A stretch of DNA of 64,000 nt from an uncultured Gammaproteobacteria bacterium (GCA_964427735.1 CAYRUS010000001.1:666756-730755); one strand, 5' to 3'; numbered from the stretch's first letter, positions 1-64,000 are shown. Program-made: numbers and translations. The notes: generated from the sequence alone by a model not told the origin.

Positions 1-845
1 GGAAGGGCGTGAACAAAAAGAAAAAGTCCGATAATAGGTACAGCCAAAATAGCAACAAAGGCAAGTAAAAATGCTGTAAATTTAGCTCTAATTTTGATTT
101 TGTTTTTAGGCTTGGAAGTGTTTTTTGTTTTTTTAAGTTTTAAGGAGACGAATGCTAAAGATACTTTTTTAGAGATTTTTGCGATGGTTTTGAAATAGAA
201 AAATTTTATGCCAATAATTAGTTGTTGAATTCGTGATGCGAGTTGAAGGAAGTGCTTTTTATATGATAGTAAATTTTTGGTTTTAGATAGCCGAAGAAGA
301 TGCTTTTGCTTGCTTGAAACATATTTAACGATTTGTGAATCTACATAGTCTATATGTTTTATTATCTTAGATAGTCTTGAGCCATAGGAAGTTTCCTTTT
401 TGAATATTTGGACATGCTGAGAAGTAGATTTTCTTAGAGATACAACTTTTTTATCCCTGAGTAGGTTGGAAAGGAAAATTGCTATATCAAAAAGAAAAAA
501 CTTTAAACTTCTTTTTAGATCAAAATATTTTCCTTGTAATTTGAATAAGTAAAAAAGTTTTATCTTTTTTAAAGTTGTTCTGACTTCTGATATTTTAGGC
601 TTATTTTGGAGAATTTTGTTAAGACTAATTAAATTTATTTTAGGAATTGTAAGAATTGTAAAAGATAAAAATTTTCTTGTTATAAGACCGACAAAAGAAA
701 CAAGATAGGCAATGTATAAAAAGAAAGAATAGATTGGTTTACCGATAAATATTAAAAATTTAAAAAGCGCTTTAAGAGTGTCTTTATTTATTTGACTTTT
801 ATTTTTGTCATTAGTTTTATTAAGACCCGCTCCCACCTTGCCCAT
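1..845 (-). CDS. Partial (3'-truncated at window edge) lysine-rich integral membrane protein, hypothetical; downstream of PBP1A on same strand
   Basis: Manual minus-strand translation gives an unbroken frame from ATG at 843-845 to position 1 (more than 280 codons, MGKVGAGLNKTNDKNKSQ...AFVAILAVPIIGLFLFVHAL), with several hydrophobic helices. Not in the ORF track because the stop is outside the window. Confidence 0.45.
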   Translation of the reverse strand, partial: MGKVGAGLNKTNDKNKSQINKDTLKALFKFLIFIGKPIYSFFLYIAYLVSFVGLITRKFLSFTILTIPKINLISLNKILQNKPKISEVRTTLKKIKLFYLFKLQGKYFDLKRSLKFFLFDIAIFLSNLLRDKKVVSLRKSTSQHVQIFKKETSYGSRLSKIIKHIDYVDSQIVKYVSSKQKHLLRLSKTKNLLSYKKHFLQLASRIQQLIIGIKFFYFKTIAKISKKVSLAFVSLKLKKTKNTSKPKNKIKIRAKFTAFLLAFVAILAVPIIGLFLFVHAL

Positions 846-896
846 ATTATATATATACTTTTTATAATTTGTAGAGGAATTTTAATGCAATTTTGA

Positions 897-3125
897 TTAG
901 TTAAAGGGGAGAGGATATCCAATTGTTGCTGATTGGCTAGCTGAATCGCAGTCAAGGCATAGCATTGTTCCCAACGGATCAACTAGATAAGATTGATTTT
1001 TAAGCTCTACTTGTTCTGGGGGTACACCTGGTTCTGCTGGTTGTCCGGAATCTTTCATTACGAAAATTTCCTTTGTTCCTGATTCTATTCTTGCACCGAT
1101 TGCATCTTTTAGAAAGTATTCAAATCTTGTTTCACATTGCTCACCTTCGGAAGGGACATTTCCAGAGGTGCTGCAAACATTGACACCAACTACATTATCT
1201 GGTCTACTAAGTTCTGCGTGTCCTTTATTTTCTATTTCGTAATTTCCTTCTTCTGCTTTGTTTAGAGCAAAGTTAATAATTGAATTCCAGATAGGTGATG
1301 CTCCGGAAACTCCAGATACAGCAGAACTCATAGGAGAGTTGTCGTTATTTCCAACCCAGACTGTAGTTACTATATGTGGAGTGTATCCAATAGTCCAATT
1401 GTCTCTCAAATTATTTGTAGTTCCAGTTTTTACTGATACTTCCGGATGATCTGGAATTCTTAGTAATGATCCAAACCCAAAAGCAGCAGATCTGGCATTG
1501 TTATCTTTTAGAATATCTGAAATTATAAACGCAACTCCAGGGTTTAATACTCGTTCACTCTCCAGATTGTCGAGATTGTATTCTTCATATACTTTTCCTG
1601 TCCAGTCTTCAACTTTTAAAATTCCTGTTAACGGTTGTTTGATTCCACCATTTGCAAATACTCCAAAGGCTACTGCCATATCAATAGGTCTTACTTCACC
1701 ACCTCCTAAAGTCAATGACAATCCATAATTAGAAGGGTCAGTAAAGGTGGTAATTCCTATTTTATTTGAAAAGTTTATAAAATTTTCAATTCCATTCAGT
1801 GCAAGGACCCGCACAGCAGTAACATTATATGAATTTGCTAAAGCGTACCTTACTTGAACAGGACCATGGAAACTAAAGTCATAATTTCTGGGACAGTATG
1901 ATTGTTGTCCCGCTACTACAAAACAAGTAGGAATGTCAGCAAGAGGAGTGGAGGCAGTAATTTTTTTATCAAGTATTCCTAAGGCATAGTTTAATGGTTT
2001 TATTGATGATCCAGGTTGTCTATGAGCAAGGATAATATTTACCTTGCCATCTTCATCTTCAGCATAATATCCTTTGGACCCAACCATAGCAAGAATTTCA
2101 CCTGTGTCTGGTTTCGTGACTAAAGCTGCTCCATTTCCTACGTTCTGGTTTTTCAGTTTTGCAACTTCAGTAGCAACAGCTTGCTCTGCATACTCTTGTA
2201 GTTCTAGATCAAGTGTGGTTTTGACTCTTAGACCGCCTTTTTCTACGACACTATCGCCGTATTTTTCTGCCAATTGCTCTTTTATCCAAAGAGCAAAATG
2301 AGGTGCTTTTAGACCGTCTGGTGTTGAAAAAACAAGTTCTTCTGCTAAAGCATTATCAGCTTCTTCTTGTGATATATATCCATCTTCTACCATTCTTCTA
2401 AGAACTGCTTCTTGTCTTCCTTTGGCTAGTTCTGGTCTAGCACCAAAAGGAGAGAATCTTGTAGGAGCTGCAGTTATACCTGCCAATAATGATGCTTCTG
2501 CAAGAGTTAAGTCTTTTGCACTCTTATCAAAATACAGTTCAGCAGCAGCTTCAATCCCATAAGCAGTTGATCCGTAAGGTATTTGATTGAGATACATCTC
2601 TAAAATTTTGTCTTTACTGTATGAGGCTTCTACGAACATAGAAAGAGCAAATTCTCGTAGCTTTCTTTTGATAGTTCTTTCTGGTGTTAGCAGAGTGTTT
2701 TTGACCAATTGCTGAGTAAGTGTCGACCCTCCTTGTAATTTGTTATTTACAGCAATGTTGTAAGCAGCTCGGCTTATCCCAGTTAATGAAAACCCGTAAT
2801 GTTTATAAAAATCTTTATCTTCTATGGCAATGGTTGCTTGTTTTACATAATCAGGGATTTCGTCGAGTTTGACAGGTGTCCGTTTTTCATCAGAATAAAT
2901 TTCCATAATTAGATTATCATTTCGGTCATAGATTTTGGTAGATACAGCTAGTTCACGAGAATCGAGTTGTGTAGGAAGAGGTATGCCCCAGAACAACCAT
3001 AAAAAAGCTCCAATAATAATTAGAAAAAACATTGAAGCTTTAATTAAGCGTTTTTTCTTGGAAGTGTGCTTTGCTGTTGTAGTTTTTTTGCTCTTTTTTG
3101 CTTTTTTGCTTTTCTTTTTTGCCAT
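897..3125 (-). CDS. Penicillin-binding protein 1A family (bifunctional transglycosylase/transpeptidase)
   Basis: 742 aa. Lys-rich N-terminus plus TM, glycosyltransferase-51-like N-terminal half and transpeptidase C-terminal half (motifs resembling SxxK/SxN/KTG regions). Confidence 0.75.
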   Translation of the reverse strand: MAKKKSKKAKKSKKTTTAKHTSKKKRLIKASMFFLIIIGAFLWLFWGIPLPTQLDSRELAVSTKIYDRNDNLIMEIYSDEKRTPVKLDEIPDYVKQATIAIEDKDFYKHYGFSLTGISRAAYNIAVNNKLQGGSTLTQQLVKNTLLTPERTIKRKLREFALSMFVEASYSKDKILEMYLNQIPYGSTAYGIEAAAELYFDKSAKDLTLAEASLLAGITAAPTRFSPFGARPELAKGRQEAVLRRMVEDGYISQEEADNALAEELVFSTPDGLKAPHFALWIKEQLAEKYGDSVVEKGGLRVKTTLDLELQEYAEQAVATEVAKLKNQNVGNGAALVTKPDTGEILAMVGSKGYYAEDEDGKVNIILAHRQPGSSIKPLNYALGILDKKITASTPLADIPTCFVVAGQQSYCPRNYDFSFHGPVQVRYALANSYNVTAVRVLALNGIENFINFSNKIGITTFTDPSNYGLSLTLGGGEVRPIDMAVAFGVFANGGIKQPLTGILKVEDWTGKVYEEYNLDNLESERVLNPGVAFIISDILKDNNARSAAFGFGSLLRIPDHPEVSVKTGTTNNLRDNWTIGYTPHIVTTVWVGNNDNSPMSSAVSGVSGASPIWNSIINFALNKAEEGNYEIENKGHAELSRPDNVVGVNVCSTSGNVPSEGEQCETRFEYFLKDAIGARIESGTKEIFVMKDSGQPAEPGVPPEQVELKNQSYLVDPLGTMLCLDCDSASQSATIGYPLPFN

Positions 3126-3241
3126 ATATCTAATTATACTGCGGATTTTGATTTATTTCTCTTTTTTTTATTGTCTAAGCAAAAACTCTTTTAAAATTAT
3201 AAAAGCTGCGAAACAAAGTGGTAATCTGCTAGTATGAAAGT

Positions 3242-3736
3242 ATGAATCGAGAAGAGCTAGTTAAAAAACCCTGGTGGTCTTATCTTGAGACAGATTTGCA
3301 AGAGCTATTATTAGAGTCAGTTTTATTAACTAAAAAAGTGGAGAATTGGGAAGAGAAGTTTCATGATTATGCATTTATAGTTTTTCCAGCTAGTAAGTCT
3401 TATGAGGGTTTTCTAAAAAAAGTTTTTTTAGATCTTGAATTTATAACTAGAGATGATTATTTTGGTAAACGATTTAGAATTGGAAAAGCTCTAAACCCTT
3501 CACTTGATAGAAACAGATATAAAGGAGAGAGCATATATGACAAATTAGTGAATTATTGTGGTGGCAAAGAATTGGCAGATTATCTTTGGATGACTTGGAA
3601 GACATGTCGTAACGTTTTATTTCATTGGTATCCTAACGAAAAAAATGCCATTGGCTTTGAAAAAGCAAAACAAAGGGTAGAAAGGGTAATTATAAGTATT
3701 GATAAAACTTTTGAGGAATGTGAAATCAGTGTATAG
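3242..3736 (+). CDS. Hypothetical protein (possible HEPN-like R-x4-H motif: CRNVLFHW)
   Basis: 164 aa ORF with no recognised family. Rx4H motif near the C-terminus is the only lead. Confidence 0.4.
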   Translation: MNREELVKKPWWSYLETDLQELLLESVLLTKKVENWEEKFHDYAFIVFPASKSYEGFLKKVFLDLEFITRDDYFGKRFRIGKALNPSLDRNRYKGESIYDKLVNYCGGKELADYLWMTWKTCRNVLFHWYPNEKNAIGFEKAKQRVERVIISIDKTFEECEISV

Positions 3737-3741
3737 CATTC

Positions 3742-4395
3742 TTGACAAATTTTTTCAGCCTGCGTAGCATTATCATACCTGACATGAAGTTGAATAAAAT
3801 TATAAATGCTATTCTTGTTTTCGCAGCCTTTTTGATACTTTTTATATCAGTCTTTCGCACAGCTGCTGTCACTCCTAATTTTTCTTCCAATTTTTCTAAG
3901 GGCACAACTGTTGAAGGTGAAGTAATAGATTATCCTCTGGTATATGCAGGTCGGATTCTTCCTGGACATGCTTTTTGGTCAGTAAAAGCGACTCGAGATA
4001 GACTTTGGTTGTTTTTTACGTCAAATCCTTCCCGCAAGGCAGAACTTAATTTACTGTTTGCTGATAAAAGATTAGGAGCATACATTGAACTAATGGAGAG
4101 AGGGGATTTAGAAAATGCCTACGTATCTTTGATTAAAGCAGAACAATATTTAAAGAAGGCAAGTGACAAAGAAGTTGAAATAAGAAACAAAGGGGTAGAT
4201 ACAACAGATCTTTTAATCAGATTAAGTAATTCTTCTCTAAAACATCAAGAGGTTATAAATGAGGCAAAAACCAAGTTTCCAGACAATGCAGTGGCTGATC
4301 TTGTTCTTGTAGAAAATTATACAGTCGAGGTATATGAGAGATCCAAGTCTGCACTTTTGGAAAAAGGCTTAACACCGCCAGAATATCCATTCTAA
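3742..4395 (+). CDS. Hypothetical membrane-anchored helical protein (DUF5667-like?)
   Basis: 217 aa. N-terminal TM helix followed by a helical region with charged repeats. Confidence 0.4.
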   Translation: MTNFFSLRSIIIPDMKLNKIINAILVFAAFLILFISVFRTAAVTPNFSSNFSKGTTVEGEVIDYPLVYAGRILPGHAFWSVKATRDRLWLFFTSNPSRKAELNLLFADKRLGAYIELMERGDLENAYVSLIKAEQYLKKASDKEVEIRNKGVDTTDLLIRLSNSSLKHQEVINEAKTKFPDNAVADLVLVENYTVEVYERSKSALLEKGLTPPEYPF

Positions 4396-4430
4396 TTTTC
4401 AATGATCGCCTTTGAGATGGTTCTTGCTAG

Positions 4431-4482
4431 TTGACATACCATATCTGGTGTTGATAAAGTGCTACTACACTAATTATAGTAC
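4431..4482 (+). promoter_or_regulatory. Candidate sigma70-like promoter (TTGACA-16-GATAAA) overlapping two NrdR-box-like 16-mers (ATACCATATCTGGTGT at 4437-4452; ACACTAATTATAGTAC at 4467-4482) upstream of nrdR-nrdJ
   Basis: Each 16-mer matches 12 of 16 positions of the remembered NrdR box consensus acaCwAtATaTwGtgt. Start-to-start spacing is 30 bp. Located 117-160 bp upstream of nrdR. Confidence 0.35.
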
Positions 4483-4598
4483 TTTAAATTTTCATGAATG
4501 AAACTTGATTTGTCCGGAATCTTGGGTTAATTAGGTTTTTTATCTAATTTAAGGTACTCGGCTAAAAAATAGCCAAGCACTTTAAGATAAACACTTTT

Positions 4599-5045
4599 AT
4601 GAGATGTCCTTTTTGCAACAGTGATGATACATTTGTTACAGAGTCACGAACGGTTGACTCAGGAGGAGCTGTTAGAAGAAGACGAGAGTGTACAAGCTGT
4701 CATAAGAGATTTACTACATATGAACGTCCAAAGGAAGTTAAACTTTGGGTAATAAAAAAGGATATGAGTAGAGAACCTTTTAGCAAAGATAAAGTAAGGA
4801 ATGGAGTGATGCGAGCAATAGAGAAACGCCCTATTACTTTGGAAAGAGTTGAGGATATAGTTGATTCTGTTGAGAGAGAGATGTTAAACAAAGATCGCCA
4901 AGAGGTTACATCCAGAGAAATCGGTGGTGCTGTATCAAGACGACTAAAGGGTGTTGATAAAGTTGCCTGGCTAAGGTTTGCAAGTGTTTATTTTGAGTTT
5001 GATAATTTAGATGATTTTGAAAAAGCTATAGATTCTCGTGGTTGA
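4599..5045 (+). CDS. nrdR: Transcriptional repressor NrdR (Zn-ribbon + ATP-cone)
   Basis: MRCPFCNSDDTFVTESR N-terminal Zn ribbon (CxxC...CxxC), ATP-cone-like remainder, 148 aa, immediately upstream of an RNR gene. Confidence 0.85.
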   Translation: MRCPFCNSDDTFVTESRTVDSGGAVRRRRECTSCHKRFTTYERPKEVKLWVIKKDMSREPFSKDKVRNGVMRAIEKRPITLERVEDIVDSVEREMLNKDRQEVTSREIGGAVSRRLKGVDKVAWLRFASVYFEFDNLDDFEKAIDSRG

Positions 5046-5063
5046 TATTGTAAGTTAATAAAT

Positions 5064-7598
5064 ATGGCAAAAAAGAAAAAAAATCAGAATGAAATAAGAT
5101 TGGAGGATTTAGCACTTCCAACTTATGAAGAAATCAAGAAGGAAATAAAAAATAAAATTGGCACAATGCCAAGTAGACCCAAAAATCTTCCAAAAGGTGA
5201 ATGGAGCAAGCAGGCTCTTAAAGTTCTTGAAGAAAGATACCTTGTAAAAGATGACAATGGAAAGCCAATAGAGACACCAGAAGATATGTGTTGGAGAGTA
5301 TCTTGGGAAATAGCTTCTGCTGAGGCGAGATGGGGAGCAAAAGCAAATGAAGTCAAAAAACGAGCTAGAGAATTTTATAACATTTTAATAGAACACTCAT
5401 TTCTTCCTAACTCTCCAACTCTAATGAATGCAGGTACAAATAATATGCTTCAGTTTTCTGCATGCTTTGTGCTTCCTGTTGAAGATTCGATGGGAGGCAT
5501 TTTTGATGCACTAAAGTATCAGGCACTTATTCACAAAAGTGGAGGTGGAACAGGGTTTGCATTTAGTAGGTTAAGACCACAAGGAGCAATAGTTAAGAGT
5601 TCCAGTGGTGTTGCTTCTGGACCTGTATCTTTTATGAGAATTTTTGATGCCGCCACAAATGAAGTGAAGCAGGGTGGAAAAAGAAGAGGTGCAAATATGG
5701 GGATTTTGAGAGTTGACCATCCTGATATCTTGGAATTTATTCATTGTAAGGAAGACGGTGGTATTACAAATTTCAATATTTCTGTAGCAATTACAGACAG
5801 ATTCATGGAGGCCTATGAAAAAGGTGAAGATTATGAATTAATTGATCCTAATTCTAAAGAAGTTGTAGGAAGACTTTCTGCTAGGAAAGTTTTTGATGAA
5901 ATTGCAGATGGTGCTTGGAGAACTGGTGATCCAGGACTTGTTTTCTTAGACAGAATAAATAGTGGAGAGGCAAATCCTATACCTCCGCTTGGTCCTGTAG
6001 AAGCAACTAATCCATGTGGTGAACAGCCTTTGTATCCATTTGATTCGTGTAATTTGGGTAGCATATTCTTGAGCTATTTTATAACTGAAAAAAATAACAA
6101 AAAGGATGTTGACTGGGAAAAACTAAGAGATGTAACAAGGGTTGCAGTAAGGTTTTTAGACAATGTCATAGAAATGAATCCATACCCTTTAGATCCAATT
6201 AGGCAAGTATCAATGGGTATCAGGAGAATTGGATTGGGAGTAGGAGGATGGGCTGATCTGCTTATAGACTTAGGAATACCTTACGACAGTGAAGAGGCGC
6301 TAAAGTTAGGGGAAAAAGTTATGAAGGTGATTCAAGAGGAAGCTGTTTCTGCTTCTGAGCAGTTGGCAAAAGAACGTGGTCCATTTCCGATGTTCCCTGT
6401 AAGTATTTATAAAGACAAAAAACCGCGTAGAAATTCGACAGTAACAACTATAGCACCAACAGGAACTATTTCAATAATTGCAGGAACTTCTTCGGGAATA
6501 GAACCAATATTTGCCATTGCTTATCAGCATATAGTCAAAGACAAACATTTAAGCAGGACACTTACATTCATTAACCCAAAATTTGAAGAGATTGCAAAAG
6601 AAAGAGGATTTTGGAGTGAAGAAATAAAGGAAAAGGTTGCTGAACATGGGACTATAAGAGATATTGAAGAAATTCCTGAGGATGTAAGGAACTTATTTGG
6701 TACTGCTCATGAAATTCATCACGATTGGCATATAAAGATGCAGTCTGCATTCCAAAACTCAACAGAAAATGCTGTGAGTAAAACAATCAATATGCGTAAT
6801 GAAGTAAGCGTGGATGATGTTAAAGATTCTTACCTTCTAGCTTGGAAGACAAAATGTAAAGGTATAACTATTTTCAGGGATGGTTGTAAAGATGCACAGG
6901 TACTTAATTTAGGCGTAAAAGACAAAGAAGTAAAAGAAGAAAATCCACAGGAAGATTATCTAGAGCCAATGTATGAAAGACCGATTGTTGTAATGGGTGC
7001 TACTTACAAGCTGAATACACCTCAAGGCAAAGCTTTCATTACCATAAATGAGGATGAAGAAGGACAGCCGTTGGAAGTATTTATAAATATTGGAAAAGCA
7101 GGTAGTGATGTGACTGCAATGGCAGCAGCTCTAGGGAGAACAATATCTACAGCATTTAGATTTAAAGGTGGGGTTTCGGCAATTGAAAAAGCCAGAGAAA
7201 TAACTGAGCAATTGGCAGGTATCGGTGGAAGAAGATCTGTTGGATTTGGTCCTACAAAAATATTATCCTTGCCCGATGCTGTTGCAGCAGCATTATCGAT
7301 GCATTTTAATTTTAAAATGAACGGGATGTCAATAAAAAGTGATACAAATGGTATTTCTCACGCAAAGATAGAAGGTAATGGAAGTGCTGTTTCTACAAAT
7401 GGTGTTGATCATAGTATGAGTATGGCAGCAATTTCTGCTGGAACAAATGGAGCAAGTGAAGCCCATGTTCAAGAAAGTTTGTTGATACAAGTACAGCCAA
7501 AAGTGACAGGAGATATTTGTCCCGCATGTGGAGCAAGTAGTCTTGTATATCAAGAAGGTTGTGCTAAGTGTCATGCATGTGGGCACAGTGAATGTTAA
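5064..7598 (+). CDS. nrdJ: Ribonucleotide reductase, class II (adenosylcobalamin-dependent), with C-terminal Cys-rich zinc-ribbon tail
   Basis: 844 aa. NPCGEQPL active-site motif typical of class II RNR, TLMNAGT region, C-terminal CPACG...CAKCHACG cluster. Confidence 0.8.
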   Translation: MAKKKKNQNEIRLEDLALPTYEEIKKEIKNKIGTMPSRPKNLPKGEWSKQALKVLEERYLVKDDNGKPIETPEDMCWRVSWEIASAEARWGAKANEVKKRAREFYNILIEHSFLPNSPTLMNAGTNNMLQFSACFVLPVEDSMGGIFDALKYQALIHKSGGGTGFAFSRLRPQGAIVKSSSGVASGPVSFMRIFDAATNEVKQGGKRRGANMGILRVDHPDILEFIHCKEDGGITNFNISVAITDRFMEAYEKGEDYELIDPNSKEVVGRLSARKVFDEIADGAWRTGDPGLVFLDRINSGEANPIPPLGPVEATNPCGEQPLYPFDSCNLGSIFLSYFITEKNNKKDVDWEKLRDVTRVAVRFLDNVIEMNPYPLDPIRQVSMGIRRIGLGVGGWADLLIDLGIPYDSEEALKLGEKVMKVIQEEAVSASEQLAKERGPFPMFPVSIYKDKKPRRNSTVTTIAPTGTISIIAGTSSGIEPIFAIAYQHIVKDKHLSRTLTFINPKFEEIAKERGFWSEEIKEKVAEHGTIRDIEEIPEDVRNLFGTAHEIHHDWHIKMQSAFQNSTENAVSKTINMRNEVSVDDVKDSYLLAWKTKCKGITIFRDGCKDAQVLNLGVKDKEVKEENPQEDYLEPMYERPIVVMGATYKLNTPQGKAFITINEDEEGQPLEVFINIGKAGSDVTAMAAALGRTISTAFRFKGGVSAIEKAREITEQLAGIGGRRSVGFGPTKILSLPDAVAAALSMHFNFKMNGMSIKSDTNGISHAKIEGNGSAVSTNGVDHSMSMAAISAGTNGASEAHVQESLLIQVQPKVTGDICPACGASSLVYQEGCAKCHACGHSEC

Positions 7599-7727
7599 AA
7601 AGCTGGTTGTGACTCGGTTAAGGCTGCTTTGTGCGGTTGCTTTACAAAAGTGTAATTTCCATTTTTGGATCTGCTTTTCCCTTAAGCGGCTTTAGCCAAG
7701 TTATAACCGGTTTTTTAGTTTATAAAG

Positions 7728-8261
7728 ATGGCAATTTATACAAAAAAGGGGGATAAAGGGAAAACCAGTCTCTTTTCTGAAGGTGGAGAAATTAGAGTGG
7801 ATAAAGATAGTGCAATAGTCGAATCTCTTGGGTCAGTAGATGAATTGAATAGTTCAGTAGGTGAAGCTAAAGTTTTAATTGAAGATAGCGAAAAGAAAAA
7901 GTTATTGGAAGATATTCAGAGGTGTCTCCTCACAATAGGTGCCTCAGTTGCAGGAAGTAATTTAGATTTTCCACAAAGTAATATTAAAATTCTAGAAAGG
8001 TGTATCGATGATTGGGAAGGTGAACTTCCTGTTCTTGCAAATTTTATTCTTCCAGGTGGTACGCAATTATCAGCAAAAATTCATTTTTGCAGAAGTATGG
8101 CAAGGCGTGCAGAAAGAAGAGTGGTTGTTGTCAGTCGTCACACTGAATTGGATGAAAACATATTAAAGTACTTAAACAGGTTGTCTGATTTTTTCTTTAT
8201 GCTTGCAAGGAAAGTTAATTTTGATGAGGGAGTGAAGGATGAGGTTTGGAAGGGAAGATAA
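7728..8261 (+). CDS. pduO: PduO-type ATP:cob(I)alamin adenosyltransferase
   Basis: MAIYTKKGDKGKTSL...SLGSVDELNSSVGEA matches the PduO-type N-terminal signature; 177 aa. Confidence 0.8.
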   Translation: MAIYTKKGDKGKTSLFSEGGEIRVDKDSAIVESLGSVDELNSSVGEAKVLIEDSEKKKLLEDIQRCLLTIGASVAGSNLDFPQSNIKILERCIDDWEGELPVLANFILPGGTQLSAKIHFCRSMARRAERRVVVVSRHTELDENILKYLNRLSDFFFMLARKVNFDEGVKDEVWKGR

Positions 8262-8271
8262 ATAAATCAGA

Positions 8272-9162
8272 TTAGCATCTATAAGTAACTCCCTTGTTTC
8301 CTTCACACGTTTCTCTTGGGCAGTAAATTTTACCTCCTGAAATAGTTGCAACAACTTTTTCTTTGCATATACCGCACTTGCATATTTTTTTTCTAACACC
8401 AAGAGAGTTTAATATATGTGAATTTCTGAAAGTTGATTCAAAGGCAGTATTGATTTGTGGTGGGCAACTACTTTGATACTCTCCAATCATTCTTTCGCTG
8501 CTTGCCATTTTATATAATGTGTTATAACGGGTATTAAACTCGTTAGTGGTTGATCTCTGTCTGGATAAGTTGTTTAACTTTGAATATGTTTCTTGTTTAA
8601 TTTCTAAGTCTTCTCCTTTATAAATTAGTTGCAGTTGATCAATATGTTTAGACAAATTTTCAAACCAGCAAAAGAATTTATCATTGTCCGGAAAGAGCGG
8701 AGTAGCCCGAAGTACCTCTGTGTTTGTAAACTTATAACCTGCAAGCAACGATGCGCTTGAAAGCAGAAAATTATCATCATGATCCAATACTACGGCTCTA
8801 TTTAATACAATCTTCACTCCTTCTTTTAATGTGTCGGCTTCCTGAATTATTATTTTAGTTACTGGATACTTTCCAGGATATGTGGGACTAAACCACACTG
8901 AAAAACCTCTGGCTTTGTTCGACCATTCTTGTATTTTGTCGAACCCCTCTGCTTCAATTATTCCAAGTTTAGAAGACTTGTTTATATGATTTTCTACCCG
9001 TGTACCGTTTGGAGTTTCTAATTTACCATTTCGGTTTACAAAAACATAAGTGTCTGGTAATCTCCTGGTTTCATGACTTTCTGAAGCAACCTCTTCAACT
9101 AATTGGGATGAAGGATGATTTATCTGTTGTCTTACAAATTGCAGATCACGTTCTGATATCAT
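8272..9162 (-). CDS. Hypothetical protein with C-terminal Cys cluster (CKCGICKEK...YCPRETCEG...C)
   Basis: 296 aa ORF convergent with pduO. Zn-ribbon-like C-terminus; no family recognised. Confidence 0.45.
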   Translation of the reverse strand: MISERDLQFVRQQINHPSSQLVEEVASESHETRRLPDTYVFVNRNGKLETPNGTRVENHINKSSKLGIIEAEGFDKIQEWSNKARGFSVWFSPTYPGKYPVTKIIIQEADTLKEGVKIVLNRAVVLDHDDNFLLSSASLLAGYKFTNTEVLRATPLFPDNDKFFCWFENLSKHIDQLQLIYKGEDLEIKQETYSKLNNLSRQRSTTNEFNTRYNTLYKMASSERMIGEYQSSCPPQINTAFESTFRNSHILNSLGVRKKICKCGICKEKVVATISGGKIYCPRETCEGNKGVTYRC

Positions 9163-9376
9163 AATTTTCTCCTTATTCGGGATACTTCGAGATTGCTAGT
9201 TTTCCGGCTATACGGTTGCGAAACAGCCTCGGAGTCACATCGAGTTCCTTGAACACAATCTCGTTAAAAACATTATTCAACAAAATTAGGATTGAATCAA
9301 GGACTAATTAATTGATGATCCGCATAAAATTTATCAAGCTTCTTTTCACAAATTGTTTCTCTTGATACAATGAATC

Positions 9377-9748
9377 ATGGCTCAAGAAGGAGAACCAAGA
9401 GGAATCGGAAATGTTGAACAAAAGGCAGGAAGTTTAATTGAACATATTCCTGAAACACCTGAAATATCTGAGTCCTTGCAACAGGCTGGTGTAAGAGTAC
9501 AACCATCGAATCCTCCTATTACTGGTTTTGATCCTTTAGGTATGGCTATAACAAAAAGCAGTAATACAACTTCCCAACTCACTTTACCTGGAGATAATAC
9601 ATATGATAGTTTAAAGAAAAAATCTGAAGGTAATCCATTATTAGCTTTGACCTGGTGGGCGACCGTTTGGTTAAGGCAGATTAAGATAGCCTGGCACAAA
9701 GGAAGAAAGGTATTAGGCAAAGGGTCGTCTAATACTCAGCCTATCTAA
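9377..9748 (+). CDS. Hypothetical small protein (coding status uncertain; competing antisense ORF 9382..9720)
   Basis: 123 aa ORF upstream of the VirD4-like ATPase. No motif seen. Confidence 0.2.
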   Translation: MAQEGEPRGIGNVEQKAGSLIEHIPETPEISESLQQAGVRVQPSNPPITGFDPLGMAITKSSNTTSQLTLPGDNTYDSLKKKSEGNPLLALTWWATVWLRQIKIAWHKGRKVLGKGSSNTQPI

Positions 9749-9847
9749 AATTTTTAAAAAATCCTTTGTTACAAGCGTAAAATGCGCGTATAATTATATA
9801 AGAAGTGCAGTTAATAGCGTATACTTCAGTCAATAAAACTAATAACT

Positions 9848-12184
9848 ATGCCTATCGAAAGTGGAATTGATATAAATTTAATAATTTTGTTGCTGCTGGT
9901 ACTGGGATTGCTAATCCTGGTGCTTGTTGTAATTGGTGTTGTTTTGTTTACACTGTTTCGTTGGAGAGGAAGAGAGGAGCGTTCTATTGATTCAGTACTG
10001 CTTCAAATTGCTGTTCCTAAAACAAATGAAATAAAAATTGATGCAATGGAACAAATGTTTGCTTCCCTTTACTCTATCAAAAAGGGTGGATGGAAACAAA
10101 GATTTAGTGTTCAGCCAACAATAAGTTTCGAAATAGTTGCCAGAAAAGAAGATATCCGCTTTTATGTATGGACCCCAAAAAAACTTCAGGATTTAATAGA
10201 AAAACAAATTCATGGTGCTTATCCCGATGCGGAAATTTCTATGATCGATGAATACAATGTTTTCACTCAGGATGGAAAAGTGGCTTATAAATCATTGCAA
10301 TTAAGGAAACCTAACTTTTATCCGATGAAAGTTTTCAGAGAGTTACCTACAGATCCTCTTGCTGCTATCACTTCTGCACTAGCCAAAATGGGTGAAGGAG
10401 AAGCAGCAGTTTTGCAAATATTAATCTCTCCTGCTGAAAGTGATTGGCAAAAAGAAGGTAGAAGCTTCATCTCTGGAACAAAGAAAGATGAATCAAATCC
10501 AGAAAAAGCTAGTTACAAAGTACCTGCAAAAACATTGGAAGCTGTGGAGAACAAAATATCAAAACCTGGTTTTGAAACAAGCATTCGAATTGTTACTGTT
10601 GCTCCTACAAAAGATGCAGCAAGTGCACATTTGTCGAATATCTCTAGTGCTTTTGAGCAATTCTCAGGAGATTTAAATGGGTTGGGGTCAAGAAAAATAA
10701 GAAGAAAAGGTGCTTTCATGGAAGATTTTATTTATCGGTACCAGCCAATGTTCCATTTTTGGAAAAACAAAAAAACCATATTAAATTCTGAAGAATTAGC
10801 TACAATATTTCATTTTCCCAATAGGCAAATCACAACGCCTCATATTTTCTGGCTATATGCGAAGACTGCACCAGCACCAGCTGAAATACCCTCAGAAGGA
10901 CTATATATAGGTATGAGTAGATTCAGAGGTGCTCAAAAACCTGTTTATATAAGTCGCGATGATAGAAGAAGACACGTATACATAATAGGAAAAACAGGTA
11001 CAGGAAAATCAGAACTCCTTAAAGATATGATATTGCAGGATATTTATAACGGTGAGGGAGTTTGTTTTATGGATCCTCACGGTGAAGCCGTAAAGGATTT
11101 ATTGGAAATGATACCTCCGGAACGTGCAGAGGATGTGATTTATTTCAATCCTGCAGATTCCGAGCGTCCTATGGGACTTAATCTTCTAGAAGCTCAAACT
11201 GAAGAGCAGAAGCATTTTGCAGCAACAGCTGTAATAAACATGATGTACAAACTTTTTGATCCGCACAAGACAGGTATTGTAGGTCCTCGTTTCGAACACG
11301 CTGTTAGGAATGCAATGTTAACAGTAATGGCTGAACCAGGGAGTACATTTGTAGAACTTATGAGAGTCTTACAAGATCCGCGTTTTGTTCAAGAGTTATT
11401 GCCGAAGGTAGATGATCCTATTGTCAGGCGTTACTGGACTGATCAAATTGCGCAGACATCAGACTTTCATAAGTCAGAGGTTCTAGATTACATTACCTCT
11501 AAATTTGGTCGCTTTGTTACAAATAAAGTTATCAGAAACATAATTGGACAGTCACAGTCGTCATTTTCTTTCAGGGAAGTTATGGATAACAGAAAAATAT
11601 TGTTTGTTAACCTTTCCAAAGGAGAATTAGGTGAAGAGAACTCAAACTTTTTAGGGTTGATTTTGGTACCCAGAATATTAATGGCAGCACTTTCAAGAGA
11701 GGATATGCCAAAAGAGCAAAGGCAAGACTTTTATCTTTACGTAGACGAGTTTCAGAATTTTGCCACTCCTGATTTTTCACAAATATTATCTGAAGCCCGA
11801 AAGTATAAATTAAGCTTAACAGTAGCTAACCAGTTTATCGGACAAGTTGATGAGGAAGTTAAGAATGCAATTTTTGGAAATGTAGGGTCAATAATGACAT
11901 TTAGAGTTGGCGTTACAGATGCAAATTATTTAGCACATGAGTTTAAGCCTGTATTTACAGAAGAAGACTTATTAAATATCGATAAGTTTAATATTTATAT
12001 GAAGACAATTGTTGGTAATGAACCTGTTCCACCTTTTTCTGTTGATTTAACTAAAGACATGAGTAAACAAGAATCTTTGTCCAATAAACGTGTAGCTGAG
12101 ATAATCAAAGAGATGAGTAGACTTAAGTATGGACGAGATAAAAGATTGGTAGAAACCGAGCTATCAAGAAGAGCAAAACTTTAA
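9848..12184 (+). CDS. Membrane-anchored P-loop ATPase of the HerA/FtsK/VirD4 (type IV coupling protein-like) superfamily
   Basis: Two N-terminal TM helices; Walker A YIIGKTGTGKSE; DPHGE motif (CFMDPHGEAV) resembling the VirD4/TraG DPKGE motif; Walker B LYVDEFQNF; 778 aa. Confidence 0.6.
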   Translation: MPIESGIDINLIILLLLVLGLLILVLVVIGVVLFTLFRWRGREERSIDSVLLQIAVPKTNEIKIDAMEQMFASLYSIKKGGWKQRFSVQPTISFEIVARKEDIRFYVWTPKKLQDLIEKQIHGAYPDAEISMIDEYNVFTQDGKVAYKSLQLRKPNFYPMKVFRELPTDPLAAITSALAKMGEGEAAVLQILISPAESDWQKEGRSFISGTKKDESNPEKASYKVPAKTLEAVENKISKPGFETSIRIVTVAPTKDAASAHLSNISSAFEQFSGDLNGLGSRKIRRKGAFMEDFIYRYQPMFHFWKNKKTILNSEELATIFHFPNRQITTPHIFWLYAKTAPAPAEIPSEGLYIGMSRFRGAQKPVYISRDDRRRHVYIIGKTGTGKSELLKDMILQDIYNGEGVCFMDPHGEAVKDLLEMIPPERAEDVIYFNPADSERPMGLNLLEAQTEEQKHFAATAVINMMYKLFDPHKTGIVGPRFEHAVRNAMLTVMAEPGSTFVELMRVLQDPRFVQELLPKVDDPIVRRYWTDQIAQTSDFHKSEVLDYITSKFGRFVTNKVIRNIIGQSQSSFSFREVMDNRKILFVNLSKGELGEENSNFLGLILVPRILMAALSREDMPKEQRQDFYLYVDEFQNFATPDFSQILSEARKYKLSLTVANQFIGQVDEEVKNAIFGNVGSIMTFRVGVTDANYLAHEFKPVFTEEDLLNIDKFNIYMKTIVGNEPVPPFSVDLTKDMSKQESLSNKRVAEIIKEMSRLKYGRDKRLVETELSRRAKL

Positions 12185-12219
12185 ATTGAATAATTTAGGT
12201 GATATAATTTAGCCTTAAA

Positions 12220-12292
12220 GGGCCGGTAACTCAGTGGTTAGAGTGCCAATCTTATAAGTTGGAAGTCGATGGTTCGAATCCATCCCGGCCCA
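12220..12292 (+). tRNA. tRNA-Ile, anticodon UAU (reads AUA)
   Basis: Hand-folded cloverleaf: acceptor GGGCCGG/CCGGCCC, D stem ACTC/GAGT, anticodon stem CCAAT/GTTGG with loop CTTATAA (TAT at 34-36), T stem GATGG/CCATC, discriminator A. 73 nt. Confidence 0.7.
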
Positions 12293-12376
12293 CTCAAATA
12301 CTTTTTAATTTACATTAATAAGTCGTGTAGGTGGCAACTAGTGACAGGAGAATATAGATAAGTACTTTGCTGAAAC

Positions 12377-13003
12377 TTAACCATCACTTTCAAGTAGTCC
12401 TACTAAATCTTTGTGAACTTTTCCATTGGAAATAACTGCACCATTTATATCGCCATCATATCGCTGTTCATTTCAAAACAAGTAAGTCACTTTTCCTCCA
12501 GCCTCTTCAACGATAACTTTAACTGAGACCATATCCACTGCCTTTCCCTTCGTACCAGCAAAAACACAAGTATCATATTGTCCAGATGCCACTAAACAAT
12601 AAGCATTGATAACACAACCAAGATGAAGAACATAGCAATTTGATTTCATGGAAAGATTATGCAAAGGCGGATCAATGTCGTACTTTGCTTCTGACCACCA
12701 TTCAAAGTTAATAACAGAATGTCTAGTCAATGTGTTTTTACTTTTAATGGTTGGTCATTGAGGAAGGCTCTTTCGCCTTTTATTGCTGTATAAAGTCGCT
12801 TCGTAAAAGGGTCATAAACTACTCCGAGAAGAGGTTGACCATCTTTCTTCTTTAATTACCAACTCATTTATCTCCTCGTCTGCAGTGGTAACAATTGTTA
12901 AGGTTTCCTTCTCTCTATACTGCGTTTCGGTATGAAAGTGATTGAGCATGATTCATCCTGCCCGCAGTGCAACTTCTTTTGCAAAATTAAGATCATCATT
13001 CAT
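12377..13003 (-). pseudogene. Inositol monophosphatase (SuhB/IMPase) family pseudogene: in-frame stop and frameshifts plus internal deletion of the metal-binding core
   Basis: Minus-strand fragments in different frames: MNDDLNFAKEVALRAG*, EIMLNHFHTETQYREKETLTIVTTADEEINELVIKEE, KDGQPLLGVVYDPFTKRLYTAIKGERAFLNDQPLKVKT*, ...DTCVFAGTKGKAVDMVSVKVIVEEAGGKVT, ...NGKVHKDLVGLLESDG*. These are collinear with IMPase family motifs (WD.AAG..IV.EAGG). The segment between the N-terminal and 'DGQPLLGVVY' regions, which should carry the DPIDGT metal site, is missing. Confidence 0.6.
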
Positions 13004-13073
13004 GTTGTTGCCATTATATCAGGAGTTGCGTATTTCAGTGTGCAGTTATAGAAGTGAATTATAAATTGGCAGG

Positions 13074-13937
13074 TTACAATTCCGCAAGTTCTTGTTTTTT
13101 CCCTGGTTCCTTGACCTCAGCTAGTTCAAGATATCTTTCCGTAGTTGAAAGTCTCTTGTGTCCAACAATTTGAGAAAGAAGAACTAAATCAACTCCGGCT
13201 TTAAGATTTTCAACAACAAATGTTGTTCTCAAATCATTCACTGAGTAATTAGGAATCCCTGCCTTTTCCATGTATCGATCGATTGCAGCACGTATATTTC
13301 TTACTGCTAGAGGTCTTCCGTTTTTACTTACAAACAAGAATGGAGAATCAGTTTCTGGTCGTACTTTAAGGTAATTTTCTATAGCTTCTCGAGCAGGTTT
13401 ATTTAAAGGAACTTCTCTTTTGGGTTGAGTTGCATAAGCTTCAATAGTAAGCTTGTCTCCCTTGATGTTTTCTCGTTTTAGGTTTGCTACTTCACTAATT
13501 CGCATACCTGTTTGCAAAATTAGTTCGACAATTGCGGCCACTCTGTGGTCATCTCGAACTACATCTCTTAAAGCACGGTATTCAAGAGGAGAAAGAAACT
13601 TAGGTAAAGAAGGCTCAATTTTTGGATGGGCAACAGTGTCTGAAGGATCCCTACTCAAAAATCCTTCTCGTACTAAGTATCTGAAAAAAGTTTTTACAGC
13701 ATTTAACTTTCTGGAAACAGATTTTGGTGTGTATTTTTGAGTAAGCAATTCGTCTCTAAATGCTGCAATATTGTCTTCTGTGACATTATTTGCCACCACG
13801 ACATTCTTGCCCTGTAGAAAGTTAATTAGCTGTTCTATATCCGCCTTGTAAGCTAGTATTGTAGACGGGGAACGACCTTTATTTTCTAGGTTGTCTATAA
13901 ATTTAGGTAATAATTCTTTTACTGTTTCGTCAGCCAT
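13074..13937 (-). CDS. Tyrosine site-specific recombinase, XerC/XerD-like
   Basis: 287 aa. N-terminal core-binding domain, C-terminal catalytic region with R...HxxR...Y (GHKRLSTTERYLEL). Confidence 0.75.
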   Translation of the reverse strand: MADETVKELLPKFIDNLENKGRSPSTILAYKADIEQLINFLQGKNVVVANNVTEDNIAAFRDELLTQKYTPKSVSRKLNAVKTFFRYLVREGFLSRDPSDTVAHPKIEPSLPKFLSPLEYRALRDVVRDDHRVAAIVELILQTGMRISEVANLKRENIKGDKLTIEAYATQPKREVPLNKPAREAIENYLKVRPETDSPFLFVSKNGRPLAVRNIRAAIDRYMEKAGIPNYSVNDLRTTFVVENLKAGVDLVLLSQIVGHKRLSTTERYLELAEVKEPGKKQELAEL

Positions 13938-14083
13938 GTAAACTGTTATTTAGCTTTTAGAAGTTTTATTTCTAAAATGTAATTGTTGATAGTATAAAAC
14001 TATATTCTTAGTAGTATAATAACATAATCTCAGTATACGTCAATATATTATAAGTCAATTTTCGTCAGAAAAATGTAAGTAAA

Positions 14084-14464
14084 ATGTATGAAGGCATAAA
14101 ACAGGTTTTTGAAAGATATGCAAAGTATTCCATATTTTTGCTTTTAGCAGTACTGCTAGCATCACTTTTTAATAATGTTAAGAAAGTAAAAGAAGCAAAA
14201 GATAGGGTAGAGTTAGTAAAAGATAGAGTTGAACAGCTGAGAAAAGAGAATGATGAGTTAAAAAAGAATTTGGAAAAAGTTCAGAGCCAAGAGTTTTTGG
14301 ATACACAACTAAGAGATGAACTAGGGTATGTTAAAGAGGGCGAAATAGTTGTAGTTCTTCCGGAGGATACAGAATTTTTGAAAAATCTTGCCCCAGAAGT
14401 TAAAAATACACAAACAGTAATGCCTGATCCAAATTGGAAGAAGTGGTTAAAACTGTTTATCTGA
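14084..14464 (+). CDS. Septum formation initiator family protein (FtsB/DivIC-like)
   Basis: N-terminal TM, coiled-coil (VEQLRKENDELKKNLEK), LRDELGYVKEGEIVVV motif typical of FtsB/DivIC. Confidence 0.6.
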   Translation: MYEGIKQVFERYAKYSIFLLLAVLLASLFNNVKKVKEAKDRVELVKDRVEQLRKENDELKKNLEKVQSQEFLDTQLRDELGYVKEGEIVVVLPEDTEFLKNLAPEVKNTQTVMPDPNWKKWLKLFI

Positions 14465-14470
14465 ACTGTG

Positions 14471-14540
14471 TTGCGGGGCTAGGAGTCGAACCTAGTCTGG
14501 AAGATTATGAGCCTTCCGTGCAGCCGTACACTACCCCGCA
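14471..14540 (-). tRNA. tRNA with anticodon CAU (Met elongator / initiator / Ile-lysidine not distinguishable by eye); short D arm
   Basis: Minus-strand sequence TGCGGGGTAGTGTACGGCTGCACGGAAGGCTCATAATCTTCCAGACTAGGTTCGACTCCTAGCCCCGCAA. Acceptor TGCGGGG/CCCCGCA, anticodon loop CTCATAA identical to the E. coli initiator loop, T stem CTAGG/CCTAG. Confidence 0.6.
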
Positions 14541-14570
14541 TGTCATAAAACAAAAACTATTGTTTAAAAA

Positions 14571-14590
14571 AGCCTCAATTTGAGGCTGTT
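14571..14590. terminator. Bidirectional intrinsic-terminator-like hairpin (AGCCTCA-ATT-TGAGGCT) flanked by A-run upstream and T-rich run downstream
   Basis: Perfect 7-bp stem. AAAAAA on the 5' side and GTTTATATT on the 3' side give a U-run on either strand. Lies between divergent tRNAs and downstream of ftsB-like. Confidence 0.35.
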
Positions 14591-14680
14591 TATATTATAC
14601 CAGAGATTATGTATGCTTCAAGAAGGGTTATTCCGAGAGACCTTTCTTATGTTGGGGAATTTTGGTAGAATAAGCCTGCT

Positions 14681-14754
14681 GCCAGCGTAGCTCAGTTGGT
14701 TAGAGCGTGGGATTCATAAACCCAAGGTCGGAGGTTCGATCCCTCCCGCTGGCA
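14681..14754 (+). tRNA. tRNA with anticodon CAU (Met/fMet/Ile2 ambiguous); G1:C72 paired, GGG/CCC in anticodon stem with A31-A39 mismatch
   Basis: GCCAGCG-TA-GCTC-AGTTGGTTA-GAGC-G-TGGGA-TTCATAA-ACCCA-AGGTC-GGAGG-TTCGATC-CCTCC-CGCTGGC-A. 74 nt. Confidence 0.65.
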
Positions 14755-14885
14755 CATATTGTATTTGCTAATTAAAAATGTCTAACTTATAATATGCACA
14801 CATGATAACAGTTGCAAACTGGCATTACTTGAAATTCTCCTAACGGGGGCTAGTTTCCAGTGGCCAAAAGGCAATTTTTAACAGA

Positions 14886-14905
14886 CCTCCGAAAGGAGGT
14901 TTTTT
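14886..14905 (+). terminator. Hairpin CCTCC-GAAA-GGAGG followed by TTTTTT; stem doubles as the GGAGG Shine-Dalgarno 12 nt upstream of the next ATG
   Basis: Read directly: GACCTCCGAAAGGAGGTTTTTTAATTGTTATG. Could terminate the upstream tRNA transcript and/or sequester the RBS of the racemase gene. Confidence 0.4.
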
Positions 14906-14912
14906 AATTGTT

Positions 14913-15614
14913 ATGAGAAACAAAAAAACAATCGGAATAATAGGCGGTATGGGTCCTTTTGCTTCATGCCGGATGGTTGACATGGTGCTGAAGGTGTCTC
15001 GTGATATGTGTGGTGCAAAAAAAGACGAAGATTTTCCGGAAATCTTGCTAATCTCCATTCCTGTTAAAAATTTCTATTTAAATACTAGTAACTCGATACA
15101 GGTGCTGAATGAAATCAATTCAAAAGTAAAGATATTTAAAGAAGGAAAAGTTGAAGTATTCGGAATTGCCTGCAATATTGCACACTTAATTGCTGACAAA
15201 ATTAATATACCAGATGGTGTTGAATTTGTATCAATTATTAATGCTACGGTAAATGAGGTAGAAAGTATTAGTATTAAGAAAGTCGGCTTACTGGCTTCTC
15301 CTGTGACAATTGAATCTCGACTATATCAGGATGCGTTGGAGAAAAAAGGCATTAAGGTAATACTTCCAAACAGACAACAGATTAGTAAGTTAGGGAAAAT
15401 AATCGAGGAATTAGTATCCTTACGAAACGAAAAGAAGAACAGACAGTTGTTAAAAGAAATATCAGAATTTTTAGTTGCAAATGGTGCAGAAGCAATTATT
15501 TTAGGTTGTACAGAATTACCACTGGCTTTTCCTAACAAAAACAGTTTTCCTGTAATCAATACGATAGAAGTTTTAGCAAATAAATTAACCGAAAAATGTT
15601 ATATTAGTAACTAA
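14913..15614 (+). CDS. Aspartate/glutamate/hydantoin racemase family protein (Asp racemase-like)
   Basis: TIGIIGGMGPFAS N-terminal motif and GCTELPL second-half motif characteristic of Asp/Glu racemase superfamily; 233 aa. Confidence 0.6.
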   Translation: MRNKKTIGIIGGMGPFASCRMVDMVLKVSRDMCGAKKDEDFPEILLISIPVKNFYLNTSNSIQVLNEINSKVKIFKEGKVEVFGIACNIAHLIADKINIPDGVEFVSIINATVNEVESISIKKVGLLASPVTIESRLYQDALEKKGIKVILPNRQQISKLGKIIEELVSLRNEKKNRQLLKEISEFLVANGAEAIILGCTELPLAFPNKNSFPVINTIEVLANKLTEKCYISN

Positions 15615-15615
15615 G

Positions 15616-16641
15616 ATGGTAAAAAGAGTATTAGCTGGTATGCGTCCCTCGAACGCGTTGCATATTGGCAATTATTTAGGGGCAGCAAAAGGGATGATTG
15701 CACTACAAGATGGTCCTGACTACGAGACTTTCTATATGGTTGCAGATTTACATGCAATTACAACACCATATGACAATAGTAAGCTTAGTGAAGCTGTCCA
15801 AAATGTAGTTTTAGATTATCTTGCTGCAGGACTTAATCCTGAAAAATCTACAATATTTATCCAATCACATGTTCCTGAACATACTGAACTAGCTTATCTG
15901 CTTTCCACTAGTATGACTGTAGCAAGAATGCAACATCTTCCAACATTCAAAGAAAAGGTTAAACAATTTCCTGATAACGTAACCATGGCATTGCTTAATT
16001 ATCCTGTGTTAATGTCAGCTGACATTTTGCTTTACAAAGCAGAGCTTGTTCCTGTCGGAATTGATCAAGAACCTCATTTGGAAATTGCAAGAGAGATTGC
16101 TAGAAAAATGAACAATGAATATAGTACTGATTTTCCTGAACCAAAAAGGTTTGCCACACAAGGTGAATATGTACCTTCACTTACAGGTGAAGGTAAGATG
16201 AGTAAGTCTGTGCCAGGAAGCTATATTGCTTTAACAGATGATTTGGAAACAATAAAAAAGAGACTTGCTGCTACTCCTACTGATTCTGGGAGTGGAGAAA
16301 TTAAAATAGATAAAAATGATAATAAAAAGTATATAGACAAATCAGGGAGTGAATCACCAGGAGTGGCAACTTTGATGACATTAGTAGAGTTATTTGAAGC
16401 AGAGGATAAAAGGAGTGAATATGAAGATGCATACCAGTCGACAGGAATAAGATACAAAGACCTAAAAGAAAAATTATCAGAGGCAATTTATGAGGAAATT
16501 AAACCAACCCAAGAGAGAAGAAAGGAACTGGAAAGGGATAAAGACTATATAGATAAAATTTTAAAAGAAGGAGCTGGAAAAGCAAGGGAAGTTGCCAAGC
16601 AAAACATACTTGAAGTTAAAGAAAAGATGGGACTCGGTTAA
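15616..16641 (+). CDS. trpS: Tryptophan--tRNA ligase
   Basis: RPSNALHIGNYLGA (HIGH-region variant typical of TrpRS), KMSKS motif, 341 aa. Confidence 0.85.
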   Translation: MVKRVLAGMRPSNALHIGNYLGAAKGMIALQDGPDYETFYMVADLHAITTPYDNSKLSEAVQNVVLDYLAAGLNPEKSTIFIQSHVPEHTELAYLLSTSMTVARMQHLPTFKEKVKQFPDNVTMALLNYPVLMSADILLYKAELVPVGIDQEPHLEIAREIARKMNNEYSTDFPEPKRFATQGEYVPSLTGEGKMSKSVPGSYIALTDDLETIKKRLAATPTDSGSGEIKIDKNDNKKYIDKSGSESPGVATLMTLVELFEAEDKRSEYEDAYQSTGIRYKDLKEKLSEAIYEEIKPTQERRKELERDKDYIDKILKEGAGKAREVAKQNILEVKEKMGLG

Positions 16642-16908
16642 TCTTTTAAATTACTCCAAATCTGATAAAACTGGTTTCGTTCAAAATCTGCAATTTCTTT
16701 GTGCTCGATTATTGTCCCATTTAAGGTGTCATAAGAAATAATTGCAACGGAATTGTTAAAAACTAGTTTATCAATATAGTTTATTTCTAAAAAGTGATGG
16801 TTTAGTTGTACAACACGAATCGGCTAAAAGCGGAAATTACAAAGAGGTAGTCTGCATGTTATCTTCTTCATCTTTACTATGTCAAGTGTATTATGTTATA
16901 AAAGGCAC

Positions 16909-17250
16909 ATGCAAAATATAAATTTTGATGATTTTGCGAAAATTGACATACGTGTCGGGGAAGTTATTGATGCGGAGGACGTAGAGGGAAGTGATAAGCT
17001 TATTAAGCAAACAGTTGATTTTGGAGAGTTGGGAAAAAGAACAATTCTGTCTGGAATAAAAAAATGGTATAAGCCAAATGACCTTATAGGTAAAAAACTT
17101 CTTTATGTAACTAATTTAGAACCAAAGGAAATGTTTGGTTTCCAGTCTCAAGGAATGCTTTTGGCAGGAATAAAAGAGGATCAAGAAGAAAAAGAAGCAG
17201 TGCTAATACACGCTGATAACAGTTTGGAAATAGGAGCGAAAGTTGTATAA
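16909..17250 (+). CDS. tRNA-binding domain protein (CsaA/Trbp111/EMAP-like OB fold)
   Basis: FAKIDIRVGEVIDAE...KL...VDFGE motif typical of the MetRS-C-terminal-like tRNA-binding domain. ORF track start is 16879; an internal Met at 16909 is the more likely start. Confidence 0.55.
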   Translation: MQNINFDDFAKIDIRVGEVIDAEDVEGSDKLIKQTVDFGELGKRTILSGIKKWYKPNDLIGKKLLYVTNLEPKEMFGFQSQGMLLAGIKEDQEEKEAVLIHADNSLEIGAKVV

Positions 17251-17332
17251 AAATTGAATTAGCACTTGGCTGTCTTATTTGCTAAACTGATTACTAGTGA
17301 TATAATGCTTGCGTATTGAAAAAAACTAACAA

Positions 17333-19216
17333 ATGGATCCCATCAAAAACATCAAAAATTTAAAACAAAAAGACAAAAAGGGAAAAAATAAATTCAAATT
17401 TAAATTCAAAATCAATCTCTGGACAGTGGTAATTATTGGTTTGATGATTCTTTTTTTTATGCCTTTTATCTTCAGTTTAGGCAATTTTTCTCAAAGTGAT
17501 AATAAGATAGAGATTTCTCAACTGCTTACAGACATTAGAGAAGGTAGAGTAGAGAGCGTTGAGATTCAAAACGAAAGAGTGATAGCAAAATTTGAAAATG
17601 GTGAAGAAAAAACTGCAATTAAAGAACAGAGTGAAAGTTTTGCAGATCTTCTGGAAAAGTCAGGTCTGAATCCTGCTGATGTTAATTACACTGTAGTAGA
17701 TCAATCATTTGCCAGAGCTTTTGGAGATATAATTAGTATTCTTTTACCTCTTGGAATAATGGCTGCCTTTTTCTTCTTTATTATTCGGGCGCAAAGTAAA
17801 GGGGCTCAAGACATATTCTCTTTTGGAAGAAGTAAAGCAAAATTGTTTGCTAAAGGTAAGCAGGATGTAAATTTTGATGACGTGGCTGGTGTTGAGGATG
17901 CTAAAAAGGAGCTTGAGGAGGTTGTAGACTTTCTTAAAAACCCTGCAAAATACAGAAAAATTGGAGCTCGTACTCCAAAAGGTGTTCTATTGGTTGGTCC
18001 TGCCGGTGTTGGTAAAACTCTACTTGCTAGAGCTGTAGCAGGTGAGGCAAAAGTACCGTTTTTCTCTATGGCAGGAAGCGAGTTTATGGAGATGCTTGTT
18101 GGTGTTGGTGCAAGCCGTGTAAGAGATCTTTTTGCTAATGCAAAAGCAAGTGCTCCTTCGATAATTTTTATTGATGAAGTTGACGCAATTGGAAGACAAA
18201 GAGGAAGAGGGTTAGTAGGTGGCCATGATGAACGTGAGCAAACTCTTAATCAAATTTTGGTAGAGATGGATGGTTTTACCCCAAATGATAATGTAATTGT
18301 TATTGCTGCAACGAATAGAGGAGATTTGCTTGACCCTGCGCTCTTGCGACCTGGTAGGTTTGATAGGCGTGTGGTATTAGATATGCCAGATAAAGAAGGA
18401 AGAAAATCTATTCTTAAAATCCATGCTAGAGGAAAGAAATTTACAACCAAGATAGATTGGGATAGAGTAGCCAACCGTACAGTAGGATTCTCTGGTGCAG
18501 ACCTTGAGAATATGCTTAATGAGGCCGCCATACAAGCTGCTAGAGCAGGAAAAAAAGAAATTGAAATGAGTGATATAGAAGAAGCTGCAACAAAAGTGAA
18601 ATTAGGACCTGCTAAAAAGAGATTGATGAGCGAAGAGGACAAGAGAATTACAGCCTATCATGAAGCAGGACACGCAATTGTTACCCATATGTTACCCAAA
18701 ATGGATCCAGTACACCAAATTTCGATTGTGGCAAGAGGGATGAGTCTTGGTCATACTCTTATTCCTCCTGCTGCAGATAGACAGCACGAAACTAAAACAA
18801 GAATTCTTCAACAAATATCAGCAATGCTAGGAGGTAGAGCTGCAGAAGAAGTTGTTTTTGATGAAATGACATCAGGTGCTTCAAGTGATATAGAAAAGGC
18901 AACAAAACTGGCACGTGCTATGGTAATAGATTTTGGAATGAGTAAACTAGGTCCTATTGATTTTAATCCTGCTGATGAAGCCGGCAGTAATGGATATTCT
19001 TGGACAGAACAAGGCCAGGTCTCACAGGCTATGCAAGAAAAAATAGATGAAGAAGTTAGAAAAATAATTGAAGATGCGTACAAATTAGCAATTAATATTG
19101 TAAAAAAAGAACGAAAAGTTATGGACAAAGTTGCAGATAAGCTTTTAGAGGACGAAACTCTAGACCGTGAACAATTTGAAAAAATTGTTGGGAAAAAAAC
19201 TGAAGTAGAGAACTAA
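17333..19216 (+). CDS. ftsH: ATP-dependent zinc metalloprotease FtsH
   Basis: N-terminal TM region, AAA module (GPAGVGKT Walker A, DEVD Walker B, second region of homology), HEAGHA zinc-binding motif; 627 aa. Confidence 0.9.
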
Positions 19217-19430
19217 CTTCCAAGTTTTTGTTAATTAAGTGACCTTTGTTTAGTATGGGTGAATTTTCAGGAGAATTAAAAACCGCAAAAGATATTCTTC
19301 CAGAAAGAACTGCCACCGCAAGACTGTATCCTGTAGAGGACTATTAGAGAGCGAAAAAAATACTTGATAGCAGTAGTAATTCAAGTGAGAAATTTGGTGT
19401 TAAAGAATCATAATTTGATACAATACTTTT

Positions 19431-20333
19431 ATGTCCAAACTTCTTTTAATTGATGGGAATGCAATAATTCACCGTGCTTATCATGCAATGCCTGCCTTGA
19501 CTACAAAAGATAATAAACCCGCAGGTGCTGTCTATGGTTTTATCAATATGCTGCTTCGGGTAATCCAAGATCTAGAACCAACTCATATTGCAGTATGTTT
19601 TGATAGACCAGAGCCAACATTTAGAAAAGAAATATTCAAAGAGTATCAGTCTCACAGACCGGAAATGGATGAAGATTTAGGAGTCCAGTTTGCTACAGTC
19701 AAGAGCGTATTGGAGGCAATGAATATACCGGTGTTTGATAAGGCAGGGTATGAAGCAGATGATCTGATTGGGACTTTAGCAAAAAAAGGAAAAAACAAGG
19801 TGTTTGATCAGGTTATTATTGTTACAGGAGACAAAGACATACTTCAGTTAGTGGACGACAAAGTAAAAGTTTATCTACCTATTCGAGGACTATCTAATGC
19901 AAAACTTTTTGGGAAAAAAGAAGTAAAAGAAAAACTTGGAGTTGAACCAGAGCAGATAGTAGATTTAAAGGCATTAATGGGAGATCCTTCAGACAATTAT
20001 CCAGGTGTTTTTGGCATTGGTCCAAAAACAGCAATAAAATTATTACAAAAATACAAAAGTTTTCCCGACATATACAAAAATTTAAATTCGATAGAAGACA
20101 ATATCGCCAAAAAGCTACAAGACGGAAAAGAAAATGGAGAAATTTCGTACAAATTAGCAAGAATTAATACAGAAGTAGATTTTGAGTATGATTTAGACAA
20201 TATGGTTAAGTGGAGGATTGACAGTGTAGAAGTGATATCTTTATTTGAAGATTTAGGGTTTAAAACACCTATAAAAAGGGTAATGGATGTTGCCGCAAAA
20301 ATTAATACAAGCGGACAGGATAGCTTATTTTAA
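19431..20333 (+). CDS. 5'-3' exonuclease / flap endonuclease (stand-alone Pol I N-terminal-domain homolog)
   Basis: LLLIDGNAIIHRAYHA start, acidic metal-binding clusters, helix-hairpin-helix region (GIGPKTA); 300 aa. Confidence 0.75.
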   Translation: MSKLLLIDGNAIIHRAYHAMPALTTKDNKPAGAVYGFINMLLRVIQDLEPTHIAVCFDRPEPTFRKEIFKEYQSHRPEMDEDLGVQFATVKSVLEAMNIPVFDKAGYEADDLIGTLAKKGKNKVFDQVIIVTGDKDILQLVDDKVKVYLPIRGLSNAKLFGKKEVKEKLGVEPEQIVDLKALMGDPSDNYPGVFGIGPKTAIKLLQKYKSFPDIYKNLNSIEDNIAKKLQDGKENGEISYKLARINTEVDFEYDLDNMVKWRIDSVEVISLFEDLGFKTPIKRVMDVAAKINTSGQDSLF

Positions 20334-21448
20334 TGAAAGTAGTAATTGTTCATGATTATTTAATCGATTACGGTGGAGCCGAAAAAGTCCTCCTTTCTTT
20401 ACATGAACTTTATCCCAAAGCTCCTATTTATGTGTCTGTCCTTGATAAAAAACGCATGGGGAAGTTTATGGATGATTTTAAGAATGCAGATATTCGTCAA
20501 AGTTGGTTTGGCAGACTTCCTTTTACCTCGAAGTTTATTTCTCCTCTAAGATTTCTCCTCCCCTGGATTTGGGGAAGTTTTGATTTTTCAGATTATGATT
20601 TAATAATATCTTCTTCTAGTTGGGCAGTAACTAAAGGATTTAAAAAAGGCAAAAAAACAATTGAGATTTCTTATACTCACACACCTCCTAGATATTTGTA
20701 TGGCTATGATATGTCAAGGAAATGGCAAGAAAAGTGGTACAAAAATCTCATCAAATTATATTCGCTTATTGTTAATCATTTTATGAGGATGTATGACTTT
20801 GATCAGGCACAGAAAGTTGATCATTTTATTGTAAATTCAGAAAACGTGGGTAAAAGGGTAGCTAAGTTTTACAGAAGAGAATATGAAGTAATTTATCCAC
20901 CAGTTGAAGTGGATAAATTTATGAACGACAAAATTAAACCTATTGAGGAAGATTATTTTCTTACAGGTGGTAGACTTGTAGCGGCAAAAAATTTTGATTT
21001 GATAATAAAAGCGTGCATTAAGGAAAATATACCTTTAAAAATATTCGGTTCAGGGATAGACGAAGAAAGGCTTAGAAGTTTTGCAAAAGGGAAAAAGGTA
21101 GAGTTTTTAGGTAAGTTACCTGATGAAAAACTAATAGCTTATTTTAAGGGAGCTAAAGCATTTATTGTTGCACAAAAAGATGAAGATTTTGGGATGACAT
21201 TAGTTGAGTCTATGGCGGCTGGGACTCCTGTTATTGCCTATAAAGGCGGTGGTTATGTAGAAAGTGTTGTTGAAGGCGAGACGGGTTTGTTTTTTGAGGA
21301 GCTTAATGTAAATTCTTTAGCCAAGACAATAAAAAAGTTTGAGAAAATGAAGTTTAACAAAAAAACTCTTGAGTCCCATGCTAAAAAATTTTCAAAAGAG
21401 AGGTTTAAGAGGGAAATAAGTGAGTTTGTGGAGGAAAAGGTTGGATGA
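20333..21448 (+). CDS. Glycosyltransferase family 4 (GT-B fold)
   Basis: EDFGMTLVESMAAGTPVIA motif (E-x7-E region of GT4), 371 aa. Confidence 0.7.
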   Translation: MKVVIVHDYLIDYGGAEKVLLSLHELYPKAPIYVSVLDKKRMGKFMDDFKNADIRQSWFGRLPFTSKFISPLRFLLPWIWGSFDFSDYDLIISSSSWAVTKGFKKGKKTIEISYTHTPPRYLYGYDMSRKWQEKWYKNLIKLYSLIVNHFMRMYDFDQAQKVDHFIVNSENVGKRVAKFYRREYEVIYPPVEVDKFMNDKIKPIEEDYFLTGGRLVAAKNFDLIIKACIKENIPLKIFGSGIDEERLRSFAKGKKVEFLGKLPDEKLIAYFKGAKAFIVAQKDEDFGMTLVESMAAGTPVIAYKGGGYVESVVEGETGLFFEELNVNSLAKTIKKFEKMKFNKKTLESHAKKFSKERFKREISEFVEEKVG

Positions 21449-21503
21449 AATTTAGAAAATCAACTTATATACGGAAGTCTTGTTTGTAAACTGAAACCCC
21501 TAA

Positions 21504-22064
21504 CTAGCTTTCTAGCTTATGCAATCTGGATTGGAGGCAATATAAAGATAAATAATAAGCGGCTTGTAACTTTTCAAATTGATTTAATTCAGCTAAATAG
21601 TGTTCTTTTCGGGATTGATGGCCTGATACTAATACAAATGGTTTTCCTCGTCCATATCTGTGCGTAGGTTCTGTGACTGATAAATTTAAATGATACTCTC
21701 CTTTTTGATCTAATATTTCTAATGTAGACACTTTAACTTCAGTATTGTTTTCGACTGCTTTGACATTAATATTCATCTCATAAATTGGATCTAAAGTTCC
21801 CATAATTGTGTTACTAAGTCTTTCAGACATATTAAACCTTTCAGCAGAATGATAATAAATAAGTTCACTACCGGATGATTCAAATTGTTCTCCTGCTTTG
21901 TATAGTATATTTATATGTTTAAAAAATCCTTCAAGAAATGTAGGAGTTAATTCATTTTCAATTTGTTGAGCTTCTAATCCTTTTAATATACTTAATTGGT
22001 CTGGAGAGATGTTTAATTCATTTTTCATTAGTATAAATATAATTAAAAAACAAAAAAACGTCAA
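21504..22064 (-). CDS. Hypothetical protein with N-terminal TM/signal segment
   Basis: 186 aa ORF, hydrophobic N-terminus, no recognised motif. Confidence 0.4.
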   Translation of the reverse strand: MTFFCFLIIFILMKNELNISPDQLSILKGLEAQQIENELTPTFLEGFFKHINILYKAGEQFESSGSELIYYHSAERFNMSERLSNTIMGTLDPIYEMNINVKAVENNTEVKVSTLEILDQKGEYHLNLSVTEPTHRYGRGKPFVLVSGHQSRKEHYLAELNQFEKLQAAYYLSLYCLQSRLHKLES

Positions 22065-22144
22065 TAGTAAATATATATGAGTATTGGCTTTTTTGAATTA
22101 AAATATAGTCATAAATTATTAGAAATTGCTGATATAATAAGTCC

Positions 22145-22999
22145 ATGCCGGAGCTTCCTGAAGTAGAGACAATAAGAATTCAATTGGAAAAATTTATTGT
22201 AGGACATAAAGTAGAAGATATAAAAATCAACAACGAAAGATCTTTCCTAGGAAACAAACAAAATATCATTGGTGCAAAGATAAAAAGTGTTAGAAGATTT
22301 GGAAAAGTTTTGTCAGTAGATTTTGATAATGACTACTCAGCAGTAATACATGTAAAAATGACAGGACAGTTAATTTATACAGGTCCATATTTAGAATCGC
22401 CTCCAAAACAGAGTAAAAAAATAGTTGGTGGTGTTCCGGGGAGACACACTCATGTGGTTTTTGAGCTAGATAAGAATGGTGTTTTATACTTTAATGATCT
22501 TCGGAAATTTGGCTGGATTAAAGTTGTCCCAACAAATGAAGTACAAAAAATTGGTCTTATTAATAAAATGGGGCCAGAGCCATTAAACGATCTTACTTTG
22601 GATAAATTTAAAGAAATAATTAGATCAACAAAAAGATCAATAAAAGTTTTGTTGATGGATCAATCAAAAATTGGCGGAGTAGGAAATATTTATGCAAATG
22701 ATGCTTTGTATCTTGCCAAAATTCATCCAGAAAGACAAGCAAACAGCTTGAATGAGAATGAAATAAAAGATCTTTTTGAGAGAATCGAGGAAGTTCTTAA
22801 AAAGGGAATTTCTACTAAAGGTTCTAGTGAAAATTCTTATGTGACTCCTGATGGATCGGAAGGTACCTACCAAAACCACACTGTAGTTTATGGTAAAGAT
22901 GGAGAAAAATGTGAACGTTGCGGATCTATCATCCAAAAATCTAAAGTAGGTGGAAGAGGAACTTATTTTTGTCCTAAATGTCAGAATATCTCAATTTAG
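22145..22999 (+). CDS. mutM: Formamidopyrimidine-DNA glycosylase (Fpg/MutM)
   Basis: MPELPEVETI N-terminus (catalytic P2, E3), H2TH region, C-terminal CxxC...CxxC zinc finger; 284 aa. Confidence 0.85.
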   Translation: MPELPEVETIRIQLEKFIVGHKVEDIKINNERSFLGNKQNIIGAKIKSVRRFGKVLSVDFDNDYSAVIHVKMTGQLIYTGPYLESPPKQSKKIVGGVPGRHTHVVFELDKNGVLYFNDLRKFGWIKVVPTNEVQKIGLINKMGPEPLNDLTLDKFKEIIRSTKRSIKVLLMDQSKIGGVGNIYANDALYLAKIHPERQANSLNENEIKDLFERIEEVLKKGISTKGSSENSYVTPDGSEGTYQNHTVVYGKDGEKCERCGSIIQKSKVGGRGTYFCPKCQNISI

Positions 23000-23039
23000 C
23001 AAACATAAATTCAGAATTATTTAAGAAAAATTTTTTGTA

Positions 23040-23786
23040 ATGGAAAGATCCAAGAGAATTAATGTTTCTTCAAAGGAATTTGGCAATTATGGAGAATTGG
23101 TAATGTTTGATTCAGTCGGACAAGAATTTGCTGCTGATTACACCTTTCTTTCAAGACTTGATATCTATGATATTGGTTTGATTCCGAATGTCGGGGTGGG
23201 AATTGATTTAAATATTGGTGGTTTTTCCAAGGATGCCGGTACTTTTGATGTAAGAGGTTGGTATCCTTTAGCAAAAATCCCAGAATCACTAAGAGATAAG
23301 GTTGAGGTTTTGGCAATGGAGGCAAAAGGTTTTAAATGGGATTTACATTTGACAAAAATTCAATTACTTGACGCCGGAAGAATTACCAATCCTGTCGTTG
23401 AGGTTTTAAGAAATAATAATGAGTATTTTATTCCAGATGTTACAGATTACTTAAGGATTCGTTTATTAGGAGGGCGAGGAGGTGTAGGTGAAAAATTCGA
23501 TTTAGATTTTAGAGAGGATCTTGTTCCGGCAAAAGTAGTTAGAGTTAGGACTAAAGAATTAAAAATACATACTTCAAGTGACATGTCATCAAGCTATATC
23601 ACTTTGGGTGGAAGAGAATTGTTTATAGTTATTCCGGAAAGTGAAGATTCAGTTAAAAAATATGCAACAAACGCAAGTATTTTAAGTGTATTAGGCAATA
23701 AAGATCTTGGTTTGTCAGACAAATGGTGGTTTAGAGGAGTTATTGAGAGGTCAGATTTTAATCTTATTGAATGGGATGGCGATTAG
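23040..23786 (+). CDS. Hypothetical protein
   Basis: 248 aa ORF with coding-like composition, no recognised family. Confidence 0.4.
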   Translation: MERSKRINVSSKEFGNYGELVMFDSVGQEFAADYTFLSRLDIYDIGLIPNVGVGIDLNIGGFSKDAGTFDVRGWYPLAKIPESLRDKVEVLAMEAKGFKWDLHLTKIQLLDAGRITNPVVEVLRNNNEYFIPDVTDYLRIRLLGGRGGVGEKFDLDFREDLVPAKVVRVRTKELKIHTSSDMSSSYITLGGRELFIVIPESEDSVKKYATNASILSVLGNKDLGLSDKWWFRGVIERSDFNLIEWDGD

Positions 23787-23841
23787 ATAAAATAAATAAA
23801 AGTCATTTTGCACTAACTTCAAATGATATAATCACCGATAG

Positions 23842-24924
23842 ATGAAACTTTCAAAAATTTATCTATCTAATTTCCGAAATTTTGAGGAAAAATTAATTGA
23901 GTTTTCGGATAGGACGACTGTTTTTATCGGGGATAATGCTGTAGGGAAAACAAATATTCTTGAATCAATTTATTTGCTCTCTCTTGGTAAAAGCTTCAAA
24001 GCCACAAAAGAAGAAGAAATGATCAATTACAATGTAGAAATTGCTAGGGTAAAAGGTCTTTTAGAAAAAGATGGTGAAAGTTATAAACCGGAAATAGTTT
24101 TGACTCGAGGATATATCACGATTGATGAAGAATCAGGAAAGAAAGAAAAAGTAGGAAGAAAGCGACTTTTATTGAATGGTGTAGGAAAACGGTTGGTGGA
24201 TTTTTCCGGTAACTTTAAATCAGTATTGTTTAGTCCTCAGGATATGGATTTAGTCACAGAGTCCCCAAGTATAAGAAGAAAATTTCTTGATAATGTTTTA
24301 TTTCAAGTAGATAGGGAATACAGGCGTTCTTTAATCTCATATAACAAAGGTTTACGTAGAAGGAACAAAGTGCTAAAAAAAATTCGTGATGAAGGTGCTC
24401 CGCGAAGTCAGTTATTGTTTTGGGATAAACTTTTAATAAAAAACGGTGATTATATTGTAAACAAGCGAGAAGAATTTATAGATTTTGCTAATTCTCAAGA
24501 CATAAAAATAGATAAAAATTATTCAATTTTGTATGACAAAAGCGGTATTAGTGAGGCTAGATTGAAAAAATATTCTAATGAAGAAGTAGCAGCGGCTACA
24601 ACATTAGTTGGACCGCACAGAGATGATTTTATATTTAAAATGAAAAAAGATGACACCTCAGAAGATGAATTGGCACTTTATGGTTCTAGAGGAGAACAAA
24701 GAATGGGAGTACTTTGGTTAAAATTATCCGAGGTTATTTTTATCGAAGATCAGACAAAAGAAAAGCCACTGCTTTTGCTTGATGATATATTTTCTGAATT
24801 AGATTCTGAACATAGAGAAATTGTTCTTAATATTTCCAAAAATCAACAAACAGTCATAACTACTGCAGATTCACAGTTTGTTGAGGGTATGAGCGGTGTG
24901 GAAAAAATTGAAATTAGCGGTTAA
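23842..24924 (+). CDS. recF: DNA replication and repair protein RecF
   Basis: MKLSKIYLSNFRNFEE, Walker A GDNAVGKTNILESI, ABC-signature-like and Walker B LLLLDDIFSELD; 360 aa. Confidence 0.85.
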   Translation: MKLSKIYLSNFRNFEEKLIEFSDRTTVFIGDNAVGKTNILESIYLLSLGKSFKATKEEEMINYNVEIARVKGLLEKDGESYKPEIVLTRGYITIDEESGKKEKVGRKRLLLNGVGKRLVDFSGNFKSVLFSPQDMDLVTESPSIRRKFLDNVLFQVDREYRRSLISYNKGLRRRNKVLKKIRDEGAPRSQLLFWDKLLIKNGDYIVNKREEFIDFANSQDIKIDKNYSILYDKSGISEARLKKYSNEEVAAATTLVGPHRDDFIFKMKKDDTSEDELALYGSRGEQRMGVLWLKLSEVIFIEDQTKEKPLLLLDDIFSELDSEHREIVLNISKNQQTVITTADSQFVEGMSGVEKIEISG

Positions 24925-24934
24925 AATTAGAAAG

Positions 24935-25156
24935 ATGAACAAATCAAACAAAGAAATTCCCTCCAGGAGTCTTTTTACACAAGTAGCTAAGGGAGTGTTT
25001 AGACCGACAACAGAAGTTGAACAGAACCATAAGAATAGCACTAATAGTACCCAACAATCAGAAGGTGGTAGCAGTGAATCAACAAAAAAGAAAAAGAAGC
25101 ATACAACAGGGCACTCGCATGCGGCACATATTGAAGCCGCTCTGGATAAAGACTAA
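24935..25156 (+). CDS. Small hypothetical protein downstream of recF (DUF721/DciA-like position; unverified)
   Basis: ORF track gives 24896..25156 overlapping the recF end; an internal Met at 24935 avoids the overlap. Lys/His-rich tail. Confidence 0.25.
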   Translation: MNKSNKEIPSRSLFTQVAKGVFRPTTEVEQNHKNSTNSTQQSEGGSSESTKKKKKHTTGHSHAAHIEAALDKD

Positions 25157-25162
25157 CTTTTA

Positions 25163-25495
25163 TTATTCTTTCTTTTCTACCCCGGCAATCTTGCTTAAGT
25201 TGTAAGTAACAAAAACAGCCAAAAACGTAACAATGACTGCATAGACAAAATGTGATACAAGTGCAGAGTCTTCCCCAAAAAGCGGTTGTATGTAAACATT
25301 TATCAATTCTTTGACAAATTCATTCCATGCAAGAGCAGCTACAAGCCCAAACCCAGAGGTCATTAGTTTTAAGGTTTTATCGGCAAACTCTTTTCTAAAA
25401 GCGGCTGCTTCTTTTGCTATTTTACTTTGGAGACGCTTTTCCACTTCGTGCTCGATTTGTTTTTTAGTTTCCTTGTCTAAATGTTTAGCTGCCAT
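25163..25495 (-). CDS. Small membrane protein, hypothetical
   Basis: 110 aa; charged N-terminal half, two hydrophobic helices at the C-terminus. Confidence 0.4.
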   Translation of the reverse strand: MAAKHLDKETKKQIEHEVEKRLQSKIAKEAAAFRKEFADKTLKLMTSGFGLVAALAWNEFVKELINVYIQPLFGEDSALVSHFVYAVIVTFLAVFVTYNLSKIAGVEKKE

Positions 25496-25581
25496 AAATT
25501 TTAGTATATCTAAAAATTATCCAAATTCATATTTAAGTATTTGCAAGTAGTGAGATTGTATGTATAGAATAAATACGTCTC

Positions 25582-26457
25582 ATGAATGTTTTTGACGGAA
25601 AAGGGCTACAAAATCTTTATCAACCAAAAAAAAACTCAAACGGTGAGGATAATGGTCAGATAACAATTATTGGTGGAAGCAAGCTTTTCCACGGAGCTCC
25701 TCTTTTTTCTTTAAAAACTGCTTCAAGAATTGTAGATATGGTTTTTTTTGCAACTCCCGAAAAGTCTGTTGGCTATGTTGCGGAGAAAATAAAATCCCAG
25801 TTGTTGTCATTTATCTGGATACCTTGGGAGGAAGTTGAGGAGTATATACAAAAAAGCGACGCTATACTAATAGGACCTGGATTTATGCGGTACTCATCTG
25901 AATCTGATGGACACAAATATGATACTGAATTTTGTGATGATGAATGCAAACAGACAAGAGAAATAACTAAACAGTTTCTAACTAAGTATTCAAAGAAAAA
26001 ATGGGTAATTGACGCAGGAAGTCTCCAAACGATGGAGGATATTTGGATACCTGAAGGAGCAATTATTACACCAAATAGAAAAGAGTTTGAGATTCTTTTT
26101 AAAATTAAAGGAGGAAAGGGTAAAAAAAAGATAACAGAGTTAGTTAGTAAAATGGCAAAAAATTATAAATGCACAATTGTACTTAAAGGACCAGAAACTA
26201 TAGTTTGTTCGCCAGATGATTGTATGGTGGTAAAAGGTGGTAATCCGGGGCTAACCAAGGGCGGAACAGGTGATGTGTTGGCGGGACTAACAACTGCTTT
26301 GTTTGCAAAAAATGATGCATTTTTATCTGCATTAGCTGCAAGTTATGTACAAAAAAAAGCTGCAGATGTTATTTATAAAGATAAAGGTCCTTATTATAAT
26401 TCAGATGACCTTGCAGATTTTATACCTGACGTCTTATTCAAGGAAGTAAAAAATTGA
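25582..26457 (+). CDS. nnrD: ADP-dependent NAD(P)H-hydrate dehydratase (YjeF C-terminal / Nnr2 family)
   Basis: ITIIGGSKLFHGAP, ITPNRKEFEIL, GGTGDVLAGL motifs of the carbohydrate-kinase-like YjeF_C domain; 291 aa. Confidence 0.7.
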   Translation: MNVFDGKGLQNLYQPKKNSNGEDNGQITIIGGSKLFHGAPLFSLKTASRIVDMVFFATPEKSVGYVAEKIKSQLLSFIWIPWEEVEEYIQKSDAILIGPGFMRYSSESDGHKYDTEFCDDECKQTREITKQFLTKYSKKKWVIDAGSLQTMEDIWIPEGAIITPNRKEFEILFKIKGGKGKKKITELVSKMAKNYKCTIVLKGPETIVCSPDDCMVVKGGNPGLTKGGTGDVLAGLTTALFAKNDAFLSALAASYVQKKAADVIYKDKGPYYNSDDLADFIPDVLFKEVKN

Positions 26458-26500
26458 GATTGATTATTACCGCATATTCTCCGTATAATTACTAAAGAAA

Positions 26501-27562
26501 ATGTACTCGCCAAAGTATTCAATATCAAACCAAATATTAAAAAACATCGGTGAGATAGAGGCTGCTAAGGAGGTAGTTGAAAACGCTCCACTAGTTCCTA
26601 GATTTGAAAAGCAGTTCAAAACCGATGCCCTTGTTAGAACAGTTCACCACGGAACTCATATTGAAGGAAATGATTTGAGTCTTGATCAGACAAGAGCAGT
26701 TCTTGAAGGTGAAAGTGTTGTCGCAAAAGAAAGAGATGTTCAGGAGGTTATTAACTACAGGAATGTGATGGATCTTTTGGATGAATACAAAAATGAAGAT
26801 AAATACACAGTGGAAATGCTTAAAAACATGCAAAGATATTGTGTTTTTAGAATTGTTCCAGAAGACAAAGTTGGAGTTTTTCGAAATACTCAAGTTGTTA
26901 TAAAAAATGAAGGAACTGGAGAAGTGATTATGAGGCCTCCTCCTGCAGTGCAAGTATCCTACATGGTGGAGGACTTCATTGATTGGTTAAATAGGCCAGA
27001 GGGAAAAGATATCCATCCTGTAATAAAGGCGGGTATAGCCCATTATGTGCTTGTTGCAATTCATCCTTTTGTTGAGGGAAATGGAAGAAGTGCAAGGGCA
27101 TTTGCAAGTCTTGTATTACTCAAGGAAAATTATGATATAAAACGATTTTTTGCTTTAGAGGAGCATTTTGATCATAACCCTGCGGGGTACTATGAAGCAT
27201 TTGCAGAAGTGGATAAGCAATCTGAGAATATTGCTGTCAGAGATCTGACTCCGTGGCTTGAGTATTTTACTAAAGTAGTGGCAATAGAGCTTACGAAGAT
27301 AAAAGAGGCTATAAGAAAGCTTTCGATAGACAGCCAAATAAAGATAAAAATCGGGCAGCAAATTAGTCTATCTGAAAGACAGATGAAACTGGTGGAATAT
27401 TTAGGACAAAACGGTGAAGCAAAAATGCAGGATCTTAAATCTGTGCTACCCATGGTATCAGAAGACACTGTTTTAAGAGATTTAAAAGATCTGATAGATA
27501 AAAAGATAGTCAAGAAAAAAGGAAAAACAAAAGCTGCTCGTTATCTTATGGTGGGGAAATAA
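26501..27562 (+). CDS. Fic family protein (AMPylase-type FIC domain) with C-terminal winged-HTH
   Basis: Canonical FIC motif HPFVEGNGRSARA (HPFx[DE]GNGRxxR); 353 aa. C-terminal DeoR-like HTH segment (MQDLKSVLPMVSEDTVLRDLKDL). Confidence 0.8.
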   Translation: MYSPKYSISNQILKNIGEIEAAKEVVENAPLVPRFEKQFKTDALVRTVHHGTHIEGNDLSLDQTRAVLEGESVVAKERDVQEVINYRNVMDLLDEYKNEDKYTVEMLKNMQRYCVFRIVPEDKVGVFRNTQVVIKNEGTGEVIMRPPPAVQVSYMVEDFIDWLNRPEGKDIHPVIKAGIAHYVLVAIHPFVEGNGRSARAFASLVLLKENYDIKRFFALEEHFDHNPAGYYEAFAEVDKQSENIAVRDLTPWLEYFTKVVAIELTKIKEAIRKLSIDSQIKIKIGQQISLSERQMKLVEYLGQNGEAKMQDLKSVLPMVSEDTVLRDLKDLIDKKIVKKKGKTKAARYLMVGK

Positions 27563-27668
27563 GATTTATCTTTTCCCGAATGTTTGCCTCTTTTTAATTA
27601 AATTCATATAATACACACTTAATATAGTTAATTGCAGTTTTGTCAACTGAGTTTGGCGTTTTTGTATT

Positions 27669-28673
27669 ATGTGGAAAGAAGTTTTTAAAAATAAAACAGA
27701 AAAAAGAAAATTAAGTGCTAGTTTACGTGATTTTCCAAACATCAAATATAAAAAGAACTTTGATCCTATTTTATTGATATCTGAGAATGCTGGAGTTATC
27801 AAAGAGTCTTGTCAAAAAAATATTAAAAACGGATCTAAGAAAACTACCTCCGAAGTAGTTGTTTTGAGACGCGAAGAAAATCTATCAAATGTCACTTTAG
27901 GCTTTAGAGTGGATGGCTGGGTACGCTATCCAATCATAAGAGACGATAAAGTCAGTTGGCATTGGCTTAAATGCGAGAAAAATAGATTAAACACACAAAA
28001 TGGAAATGGAATATATGAAATCTCTCGTTTGTCTGACTTAGAAGAACATGAAGTTAATTTGTATAAAGCTATATCAATATTACGCGCTGACATTGATACC
28101 CTTAAAAGGGAGCCAGAGAATTATCTTAAGTCTGACAAAAATATTGATTTACGTATTTGGGTTTATACTTTACGCTCTTCTACTCTTAACCTTGCACGCA
28201 ACGACCCTAATGACAGGTTAACATCAATGTTATTATATGAACACAGCAGGTTTGAAATTTTTCTTTCCAGAGCTGTTGCGTGTGGCAAAATTAAACTTTC
28301 GGATAAAATGTTTGTTGATAGTTTGGTACACCCAATGGAACTTACTCGCTATAGAGCTAGACTTGGCTGGATGGTAGAGAAAACAGAAGAACAAGTTACG
28401 GAATTTTTAAGGGAGTATAAAAAAGGTATTTATGATCCAAAAAAAGTTCAAGGTTTAAAGAAAGCTTATGAAATACTTGATAGTTTATATAAACATTCAT
28501 ATAGGATGAAAGAATCAGCGAATGAGTATTTTTCAGATGAAGTTATAAATTTGTATAGTAAGGATGACTTTTCTGGTGTTAGCTTGTTAAATTGGTTATA
28601 TAGGCTAGATAACAAAATGAGAGGAGTAAGTATAATAGAAAAAGTTGAAGCAAAAGCAACAGATTCAGAGTAA
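27669..28673 (+). CDS. Hypothetical protein
   Basis: 334 aa ORF between fic and DNA ligase; no recognised motif. Confidence 0.4.
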   Translation: MWKEVFKNKTEKRKLSASLRDFPNIKYKKNFDPILLISENAGVIKESCQKNIKNGSKKTTSEVVVLRREENLSNVTLGFRVDGWVRYPIIRDDKVSWHWLKCEKNRLNTQNGNGIYEISRLSDLEEHEVNLYKAISILRADIDTLKREPENYLKSDKNIDLRIWVYTLRSSTLNLARNDPNDRLTSMLLYEHSRFEIFLSRAVACGKIKLSDKMFVDSLVHPMELTRYRARLGWMVEKTEEQVTEFLREYKKGIYDPKKVQGLKKAYEILDSLYKHSYRMKESANEYFSDEVINLYSKDDFSGVSLLNWLYRLDNKMRGVSIIEKVEAKATDSE

Positions 28674-28682
28674 AATGAAGAT

Positions 28683-30386
28683 ATGGATTTTTCAAAACTT
28701 TCAGAATACCTCGATAATCTAGAGCAAACGACTTCACGAAATGATATAACTGTTGTTTTATCAGACCTATTAAAGGAATCGAATGAAGAAGTTGTTGCGA
28801 AAGTAGTTTATTTGATTTTAGGAAAAATTTCTCCGTCTTATGAGTCAACCGTTTTTAATATTGCAGAAAGAATGGTTGTAGAGACTATAGCAAGGGCATA
28901 CGATACTACTAAAGAAGAAGTCATTAGTCTGTACAAAGAAAGAGGTGATTTGGGAGATGTTGCTTATTATTTAGCAGAAAAAGGAGAGAAAATACAAAAA
29001 CCTCTAGATGTGAATAGGGTTTTTGATGCACTTGTGGATATTGCCAAAGAAGATGGTCAAGGAAGTGTAGAGAAAAAAATATCAAAATTTGCAATTCTTC
29101 TAAAAAGTTTAGACCCATTGAGTGTAAAGTATGTGACAAGGATACCGTTGGGGAAATTAAGATTGGGTTTTAGTGAAAAAACTGTAATTGATGCTATTTC
29201 CTGGATGGAAAAAGGTGACAAGTCTGCTAGTAAGCAGTTGTCAAAAGCATATAATGTATTACCTGACGCAGGACTCCTTGCACAGAAAGCAAAAAAAGTT
29301 GGTATTGAAAAAGCTGTCAAAGAAATAGAGCCTCAGATTGGTGTGCCTATTCTTCCAATGCTTGCACAAAGGCTGAGGAGTGCAAAAGAAATGGTTGATA
29401 AAATGGGGGAAGTAGCAGTTGAACCTAAGCTGGATGGTTTGCGTCTTCAGATTCATTATAAGAAGGGTGAAAACCCAAAAGCCTTTACCAGAAATTTAAA
29501 CGAAACTTCTTGGATGTTTCCAGAACTTCAAAATATTAAACATGAAATTGATTCAGACGAAGTAATTTTAGATGTAGAAGCTGTTGGTTTGAGCGAAGAT
29601 ACAAAAAAACTAGCAAATTTTCAGACCACTATGACAAGAAGGCGAAAGCACGATATAGATGAATCGGCAGATAAAGTACCAATTAGGTTTTATGCTTTCG
29701 ATATTTTATTTAAAAATAATGAAGAACTTTTGCATCTAAAGTATCTAGAAAGAAGAAAGATATTAGAAGAAACTATTAAAAGTAAAGAGACTTTACAACT
29801 TGTGGATTATATAGTAACAGATAACCCAAAAATTATCATTCAAAAGCACCATGAATATTTAGCAGAAGGACTAGAGGGAATAATTGTAAAAAGCATAGAT
29901 GGTAAATATATATCCGGCAGGACTGGTTGGCGTTGGGTAAAGATGAAAGAGCCTGAGGGGAAAGAAGCAAAGCTTTCTGATACGATAGATGTTGTAGTTA
30001 TGGGTTACACTCAAGGGCGTGGAAAAAGAGCACAGTTTGGTATTGGGCAATTTTTAGCTGGAATTAGGGATGGTGAAGAAATAAAAACTGTAACAAAGGT
30101 GGGAACAGGATTAACTGATGATCAATTTCGCGAGCTACACCAAAGATTGGAGAAAATAAAGACAGTGAGTAAGCCAAGACAATATGAAGTGAATAAAAAT
30201 TTAGAACCAGATTTTTGGGTTGAGCCTAAACTTGTCGTAGAGCTTGCTGCAGATGAAATAACAAAAAGCCCAATCCATACTGCTGGGTATGCTCTAAGAT
30301 TTCCAAGACTTGTTAATTTCAGAGATGATAAAAGTGCAAAGGAAGCTACTACAATAAAAGAGTTGATGGATATTAGTGGATTATAA
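28683..30386 (+). CDS. ATP-dependent DNA ligase
   Basis: Adenylation motif I KLDGLR (VEPKLDGLRLQIHY), motif-IV-like EGIIVK, motif V/VI region; 567 aa. Confidence 0.8.
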   Translation: MDFSKLSEYLDNLEQTTSRNDITVVLSDLLKESNEEVVAKVVYLILGKISPSYESTVFNIAERMVVETIARAYDTTKEEVISLYKERGDLGDVAYYLAEKGEKIQKPLDVNRVFDALVDIAKEDGQGSVEKKISKFAILLKSLDPLSVKYVTRIPLGKLRLGFSEKTVIDAISWMEKGDKSASKQLSKAYNVLPDAGLLAQKAKKVGIEKAVKEIEPQIGVPILPMLAQRLRSAKEMVDKMGEVAVEPKLDGLRLQIHYKKGENPKAFTRNLNETSWMFPELQNIKHEIDSDEVILDVEAVGLSEDTKKLANFQTTMTRRRKHDIDESADKVPIRFYAFDILFKNNEELLHLKYLERRKILEETIKSKETLQLVDYIVTDNPKIIIQKHHEYLAEGLEGIIVKSIDGKYISGRTGWRWVKMKEPEGKEAKLSDTIDVVVMGYTQGRGKRAQFGIGQFLAGIRDGEEIKTVTKVGTGLTDDQFRELHQRLEKIKTVSKPRQYEVNKNLEPDFWVEPKLVVELAADEITKSPIHTAGYALRFPRLVNFRDDKSAKEATTIKELMDISGL

Positions 30387-30430
30387 GTGTATTTGATAAC
30401 TACTACATCCTATATTATAATATTTACACA

Positions 30431-30799
30431 ATGGTTGAGACAGGTAAACTAGGTGATTCAGAGTTAAATAACTTTTTGGATGAATATGGTGTGCCAGTAG
30501 TGGAAGGTGGAAACGTTGCAAATGATATTCGTTTCCATTTGTCTAAAGAATCAAGACCCGCGATTGCGTTTGTCCTTCGGTCCGTCGTCCCAACCAAAGA
30601 AGAAATTGAAAAGTTAGTAAAGCATGCAAGGATGACAGCTGAAAAATGGGGTGGAACTGGAGATTCAATTTATTATCCCGGAGCAAATACTATGCTTATT
30701 TGGAAAAATGAAGAGGGTGGTTGGTATGCCAAAAGAGCTTCGTGGATCCAAACTTATAAAGCCTACGAGTCTTTCGGGGAGCTACTGGAGAGTGTATAA
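30431..30799 (+). CDS. Hypothetical protein
   Basis: 122 aa ORF; no family recognised. Confidence 0.35.
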   Translation: MVETGKLGDSELNNFLDEYGVPVVEGGNVANDIRFHLSKESRPAIAFVLRSVVPTKEEIEKLVKHARMTAEKWGGTGDSIYYPGANTMLIWKNEEGGWYAKRASWIQTYKAYESFGELLESV

Positions 30800-30859
30800 G
30801 CAATAAAGTTTTAATATACCAATTTAAAAGAGAAGTTTGAATTGTGCTAGCATAAAGAT

Positions 30860-33325
30860 ATGCCAGTTGATTATCAGGGGCTTTCTACATCTGACGTTAA
30901 AGAATTATTAAAAAAGTTTGGGCAGAATAAACTCCCCGAAAAACCTCCACCATCTGACCTTAAAATATTCCTTGAACAACTTAAAAGTCCGCTAGTATAT
31001 GTTCTTTTTGCTGCTGGAATCGTGACCCTTGTTTTGGGACACTTGTCAGATACCTGGATCATTATGTTTGCTGTTGTTGTAAATACAATACTTGGATTTG
31101 TGCAAGAAAGGAAAGCAAACAAAGCTTTGGAAGCACTAAAAAAACTGGTTCATCCAACATCCGAAGTAATAAGAGATGGAAAAACTGTAAAAATTGATGC
31201 TAGTGAAATTGTGCCAGGAGATATTGTAATTTTAAACACAGGTTCAAAAATTCCTGCTGATGGAGTATTGATACATGCGAGTCGCTTTTTTGTGAATGAA
31301 GCTGTATTGACTGGAGAATCTTCCTCTATAGAAAAAGACACAAAAGATACGGTGTTTATGGGAACGGTTGTCGCTTCTGGTAGAGGTATGATGAAAGTAG
31401 AACATACTGGATCAGATACCCAAATCGGTAAAATTGCAAAACAAGTTCAGGAACCTTCAGATGATACTCCTTTAAAAAGGCAGCTTGAAAAGTTAAGCAA
31501 ACAGTTATCTTTATTAGTTTTTATTCTTACACTTGCGGTATTTGTAATTGGAGTTATCAGAGGAAAAAATTTATCTGAAATATTTGCCACCTCTGTTGCT
31601 TTGGCAGTATCTGCTATTCCTGAAGGATTGCTGGTGGGGTTGACAGTTGTTTTGGCAATCGGTATGCAAAGAATTCTTGCCAAAAAGGGCTTGATGAGAA
31701 ATCTTGTTTCTACAGAGACTTTAGGTAGTGTAACTGTTATCTGCACAGATAAAACAGGAACACTTACAAAGGGAAAGGTTAAAGTAACTGAGTATATAGG
31801 AAACGAGGAAGATTTGGTTATGCAATCGATTATAGCTAATGATATGGATGATCCAATAGTAATTGCTGCTTATGAATGGGCAAATTCAAGTAAAGCAAAA
31901 AATGAGAGTATTGAAGTTTATGCTAAAAAGCATTCAAGATTAGATTCTATCCCTTTTTCTTCAAGTGATAGATTCTTTGCCAGTCTTAATAATGGTAAAA
32001 AAACAAATACTCTTTTTGTAAATGGTGCTCCTGAGTTTATTTTAGATTGGTCCAATTTAACAAAAACACAAAAAACAGAACTAAAGCAAAAAATTGATGA
32101 ATTATCAGGAAAAGGCAGAAGGCTTGTGGGTTATGCAAGAAAAAGTGTGCCTTCTAAAAAAGATAAAATATCAAAAAATGATGTAGTTAAAGACCTTGAA
32201 TTTGTTGGAATCCTTTCCTTTAGTGATCCTGTTCGTGAAGGGGTGAAACAGGCATTTGAGAAAACAACTAAAGCTGGAATAGAAACTATTGTAATCACCG
32301 GAGATTACTCACAGACTGCAGTACATGTGATGAAGGAATTGGGAATTGAGGTTTCTAATTCTGAAATTATGGTTGGAAGTGAACTCTCAAAATTAACTGA
32401 CAGAGAACTTAGAAAAAGATTGAAAAATGACGGACATTTGGGCATTAAATTATTCGCAAGAACAACTCCTGATCAAAAACTTAAAATTGTAAAAGCACTC
32501 AAGGAAAACGGAGAAATAGTAGCTATGATGGGAGATGGTGTTAATGATGCTCCAGCTCTAAAAAAGGCAGACATTGGTATCGTAGTAGAAGAAGCCACAG
32601 ATGTAGCAAAAGAAACGGCAGATATGGTTTTGCTTGATTCTAGTTTTGAAACTATTGTTGCAGCAGTAGAAGAGGGTAGAGGAATATTTGATAACATTCG
32701 AAAAATACTTTTATATCTTATGAGTGATGCTTTTGGGGCTATTGTTGCTGTAGTGGGTACAATTTTGTTTAATCTTCCACTTCCTGTTACCGCTTCACAA
32801 ATTTTGTGGATTAATCTTATTTCAGATGGATTTCCTGACTTAGCACTTACAGTGGATCCCAAAGCGGGAGACTTGATGCAAAGACCTCCCCGGCGCGCTG
32901 ATGAACCAATAATGGCAGATTGGATGAAAGCTTTGATTGCTATTATTTCATTTGTTACAGGTGTAATTACACTTGGAATGTTTATTTATTACCTTAGGTT
33001 AACAGGAGATGAAACTTTTGCCCGTTCTGTAGCATTTTTAACATTGGGTCTTAATTCACTTGTCTTTGTTTTTTCTGTAAGAACGCTAAGCAAGCCATTT
33101 TGGAAATCAAACCCGTTTAAAAACAACTGGCTTAATTTGGCTGTGTTTGGGGGCTTATTGTTGCAGTTTGTGCCGTATGCAACCAATAGCACAAGGACAT
33201 TTTTTAATATTGTCTTTCCTGGGTGGCAACCTCTAATGTATGCTTTTATTGGTGCTCTTTTTACATTCATGATGATTGAGGTTCTCAAATCTTTTATTAG
33301 AAAAGTTTCTTGGTTTCAGAGTTAG
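30860..33325 (+). CDS. P-type ATPase, cation-transporting (P2-like Ca2+/Mg2+ type)
   Basis: Phosphorylation motif CTDKTGTLT, TGES actuator motif, hinge MGDGVNDAPALKKADIG, 8-10 TM segments; 821 aa. Confidence 0.85.
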   Translation: MPVDYQGLSTSDVKELLKKFGQNKLPEKPPPSDLKIFLEQLKSPLVYVLFAAGIVTLVLGHLSDTWIIMFAVVVNTILGFVQERKANKALEALKKLVHPTSEVIRDGKTVKIDASEIVPGDIVILNTGSKIPADGVLIHASRFFVNEAVLTGESSSIEKDTKDTVFMGTVVASGRGMMKVEHTGSDTQIGKIAKQVQEPSDDTPLKRQLEKLSKQLSLLVFILTLAVFVIGVIRGKNLSEIFATSVALAVSAIPEGLLVGLTVVLAIGMQRILAKKGLMRNLVSTETLGSVTVICTDKTGTLTKGKVKVTEYIGNEEDLVMQSIIANDMDDPIVIAAYEWANSSKAKNESIEVYAKKHSRLDSIPFSSSDRFFASLNNGKKTNTLFVNGAPEFILDWSNLTKTQKTELKQKIDELSGKGRRLVGYARKSVPSKKDKISKNDVVKDLEFVGILSFSDPVREGVKQAFEKTTKAGIETIVITGDYSQTAVHVMKELGIEVSNSEIMVGSELSKLTDRELRKRLKNDGHLGIKLFARTTPDQKLKIVKALKENGEIVAMMGDGVNDAPALKKADIGIVVEEATDVAKETADMVLLDSSFETIVAAVEEGRGIFDNIRKILLYLMSDAFGAIVAVVGTILFNLPLPVTASQILWINLISDGFPDLALTVDPKAGDLMQRPPRRADEPIMADWMKALIAIISFVTGVITLGMFIYYLRLTGDETFARSVAFLTLGLNSLVFVFSVRTLSKPFWKSNPFKNNWLNLAVFGGLLLQFVPYATNSTRTFFNIVFPGWQPLMYAFIGALFTFMMIEVLKSFIRKVSWFQS

Positions 33326-33433
33326 GTACTTTGTTTTGAGCTATGTGACTAAATTGATAAAGCAGTCTTTAATAGTATAAAGTTTATAATGCGTTGTCTA
33401 AGAGAATAGAGGAACAAAGAATTTATAAAGGGG

Positions 33434-33790
33434 GTGATCAGTATGGCAGCAAAAAAACAGTCAGAATTAGGTTTAAAGAAAGAAGTAGAAGCAGCAATTG
33501 CAGTTGTTTTTGGAGCTACAATTATAGTGCCTTTGGCTTTGTTTATTATTGAAAAAGATAAGTTTGTAAAATTTTGGGCTATGCAGTCAATCCTATTTGT
33601 ATTAGCGGTGGTAGCGTTAGAGACTATTTTTACAGCCACAATTGTATTAATTGTTTTAGTTCCTATCTTAATGGTGGCAGCATTTCTTCTTTGGTTAGCG
33701 ATGGTTTATAAGGCATGGATGGGAGATATGTGGGAAGTGCCTATAATTGGAAAAATATCCAACTCACTAATAAAGAAGATAAATTTCTAA
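33434..33790 (+). CDS. DUF4870-like small membrane protein
   Basis: FWAMQSILF and C-terminal MVYKAWMGDMWEVPIIG segments resemble the DUF4870 family; 2-3 TM helices. Confidence 0.45.
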   Translation: MISMAAKKQSELGLKKEVEAAIAVVFGATIIVPLALFIIEKDKFVKFWAMQSILFVLAVVALETIFTATIVLIVLVPILMVAAFLLWLAMVYKAWMGDMWEVPIIGKISNSLIKKINF

Positions 33791-33802
33791 TTACTGATAC
33801 CC

Positions 33803-34330
33803 ATGAAGATAATTGCAGGATTAGGTAACCCAGGAGATAACTATGTAAACTCGCGCCATAATATTGGTTTTATGGTTCTGGATTTTCTAAACCAAGACAA
33901 TCGTTGGTCTAAAAGTAAAAATTCTAAGTTTGTTTATTCCAAGAAAATAATCAGCGGTAAAAGCGTAGAGCTGATAAAACCTCAAACATTTATGAACAAT
34001 AGCGGGTTAGCTGTTGGAGAGGTCATTAAAAAACACAAAGGTTTTTCGACTAAAGATCTTTGTGTTATTCATGATGATCTTGACATTACGCTAGGTAAAT
34101 GGAAAATAGACTTTGGGAAGGGTCCCAAAGAACATAACGGTATTTTATCAATTGAAGAAACTCTAAAAACAAAAGACTTCTGGAGAATAAGAGTGGGAGT
34201 TGATAACCGTACAGTAGAGAATAGAATTCCAGGTGAATCCTATGTGTTGCAAAAATTTAGCAAAAATGAATTACAAATTATTGAAAATTTGATGCCGGAG
34301 ATTAGACAAAAGTTATTAGAAAAAATATAA
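33803..34330 (+). CDS. pth: Peptidyl-tRNA hydrolase
   Basis: MKIIAGLGNPGDNYVNSRHNIGFMVLD N-terminal signature (catalytic His in the RHNIG motif), D in VIHDDLD; 175 aa. Confidence 0.85.
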   Translation: MKIIAGLGNPGDNYVNSRHNIGFMVLDFLNQDNRWSKSKNSKFVYSKKIISGKSVELIKPQTFMNNSGLAVGEVIKKHKGFSTKDLCVIHDDLDITLGKWKIDFGKGPKEHNGILSIEETLKTKDFWRIRVGVDNRTVENRIPGESYVLQKFSKNELQIIENLMPEIRQKLLEKI

Positions 34331-35536
34331 ATGATTATATGGTTTTATACACACTTTGTAGATCTTTATAAGCCGAACAATGACTTATTTAGGCTTTTTT
34401 TGTCTTCAGTTAGTCGTAGGGTTTCTCAGACTTTAGTCTCTGTTTTTTCTTCTGTTTATATCTATAAATTGCTTATTGACCGTGGATATGAGTCAAGGAT
34501 CGGTGTGGTTTCTGTTTTACTTTTTCATTGCATAATTTATCTAACAAAGCTTGTTACTATGTTCATTGCAGAAAATTATAGTCTTAAATATGGATTGAAA
34601 AATGCTATTAAATTTTCATTTTTTCCATTTTTGATTTCAATAGCCTGTATTATTTTTGCTAACCAAAATATTTACCTTATTTTATTATCTGCATTTTTTT
34701 GGGGTATCCATGCTGGATTTTATTGGTTAGGTTTCCATGGTTATTTTGTTAAAGCTGCTGATATCAATCATTTTGGAAGGAGTATTGGTCAGGTTGAATT
34801 ATTGCAAACAATAGCTGCTATTTTATCACCGGTAGGAGGGGCATTTGTAGTAGGATTATTTGGATTTAATTCCTTGTTTGCTATGGCAGTTGTCTTTATG
34901 GTTGTTGCAATTTTGCTTTTAAGAGGTACTGCCGAATACAAACATAAAACTGATGTCACAATTAATGAATTGCTAAAAAGTATAAAAAGGCACTACAAGA
35001 TTTATCTTGCTTATATTGGAGGCGGTGTTGAAGCTGCTGCGTATTTAATTATTTGGCCATTGTTTTTGTATTTAATTTTAGAGGGAGTTGTTAAAATGGG
35101 GATAACCATGTCTGCAGCAGTTACTTTGGCTGCTGTTTTTGGATTGGTAACAGGTGATATCACTGATAAAAAGGGAGAGAAAAAATTAATTTACTTAGGT
35201 GTTCCTTTAGTTACTTCTTCTTGGTTGATAAAATCATTTTTGAGTTTAATTCCTGTATATGTGCTTTCTGATAGTTTGTGGAGTTTTGGTCAGAAAATGG
35301 TAGCCTTGCCACTTGGGGCACTAACATACAAAAAAGCTTCAGAGAAGAAAGCTGCAGAAGCGATTATATTTAGAGAAACAGGTTTGAATTTAGGAGCCTT
35401 AGTTGGCTTTTTTATTTTAATCTTAGTGTATTATTTTACTGAGAGTTTTAGGCTTGTATTTTTTGTTGTTGCATTAATTAGTTTACTACCATTATTGTCC
35501 TTAACGTTAGGAGGTTTAGATGGCCAACAAGAATGA
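34331..35536 (+). CDS. Polytopic membrane protein, MFS-transporter-like
   Basis: 401 aa with about 10-12 hydrophobic helices; start abuts pth stop. Confidence 0.4.
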   Translation: MIIWFYTHFVDLYKPNNDLFRLFLSSVSRRVSQTLVSVFSSVYIYKLLIDRGYESRIGVVSVLLFHCIIYLTKLVTMFIAENYSLKYGLKNAIKFSFFPFLISIACIIFANQNIYLILLSAFFWGIHAGFYWLGFHGYFVKAADINHFGRSIGQVELLQTIAAILSPVGGAFVVGLFGFNSLFAMAVVFMVVAILLLRGTAEYKHKTDVTINELLKSIKRHYKIYLAYIGGGVEAAAYLIIWPLFLYLILEGVVKMGITMSAAVTLAAVFGLVTGDITDKKGEKKLIYLGVPLVTSSWLIKSFLSLIPVYVLSDSLWSFGQKMVALPLGALTYKKASEKKAAEAIIFRETGLNLGALVGFFILILVYYFTESFRLVFFVVALISLLPLLSLTLGGLDGQQE

Positions 35537-35813
35537 TTTTACACCAATTAAAGATGCTCTGAAAATTTATAAAAAAGTAGAGGACAAATATATTTCAAGA
35601 GAGTTTCAAGAGTATGGATATGAATTGGCACAAGAGTTAAAGGATCTTAAAAATAAGTCTTTATATATAAAATTAGCAAAAGAAACACCACGCGGATTGT
35701 TGGAAGCTGCACGTAGTTTTGTAAAAGATGCAAATAATGTTAGATCACCAGGAAAACTCTTTATGTGGAAATTGCAGGAGTTGAAGAAAAGTAAGCATAA
35801 TAGGAAAAAATAA
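35520..35813 (+). CDS. Hypothetical small protein
   Basis: 97 aa, overlaps upstream gene by 17 nt; Lys-rich. Confidence 0.35.
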   Translation: MANKNDFTPIKDALKIYKKVEDKYISREFQEYGYELAQELKDLKNKSLYIKLAKETPRGLLEAARSFVKDANNVRSPGKLFMWKLQELKKSKHNRKK

Positions 35814-35895
35814 CCTTAATAAAGATATGGGATTTTATCGATATAATTTAATTTGTAAAAAGGGTGTTTTATGAGGATTTATACACTATAGTAGT

Positions 35896-36196
35896 TATGA
35901 TGGATGGTTCTGCAGAATTAAGGCATACCCCAGAAGTGGCCCCACCCGATAACTTTGATGTTGATATTTACCCTGGTCATGGAAATATAGGTTAATGGAA
36001 GACTAGAGAGGATTGAACGACGAATCGAAGAATTGGGAAGAAGCTCTGGATTAGTACCACTCCTAAAGGCAAGAATCTGGAGGCTTTATACAAATGAATT
36101 AACTAACACGCTTTCTTATTTAGTTGATGTGGCTAATGAGTTAAGAGAAAAAAATATGAGGTTGGATAATATAGAAGACCAAAGGTTTAAAGGATA
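35896..36196 (+). pseudogene. Small gene split by a +1 frameshift near 35990 (MMDGSAELRHTPEVAPPDNFDVDIYPGHGNIG* then ...NGRLERIERRIEELGRSSGLVPLLKARIWRLYTNELTNTLSYLVDVANELREKNMRLDNIEDQRFKG*)
   Basis: Two adjacent open frames, one without an ATG, read by hand; neither is in the ORF track (less than 60 aa with Met). Otherwise this 418-nt stretch is unannotated. Confidence 0.3.
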
Positions 36197-36231
36197 AAAT
36201 TAAAAAAGAACAAGAAAAAGAAAAAGAAGCA

Positions 36232-36474
36232 GTGCAAAGCTATACTGTTGGGAAAATAGTCGAAGATCTAAAAGTGTATGAAGAGGAGTTTGAAAAGACT
36301 GATATTCAGTTACCGAATGAAGTTAAAGACCTAACGATAGATCAAATATACGAGCTACTGACGAGATCATATAAAGAATCTGGGAGATTTGATACCATTC
36401 CAAACAATCCTTTTGGAAATGGTGAACTAAGGAAGCTTTTCTTAATAAAATATAATAGTCCATATAGTGTATAG
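36232..36474 (+). CDS. Hypothetical small protein (apparently non-ATG start)
   Basis: 80 aa ORF. The first codon in the printed sequence reads GTG; the translation is QSYTVGKIVEDLKVYEEEFEK... Confidence 0.3.
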   Translation: MQSYTVGKIVEDLKVYEEEFEKTDIQLPNEVKDLTIDQIYELLTRSYKESGRFDTIPNNPFGNGELRKLFLIKYNSPYSV

Positions 36475-36540
36475 TTTTTCTCCTTTATTTTATTTCTTTT
36501 CAAGCAATTCTTTGATTTGTCTTCTACATGATTTAAACTG

Positions 36541-37524
36541 GTGAATATGGAAATTGGGTTTACTCAGATGAATTGGGTGGATTTGGCTATCTTTGCCATA
36601 CTTATTTACTATGCATTTGAAGGGGTAAGGCATGGGTTTTGGTCTGTTTTTGCAGGGTTTATTTCATTTGCTTCTTCGTTGATAATAGCATTGAAATTTT
36701 ATCCTGTGGCGACAGTCTTGTTGAGATCTAATTTTTCTATCTCTCATTCGATTTCTAATGCTTTAGGATTTTTGTTTTTAGCACTGATTACAGAAATATT
36801 ATTAAGCTTTTTTATGGATTTTGTGATCAAAAAACTTCCTGAAGGATTCCAACAAATTAAGTTTTCGCGTATTGTTGCTATTCTTCCTGCCGTAGGTGAA
36901 GGATTGGTACTAGTTTCATTTGGGTTGACTCTTTTAATGGGTTTACCTATTGCCCCCACAGTAAAGGATTCTGCTGCAAGCTCAAAAATTGGTAATGTGA
37001 TTTTGAACAGGACATCCACACTGGAATCAAAGATGGGTGAAATATTTGGAGGTGTAATTGAAGATTCATTGACCCATTTAACAGTGAAGCCGGGAAGTGG
37101 AGATACAGTTCCTCTTCATATAAGTTCTTTTAATCTTACAACAGAACCAGAAACTGAGAAGGCGATGCTTAAGCTTATAAACAAAGAAAGAAAAGAAAGA
37201 GGAATAAAGGAACTTACGATGAGAAATGAGACAATCCCAGTTGCTCGTTCTCATGCTGAGGATATGTGGAGACAGCAATATTTTAGCCATTACTCACCTG
37301 ACGGAAAAGATATAGGTGATCGATTAGAACAGGCTGATATCAGCTATTCTTTTGCAGGAGAAAATCTTGCACTAGCTCCTACTTTGTCAATGGCCCATAC
37401 AGGACTTATGAATTCTGAGGGGCATAGGGAAAACATACTAGAAGAAGACTTTAAACAGGTTGGGATTGGAGTAATTGATAATGGAGTTTATGGCAAGATG
37501 TTTGTCCAGGTATTTACAGATTAA
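36541..37524 (+). CDS. Fusion of CvpA-family membrane domain and extracytoplasmic CAP/SCP (PR-1-like) domain
   Basis: N-terminus MNWVDLAIFAILIYYAFEGVRHGF typical of CvpA (colicin V production) plus 4 TM. C-terminal region with HAEDMW...YFSHYSPDG...AGENLA...GHRENIL motifs typical of CAP domain proteins. Confidence 0.5.
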   Translation: MNMEIGFTQMNWVDLAIFAILIYYAFEGVRHGFWSVFAGFISFASSLIIALKFYPVATVLLRSNFSISHSISNALGFLFLALITEILLSFFMDFVIKKLPEGFQQIKFSRIVAILPAVGEGLVLVSFGLTLLMGLPIAPTVKDSAASSKIGNVILNRTSTLESKMGEIFGGVIEDSLTHLTVKPGSGDTVPLHISSFNLTTEPETEKAMLKLINKERKERGIKELTMRNETIPVARSHAEDMWRQQYFSHYSPDGKDIGDRLEQADISYSFAGENLALAPTLSMAHTGLMNSEGHRENILEEDFKQVGIGVIDNGVYGKMFVQVFTD

Positions 37525-37561
37525 TTTATTTAGATAATAATTAACTAAGCTTGTAAACTTA

Positions 37562-38098
37562 ATGAAAAGCAAGATAAGTATTATTTCTATAATTGTTTTA
37601 CTATTTCTTATAGGAATGCTCGTATATTCTCTTCTGACTCTAAGGGAAAGACAGTCCGTCAATACAGAAGCTTCAGTTTCAAATATAAAAGTATTTGTAT
37701 CTCCTGCAGAGCAAACGATAAGAGATGGTGCATTTTTTTCAGTACTAGCGGATAGCGAAGCTGCTTTTGAAGAAGTTATGGTAACAATTAACTTTAACAA
37801 TGAACTTATCCATTTAGAAAGTGATCCACAACTCATGGATGATAATATGCAGATTATTAGTATAACTTCAGCGGAGGAGTCAAACCAAAGTGGTGTTGTC
37901 AAAGCTCACTTGAAATCAAAGAATGGACTCAAAAGTGGAGTTGTTCAGCTTTTAGGTATGGACTTTAAGAATTTGGTATCTGGTCCTTTAGAGACAACGA
38001 TACATGTTAATCAAGAAACTTCCTTGATTGATTCGCAAGGCAATAAAATTGAGTTGAATGTTGAACACTCAAGTGTATCCTTAAGAAAATCAGAATAA
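37562..38098 (+). CDS. Hypothetical secreted/membrane-anchored protein
   Basis: 178 aa, N-terminal hydrophobic helix, then a beta-rich-looking soluble domain. Confidence 0.4.
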   Translation: MKSKISIISIIVLLFLIGMLVYSLLTLRERQSVNTEASVSNIKVFVSPAEQTIRDGAFFSVLADSEAAFEEVMVTINFNNELIHLESDPQLMDDNMQIISITSAEESNQSGVVKAHLKSKNGLKSGVVQLLGMDFKNLVSGPLETTIHVNQETSLIDSQGNKIELNVEHSSVSLRKSE

Positions 38099-38132
38099 CG
38101 TTTTTTATTCTAATGTGATATAAATAGGAGTA

Positions 38133-38666
38133 GTGAAGAAGGAAATCATAACTCATTTTGGGTTTCTTTTTGCTATTTTTGCTGCAATAATTTTGTTACA
38201 GAAATGGTTTGATCTAAGGGCTTTGTATTTTTTAATAGGAGGTGTTTTTGGTACATTATTGCCAGATATTGACCATTTAATTTATGTATATTTTCTTCGA
38301 CCTCACGAACTGGGTTCACAAAGAGTTAATTATATGCTACAAAAAAATGATTTCATTGGATCGGCAAAACTGCTTGTGGATACCAGAGAGGAACGTAAAA
38401 AATTAATTTTTCATACTGCTTTGTTTCAGTTGTTGTTTTTATTATTGGCACTATTTGTAGTTACTTCTTCTGGTAGTATCTTTGGTGCTGGAATTGTACT
38501 TGCATTTTTTCTCCATCTTTTAGTGGATCACTATATTGACTATAAGAGCAAAGAATCTGTTTCTAATTGGTTTCAAAACTTTCCGTTTCCTATGGACAAA
38601 GAAAAGGAAAAATTGTATCTTATTGCAGTAGGTGTTTCTTTTATCCTACTTGTAGTTTTGCTATAA
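38133..38666 (+). CDS. Membrane protein, possibly membrane-bound metal-dependent hydrolase (DUF457/YdjM-like)
   Basis: THFGFLFA...LLPDIDHLIYV...HLLVDHYID His/Asp-rich motifs in TM context. Confidence 0.35.
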   Translation: MKKEIITHFGFLFAIFAAIILLQKWFDLRALYFLIGGVFGTLLPDIDHLIYVYFLRPHELGSQRVNYMLQKNDFIGSAKLLVDTREERKKLIFHTALFQLLFLLLALFVVTSSGSIFGAGIVLAFFLHLLVDHYIDYKSKESVSNWFQNFPFPMDKEKEKLYLIAVGVSFILLVVLL

Positions 38667-38687
38667 ATTTAAGTGAACAGCTAACCT

Positions 38688-39446
38688 ATGCCAGACAAAG
38701 AACTAACAAAAGAAGAAAGAAGAAAACTTAAAAAAGAAGAAAAACTTGCACAAAAACAAGCTGAAGAGAGATCTGGTAACCTCAAAAAATGGATATCTAT
38801 AATTGTTGTTTTAGCTATTGTTGGTTATCTGGGATATAGATTTATTTCTTGGTTAAGAGAGCCTGTCCCAGAAACAATAACCAAGCCAATGGAAATTACA
38901 GAGGCAGATTGGGTCAAAGGGGATGAGAATGCAGAAGTTCTTGTTGTTGAATATGGAGATTTTCAGTGTCCTGCTTGTGGTGCATATGCTCCTATGATAA
39001 GGCAACTACTAGAGGAAGTAGAAGGTGTAAAAGTAGTGTACAGACATTTGCCATTAGTTAGTATCCATAGAAATGCAATTCCAGCAGCGAAAGCAGCCGA
39101 AGCAGCTGGAAAACAGGGGAAATTCTGGGAAATGCATGATCTTTTGTTTACAAATCAAAGTGAATGGTCTAATGAGAGGGATCCATATAGCATGTTCGAA
39201 AGTTATGCAAATGAGTTAGAAATAGATATGGATTCTTTTAAAAGTGATTATAACAGTGATGAAGTAGAATCATTGGTTAATCAAGATCTCCTTTCTGCAA
39301 ATGCCTTAAACCTCAGTTCTACACCAAGCATATTTATTAATGGCAAACTACACAGATTAACAGGGCAGTATGAGGATTTAAAGCAAGAAGTAGAACAAGA
39401 AAAGGGAAGCTCAGAGGAGGAGATTAATGACACAGAAAATAATTGA
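38688..39446 (+). CDS. DsbA-like thiol:disulfide oxidoreductase (thioredoxin fold, membrane-anchored)
   Basis: N-terminal TM, CxxC active site FQCPACGAYAP, DsbA-like helical insertion; 252 aa. Confidence 0.7.
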   Translation: MPDKELTKEERRKLKKEEKLAQKQAEERSGNLKKWISIIVVLAIVGYLGYRFISWLREPVPETITKPMEITEADWVKGDENAEVLVVEYGDFQCPACGAYAPMIRQLLEEVEGVKVVYRHLPLVSIHRNAIPAAKAAEAAGKQGKFWEMHDLLFTNQSEWSNERDPYSMFESYANELEIDMDSFKSDYNSDEVESLVNQDLLSANALNLSSTPSIFINGKLHRLTGQYEDLKQEVEQEKGSSEEEINDTENN

Positions 39447-39978
39447 GGCTCTAGCATTTCTCACTTTAGTTTCTAATATTACCCTTGTATCAGGAGCTGC
39501 ATTATATATACTTACAAAATATACTTCATTAAAGAGAGATTATTGGAGAATTCTTACTGATTTTCTTGATAAGAATGCAAATAGACTAATCTTGTTGTTC
39601 TCAATAGTAGCAACTTTTGGAAGTTTGTTTTTATCTGAAGTTGCTAAGTTTGTCCCTTGTATTTTTTGTTGGTATCAAAGAATTTTAATGTATCCTATTG
39701 TGCCAATTTCTCTTGTCGCTTTAGTCAAAAAAACTAGAGATTTACCATATTACGCACTTTCTTTGAGTATTCCAGGAGTTTTACTTGCTTCTTATCATTA
39801 CTATTTTCAAGTCAACCCAGATATGACAGCTCCTTGTTCAGCTGTAGGATTTTCCGTGTCTTGCTCGGAAAGGTTCTTCACTTATTATGGTTATATAACA
39901 ATTCCCTGGATGGCATTATCAGCTTTTTTAATTATAACCTCTATTGCTTTAATAAAACTAAAAGTTTTTAAAGTTTGA
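39427..39978 (+). CDS. Disulfide bond formation protein B (DsbB/BdbC family)
   Basis: 4 TM helices; first periplasmic loop CxxC (FVPCIFCWYQRILMYP), second Cys pair (PCSAVGFSVSC). Overlaps dsbA-like stop. Confidence 0.65.
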   Translation: MTQKIIEALAFLTLVSNITLVSGAALYILTKYTSLKRDYWRILTDFLDKNANRLILLFSIVATFGSLFLSEVAKFVPCIFCWYQRILMYPIVPISLVALVKKTRDLPYYALSLSIPGVLLASYHYYFQVNPDMTAPCSAVGFSVSCSERFFTYYGYITIPWMALSAFLIITSIALIKLKVFKV

Positions 39979-40009
39979 ATGATAACTTCAGTAGGTGTAA
40001 AGTAAAAAT

Positions 40010-40243
40010 ATGGAGCTTATTGGTGCTAGTTTGGATCTTCTTGGGAAAATACTTGTTTCGTATACTGCAATTGCTGTTCATTACCGTGTGAGAAAAGAAC
40101 ACAAAATTGATGATAAGGTTTTTGATGTGATGAAAAATGAACAGATAGTGGGGGTAATAGGTATAATCTTTATGATTTTGGGATATTTATTACAGCATGT
40201 TTTAGTACCATCTCAATCTACTCCTGTGCAGCCATTTGCTTAA
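40010..40243 (+). CDS. Small membrane protein, hypothetical
   Basis: 77 aa, two hydrophobic helices. Confidence 0.3.
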   Translation: MELIGASLDLLGKILVSYTAIAVHYRVRKEHKIDDKVFDVMKNEQIVGVIGIIFMILGYLLQHVLVPSQSTPVQPFA

Positions 40244-40273
40244 TTTCTATTAAATATTGTGTAATGTAGTTAG

Positions 40274-41626
40274 TTGTCCTATAATACCCCTATGACTGAA
40301 AACAAGGGAAGGCAACTTATAGTACCTGGAGCAGAAGGAATCATGTTAGAGTTTGGCTATGGCAATGAATGGAGAGAAAAATCTTCTTTATTAGAGTCTC
40401 TCCAGAAAACTCTTGAAAAAGGTAAAAGAAAAAACAATCCTTTAGATCAGGAACTAGCAGAAAAAACTGTTCAGTTATTTGAAAAACACGTTAACGCTGA
40501 TAGATCCGGCCACATTCAGTCTGATTTGAATAAGCTAAGCGAGACTAGTAAAGATATAAAAATACACCATAATATACTCCAAGGGATATATGGTTTAACA
40601 AAGGGAGAGCTAAATGAAGAAATACAAAGACACAATAATGCAATTTATAGTGGACACTCTCTTTCTGGTTTATTCAAAGTATGGAAAGATGATTTGCCTG
40701 GCAGATTTTCGTCTCGATATCACGCTTTTGCAAACTTAGATATCATCACTGAAGATGATAAATACAAACTCCGACTAGCAGCTTTACATGATGGTGGTAA
40801 TAATGATATTTCCTATCCATTACACGAATTAAGTTTTGAGTTAGATGCAAGCGGAAAAATAAATATGGACTTTATGAAGTTTTTCTTTCGAGATGCATCC
40901 AAATTAAGAGATGAAGTAACACAACATCAAGAAATCATAGATCACGTTAAGAGAGGAATGGTAAATATAATCGACTTTTATCTTGAAAACCCTGATGAAT
41001 TTTATAAACAACGGGTTAATAAAACGAATAGTGAAGAAGATAAAACACAATTATACGATGTTTTTTATGATTATCTTTTCGAGGTGTATTTAAAGAAAAA
41101 ATTAGATAAAAAGGATTATGAAACTATAATTTCCAGTATTGAGGTGTTATATAAAGAAAATTTTCTTGCTGCTGTGAGGTTAGCTGTAATCAATAAATTA
41201 TTGATTGATAAAGAAGATTATAGTTCTGTGGTAAGAGAAGACAGTTGGTTTTCCAAAAACAATAAGGAGGAGTTAAATCAATTGATTGAAACCACGAAAA
41301 ATGAATTGTCTAAGATTGGTGCTGAATTTGATGAAGGTGGTTTAATTATAAATTTATCTGATTTAATTAATGAATGTTTAGTAAACAAGAAAACTTGGAA
41401 GAAGGTAAATAAATTGTGGGAAAAAATTCGTAAGGAATCGTATGAACCTTTGTATACGTTATATGATCAGCATTTAGCCCGTTGGGAAACTCTTTATAGA
41501 AGTAATATTTATAAGAGTATTGTTGTTAGAGGATTAGAGCTTGCTCGTGGATTAATAATTCAAACTAGTGACTCTAAAAAAGAGTCTATGATCGCTTCAT
41601 TTCTTTTTAACAATGCAAGATCATAA
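40274..41626 (+). CDS. Hypothetical protein
   Basis: 450 aa, helical/charged; no motif recognised. Confidence 0.4.
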   Translation: MSYNTPMTENKGRQLIVPGAEGIMLEFGYGNEWREKSSLLESLQKTLEKGKRKNNPLDQELAEKTVQLFEKHVNADRSGHIQSDLNKLSETSKDIKIHHNILQGIYGLTKGELNEEIQRHNNAIYSGHSLSGLFKVWKDDLPGRFSSRYHAFANLDIITEDDKYKLRLAALHDGGNNDISYPLHELSFELDASGKINMDFMKFFFRDASKLRDEVTQHQEIIDHVKRGMVNIIDFYLENPDEFYKQRVNKTNSEEDKTQLYDVFYDYLFEVYLKKKLDKKDYETIISSIEVLYKENFLAAVRLAVINKLLIDKEDYSSVVREDSWFSKNNKEELNQLIETTKNELSKIGAEFDEGGLIINLSDLINECLVNKKTWKKVNKLWEKIRKESYEPLYTLYDQHLARWETLYRSNIYKSIVVRGLELARGLIIQTSDSKKESMIASFLFNNARS

Positions 41627-41635
41627 AAAATTTTT

Positions 41636-43189
41636 GTGATAAACTCTCATTTAATGAGAATTAAAGACAAAAATATAAAGAAAATCCTTCAAAAATATAA
41701 AGAAATTTCTTTGATTGGAAATATATCTGCACTAGCAGGATGGGATTTAGAAGTAAATATGCCTCCATCTGCAGCAGAGAGTAGAGCAGCTGTTAATTCT
41801 TACTTAACAAAACTTTCAACTGATATTTGGCAGAGCACGGAATTCAAAGAATTAATTGAAAAAACTGACACAAGAAAATTAACACAAGAAGAAAAGGCAA
41901 TAGTGAGAAATTTAAAGCATGCTGGTAAATTTTATTTTAAAGTGCCCCAAGAAATTATTATTGAGTTTTCTGAAACTACTTCAAAAGCATTTGTAGCCTG
42001 GAGAAAAGCTAGGGAAGAAAATAACTTCAAAGAATTTGAACCACATCTAAGAAAGATTGTAAAAATAAATAAATTAGTTGCAGATTACATGGGTTACAAA
42101 AAACATCCATACGATGCGTTATTAGACATGTATGAGCCTGGATTGACAACGGAAAAATTAGATAAAATATTTTCTTATTTACAAAAGGAAACAGTAAAGA
42201 TACTTACATCACTTAAAAAGAGCAAAAAATACAAAGAGTTAAATGATCCAAATAGCAAATACGCTAAATATTTAGATGATAATCTTGAATATCCTAAAGA
42301 TGACCAACAACAAATATCATATTTCATATTAAGAAAAATTGGTTATGAATTAGACAAAGGTAGGATTGATGAAGCACCACATCCATTTTCAATTAATATA
42401 AGTCCAAGTGACAATAGAATCACAACTAGATACAAGAATCATAATTTTATTGAGTCGTATACAGTAGCCTTACATGAAGGAGGGCATGCTATGTATGAGC
42501 AGGGAGTAAAAGAAGAGTATGAATATACTCCTTTGGATGGCGGTGTATCGCTCGGCATGCACGAGAGTCAATCAAGATTTTGGGAAAATCAGATTGGTCG
42601 AAGTCCTTTGTTCTTAAAAATAATGACTCCTGTTTTTCAGGCTTTTTATCCCACACAACTTGCTGATACTGGCTACGAAACAATAAAACTTTTAGCAAAT
42701 AAAGTAAGCCCTGGATTGATTCGGGTAGAAGCAGATGAAGTTACTTATAACTTGCATATAATTTTAAGATATGAAATAGAAAAAGACTTACTAGAGGGGA
42801 AAATCAAAACCTCAGATTTGCCTGAGATATGGAATAAAGGTATGAAAAAGTATTTAGGTATTATTCCAGATAATAATGCAAATGGAGTTTTACAAGATAT
42901 TCACTGGTCTCATGGTTCGTTTGGTTATTTCCCAACATATTCTTTGGGAAATCTTTATGCTGCACAACTAACTAACTCGTTGAAAAAAGAAATCGACTTT
43001 AATAGCCTTGTGGCAGAAGGAGAATTGGTCACAATACTGTCTTGGTTTAGATCAAACATTCATCAGCACGGAAGCTTATATTGGCCTGGTGAACTAATAA
43101 AAAGAGTTACTGGAAAAGAATTATATCCAAAGTACTTTGTAGATTATCTGAAAGAGAAGTATTCAGAAATTTATGAAGTAGAGTTGTAG
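41636..43189 (+). CDS. Carboxypeptidase Taq-like metallopeptidase (M32 family)
   Basis: HEGGHAMYEQG (HExxH), HESQSRFWEN, DIHWSHGSFGYFPTYSLGN motifs characteristic of M32; 517 aa. Confidence 0.75.
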   Translation: MINSHLMRIKDKNIKKILQKYKEISLIGNISALAGWDLEVNMPPSAAESRAAVNSYLTKLSTDIWQSTEFKELIEKTDTRKLTQEEKAIVRNLKHAGKFYFKVPQEIIIEFSETTSKAFVAWRKAREENNFKEFEPHLRKIVKINKLVADYMGYKKHPYDALLDMYEPGLTTEKLDKIFSYLQKETVKILTSLKKSKKYKELNDPNSKYAKYLDDNLEYPKDDQQQISYFILRKIGYELDKGRIDEAPHPFSINISPSDNRITTRYKNHNFIESYTVALHEGGHAMYEQGVKEEYEYTPLDGGVSLGMHESQSRFWENQIGRSPLFLKIMTPVFQAFYPTQLADTGYETIKLLANKVSPGLIRVEADEVTYNLHIILRYEIEKDLLEGKIKTSDLPEIWNKGMKKYLGIIPDNNANGVLQDIHWSHGSFGYFPTYSLGNLYAAQLTNSLKKEIDFNSLVAEGELVTILSWFRSNIHQHGSLYWPGELIKRVTGKELYPKYFVDYLKEKYSEIYEVEL

Positions 43190-43286
43190 ATTTTTTCAGA
43201 TTACTTTTTTTAAAACAATCTTTGTAAATCTTGGATTATTTGTGTTAAATATTCAACTTATTTCTGGATACCTTGAAAATAACACT

Positions 43287-43925
43287 TCAGAGAGCTAGTA
43301 GTATTCGGATTGAATCTTTTAGTTCTCCATCCTCTATATATTTGGGTGATAAAGTCTGTTCTGTTTTATTTGTTACCGAATATTCAAAAATATTGTCGCC
43401 GAACGGTCTTTTGAATGTGGTTGCGTCTATAGGAATTGGAATATTTTTTAAACCAAATTCTTCAATAAATAAATTAACATCTCTTAGGCTAGGAGGGCTT
43501 GACGAGCAAACAATAATTTTTCCCTCATAACCCATCAATCTCAAAATTGTAGCAAAGCTAAGGCTGCGTGGTGCCGATAGTAAGCGATCTAGTAGTTCTT
43601 CGTCCTTGTTGCTATGTTTTCTTAGTATTTCTAAAATTGTTGTAGTATATTTTTCACTTCCCTGTAATCTCCATTCATTACTGTATCCGTAGTGATCATC
43701 AAGGAAAACCACATCAGGTGTTTGTTCGTTGTTTTCTACTAAAACATTTTCAAGCAACTCTTTTGCTGAATGTACTTGGATTACATTGTAGTTTGGATTT
43801 AATTCCATAATAACTCTTGTTAACAAGTCTTTGAACCATTGTTCATCATCAGCAGTAACAGCAGTGAGTTTATCTGGTAAATTTGATTCAATCATATTTA
43901 AAAAGTAAATTATAAGATTGATCAT
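43287..43925 (-). CDS. Hypothetical protein
   Basis: 212 aa ORF; an internal Met at about 43895 may be the true start. Confidence 0.35.
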   Translation of the reverse strand: MINLIIYFLNMIESNLPDKLTAVTADDEQWFKDLLTRVIMELNPNYNVIQVHSAKELLENVLVENNEQTPDVVFLDDHYGYSNEWRLQGSEKYTTTILEILRKHSNKDEELLDRLLSAPRSLSFATILRLMGYEGKIIVCSSSPPSLRDVNLFIEEFGLKNIPIPIDATTFKRPFGDNIFEYSVTNKTEQTLSPKYIEDGELKDSIRILLAL

Positions 43926-43954
43926 ATTATAGCAAAAATTTGTTATAATTATTT

Positions 43955-44176
43955 ATGCTAAATGAGTTCGGGAAGCTAGCAATAGTTGCGGGGATTGTAC
44001 TTTTATTGCTTGGCTTATTGTTAACATACTCAAGTAAAATTCCATTTATAGGTAAACTCCCGGGTGATATTTTGTATAGGCGAGGAAATTTTACTTTTTA
44101 TGCTCCCATAGCAACTTCTATATTACTAAGCATAATTTTGTCTTTGATTTTCTACATAATATCAAGAATTAAGTAA
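43955..44176 (+). CDS. DUF2905-like small membrane protein
   Basis: GKLPGDILYRRGNFTFYAPIATSILLSI resembles the DUF2905 core; 73 aa. Confidence 0.4.
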   Translation: MLNEFGKLAIVAGIVLLLLGLLLTYSSKIPFIGKLPGDILYRRGNFTFYAPIATSILLSIILSLIFYIISRIK

Positions 44177-44177
44177 T

Positions 44178-44603
44178 ATGCAGGAACAAATTAACTGGCG
44201 GCCGGAAATGATTAGCTGGAGTTTGCTTAGCAAAGAGGATCAAAATGGCATATTAAACCCTAACGAAGTCATATTACAATGGGAAGTAGGGGAAAATGTG
44301 TTTTTGTATATACAAACTTTATACTGGTATAAAATTAAAGCATCAGGATATTTTGAAATTGGTACTGATGAATTAGAAGAAATAAAAGAGAGATATTTAG
44401 AACAGTCAAATAAAATTAGATATTTGAGTCAAGATAGATATGAGGAAGAACGTCAAAAGGCAGAGAAAATATTTATTAACGGTATAAATGAACATACAGT
44501 TTTACCCGAATATTTTGAGTACTTTTTCCAAAGAAAACTAGCCAAAATTCATGCTAATAAAATATTAGGAGATGAAATTAACAAAAGAAAAAATAAATCA
44601 TGA
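44178..44603 (+). CDS. Hypothetical protein
   Basis: 141 aa ORF abutting the upstream gene. Confidence 0.35.
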   Translation: MQEQINWRPEMISWSLLSKEDQNGILNPNEVILQWEVGENVFLYIQTLYWYKIKASGYFEIGTDELEEIKERYLEQSNKIRYLSQDRYEEERQKAEKIFINGINEHTVLPEYFEYFFQRKLAKIHANKILGDEINKRKNKS

Positions 44604-44685
44604 TACTGAAAAACTGTGTAAATTAATTTGCATAGAACATTTGCATATTGACTTAAACAAACCTTTGAGGCTATAGTGTTTACGC

Positions 44686-45003
44686 ATGGCTGTTAACATC
44701 GTTACAACACAAGACTTTGAAGAAAAAGTTCTAAAAAGTACCACGCCTGTCCTTGTAGACTTTTATGCTGAATGGTGTCCTCCTTGCAAGGCAGCAGAGC
44801 CAATATTGGAAGAATTGTCAGAAGAATTTTCAGATAAAGTAGAATTTGTAAAAATTGATGTTGATGAAAATGGAGATGTAGCTCAACAATACTCTGTAAT
44901 GTCTATTCCTACAACAATATTATTTAAAGATGGAAGCGAAGTATCTCGGCAAATAGGTTTTGCTGGGAAAGATGGTTTTGTTAACTTATTAAAAAAAGCA
45001 TAA
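44686..45003 (+). CDS. trxA: Thioredoxin
   Basis: WCPPCK active site (FYAEWCPPCKAAEP), 105 aa, classic thioredoxin length. Confidence 0.85.
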   Translation: MAVNIVTTQDFEEKVLKSTTPVLVDFYAEWCPPCKAAEPILEELSEEFSDKVEFVKIDVDENGDVAQQYSVMSIPTTILFKDGSEVSRQIGFAGKDGFVNLLKKA

Positions 45004-45025
45004 ATTTTTATTTTTCAGGAAGGGG

Positions 45026-45355
45026 GTGACATTAATGGACAACAATAATAACCAAGATCAGACAAATCCTGTTGCTGCTCCGACAGATACAGGGATGAAC
45101 CAATCAAGCGATGCTCCTGCTACAGTTACACAGACACCAGAGAGTACAGTTGCTGATCCTATGGCAGCACCTGTTAGTGAGCCTATGAGCCCATCTGAGA
45201 CACCTGCTGATGGAACTATGCCGCAAGCTACTGAGACAACAGTAACTGGAACAGATGTACCTGCTGCACCGGAAGCTCCTCAGGAGATGGGAAATACATC
45301 TCCACAAGTGAATCCTGATGTAATGGGAACAGGGACAGATAATACTCAAGAATAA
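45026..45355 (+). CDS. Low-complexity Pro/Thr/Ala-rich small protein (coding status uncertain)
   Basis: 109 aa, compositionally biased; competing antisense ORF 45104..45412. Confidence 0.2.
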   Translation: MTLMDNNNNQDQTNPVAAPTDTGMNQSSDAPATVTQTPESTVADPMAAPVSEPMSPSETPADGTMPQATETTVTGTDVPAAPEAPQEMGNTSPQVNPDVMGTGTDNTQE

Positions 45356-45411
45356 TTGTATTTCTTGTAAATAATTTCCTTTGGAAAGGTAATCTTTCCA
45401 AAGGAAATGCA

Positions 45412-46461
45412 TTGCTGAAAGTAAAAAATATAATTATGAATCAAATATACAGTGAAAAACCAAAAGGAAACGAACCTTGGGATATTATTATCGTGGGATC
45501 AGGTCCTGCTTCTTTTACTGCTTCTATATACACCACACGCGGTGCTGCTTCCACCCTTATTCTCGGGGGAGTTAAATGGGGTGGACAGTTAATGCTCACT
45601 ACAGAAGTAGATAATTTCCCCGGACTTCCCGGGATTCAAGGACCTGAGTTAATGCAAAGAATGAGAGATCATGCCTTAATGTTTGGTGGTGAAATGATCG
45701 AAAAAAATGTTGAAAAAATAGACTTTGATAAAAAACCATTTGAATTGATTGCTGACGGAGAAGTATATAAGGCTCGTTCAATTATTATTGCCACAGGAGC
45801 AGAGACTAAATGGTTGGGTGTTCCTGGAGAAGATAAATTGTTGGGTCGAGGTGTGTCGTCTTGTGCACCTTGCGATGCGCCGTTTTACAAAGGCAAAAAA
45901 GTGATAGTTGTAGGTGGAGGGGATTCTGCGATGGAAGAGGCTCTTGTATTAACAAAGCATGCGGAGCATGTCACTATTGTTCATAGAAGAGCTACATTTA
46001 GAGCTTCCATGGCAATGCAAAAAAGAATAGAAGATAAGATCAAATCTGGTGATGTATCTGTATTGTGGGATACAGAGGTAGAGGAGATGATTGGAGAAAA
46101 TATTCTCTCAGAAGTTCTACTCAAAACAAAAGTTACATCTGACAATGCGAAGAAATTTGAAACCACACTACAAAAACACAAAGGACAAAAAATTCGAGAA
46201 CAAAACAATACTATTAATTGGAGAATGCCTGTAGGAGGATTGTTTGTTGCTATTGGTCACACTCCAGCAACAGATATTTTTAAAGGATCAATAGAGCTCG
46301 ATGAGAAAGGGTATATAAAGGTAGAAAATAAAACAAAAACAAATATCCCAGGTGTTTTTGTGGCTGGAGACGTACACGATCATGAATATAGACAGGCAAT
46401 AACTGCAGCAGGCTTTGGTAGCATGGCTGCTATAGATGCTTTAAAGTATCTTGATGAATAA
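45412..46461 (+). CDS. trxB: Thioredoxin-disulfide reductase
   Basis: FAD-binding GSGPA, redox-active SSCAPCDAPF (CxxC), NAD(P)H-binding GGGDSAMEEA; 349 aa (an internal Met at about 45436 is an alternative start). Confidence 0.8.
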   Translation: MLKVKNIIMNQIYSEKPKGNEPWDIIIVGSGPASFTASIYTTRGAASTLILGGVKWGGQLMLTTEVDNFPGLPGIQGPELMQRMRDHALMFGGEMIEKNVEKIDFDKKPFELIADGEVYKARSIIIATGAETKWLGVPGEDKLLGRGVSSCAPCDAPFYKGKKVIVVGGGDSAMEEALVLTKHAEHVTIVHRRATFRASMAMQKRIEDKIKSGDVSVLWDTEVEEMIGENILSEVLLKTKVTSDNAKKFETTLQKHKGQKIREQNNTINWRMPVGGLFVAIGHTPATDIFKGSIELDEKGYIKVENKTKTNIPGVFVAGDVHDHEYRQAITAAGFGSMAAIDALKYLDE

Positions 46462-46505
46462 AGTTGCTTGACTTTTATTATTTCATAAAGGAGAATTAGT
46501 ATCAT

Positions 46506-47321
46506 ATGGCTGCTAAAAAATCTGCAAAAACTTCAAAAACAAAAACAACAAAAGAAGAAAAAACAAATACAGATGTTTTTCAAAAAGCTGTTCCTGCATT
46601 ATTAGTTTTAACTGTAATTTTGGCTTTTTTTGTTGGAATTCTTTGGCAAAAAGTTAGCTATATTGAAAGATATGGATCTAGTGGAAGTGGAGGCAGTCCA
46701 CAAGCAGGAACAAATCCAGCGGCACCTCCTGCAGCTAGAACAGCCGAGGACTACATAGCTCTTGCTTCAGAAATAGGAGCTGATGAAAATGGTCTTAAAA
46801 CTTGCGTTGATGAAAAGAGATACGCTGATAAAGTAGAAAATCAATATCAAACCGGTATTGATGCTGGTGTTACAGGAACTCCTGGTAGCTTCATTATCAA
46901 TAACAAAGGTGATGTCTGGAAAATTCCAGGAGCATTGTCATTTAGCGATGTTTCTGCAGCTATAGATGCTGCTATGGGTACTGCAGACGCTGCACCTGTA
47001 AGTATAGCTAAGCTCGCAGCTTCAGATGCAGCAAAAATTGCAGAAGTAGGAAACGATGATCACATTGTCGGAAACCCGGATGCTCCCGTTACTATAATTG
47101 AATATTCTGATTATGAATGTCCCTATTGCAAGAGTTTCCATCCGACAATAAAACAAGTATTAAGCGAATATGACAATGAAGTCCGTTTAGTTTACAGACA
47201 TTTTCCTCTAGATATGATTCACCCTAATGCGCGTGGTATTGCAGAGATTTCAGAATGTGTTCATGAACTAGCAGGAGATGAGGCTTTTTGGGAATTCACC
47301 GATGCGGTTTTTAGCAGTTAA
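46506..47321 (+). CDS. Second DsbA-like thioredoxin-domain protein (secreted/membrane-anchored)
   Basis: N-terminal TM, Gly/Ser/Pro linker, CxxC YECPYCKSFHP; 271 aa. Confidence 0.65.
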   Translation: MAAKKSAKTSKTKTTKEEKTNTDVFQKAVPALLVLTVILAFFVGILWQKVSYIERYGSSGSGGSPQAGTNPAAPPAARTAEDYIALASEIGADENGLKTCVDEKRYADKVENQYQTGIDAGVTGTPGSFIINNKGDVWKIPGALSFSDVSAAIDAAMGTADAAPVSIAKLAASDAAKIAEVGNDDHIVGNPDAPVTIIEYSDYECPYCKSFHPTIKQVLSEYDNEVRLVYRHFPLDMIHPNARGIAEISECVHELAGDEAFWEFTDAVFSS

Positions 47322-47852
47322 CTAAAGATCCAATTTTTCAAGTAGGTTGTACGCAACAACCGCGGCTGACCCCCAAACATTGAAGGATGCATTTATTCCC
47401 ATCATTGGTAGTTCTGCAACATCATCAGCAATTTTAATGACTTCTGGATCAACACCTTTTGATTCATGACCAAGAACCAGTGCTATTGGAAATTTTGGCT
47501 TAATTTTATAATAGGGAACCGATCTTTTGTCTTGCTCAACAGCTATAACATGAACTCCTTTTTTTTGTAAATCTTTTACAATATCAATTGTTGAATCTGC
47601 CTTTTCCCAAGGCACCCAGTTTTCTGTCCCCACTGCTGCCTTGTGAATTCTTGAGGAAGGAGGATGTTCCATGTTCCCGCAAAGGTATATTTTCTCTGCT
47701 GCAACAGCATCAGCTAAGCGAAACATAGAACCTACATTAAAAGTATCCAGAATTTCATCAAGGACAAAATAAATCGGATTCCTTTTTATCTGAGCTACTT
47801 CGCTCGGAGTGGGGTCAGAAAGCCTCAGTTTAGCAGCGTCCAATTTCTTCAT
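47322..47852 (-). CDS. SpoU/TrmH-family RNA 2'-O-methyltransferase
   Basis: SPOUT motifs (VLDEILDTFNVGSMFRLADAVAA; VIAVEQD; LVLGHESKGV); 176 aa. Confidence 0.6.
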   Translation of the reverse strand: MKKLDAAKLRLSDPTPSEVAQIKRNPIYFVLDEILDTFNVGSMFRLADAVAAEKIYLCGNMEHPPSSRIHKAAVGTENWVPWEKADSTIDIVKDLQKKGVHVIAVEQDKRSVPYYKIKPKFPIALVLGHESKGVDPEVIKIADDVAELPMMGINASFNVWGSAAVVAYNLLEKLDL

Positions 47853-47925
47853 AACAAAAGTATTTTACCAAATATGAGGGATTTCCTTAAATTTGATTAA
47901 TATATAAGTAAGGAATCAAAATTTT

Positions 47926-48657
47926 GTGTATAATATGCAGCAAATGGAAGTGGAGAGAAGTATAAATGATGTTAGAGATAACTTAGAACATGCAGGTTCT
48001 GCAGGATGGGCAATTGACAGACTAATATTTCAACCGCGGATATTCACGCCACCTAACACAAACCATAAAGATAATAAGAAGATACTTGTTGAAGAACCTG
48101 TTTGGGATAAGCTTAAAACTCATAAAACTAACGTTAACTTTTTGTTGATTGGTCATGATTTATGTCCTGATTCAGATCATCACTTTATTTCTGCAGCTAA
48201 TGCTTATCCAGTGTCCCTGCCCAACAAGGCAGTATTTATTTTTGATTTAAGCTCCAGATGGTTGTATGAATTAACTCAGGAAAGAAGATTTAGAAGTACA
48301 AAGATAGATAACTTTCCCCATCCTACTGAAAGTATAGATTACATATTTTTTGATTTTAATGTTTATACAACTCAGAACCCAGAATTTTATCTCGAAGAGG
48401 CAAAAAGAGTGTTAACTAAAGATGGATTGATTTTAATTCCAACCCATACGACAGCTTTACCAGAAAAAATTACAACCTTTATACCAAAAGCATTTAGAAA
48501 AGTTTCAAGAAATGAGTTAAATCACAAAGGGCTTAAAAACGTATTGCGTTCAGAAGTAAATGACAGAAAAGGACGATATGAATTGATAGTATTTGCAAGA
48601 GAAGACAGTGCAATTCATGCTGTACCCGGCTATTTAGCTTATTCTAATAAGAATTAA
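47926..48657 (+). CDS. Hypothetical protein
   Basis: 243 aa ORF, no motif recognised. Confidence 0.35.
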   Translation: MYNMQQMEVERSINDVRDNLEHAGSAGWAIDRLIFQPRIFTPPNTNHKDNKKILVEEPVWDKLKTHKTNVNFLLIGHDLCPDSDHHFISAANAYPVSLPNKAVFIFDLSSRWLYELTQERRFRSTKIDNFPHPTESIDYIFFDFNVYTTQNPEFYLEEAKRVLTKDGLILIPTHTTALPEKITTFIPKAFRKVSRNELNHKGLKNVLRSEVNDRKGRYELIVFAREDSAIHAVPGYLAYSNKN

Positions 48658-49041
48658 TCAAGATGCTTTGTCAGCTGTATAAGTTATGTTTACTAATCTC
48701 ATTAAAATCCACGCTAGTAGTGCATAGAAAAACATAGCAACTAGTACAGACCATTCAATAACCGATCCTTCAACTGCAGTGTTGCCAAATACGAACCTAA
48801 AGGGAGCCATAAGAACGTTAGTAATTGTATAGACTCCGTTTACAATCCCGGCGGCTGGATTCGCTCCAGTCATTCTAAATAAAAATCTTAATAAAAGAAG
48901 TGACTCAATTATTCCAAATACAAGGTATATCCCTTGATCTATTGCAGAATAACTCGCTACTTTATTATCATCATGTGCACTTGTTGTATCAACCATTTCG
49001 GTTCTTGAAACTTTTCTATAAGCCATCTCTCTCACCTCCAA
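48658..49041 (-). CDS. Small integral membrane protein (YggT-like?)
   Basis: 127 aa with two TM helices. Last gene before the compositionally distinct island. Confidence 0.3.
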   Translation of the reverse strand: MEVREMAYRKVSRTEMVDTTSAHDDNKVASYSAIDQGIYLVFGIIESLLLLRFLFRMTGANPAAGIVNGVYTITNVLMAPFRFVFGNTAVEGSVIEWSVLVAMFFYALLAWILMRLVNITYTADKAS

Positions 49042-49238
49042 TCATTAATTTGATGATACATAGTGATTGATTAATATTAGATGAAAGAGTTGAAAGAATT
49101 AGTTAAGTATGGAGTTGAGCTGTGGCTTGTAGACGCAGTTCGAAAATTTTATCTCAATTCAAATACACCTATTCAGCCAGCATATCAGCTTAGCTATTAG
49201 TGATTTCCATCATTGGTGATTAAAGTGCAGTTCCATAA

Positions 49239-49320
49239 TGGTGGTAAAAATACCAGAGACGCATGAGATAGCTCGTGCATGAGGTGTGGTGGTGCTTGCG
49301 GAGGTGGTATTTTTACCACC
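49239..49320. repeat. Inverted repeat pair TGGTGGTAAAAATACC (49239-49254) / GGTGGTATTTTTACCACC (49303-49320, itself a perfect hairpin), bracketed by direct repeats ATTTCCATCATTG at about 49204 and about 49338
   Basis: Read directly in the intergenic stretch between the yggT-like gene and the hsd island. Confidence 0.5.
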
Positions 49321-49376
49321 CATCCCTATACTAATCCATTTCCATCATTGATGAGCGAAATACACTCCAGGAAACC

Positions 49377-50246
49377 TTACAAGGTAGACTCGTATGAATC
49401 TTTTATCAGTGAGAATACATAATCGGTATCAGTGTCTGGCTCAAATCTAGCAAGTCCAAGGTAGCCCCACTCATTGCTGGTGATGTCTTTAACCAACTTC
49501 TTGCTATCATTTGGATAAGATCTATCTCTGAGCAACACCTTGATGTAATTTGTGTAAAATTCAAACCTCACAAAGCTTTTTGTGGTCTTGTAAGTAATTC
49601 CGCTTTTTTGAGCTGCTTTTTCCTCCACATCTGGCAACTGTAAAATTTGTTCTCTCAAGGTCTTATATTTCTTTTGCATCACATCGCTTGTTTTGTTCAT
49701 ATGGAATTCCAAACTATATTCAGTTGTATCAACCAAGTCAGCGACTTTTCTTGGTTTTAGTGTTGGCGGTGTATAGATGCTTTCCAAATGAAGAATATCA
49801 GGCTGATAATAGTGATAGGACAATAATTCTATGTTACTCTCTTGCTCAACTGCGCCTAAGATGTATCTTCCAAAACCTCTGGCGACTAGTACAACTCTTG
49901 GTAGCTCCCAGTTAACTTTGATTCCTTTACCTAGTCTATTTTCAACAAGTAGTTCAAAATGCTTCTTGTTCTTGATGAGCCAGTTGTAATAAAAGAGTCC
50001 TTGAGCAAGCACTTCTTCGTTTTCTTTCCATTTGTATTCCAATATAACTGGTGAGTTGTTCTCATCTAATCCAAGAGTGTCAATTCTGCCATCATGTATT
50101 GGATATTCTTTCTCAATAAACCTGATACCTAATAAGTCCTCAAGGTTTGCAGCAAAGAAATCTCTTAAAGAAAACTCATCGCCAAAGCCATCATCTTTGA
50201 TTGAGCATTTAATAACTTTATTATTATCTATCTTAAATATAGCCAT
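49377..50246 (-). CDS. PD-(D/E)xK nuclease-fold protein (NucS/DUF91-like N-terminal domain, DUF4268-like C-terminal half); last gene of the hsd operon
   Basis: D...ExK motif GRIDTLGLDENNSPVILEYKWKE. Probable start at the second Met (MAIFKI, 50246), overlapping the hsdR stop (50248-50250). Confidence 0.45.
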   Translation of the reverse strand: MAIFKIDNNKVIKCSIKDDGFGDEFSLRDFFAANLEDLLGIRFIEKEYPIHDGRIDTLGLDENNSPVILEYKWKENEEVLAQGLFYYNWLIKNKKHFELLVENRLGKGIKVNWELPRVVLVARGFGRYILGAVEQESNIELLSYHYYQPDILHLESIYTPPTLKPRKVADLVDTTEYSLEFHMNKTSDVMQKKYKTLREQILQLPDVEEKAAQKSGITYKTTKSFVRFEFYTNYIKVLLRDRSYPNDSKKLVKDITSNEWGYLGLARFEPDTDTDYVFSLIKDSYESTL

Positions 50247-50247
50247 T

Positions 50248-53200
50248 TTACTTTTCTCCAGTCCAATCTTTTGCCAATAATTCAGCTTGCTCAAGTACTA
50301 TTTTGGTTGCACTTTCTTGCTTGTCTGGTGGATATTTGTATTTTTTCAATAGTCGTTTGATATAGACTCTTAGTTTTGCCTGAACGCTTTCTTTAATAGT
50401 CCAGTCAATGGTGGTGTTCTTTCGAAGCATGTCCACCAGTTCTCGTGCCATTGCTTTGAGTGTCTCATCTCCAAGCTCGCGGACAGCACTTTCATTGTTT
50501 GCCAGTGCATCATAAAAAGCTACTTCTTCATCGCTAAGACCTAGATCGTGTCCTTTTTCTTTCTCCAGTTTTATTTTCTTGGCAAGTTCCAGAAGCTCTG
50601 CAATAACTTGTGCCGCCTCAATGGTTCTGTTTTGGTATTTTCGTATTGTCTCTTCAAGCATTTCAGCAAATGAGCGAGACTTTACCAGGTTTTGTTTGGT
50701 CATCGTTCGCAACTCATCATTTAGAAGTTTTTTCAATAGTTCTAGTGCAACATTTTTGTGCTCCATATTCTTAACTTCTGCCAAAAATTCTTCAGAGAAT
50801 ATAGAAATGTCAGGCGATTTGATACCAGCTGCAGAATAGATGTCGATAACCGCATCAGAAGTCACCGCAGAAGAAACAATCTGGCGTATTGCCAAGTCAT
50901 AATCATCGTCAGTTGGTCCACCTCCGTGAGGCTCCATCTTCAGAATAGCACCTCTAATAATTTGGAAGAATGCAACTTCATCACGAATCCTGATTGCTTC
51001 ATCGTGTGGTACAGCCAAAGAAAATGCCTTAGATAGCTCTGAAACCGCCTGTAGGAAGCGTTTTTTACCTTCATTGATGCCTAGCACAAAGTCAGTGGCT
51101 GCAGAGATGGTTTGAGTACGCTGGCCTGGTGTTCCATCAAAGTAATTCTGGTAGTCAAAACCATGAAATAGAGCCTTTACTACCTCATATTTCTCAAGCA
51201 TGACTGATACTGCTTGATCTTGTGGAATGGCCGTTTCCTGGCGGTCTGATTCTGAGTAATAAGAAAGTGCTTCCTTAAGCTCAGGTGCAATGCCAATATA
51301 GTCCACAATAAGTCCACCTTGCTTGTCTTTGTAGACTCGATTGACACGAGCAATAGCTTGCATCAGTCCATGGCCTTTCATTGGTTTATCAACATACATG
51401 GTGTGAAGTGAAGGTACATCAAAACCAGTCAGCCACATATCACGGACAATAACCAACTTCAGTTCATCGTCTGGATCTTTCATTCTTCTGGCTACTTCGT
51501 CCAGCATATGCTTTGGTCTTATATGAGGCTGGAAATTGAGTGGATCAGCAGCACTTCCAGTCATGACAACTTTTAAAAATCCTTTCTTGTCATCATCGCT
51601 ATGCCAATGAGGTCTTAATTTGATAAGTTCGTTATACAGCTCAACCGCAATTCTTCTGCTCATAGCTACTATCATGCCTTTGCCATCCATTACATCCAGA
51701 CGATTTTCAAAATGTTCTACCAAGTCTTTTGCCACCAGCGCAATTCTTTTCTCAGAACCAACCATAGCTTCAAGCCGCGCCCACTTGCTCTTGAGCTTTT
51801 CTTTTCGCTCTGTTTCTTCACCTTCTGTCAGCTCTTCAAATTCAGGATCAATCTTTGGCTGTTCCTCTTTCTTTAGCTCAATTCGTGCCAGCCTTGCTTC
51901 ATAATAGATCGGCACTGTAGCATGATCCTCAACAGCTCTAGTGACATCGTAGACATCCACATACTCGCCAAATACTGCTCTGGTGTTTCTATCAGTAAGT
52001 TCAACTGGAGTACCTGTAAAGCCAATAAATGAAGCGTTTGGCAGTGCATCGCGCATATGCTTGGCAAAGCCTGAAATAAATTCATATTGGCTTCTGTGAG
52101 CTTCATCCGCAATAACTACAATGTTTTTCCTGTCAGACAACATTGGATAAGACTCACTAGAGTTAACTGGCAAGAACTTCTGGATAGTGGTAAATATCAC
52201 ACCACCTGATGCGACCTTCAATAACTCCTGCAGTTCATGTCTGTCAGAAGCCTGTTTTGGTGTTTGCCGCAAGAGGTCAGCGCACTTGGAAAAAGTGCCA
52301 AATAACTGATTGTCCAAGTCATTTCTGTCAGTCAATACAACAAGAGTAGGATTGTTGAGCTCTTGGATCACTTTGCCTGCAAAAAATGTCATTGTCAGAC
52401 TCTTGCCAGATCCTTGCGTATGCCAGACTACACCGGCTCTTCTGTCTCCTTCTTCTTGTGTTGCCTTAATAGTACTTTCAACTGCTTTATTGGTGGCAAA
52501 GTATTGATGATATGCAGCAGCTTTTTTTATAGTCTTTTCTCCGTCAGTCTCAAAGACGATAAAGTTTGAGATAAGGTCTAAGAGTCTGTTCTTGTCGAAT
52601 ATACCTTTCAAGAGTACTTCCAGCTGTGGCAGAGCATTTGGTGCTAACTCTTCACCGTCTACTGTTCGCCACCTGGTAAACCATTCCAAATTGGCAGAGA
52701 GTGTGCCGACTCTGGCATCAGTTCCATCACTGATGATGGAAAGTTCGTTATAGGCAAAAAGTGTTGGAATGTCTTGCTTGTAAGTCTGGATTTGATTAAA
52801 GGCACCTTTGACGGTCGCTTTTTCATCTCCAGGATTTTTGAGTTCTATCACCACCAACGGTAAACCATTTACAAAGACGATAACATCAGGCCTTCTGTTG
52901 ATATTATTCTCAATGACAGTGAATTGATTGACCGCCACAAAGTCATTTTCAGAAGCGTTATTCAGGTCTACCAGTCTCACCTTATCACCAGCCACACTTC
53001 CATCACTTCTCATGTATTCCACATCCACGCCATCACGAAGGTATGAGTGAAATATCTTGTTGTTGAGTACCAAGCTTGGAGTAACAAATGCTACTTGCAA
53101 TGCTTTCTTGAAAGCTTCTTCTTTGGCATCGGCTGGAATATCAGGATTGAATTTCTCAATTGCTTTCCAAAGTCTTTCTTCCAGAACTACATCGGCATAC

Positions 53201-53328
53201 GACTTACGTTCTGGATTTTCTCCATCAGGAGGTGGTGCAATCTCAGGACCACCAACCACAGAATAACCAAGCTCCTCAAGCCATTCCAATGTTGCTAGTT
53301 CTAAATCTGTTTCTGTGTATTTAGTCAT
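50248..53328 (-). CDS. hsdR: Type I restriction enzyme R subunit (HsdR)
   Basis: N-terminal [22 protein letters not shown], Walker [14 protein letters not shown] box [12 protein letters not shown], helicase C-terminal motifs; about 1025 aa. ORF track start is 53352; the MTKY start at 53328 is more likely. Confidence 0.9.
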
Positions 53329-54490
53329 GATTAGCTTTCTTGATATCTTCAACTATAAAGGATGCTCTTTCATACAGTTCATCGTAAGTAACAATATCTA
53401 TATTTCTTGAGTCTCGCTGGAAAAGCTCGTACGTTCTTGCTTTAGTTCTTAGTTCCTCAGTATCTCCAGAGAATTGATTTGAATTTCCGATTATTAATAT
53501 GGTTTTAGGATCAACTGTCTGTTGCTTAATATGTTTACCTTCGTCATCAAAGTTTTTGCTTGCATTTGCCTCAGATTTAATTTGCCAACTAGCCTTTTGT
53601 TCTAGTATTTGTGAAACGGCATGGATTAAGTCTGATGATAAACACCAACTACCTGAACGGTTTTTGTCCTCTCCAAACAGTGGAGTGTTTGGTTTTTTAA
53701 GCTCTACTAATACAGTAAATCTATTACAGCTTAATAAAAAATCTCCAATCTCACCATCTTTTCCAGCAATATTTGTATTAGAAACATGTACCTCTTTTTG
53801 AAGTATTCCTAAAAATCGATAGTCTAGTCCGTATCCAAATATCCAAGGATTCTTTGTGAAAAAATGCTGCCATGCGATTTCTTCTCTTTTATCATTTAGT
53901 GACTCTTGTTCTTGATACTTCTCTAAATATCCGTCTTCATTTAATAATTTATAAAATACGTCAAGCTGATTTTTCCTATAACCGATGTTGGTTATATCAG
54001 TAGAGGTAACTAGTCCATTTTTTATCAATTCTTTTAAAAGCTTTTCACCTTCTTCAGTCGATAAAAGTGTAACTATCTTTTTTTTAGTTTCTTCGTTAAG
54101 AGTGAGAAAAGTTTCATCGGATAAGCCAATCCTTCTCTCGGAAATACTTTTTAGGTCCAGCTTTCTTAAAAAAGAAATAAAGCTCATCACCTTTTCGAAA
54201 GTAAACGATGAAAACGTAACTTTCTCATCAGTTTTTGTCCACTGACCTTTGGATAATCTGAATTTCTCTATAACTACTCTGTTGATGTCGTCTTTATCTT
54301 TTATGTAGCCAACAGTGACCTTTAGTTTTATTTGAGGTGATAGTTCAAATTCTTCTGTATCAGATGCATAAAAGTTAAGATACTTTCCATCACCACTACC
54401 AAAATTGCTCACGTACAATACATCAGTACTTGAGTTTCCTGCAATGTCTGCATCAGATGGTTCTGGTATTTTCCAATCGTCAAAGCTCAT
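53321..54490 (-). CDS. DUF4263 (Shedu SduA-like) PD-(D/E)xK nuclease-domain protein embedded between hsdS and hsdR
   Basis: C-terminal half [25 protein letters not shown]...[27 protein letters not shown]...[10 protein letters not shown]...[13 protein letters not shown] matches my recollection of the DUF4263/Shedu nuclease domain (D...ElK core). 389 aa, start 1 nt after the hsdS stop, stop overlapping the hsdR start. Confidence 0.45.
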
Positions 54491-54491
54491 A

Positions 54492-55772
54492 TTAATTCAC
54501 TCTTATCTTTCCACTCATAAGTCTTGGTAATAGCGAGTCTCTTAATGTCGTTAGAGTCATTATTTCGTGCATGTTTTCATCAATTTTTAATAGCAAGTGG
54601 CTTGCTGACTTTTCAAATAACTGTCTAACACTTGAATCTGGATACAACACATTAAGAATTTTTAATTCTGTTGGTCTAACTCGCTGCCTGGAACCTGTTG
54701 AGCCAGTTGATAAGCTCGAGAAGTATGTATAAAAAATGTTTTCACGAAACATAAAGTTGCTCCAAGTCCAGTCTTCTTTTTTTGGTACCACATTAATGAA
54801 TTCCGTTGAGCTTATAGATTTTTCATTCCACCTATCAGTAAAGATAGTCCAAATACGCTTTGCATTTTTTGGATTTAGTTTAGAAATGAGAATGCTATCC
54901 TGACTTATGTGCGTTTTATTGCTTTTTATCGTATTTCCTAGTTCTAGCATTGGTGAGTTATATTGGTCGAAAGAAGGAATGCTGAAATGCCAATAGTTTT
55001 GGTTTCCGTTCTTACTTGGATTAATTGATTTGGTGTTGATTTCAAATATTTGTTTGACCTTTTTAACCATCCATCCTTTTGGTATCTCGCCAAGTTCACT
55101 TTCCACCATCTCGCCGCCGCTGGATTTGTATGGCTCGCCATTTTCATTTGGAAATTCAAAATCCACAAACCACTGTTTGAATAGAGCTTTACCTATCTCC
55201 TCCAACGTCTTATTCATCCTGCGGTTTAATTCAATCTTGTCATCAAGTGAGGAGAGAATAGAAGCGATTTGTTTTTGCTCGTTTTCTGAAGGAAATGGAA
55301 TACGTGATCTTTCAAGAACATCTGGATTAAATGCTGGATATGTAGATGTAGTTGTATCAGCAATTGCTGACAAATAATTTGTGTATTCCTCTGTTGTGAG
55401 GTAATAGTACAGAAACCTTGGATTAACTTTTTTACTACTTACAACAGCGTATCCGGTAGATGCAATAAGATTAGGTTTTGTTTTAGAAACAAATGCAAAG
55501 TGCTTAAGATTTGGACGTACTGTTGATATTAAAATATCATTATCAGAAACAATCCGTTTTGCTCTGCTTGGTGCATCTTTCAAAGATAACTTTTGAGTTT
55601 CTAATATTTCGCCTTTAAGAGTGGATGATACATCTATATACTCAACCCACTCATACTTAAAATCCTTATTGACTGATGCTTCATTTACTTTTGCAACCTC
55701 TGACAACAAAGCAATATCCCAATCCTCAGGAATTTCACCAATTTCTGTTTGTTTGAATGTATTATTTGTCAT
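54492..55772 (-). CDS. hsdS: Type I restriction-modification specificity subunit (HsdS), two target-recognition domains
   Basis: Conserved central and C-terminal HsdS repeats (IPFPSENEQKQIASILSSLDDKIELNRRMNKTLEEIGKALFKQWFVDFEFP; ...LLLKIDENMHEIMTLTTLRDSLLPRLMSGKIRV) separated by two variable domains; 426 aa. Confidence 0.85.
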   Translation of the reverse strand: MTNNTFKQTEIGEIPEDWDIALLSEVAKVNEASVNKDFKYEWVEYIDVSSTLKGEILETQKLSLKDAPSRAKRIVSDNDILISTVRPNLKHFAFVSKTKPNLIASTGYAVVSSKKVNPRFLYYYLTTEEYTNYLSAIADTTTSTYPAFNPDVLERSRIPFPSENEQKQIASILSSLDDKIELNRRMNKTLEEIGKALFKQWFVDFEFPNENGEPYKSSGGEMVESELGEIPKGWMVKKVKQIFEINTKSINPSKNGNQNYWHFSIPSFDQYNSPMLELGNTIKSNKTHISQDSILISKLNPKNAKRIWTIFTDRWNEKSISSTEFINVVPKKEDWTWSNFMFRENIFYTYFSSLSTGSTGSRQRVRPTELKILNVLYPDSSVRQLFEKSASHLLLKIDENMHEIMTLTTLRDSLLPRLMSGKIRVN

Positions 55773-56403
55773 CTGTATTTTTGTTATCTCGTTTTTGTAT
55801 AGCAGCTTTTTTGCTTACAGGAATCTTGTCATAAATAGCATCAATTTCTTTTGGCTCGGTTATCATTTTTTCAGCTATAAAATTTACAAGTTTAAAAAGA
55901 GCTGATGCTGTTTCAATGTCATCCTTTATATCCAACTCTCCTGGATGTACTGACTCGTTACCAATAACACGAAGTGAGTCAAGCGACTGCTGAACTTTAG
56001 GAGGAAGTCCATTTTTCACTAGATTGGCGATATCAGTATTAAGATCTTTTCCTTTTTCACCAAGCTGAATACATAGCTTTTGAATTGCCAACCTAAGCAA
56101 AGCAGCTGATCCTCTTGGAGACCTTTGCAGAATAGAAACTGCTTCGTTATAGTCTTGAACAATATCATTGTTGAGGTCCTCATTAGGAGGCTCTATTCCT
56201 GAAAAATCTGGATATATCATCTTCTCTTCGTGCCAAATGGAGTACTGGCCACATCTTGCACAAAAACAAACTCGTGTATTTTCTAAAAAACCTCCATTTA
56301 CTGATTTAATGCCGTGCCAATTTTGATTTGAAAAAGCACTGCAGAAAGGACAGTTGAATCCTGACGCTTCAAATTCTGGTTGTGTAAATGGAATTTTTGT
56401 CAT
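55762..56403 (-). CDS. DUF4145-like protein with N-terminal Zn-ribbon (CPFC...CARC), embedded between hsdM and hsdS
   Basis: N-terminal CPFCSAF...CFCARCGQY Cys4 ribbon. C-terminal helical domain with [15 protein letters not shown]...[15 protein letters not shown] resembling the DUF4145 R..GN.aaH core often found in hsd operons. ATGA overlap with the hsdM stop. Confidence 0.5.
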
Positions 56404-57938
56404 AAATCGTAGCCAACTTTTTTTAAATTTTCTTTGATCTTTGCTTCCAGCTCTTTTGACTCTTTGAATTGTGCTGATAATTCGCTGGTGAGTTTTTCCA
56501 TTTTCTCCTCAAACACTTCGTCATCTTCCATCTCAAAATCTGTGCCAACATATCTGCCAGGAGTGAGGACATAGCTATTCTTTTCTACTTCTTCAATCTT
56601 GGCTGATTTGCAAAATCCTTTGACATCCTCGTAGTCGCCGTCTGGATTCCTCCAGTTGTGGTAGGTGTCTGCGATTTGTTTGAGTTCTTTATCTGATAAT
56701 TCACGATGGCGTCTGTCAACCATAGTGCCTAGCTTGCGAGCGTCAATAAAGAGAATCTCTTCATGTCTGTCTCGGAAGTTGTGGTCGTATCTGTCGCGAG
56801 ATACAAACCACAAAGAGGCTGGAATGCCTGTGGTGTAGAACAACTTGTCTGGCAGTGCCACTATGCAGTCAACCAAGCCTTTCTTTATGAGTTCTTCTCT
56901 GATCTTGCCTTCATTGGAAGTGTTGGAAGAAAGCGCACCATTTGCCATCACAAATCCAGCAATGCCGGTAGGTGATAGATGATGGATAAAGTGCTGAATC
57001 CAAGCATAGTTGGCATTGCCTGTTGGTGGAACGCCATATTTCCAGCGGACATCATCGCGGAGTCGCTCGCCACCCCAGTCACTGACATTGAATGGAGGAT
57101 TGGCCAGAATAAAATCCGCTTTCAAGTCTTTGTGAAGATCGTTGTGGAAACTGTCAGCATCGGATTCTCCAAGATTGCCTTCTATGCCGCGAATAGCCAG
57201 ATTCATCTTTGCAAGTCTCCAAGTAGCGGCGTTGCTTTCCTGTCCATATACTGAAATGTCGCCAACATTACCGCCATGCTCCTCAACAAACTTTTCACTT
57301 TGGACAAACATACCGCCACTGCCACAACAAGGATCGTAAACACGGCCTTTGTATGGCTCTATCATTTGCACCAGAAGCTTAACTACTGATGCTGGCGTGT
57401 AGTATTCACCACCTGCTTTGCCTTCTGCGCTGGCAAATCTGCCTATAAAATATTCATAGACACGACCTAAAATATCTTTTGATTTTGACTCTTTATCTCC
57501 AAGACCTAGTGAGCTGAATATATCGACAATTTCACCTAAGCGCTGTTTGTTAAGGTCTGGTCTGGCAAATCTTTTTGGAAGCACTCCTTTGAGCGTTGGA
57601 TTTTCTTTCTCAATAGCTATCATTGCATCATCAATGAGCTTGCCGATTTCTGGCTTTTTGGCGTTTTCCTTTAAGTAATTCCACCTGGCATTTTCCGGCA
57701 CCCAGAATACATTCCTTGCCTTGTAAGCATCTTTGTCCTCACACTCACCATCAAATGCTTCCGGATCGTTCTTGATGGTCTGATACGCTTCTTCGAATGA
57801 ATCTGAAATGTATTTGAGAAAGATAAGACCAAGCACAACATGCTTATATTCACCTGGATCTAAGTTGCCGCGAAGCTTGTCTGCGGCTGACCATAATTTT
57901 GTTTCAAAGCCTAGATTAGCTGATGTATTATTTGCCAT
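56400..57938 (-). CDS. hsdM: Type I restriction-modification N6-adenine DNA methyltransferase subunit (HsdM)
   Basis: SAM-binding motif [13 protein letters not shown], catalytic motif [15 protein letters not shown], HsdM N-terminal domain; 512 aa. Confidence 0.9.
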
Positions 57939-57963
57939 AATTTTCTAAATTCTCTTTTAATGC

Positions 57964-58173
57964 TTACTTCTTATTTCTTGACAAGTAAGCTTCAATATCA
58001 CTCTTTCGATAGCGCCTGTCACCAACACCTTTTCGCGTGCCTACACGAACAGCTTTCAGCGTGCCGTTGCGGTCCCACCTACGGAGAGTCTGAATATTTA
58101 CATTTAGTATTTTTGCTGCTTCCTGTAAGGAAATAAGCTCTTCAAGCTCTGCGTTCATATAAGTTATGTCCAA
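57964..58173 (-). CDS. Small helix-turn-helix DNA-binding protein (excisionase/MerR-like HTH)
   Basis: LQEAAKILNVNIQTLRRWDRNGTLKAVRVGTRKGVGDRRYRKSDIEAY, typical of Xis-family/MerR-type HTH; 69 aa. Immediately upstream of hsdM on the same strand. Confidence 0.55.
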   Translation of the reverse strand: MDITYMNAELEELISLQEAAKILNVNIQTLRRWDRNGTLKAVRVGTRKGVGDRRYRKSDIEAYLSRNKK

Positions 58174-58501
58174 TTGTACTAAATTGACTAGTAGAATACT
58201 AGATACTCAGGTAATTGATTAGTAAATGAAAAATAGATCTATGGTAATAATTTACCTATATAATTTATGAGTAATTTCCTTATAACAAAGACTTTCGTAA
58301 AAGTATTAGCCTTATTTGAACAGAGTACAAAGAGTATAAGCTGAGATTGCTTATTATCTCTGCATACATGTCAAAGCTATCTGTTAAATAAGCTGAGGTG
58401 TGTTCCAAGCACAGGCGCTTTATAAGAAGCGCCAAATAAATACTCATGAAATCTTAAAATGTAAAATACGGCCTGCCATCAGGTAGAATACGAATAAGAG
58501 A

Positions 58502-59281
58502 ATGAAAATAAAAGATAATTCTGATCTTCTGGAACTAAAGGTAAACATTGAATGCAAGAATGACATTGCTTATATGGATTGTGCTTTGCTTCTTGATAAG
58601 CCTGAGTTCTTAAGACTGCTGCCTGAATACAGAAAAAAGCATGGCATAGATGTGCTAGTGCCGTATACTAAGTTCTATGAATGGATTTCCACAAAGATGG
58701 ATGCTGACATCAAAGCAAAAGAAGATGACATCGAAAAAGGTATAACAGTCAACGATATAACAGAGCTGAACCTACCGTTTTTGGAGTTTGAAGAAGATGC
58801 AAAGTCACTCTGTAGACAATTCAAAAAGCCTGGATACTTTGTGCAGATAATTCAGTTTGCCATTGCTTGTGGTGTAGTTGGAGACATCAGCTATCAGCAT
58901 ACGCGAATTGAGGTAACTCCAACTGATCCACCGCCACCACCTGAAGAAACAGAACTACCAGAAGTAAGAATTGTTATCACTCCAATGACAACATTAAAGG
59001 ACGTACAGGAAGTCTTTGAAAAGAATGTGCCTGATATATTTGAATCTCATATGAAACTACTCAACTACTATTACAGAATGAAGAACCGCAAAGCTGGCAA
59101 CTTCAGGCGAGATCGAGAATGGTACTGGAAGAATTTAGAAGGTGAAGGATATACAGAGATTGCACTTTCAGAGGCATCACCATCAGAAAGGCTTGAGTAC
59201 AAAAAGAGTCGCAACAGATATTTGATTACTGAGTATCAAATGGTAAAACAGGCAATCCGCAGATACAAAAACCTCCTCTAG
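58502..59281 (+). CDS. Hypothetical protein (element-borne)
   Basis: 259 aa; poly-Pro stretch PTDPPPPPEE; no family recognised. Confidence 0.4.
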   Translation: MKIKDNSDLLELKVNIECKNDIAYMDCALLLDKPEFLRLLPEYRKKHGIDVLVPYTKFYEWISTKMDADIKAKEDDIEKGITVNDITELNLPFLEFEEDAKSLCRQFKKPGYFVQIIQFAIACGVVGDISYQHTRIEVTPTDPPPPPEETELPEVRIVITPMTTLKDVQEVFEKNVPDIFESHMKLLNYYYRMKNRKAGNFRRDREWYWKNLEGEGYTEIALSEASPSERLEYKKSRNRYLITEYQMVKQAIRRYKNLL

Positions 59282-59354
59282 TAGTGGTGTACAAATAATC
59301 TTCAACTTTCTGTAGCTCTTTAGACTTCATCATTTTTAAGACAATGTTCTTAAG

Positions 59355-59504
59355 ATGAAACTAAGCCAGAAAGCAATCGACGAATTCAAAGAGATTTACT
59401 TCAAAAAGTTTGGTGTGCAATTGACAGACGATAAAGCTAATGAGCTTGGCGTTGAGTTGTTGGAATTCTTCAAATTGATATACAAACCAATTCCAAAAAA
59501 CTGA
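59355..59504 (+). CDS. Small hypothetical protein (49 aa), tightly packed before the HTH_36 gene
   Basis: ATG at 59355, stop TGA 59502-59504, next gene ATG at 59507. MKLSQKAIDEFKEIYFKKFGVQLTDDKANELGVELLEFFKLIYKPIPKN. Not in the ORF track (less than 60 aa). Confidence 0.3.
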   Translation: MKLSQKAIDEFKEIYFKKFGVQLTDDKANELGVELLEFFKLIYKPIPKN

Positions 59505-59506
59505 AT

Positions 59507-60019
59507 ATGAAACGCAAAAACTTTACCATGATTCCAAATGCATTGCTAAGTGAATCTCAACTATCAGTTCCTGCAAGATATTTGCTTTGTGTACTGCACA
59601 AATATTCGTTTCAAAAGGATTATTGCTGGCCAGGACAAGAAACGTTAGGTAAGGATTTAGGATACTCAGCAAGGCATATAAGAAACCTATTAAATGAACT
59701 ATTAAAATCTGGAGTTGTTGTGTCCGAAAGATGTGGATGGAATCGCACAAATACTTACAAGTTGAGTAAGAATCTTCAGTCAACCAGAGTTGCCTCATCA
59801 AATGAGTCAAACGGCAAATCGTGCCAGAAACAGACTTCCGCTCATTTTGGAACTGTAATTCCAATCCATCAAGGAAATCCACTTCCAACTAAGAATACTT
59901 ATGGAAGTAGAAAAGAGAATAACGGAAGTTCAAAAGGACTAGAAAGTTTACGGCAAGCAATGGTTGATATAGGTCTTAAACCAAATAGCCAAATAAGGCT
60001 AGAAAAGGCTGACTTTTAG
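59507..60019 (+). CDS. Helix-turn-helix (HTH_36-type) protein, replication-initiator/regulator-like, element-borne
   Basis: N-terminal FTMIPNALLSESQLSVPARYLLCVLHKYSF...YCWPGQETLGKDLGYSARHIRNLLNELLKSGVV resembles the HTH_36 / replisome-organiser N-terminal domain common on plasmids and phages. Confidence 0.45.
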   Translation: MKRKNFTMIPNALLSESQLSVPARYLLCVLHKYSFQKDYCWPGQETLGKDLGYSARHIRNLLNELLKSGVVVSERCGWNRTNTYKLSKNLQSTRVASSNESNGKSCQKQTSAHFGTVIPIHQGNPLPTKNTYGSRKENNGSSKGLESLRQAMVDIGLKPNSQIRLEKADF

Positions 60020-60061
60020 CCTAGTATAGCGATAAAATTTATACATAGGAGAATTTAGAAA

Positions 60062-61819
60062 ATGAACTTGATATACGCACAATATTCTAGAAAGTCATCT
60101 GAGTCAAAAGAGAAACAAGCTCTGTCAATTTTTGAGCAAAATGAGGAGTGCAAAAAGGCTGTTGTTCGAGACAATTTGAAAATCGCACATATCTTTGAGG
60201 AATCGAGATCTGCATACAAACCAAATAACAGGCCAGAGTTCACACAAATGATTGAACTGATAGAGGCCAAGAAAGTAAATGCTATCTTGACCTGGAAACC
60301 AGACCGACTATGCCGCAATCCAATGGAAGGCGGACACCTTCTCCAGTTGCTACAAGATGGAAAGTTACAGGAAATTCGATCGACAGATGGTGAAAAATAT
60401 ACACAGGATTCAGATCATCTTATTTTACAGATCCATTTTGGCATGGCTAACCAATATTCCAGAAACCTGAGTAAGAATGTCAAAAGAGGCAACCATTACA
60501 TATTCCACAATAAGAAAAAATGGATTGGACCAGCTAAGCCAGGATACATCAACTACTACGATGAGGCAGCCAAAGAAAAAAAGATAGGCGTGGACGAACT
60601 AAGATTTCCACTGATCCAAAATGCTATTAAGCTCATATTGTCCGGCACTCACACTCCTATGGAAGCTTTTGACGTGCTCAATAACAAATGGAAATTTAGG
60701 TCCAGAAAACGAGGTTCACTAGGTGGCAAACCACTAGCAAAGTCTGGTTGGTATCGGATTTTGACAGATAGTTATTACTATGGCTTAATGGTTCGCACTG
60801 AAGGAGAAGTGATTGGAACACACAAGCCAATGCTCACAGAAGATGAATTTGACACGCTACAGGTAATCTTAGGACGCAAAGGCAAGCCAAGAATGGCCAG
60901 GCATGAATTTGCATATAAACATGTGCTCAAATGTGGTGAATGTGGTGGTTCTGTTACTGCTGAAGAAAAAGTGCAGATAATCTGTTCATCTTGTAAATCC
61001 AAATTTCATAAAGGCAAAGTAACCAATGCTTGTCCGCACTGTAAAATGTTGATTGAGGAGATGAAAAAGCCAACAATTCTCAAATATGTGTACTACCACT
61101 GCACCAAGCGAGTCAATAAATCTTGTACTCAAGGAAGTGTAACAATAGAAAATCTTGAGAAGAGAATAAACGAAGAACTGGATAAGTTCGAATTGAGCGA
61201 AGAATTCCGCGACTGGTGCATTGACCACTTGAATGAACTCAATGAGAAAGAAGAAGTTGATATTAAAACTATCAAAGAAAACCTCGTAAATGAGATGAAT
61301 AAATGTGATAAAGCACTTGCGAAACTTACAAGGCTCAGAATTTCAAGAGAAAACGTCTCAAATAGTGCTGAAATGGAGAAATTCTATGATGATGAAGAGA
61401 AAAGACTGCTAAAAGAGCGCAAAGACATCATGAAGCAAATTGGTACAGTCGATAAGAAACAGGAGGAGTGGTATTTCCAGTCCAAGGAGACATTTAACTT
61501 TGCTTGCACTGCCAAATATCAGTTTGAGACTGGTGACGTTAGAACCAAGACGTATATTTTGTCAAAACTTGGTTCGAACCTAACAATTCTAGATCGAAGC
61601 CTCCAAATTTCAGGCGAAAGGCCATATTTCCTAATAGAGAAAGCAAAGAAGGAGATTCAAGAGGTTGTCCTGGCGTTAGAACCTGAAGAAAAGGCCATAA
61701 TATCAAGCAATTTGCTAGCTTATGAGCCTATCAGTACTATCTTGCTGCGGAGCAGGGATTCGAACCCCAAATTCCAGTTCCAAAGACTGGCGTGTTACCA
61801 TTACACCACTCCGCAATGA
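60062..61819 (+). CDS. Large serine recombinase (resolvase catalytic domain + recombinase domain + Zn-ribbon + coiled coil)
   Basis: N-terminal LIYAQYSRKSSESKEKQALSIFEQ (catalytic Ser region) and DRLCRN motif; central recombinase domain; CGECGGSV...CSSCKSK...CPHCKM zinc ribbon; C-terminal coiled coil. 585 aa. The last 25 codons read through the antisense of tRNA-Gln. Confidence 0.8.
   Translation: MNLIYAQYSRKSSESKEKQALSIFEQNEECKKAVVRDNLKIAHIFEESRSAYKPNNRPEFTQMIELIEAKKVNAILTWKPDRLCRNPMEGGHLLQLLQDGKLQEIRSTDGEKYTQDSDHLILQIHFGMANQYSRNLSKNVKRGNHYIFHNKKKWIGPAKPGYINYYDEAAKEKKIGVDELRFPLIQNAIKLILSGTHTPMEAFDVLNNKWKFRSRKRGSLGGKPLAKSGWYRILTDSYYYGLMVRTEGEVIGTHKPMLTEDEFDTLQVILGRKGKPRMARHEFAYKHVLKCGECGGSVTAEEKVQIICSSCKSKFHKGKVTNACPHCKMLIEEMKKPTILKYVYYHCTKRVNKSCTQGSVTIENLEKRINEELDKFELSEEFRDWCIDHLNELNEKEEVDIKTIKENLVNEMNKCDKALAKLTRLRISRENVSNSAEMEKFYDDEEKRLLKERKDIMKQIGTVDKKQEEWYFQSKETFNFACTAKYQFETGDVRTKTYILSKLGSNLTILDRSLQISGERPYFLIEKAKKEIQEVVLALEPEEKAIISSNLLAYEPISTILLRSRDSNPKFQFQRLACYHYTTPQ
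61745..61815 (-). tRNA. tRNA-Gln, anticodon UUG
   Basis: Minus strand TGCGGAG-TG-GTGT-AATGGTA-ACAC-G-CCAGT-CTTTGGA-ACTGG-AATT-TGGGG-TTCGAAT-CCCTG-CTCCGCA-G; U8 present; anticodon TTG. Confidence 0.7.
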
Positions 61820-61868
61820 AATGAATGAAGCATTTGAATTTTACCAAATTTGGGTATTTTATGCTAGT

Positions 61869-62768
61869 TTATTCTGATGAAGATTCTTCCAAATCAAATT
61901 TAACAGTCTCAACTATTTTTTCTGCAGTTAAGATATTACCCTCCTCACTTGGATGAATACCATCATGATCATCAACATACTCTACCTTTCCATACTTGGA
62001 ACCGTCTTTAAGGGAAGCTTCATATGCATTTATAACCGGAACCTCTAATTCTTTGGACAAGCCAAAAACGTTTTCCATTTGCTCTAAAATCTTTAATACA
62101 TGTTTATCTGCAAAGTCTTCTGACCACACAATTCCTCCTGGACCTTTGCCAAAATTATCCTCAAGTGGGGCAATTTCTGCCATCAGATAGGTGTTTTGAG
62201 TTACTTCTTTTGCTTTTTTGATAAGTCCAGCAAGCTCGATCCAATGCTTATCGCGGTTGTGTTCGTTAAATGGATTGTAGGCAAAGCTTCCCAGGATAAT
62301 CACGTCCGGTTTTAGGTTTGAAATTGATGGGTAGCTTCTTTTACCGTTTGAGAGTCCCTTTTCAAAATACTGACCTGCATCTGTTGTTTTAGATGATCCT
62401 ATTCCATAATTGTACAATTTAAAATTTGTGTCAGGATACTTTTCTTCTAAAGCTTGTTTGAGGTAATCTAGATTTTCTCCCATGGTTTCAACCATAGAAT
62501 CACCTAGAATTGCTATGGAGTATGATTCTTTTTGTAACTGAATGCTTTCTGATGCACTTAGAACTTCCTCTGTGGTGTTGCTGATGTTTGCGATTTCTTG
62601 AACAGGGATCGGAGTTCTATTTGAGAAATTCATAATATGTGGGGGAAGGGAAGTGATTTTATTTTCATTTTCTGCTTTTTCAGCTGCGATATACAGGTTG
62701 CCCATAAAGACAAACAAAAATAAAAAAACATTGACGCTAATAAAAAAAGCAGTCAGTTTTGTCGACAT
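61869..62768 (-). CDS. SGNH/GDSL-family hydrolase (lipase/esterase-like), secreted/membrane-anchored
   Basis: N-terminal TM; GDS motif (ILGDSMVETMG), Gly and Asn blocks, DGIHPSEEG (DxxH catalytic dyad); 299 aa. Confidence 0.65.
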   Translation of the reverse strand: MSTKLTAFFISVNVFLFLFVFMGNLYIAAEKAENENKITSLPPHIMNFSNRTPIPVQEIANISNTTEEVLSASESIQLQKESYSIAILGDSMVETMGENLDYLKQALEEKYPDTNFKLYNYGIGSSKTTDAGQYFEKGLSNGKRSYPSISNLKPDVIILGSFAYNPFNEHNRDKHWIELAGLIKKAKEVTQNTYLMAEIAPLEDNFGKGPGGIVWSEDFADKHVLKILEQMENVFGLSKELEVPVINAYEASLKDGSKYGKVEYVDDHDGIHPSEEGNILTAEKIVETVKFDLEESSSE

Positions 62769-62839
62769 AATTTAATTTAACAGATTATGAAGAAAAATTT
62801 AATAGGGGTAATTTTTACAATTTTTACTGAGTTAATTGT

Positions 62840-62915
62840 GTGACTCCGGAAGGACTCGAACCTTCAACCATCAGCTTAAAAAGTCCGCCAGTTGGCGGAT
62901 CTGCCATTGAGACTT
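62840..62915 (-). other. Degenerate tRNA-Lys copy (pseudo-tRNA): exact 41-nt duplicate of the tRNA-Lys 3' half plus D-loop-like remnant, anticodon stem replaced by a CCGCCAACTGGCGG palindrome
   Basis: Plus strand TGACTCCGGAAGGACTCGAACCTTCAACCATCAGCTTAAAA occurs at 62840-62880 and again at 62944-62984. The upstream copy lacks a 5' acceptor strand able to pair with CGGAGTC. Confidence 0.6.
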
Positions 62916-62940
62916 CTAATAAGGATAGAAGTCTTTTACT

Positions 62941-63015
62941 TGGTGACTCCGGAAGGACTCGAACCTTCAACCATCAGCTTAAAAGGCTGTTGCTCTGCCA
63001 TTGAGCTACGGAGCC
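62941..63015 (-). tRNA. tRNA-Lys, anticodon UUU, CCA encoded
   Basis: Minus strand GGCTCCG-TA-GCTC-AATGGCA-GAGC-A-ACAGC-CTTTTAA-GCTGA-TGGTT-GAAGG-TTCGAGT-CCTTC-CGGAGTC-A-CCA. Confidence 0.7.
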
Positions 63016-63085
63016 GGGATTAGTTTAAAACGAGCTAAATTATCTATAAATTATAACTTATTTGGCCTTTAGCCTCAAGTTGATA

Positions 63086-63448
63086 TCACTTTGAAGTGTC
63101 TGAAAACAATTCTTGTTTTATCCTTTCAAGTTCTTTTATTAAATCTTCGAATGATTCTTCGTTTTCTTTTAATCTTTCAATGTTGCGTTCTATGGTTTTG
63201 GGAGAGATTTCTTTTTTTGCCTCTTCTTCTGTCATTTTGTATCCATATTTTCCGATCTCGTAAAATACAGGTTGATTAAAAATCAAAGAGAGAAGTGCTG
63301 CTCTTTGTTGAAGATGATAAAGCATTTCACCCATTTCTACTTTCATATATATACCAATATGTGTTTGAGTATATCGTAAAACTTTTTCGGGCTGTATTTT
63401 ATTATTTTCGATATTTTTCATATTATGGGAATTATATATTAGAAACAT
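63086..63448 (-). CDS. Hypothetical small protein, possible partner of the upstream DUF4258-like gene
   Basis: 120 aa, charged/helical C-terminus; 31-nt gap from the upstream gene. Confidence 0.3.
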   Translation of the reverse strand: MFLIYNSHNMKNIENNKIQPEKVLRYTQTHIGIYMKVEMGEMLYHLQQRAALLSLIFNQPVFYEIGKYGYKMTEEEAKKEISPKTIERNIERLKENEESFEDLIKELERIKQELFSDTSK

Positions 63449-63479
63449 TAAAAACCAAAAAATTAATCAAATATCAGAA

Positions 63480-63797
63480 TTATTTGAGTAGAAAAGTAAA
63501 TAATTTTTTTATAAAGCTTTCTGACTTTTTTCCTTTGTATTTATCTTTTTTGTCAAAAACTGGCTTACTCCAAACTGAAAGTACAATCCATTCTTTCCTT
63601 TCATTTTGCTTTGCAACTACTTCAATTTTTGTATTGCCCCAGGTTTTGTAATATACCCAGGCTCCTTTGGTGGCTGCATAGCGGCTTTGGTCAGGACGCT
63701 TCCATGTAGCCCAAGCATCACCTTGCTTAATGCCTCTTTCTTGTAGGCGTTGAATAGCATGATTTGTCCATATTATTCCACCGTAATTCCTGTCCAT
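63480..63797 (-). CDS. DUF4258-like small protein (toxin-like family)
   Basis: N-terminal IIWTNHAIQRLQERGI resembles the HAxxRmxERGI signature of DUF4258; 105 aa. Confidence 0.4.
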   Translation of the reverse strand: MDRNYGGIIWTNHAIQRLQERGIKQGDAWATWKRPDQSRYAATKGAWVYYKTWGNTKIEVVAKQNERKEWIVLSVWSKPVFDKKDKYKGKKSESFIKKLFTFLLK

Positions 63798-64000
63798 TAA
63801 GCTTATTGTGCCACAAACGAATAAACAAAAAAAAGCACCTTAGCTATGGAGGCGGAAAGGTTGTTCCCAAGCGAACTTGGTAGAACCTGACTTGCGTCTA
63901 TAAAGTTAAAGCTATAAGCAATTGACGTGGGAGAACTTACATTATAATCACATCTTAGATGGTAATGAAATCGTTGAAAATGATTTCATTAAATGTCTTA

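Follow-up and report, generated by a model that had tools for sequence, protein, structure and literature searches.

Does the serine recombinase gene that ends inside a tRNA-Gln gene drive an integrative element at that tRNA, and where does such an element begin? The locus was analysed within a 64,000-nucleotide stretch of DNA (the window) from a tiny-genome bacterium (Patescibacteria). The answer reached here, held with a probability of roughly 0.85, is that positions 49119-61747 are a 12.6-kb element inserted by its own large serine recombinase (LSR) at the extreme 3′ end of tRNA-Gln(UUG).

The integrase gene and its target tRNA

The LSR ORF occupies 60062-61819 on the plus strand and encodes a 585-aa protein in its integrated, chimeric form. 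The integration target, tRNA-Gln(UUG), is on the minus strand at 61744-61815 (ttg by ARAGORN; 64.5 bits for Rfam tRNA), and the whole tRNA gene falls within the last 25 codons of the ORF. The initial annotation described an LSR ORF running antisense through tRNA-Gln to 61819, and all of these features are present. Residues 1-562 are encoded by the element and residues 563-585 (RSRDSNPKFQFQRLACYHYTTPQ) are read-through of the antisense tRNA. The chance of an open frame over 72 nt of antisense tRNA is estimated at ~0.3 and is unremarkable on its own. The read-through is nevertheless systematic and not a chance event, because an antisense tRNA overlaps the LSR 3′ end in 45 of 80 homologous loci (mostly Patescibacteria) with constant orientation and reading frame. 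These tRNAs are 14 Asn, 13 Ser, 11 Gln, 5 Met, 1 Glu and 1 Trp, and their identity is tracked by LSR clusters. The LSR C-termini share the frame ...W[LR]R.RDSNP....

Pfam analysis places a resolvase domain (PF00239) at residues 7-144 of the LSR (E = 3.5e-19), and R10 and S12 are invariant in an alignment of 45 sequences. Eight cysteines at 291-355 are also invariant in the alignment, which meets the criterion for a zinc ribbon; the coiled coil was not modelled. The window LSR has a weak PF13408/Zn_ribbon_recom match (E = 6e-4, below the cutoff), and its homologues carry PF13408 calls. The Pfam Recombinase domain (PF07508) was not detected in the window LSR at E <= 0.01, and precomputed annotations list it in many homologues that are 38-53% identical. 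SPbeta SprA is the best solved relative (E = 1.1e-19, positions 12-301 of the family profile), and the SprA alignment (residues 16-325) is taken to reach past the catalytic domain into the recombinase domain. The PHROG integrase family phrog_95 matches at 4.3e-48. Catalytic activity is inferred. The LSR belongs to a widespread, undescribed clade that targets tRNA ends.

Attachment sites and exchange of the integrase tail

A 25-mer from the 3′ part of the tRNA, searched with up to 3 mismatches, returned only its self-match, which bears out the earlier statement that no long direct repeat of the tRNA end is present. The left boundary had been called undefined, and this does not hold. It was located because the C-terminus of the excised-form integrase, WLVDAVRKFYLNSNTPIQPAYQLSY followed by a stop codon, sits orphaned at 49123-49200 on the plus strand. 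Joining 60062-61747 to 49123-49200 reconstructs the attP form as an in-frame 587-aa ORF. The orphan tail therefore places attP inside the integrase gene, and the overlap between the LSR and the tRNA is not incidental. The attL site (49117-49160, plus strand) consists of the host B arm to 49118, a GCTG core at 49119-49122 and the P′ arm (TGGCTTGTAGACGCAGTTCGAAAATTTTATC). This core falls inside the 49.0-49.4 kb stretch suggested for a shift in composition. The attR site (61700-61790, plus strand) has its P arm inside the LSR coding sequence, a GCTG core at 61744-61747 (tRNA positions 74-71) and a B′ arm, CGGAGCAGGGATTCGAACC, that is the acceptor and T-arm of the tRNA. GCTG is the only identity common to attL and attR, and the observed boundaries enclose an element of 12,625 bp.

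The predicted attP is TCTTGCTG joined to TGGCTTGTAGACGCAGTTCG, and the predicted attB is GGAGTTGAGCTG joined to CGGAGCAGGGATTCGAACC. In the reconstructed attB the tRNA-Gln body (positions 1-73) is unaltered by integration, and its CCA is not encoded either before or after the event. The crossover dinucleotide is not resolvable within GCTG and its position is inferred. The GC of the core is invariant in the family and palindromic, which would be unusual for an LSR crossover.

Comparison with relatives supports the att geometry. The orphan tail is homologous to intact and orphan tails of the family, and its motif [VI]D.VR[TK][YF][FY] occurs once on the same strand in 64 kb. Similarity of attL to loci L005 and L007 starts exactly at GCTG, with unrelated left flanks; positions 2411-2509 of L007 and 49126-49224 of the window are 79% identical (blastn, E = 1.7e-15). 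Detailed examination showed an orphan tail ahead of the LSR in 18 further loci, and 25 more such tails were found in JGI metagenomes by a P′-arm motif scan. The distance from orphan tail to attR is 5.5-11.2 kb (n = 16 loci with a paired attR), and attL and attR share 4-9 nt in 17 family pairs. The window attL geometry agrees with the family consensus, and its P′ arm departs from that consensus in the stretch that leads from the core to the GAC codon. The B arm, which is host flank, is unconserved even among integrases that are 83-87% identical. Just inside attL, a non-coding stretch (49203-49354) carries a conserved box, ATTTCCATCATTGGTGA, with a second copy at 49338-49354, together with an inverted repeat of 16 bp without mismatches (49240-49255/49305-49320; z = -3.1). 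The first box is also conserved in L005 and L007. The stretch could be a bidirectional terminator, an origin or a protein-binding site; its function is unknown.

The zinc-ribbon (ZD) rule for LSRs places the outer half-site motif of attP ~5 bp farther out than that of attB (PMC3783163). The T-loop-like motif GTT[A/C]GAA of the P′ arm aligns best with the tRNA T-arm at a 5-bp outward displacement, and over 17 att pairs the P′ to B′ identity is 0.46 at the +5 offset and 0.16-0.32 at the others. Only right arms enter this calculation, and those of different loci are not independent of one another. Judged from these alignments, the displacement appears as the rule predicts for telling attP from attB.

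A mechanism can be proposed from this geometry. The excised circle is inferred to carry an integrase gene of 587 codons with attP across the last ~27: the P arm would occupy codons ~553-561, the crossover would fall in the TTG-CTG codons and the P′ arm would take up the next ~10. Recombination in the 4-nt GCTG core (tRNA positions 71-74) would link the P arm to the acceptor and T-arm. The integrase would then end in 23 antisense-tRNA residues, the tRNA body would stay intact, and the native 25-residue tail with its stop would be stranded 12.6 kb away at 49123-49200. The P′ motif GTT[A/C]GAA, 5 bp outward of the T-arm position, may be the cue by which the zinc ribbon tells attP from attB.

The exchange of tails need not have a function. 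It is somewhat probable that read-through and tail exchange make no difference to the mechanism and merely follow from a compact attP that chances to span the stop region of the integrase gene, with both integrase forms behaving alike. Conservation in the tail is strongest at codons 2-11, where the P′ half-site of ~25 bp is expected, and read-through into the tRNA runs from 2 to >45 codons, set only by the position of the tRNA stop. C-terminal extremities of LSRs are often dispensable. Among the three closest relatives the DNA identity of the orphan tail (79%) exceeds its protein identity (about 56%), so the tail may be kept as an att site and not as a peptide. Neutrality does not readily account for a second motif, [FY][YHC][IVF]P.[FYL], that many tails, intact as well as orphan, share ~10 residues past the P′ arm, beyond the extent of a normal att site, or for the retention of the arrangement over tRNA-targeting LSR clades down to about 35% identity with the window protein.

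Backbone genes, cargo and mobility

Foreign composition is observed directly: GC is 0.387 in the element and 0.347 in the host, and the tetranucleotide distance is 0.249 for the element compared to 0.075 ± 0.009 for host windows. Related elements with LSRs 83-87% identical to that of the window occupy the tRNA-Gln of other hosts (L001, L005 and L007). Identical genes within identical flanks had been named as the finding that would refute an island, and the opposite is seen, because the flanks of these three loci are unrelated. The att sites, the composition and these relatives support the initial view of a tRNA-targeting island mobilised by a serine integrase, and the region is supported as an LSR-driven integrative element at tRNA-Gln with defence cargo.

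An empty tRNA-Gln site in related genomes had been proposed as a check. None was seen, and the check is incomplete since the collections hold no close relative of the host; the nearest homologue of the flank in any other genome is 47% identical. The organism has been assembled twice independently, and the site is occupied in both assemblies. A search of JGI metagenomes (one exact P′ motif, one collection) yielded neither a free attP nor a circular contig, and the P′ motif had no match in IMG/VR. With neither an empty site nor an excised circle, present-day mobility is inferred and not demonstrated. The absence of an empty site, circular form or attP junction would also be expected of a fixed, immobile defence island that is vertically inherited, with the non-native integrase tail or other changes as signs of decay. 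The integrated integrase does lack its native tail, and relative to L007 the orphan tail evolves faster in protein than in DNA. Such a decayed island is possible, although doubtful: the backbone ORFs are all intact with catalytic residues present, orphan tails in the window, L005 and L007 retain equal length and the same stop codon, other samples contain nearly identical elements (90-95%; L002), and tandem element arrays at one tRNA in relatives indicate repeated recent integrations.

The backbone operon reads rightward toward the LSR. It is separated from the leftward cargo operon by a divergent intergenic region (58174-58501, from gene coordinates) that holds short repeats only, and no consensus promoter was found there. 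The three genes annotated upstream of the LSR are present, all on the plus strand. The 259-aa protein of unknown function (58502-59281) has no match in Pfam, NCBIfam, PHROGs or PADLOC, a homologue precedes the LSR in only 6 of 80 loci, and its single-sequence AF2 model was unusable (pLDDT 38). The HTH_36 protein (59507-60019; Pfam HTH_36, 4e-9; PHROG replication initiation, 6.7e-14) is similar to O-like or DnaD-like replication initiators of phages over their N-terminal part. Between them lies a 49-aa ORF (59355-59504). By tblastn, 61 of 80 loci contain a match to it, which in every case has the orientation of the LSR and precedes the LSR by 29-1912 nt. This ORF, and not the HTH_36 or 259-aa gene, is the most conserved partner of the integrase. 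Its AF2 model is a helical hairpin of two helices (pLDDT 93.6), and a cutoff of E <= 1e-3 gathers 1,889 representative clusters into its family, almost all with lengths of 48-90 aa. Neither Pfam, the PDB nor a fold comparison gave a match for the 49-aa protein. It falls outside every annotated family, and no similarity to solved recombination directionality factors (RDFs) could be detected.

On the other side of the intergenic region, a 69-aa HTH_17/MerR/excisionase-type protein is encoded at 57964-58173 on the minus strand (Pfam HTH_17, 1.6e-12; TIGR01764, 1e-8; PHROG excisionase). It had been described as heading the hsd operon. Its location, 25 nt upstream of hsdM, is correct. Operon membership is not, because in L005 the Xis-like HTH is followed by cargo other than hsd; the gene is part of the backbone. 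Only 10 of the 80 family loci contain a homologue. What the 49-aa, HTH_36 and Xis-like proteins do is inferred. The 49-aa protein is a candidate directionality factor or accessory subunit, which is its most likely part in the proposed mechanism. The HTH_36 and 259-aa genes would plausibly replicate the excised circle, and the Xis-like protein is plausibly a regulator, with a second RDF as the other candidate role.

The cargo is entirely anti-phage defence, encoded on the minus strand as a type I restriction-modification system with nested Shedu and PD-T7-4 genes, plus PDC-S18. HsdM (56400-57938; Pfam N6_Mtase, 1.4e-110; PADLOC) is followed by PD-T7-4 (DUF4145; 55762-56403; PADLOC, 1.5e-85; Pfam), HsdS (54492-55772; Pfam; PADLOC), Shedu SduA (53321-54490; Pfam SduA_C, 2.5e-28; PADLOC, 3.8e-141), HsdR (50248-53352; Pfam; PADLOC REase_I, E = 0) and the candidate defence protein PDC-S18 (DUF5655/NucS_C-like; 49377-50294; PADLOC, 9.5e-64; Pfam). 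Defence cargo is also carried by 13 sister elements.

Searches of the 11 element proteins with Pfam, NCBIfam, PHROGs and PADLOC found no transfer genes (relaxase, capsid, packaging), and none of the top families represented by 98 proteins of sister elements has a mobilisation or transfer function. A phage satellite or phage-inducible island that uses a helper Patescibacteria phage, and not an autonomous integrative plasmid, would fit this lack of transfer genes, the small size of the elements (5.5-12.6 kb), the replication-initiator-like gene and a defence cargo typical of satellites. Among sister elements, 3 have LexA/S24-type repressors and others have Prim-Pol/AAA_25 modules, which point the same way. 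The satellite reading is nonetheless improbable, as capsid, terminase small subunit and packaging-redirection genes are missing here and from the top families of the 98 sister proteins, and IMG/VR contains no close relatives (those of the LSR are distant only, <=30% identical). A degraded prophage that has lost its structural genes can be very nearly discounted. The phrog_95 match and the phage-like replication and excisionase matches are what it would leave behind, but capsid, terminase, tail and lysis genes were not found in the element by Pfam or PHROGs, the att boundaries of sister elements are precise at 5.5-11.2 kb, too small and regular for remnants, and no family member (>=35% identity) occurs in 2.9 million viral contigs.

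Relation to known integrases and implications

An element inserted by its own LSR has familiar counterparts. The LSR resembles SPbeta SprA, phiC31, Bxb1, A118/LI and TP901-1 in its resolvase catalytic domain and in a Cys-rich zinc ribbon with a long insertion, and many of its homologues do so in the recombinase domain as well. Very short att identity is common to phage and ICE large serine integrases, for which a small accessory protein for excision is expected. The RDF of SPbeta, SprB/YotN, is reportedly also very small. The outward displacement of the attP motif by 5 bp is shared as well (PMC3783163). In contrast to those systems, attP lies in the integrase ORF with ~25 C-terminal residues exchanged, the B arm is unconserved, the hosts are Patescibacteria with non-phage islands of 5.5-12.6 kb, and the 49-aa partner lacks detectable similarity to solved RDFs. 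The target also differs, since tRNA 3′ ends are rare for serine integrases: the literature agrees with the initial annotation on this point, with 14 of 297 S-Int elements at tRNAs, called not previously reported (PMC7192596).

Tyrosine-integrase islands at tRNAs (P4-like, PICI-like defence) likewise use the tRNA 3′ end with an adjoining integrase gene, accrete in tandem at one tRNA and carry defence cargo. They belong to a different recombinase superfamily and rebuild the 3′ part of the tRNA from a long repeat, whereas 4-9 nt are shared here and the crossover is at the discriminator and acceptor top, outside the mature tRNA body. Mycobacteriophage integration-dependent immunity and SSV1-type archaeal integrases have attP in a gene whose product is altered by integration. 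As here, integration changes the 3′ end of the attP-spanning coding sequence. Those systems use tyrosine integrases, and the gene is a repressor in the mycobacteriophages and an integrase gene split in two in SSV1; here a serine integrase acquires a new short tail, with no regulatory consequence shown. The tycheposons of Prochlorococcus, a marine cyanobacterium and thus of a different host phylum, have an analogous architecture: they are small integrative elements associated with tRNAs that combine replication modules with adaptive or defence cargo. According to the part of that report available, they are overwhelmingly tyrosine-recombinase elements with partial tRNA repeats, a large serine recombinase replaces the tyrosine recombinase in 27 of 937, and the same portion describes no attP in an integrase ORF or tail exchange (bioRxiv 10.1101/2020.12.28.424599). 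The tRNA-targeting LSR clade with attP in the ORF is previously undescribed.

A further claim, tentative and not excluded, is that the LSR reports its own integration state and, jointly with an RDF family of 49-aa proteins, forms a built-in switch of directionality and expression. If so, the episomal LSR would have a conserved ~25-residue tail (VD.VRTYF...[FY]xIP), and the integrated LSR would carry an arbitrary tRNA-antisense peptide, with transcription running head-on into an active tRNA gene. The 49-aa helical hairpin would represent an RDF family not recognised before, with about 1,900 clusters, and the B′ half-site read by the clade would be the universal tRNA acceptor and T-arm, with the other half-site contributing little to recognition.

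Recombinase gene and its tRNA targets

ORF listing, ARAGORN and Rfam bore out the coordinates of the initial annotation. The large serine recombinase (LSR) gene occupies 60062-61819 on the plus strand in the ORF listing and encodes 585 aa. Its reading frame continues without interruption through the antisense strand of a tRNA-Gln(ttg) gene at 61744-61815 on the minus strand (ARAGORN; Rfam, 64.5 bits) to give the C terminus ...ISTILLRSRDSNPKFQFQRLACYHYTTPQ and a stop. Upstream of the LSR are an HTH_36 protein (59507-60019; Pfam and PHROG), a 49-aa ORF (59355-59504) and a 259-aa ORF without a family match (58502-59281). A 69-aa HTH_17/excisionase-family protein (57964-58173) diverges from the other backbone genes and lies immediately ahead of hsdM. 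In Pfam the LSR matches Resolvase (3.5e-19) and, weakly, the recombinase zinc ribbon. A PDB search with the single LSR sequence returned no match, and a profile search was required to find the closest solved structure, SPbeta SprA (E 1e-19). The enzyme is a large serine recombinase.

Homology searching at E <= 1e-3 recovered 1,866 proteins, the great majority of them from Patescibacteria (Woesebacteria, Levybacteria, Roizmanbacteria, Paceibacteria and others). The C termini of the best 120 homologues are of two types. About 85 of the 120 end in ...(W/L)(L/R)R.RDSNP... or stop 2-4 residues past (W/L)(L/R), and about 20 carry a distinct conserved tail, ...(L/R)..(V/I)D.VRT(Y/W)(F/I).... The DSN of the first type is encoded by GAT-TCG-AAC, which is the tRNA T-loop read antisense. 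ARAGORN placed a tRNA over the 3' end of the recombinase gene in 45 of 80 genomic loci (14 Asn, 13 Ser, 11 Gln, 5 Met, 1 Glu and 1 Trp). All 45 tRNAs are on the opposite strand with the 3' end facing the recombinase and are read in one common frame, and several further family contigs end inside such a tRNA. The identity of the tRNA tracks recombinase clusters; the window LSR groups with the tRNA-Gln users (L005 and L006) and adjoins the tRNA-Ser users (L036 and L082). As judged from the closest ~120 proteins and the 80 loci, the only ones of >1,800 homologues checked for tRNA overlap, the antisense-tRNA arrangement is a property of the entire clade. Long native tails (DDVRTY..AERAAALIYAHF..) also occur, without a neighbouring tRNA, on the large chromosomal contigs of loci L048, L055-L057, L062-L064, L067, L069, L075 and L077, whose hosts are Verrucomicrobiota, Aminicenantes, Acidobacteriota and other phyla.

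Element boundaries and reconstructed attachment sites

The initial annotation had noted that no long repeat of the tRNA end is present at the far side and had left the left boundary undefined. The first point was confirmed, as a 25-mer from the 3' part of the tRNA is single-copy in the window with up to 3 mismatches allowed. Searches for attL as a direct repeat of the tRNA 3' end were empty, the common stretch being just 4 nt. The left end can now be placed. If the second type of tail is the C terminus of the unintegrated LSR, it should be orphaned at the far end of integrated elements. Such an orphan tail was found in 18 loci (12 at first) as a short open frame that precedes the recombinase on its own strand, 5.5-11.2 kb from the paired attR in the 16 loci that have one. 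These frames start with tRNA-end codons followed by (T)(I/V)DAVRTYF.... The window has a single such frame on the plus strand, at 49117-49200, which reads GAG CTG TGG CTT GTA GAC GCA GTT CGA AAA TTT TAT ... and encodes E L W L V D A V R K F Y L N S N T P I Q P A Y Q L S Y before its stop.

The window was aligned with L007 and L005, the loci whose LSRs are 87% and 83% identical to its own. The three sequences align from GCTG through a tail of equal length to a conserved box, TTCCATCAnTG (blastn E 1.7e-15 for L007 against the window), and are unrelated to the left of GCTG. Thus attL (49119-49122) and attR (61744-61747) share GCTG alone, and the element is 12,625 bp long. An earlier register with the core GCT at 49125-49127, 6 nt to the right and with a CCA encoded in attB, was rejected because it breaks the fixed geometry of the family, in which, counting from codon 0, GAC must fall at nt 16-18 and the distance to VR[TK] must be seven codons.

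Joining 60062-61747 to 49123-49200 yields an in-frame protein of 587 aa. The predicted attP junction is ...CCTATCAGTACTATCTTGCTG|TGGCTTGTAGACGCAGTTCGAAAATTTTATC... and the predicted attB junction is ...TTAGTTAAGTATGGAGTTGAGCTG|CGGAGCAGGGATTCGAACCCCAAATTCC..., with the reconstructed attB reading ...GGAGTTGAGCTG|CGGAGCAGGGATTCGAACC.... The attP is embedded in the integrase ORF, which is an unusual feature. The GCTG core coincides with positions 71-74 of the tRNA, whose body is thus left intact, and in the reconstructed sites the CCA is unencoded both before and after integration. The smallest delineated element (5.5 kb) is in L082, where a tRNA-Ser(tga) copy lies on either side (6095-6182 and 11684-11773) and the 5' end of another tRNA gene serves as the B arm of attL. 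Two orphan tails precede a single integrase in L058 (94 and 3685) and L014 (50 and 484), consistent with remnants of earlier tandem insertions.

The proposal of an integrative element driven by a serine recombinase at tRNA-Gln is supported and made more precise by the placement of its left end. The element is foreign in composition. Its GC content is 0.387 versus 0.347 for the host, in which no 12.6-kb window exceeds 0.364, and its tetranucleotide distance is 0.249 versus 0.075 ± 0.009. For the GDSL gene of the right flank, a 760-kb contig carries an identical copy and the next relative is just 47% identical, which indicates a host without a close sequenced relative. A search for an empty tRNA-Gln site through this GDSL protein gave close matches only from the same genome with the site occupied, and the site is likewise occupied in two other assemblies of the window's organism. 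LSR relatives in IMG/VR are at most 30% identical, and the P' motif was not found there. An exact scan of JGI metagenomes for the P' motif gave 26 matches, none on a circular contig; 25 are orphan attL-type tails, and in the remaining one (L114) the motif is contiguous with a distant LSR (30% identical). The element behaves like other integrase-driven islands. Its mobility is inferred only, as neither the GDSL relatives nor the JGI motif scan yielded an empty site or a circle, and catalytic activity, the crossover dinucleotide and the transfer route are undetermined.

A divergent tRNA-Met pair in the window (14470-14540, minus; 14681-14755, plus) has the layout that is the occupied target of the tRNA-Met-specific family members L025-L030. 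This site is empty in the window, and a 126-aa host ORF stops 6 nt from the tRNA 3' end. A tRNA-Ile at 12220-12293 has the anticodon TAT. This anticodon, for AUA, is uncommon in bacteria.

Inferred half-site recognition and tandem arrays

An att consensus was built from 17 attL/attR pairs, with element-side arms termed P and P' and host-side arms B and B'. The attL consensus is t.GCtgcGaaccgT.GACGc.GTTaGAACcTATTTT and the attR consensus is TgGCtgcG.gG..gGGATTCGAACCc. The GC at nt 3-4 is invariant in the 17 pairs, and the B arm shows no conservation. Sliding P' against B' gave one peak at +5 bp with an identity of 0.46 versus 0.16-0.32 elsewhere; the 17 arms are related by descent, and the peak counts as one observation rather than 17. 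The arms carry the motifs GATTCGAACC (B') and GTTCGAA (P'). In serine integrases the attP zinc-ribbon motif lies 5 bp farther outward than its attB counterpart (PMC3783163). The +5 bp shift is this known relationship, from which it is inferred that the zinc-ribbon domain would read T-loop/T-stem sequence in attB and the T-loop-like GTT(A/C)GAACC in attP. Whether the tail exchange has a function is open at the level of sequence comparison. The first ten tail codons coincide with the P' half-site, and the tails of the window and L007 are 79% identical in DNA and only about 56% in protein, both of which argue against a function, whereas the widespread recurrence of a second tail motif, [FY]x[IVF]P, ~10 residues beyond may speak for one.

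Native-type tails on chromosomal contigs are, where the flanks are informative, P-P' junctions between neighbouring elements. The reading of these LSRs as carrying a free attP was rejected on finding P-P' tandem junctions in L007, L021, L039, L042, L043 and L061. In L007 a 1.5-kb segment lacking a recombinase separates the junction from tRNA-Gln. In L039, L042, L043 and L061 tRNA-Asn lies ~8 kb downstream, abutted by a second, distant LSR, and L021 has another LSR and junction upstream. These arrangements suggest, by inference, that a resident attR (P-B') may still be usable as a target, and such reuse fits the unconserved B arm. The L007 segment (11689-13265) carries HATPase_c_2 and DUF4325 genes and may represent either a decayed element or an element that relies on mobilisation in trans. 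In L002, a locus from another sample with an LSR 95% identical, the sequence at 3846-3878 diverges right after the GCTG core into GCGCCTTCATGAAGATGAGC and the protein ends in LLAPS. This stretch corresponds to no tRNA and is not the P' arm of the family; 26 nt further on the contig stops. The junction GCTG|GCGCCTTCATGAAGATGAGC was rejected as attP, its right half being unmatched in the window, and may be a tandem or secondary-site junction.

Conserved partner, cargo and significance

No neighbour of the recombinase is better conserved than the 49-aa ORF, which tblastn detected in 61 of the 80 loci. Its homologues are always co-oriented and lie 29-1912 nt upstream of the LSR, non-Patescibacteria members included. 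A profile search collected 1,889 cluster representatives, nearly all of 48-90 aa. The AlphaFold model is a two-helix hairpin (pLDDT 93.6), and the protein has no match in Pfam or, by sequence or fold, in the PDB. Its conserved position beside a serine integrase points most to a role as recombination directionality factor or accessory subunit, a tentative assignment made with somewhat less than even confidence. The other backbone genes are variable across the 80 loci (259-aa ORF in 6, HTH_36 in 2, Xis-like in 10). In PHROG the HTH_36 protein resembles phage replication initiators over their N-terminal part, and sister elements have Prim-Pol, AAA_25 and LexA/S24 repressor genes instead. An AF2 model of the 259-aa protein made without an alignment was unusable (pLDDT 38). 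Promoter and terminator consensus scans of attL and the divergent intergenic region found no match.

The cargo of the window element is all defence (PADLOC): a type I RM system with Shedu and PD-T7-4 nested in its operon, and PDC-S18. Sister elements carry type II RM, OLD/AAA_15-21, ThsB-TIR, Schlafen/AlbA_2 and similar genes. Shedu (sduA, 53321-54490) is nested between hsdR and hsdS and PD-T7-4 (DUF4145, 55762-56403) between hsdS and hsdM, with stops and starts overlapping or abutting within the one operon. Two assemblies of the window's organism from different sequencing runs (L003 and L004) break at an identical position ~1.2 kb into hsdM, pointing to an hsdM segment that may be repeated or variable in the community. 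Just inside attL, the region 49203-49354 contains a perfect 16-bp inverted repeat (49240-49255 / 49305-49320; fold z = -3.1) flanked by a 17-nt direct repeat, ATTTCCATCATTG(G/A)TGA. The first direct-repeat copy is kept in L005 and L007 just past the orphan-tail stop, and the hairpin is unique to the window element.

The prevailing view is that serine integrases avoid tRNA genes. In a 2020 survey, tRNA genes were the target in just 14 of 297 serine-integrase cases; such targeting was described there as "not previously reported" and as requiring experimental proof (PMC7192596). The nearest precedent is the LSR-bearing minority of tycheposons. A full-text literature search of incomplete coverage returned no account of this clade or of LSR elements at Patescibacteria tRNA genes, which is absence of evidence only. 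Three features are unusual: the systematic targeting of tRNA genes, the attP within the integrase ORF and the conserved 49-aa partner, whose family is a candidate new family of directionality factors. Speculatively, integrases that read conserved tRNA-gene sequence and have a compact attP could become engineering tools where landing pads are absent, including in Patescibacteria. An entire clade that specialises in tRNA 3' ends, its sites mapped to within a few bases, is a natural setting in which to ask how an LSR reads the tRNA T-arm as a half-site and whether a single half-site suffices. It also gives a concrete handle on the mobile elements and defence-gene traffic of the Patescibacteria, whose mobilome is poorly known.
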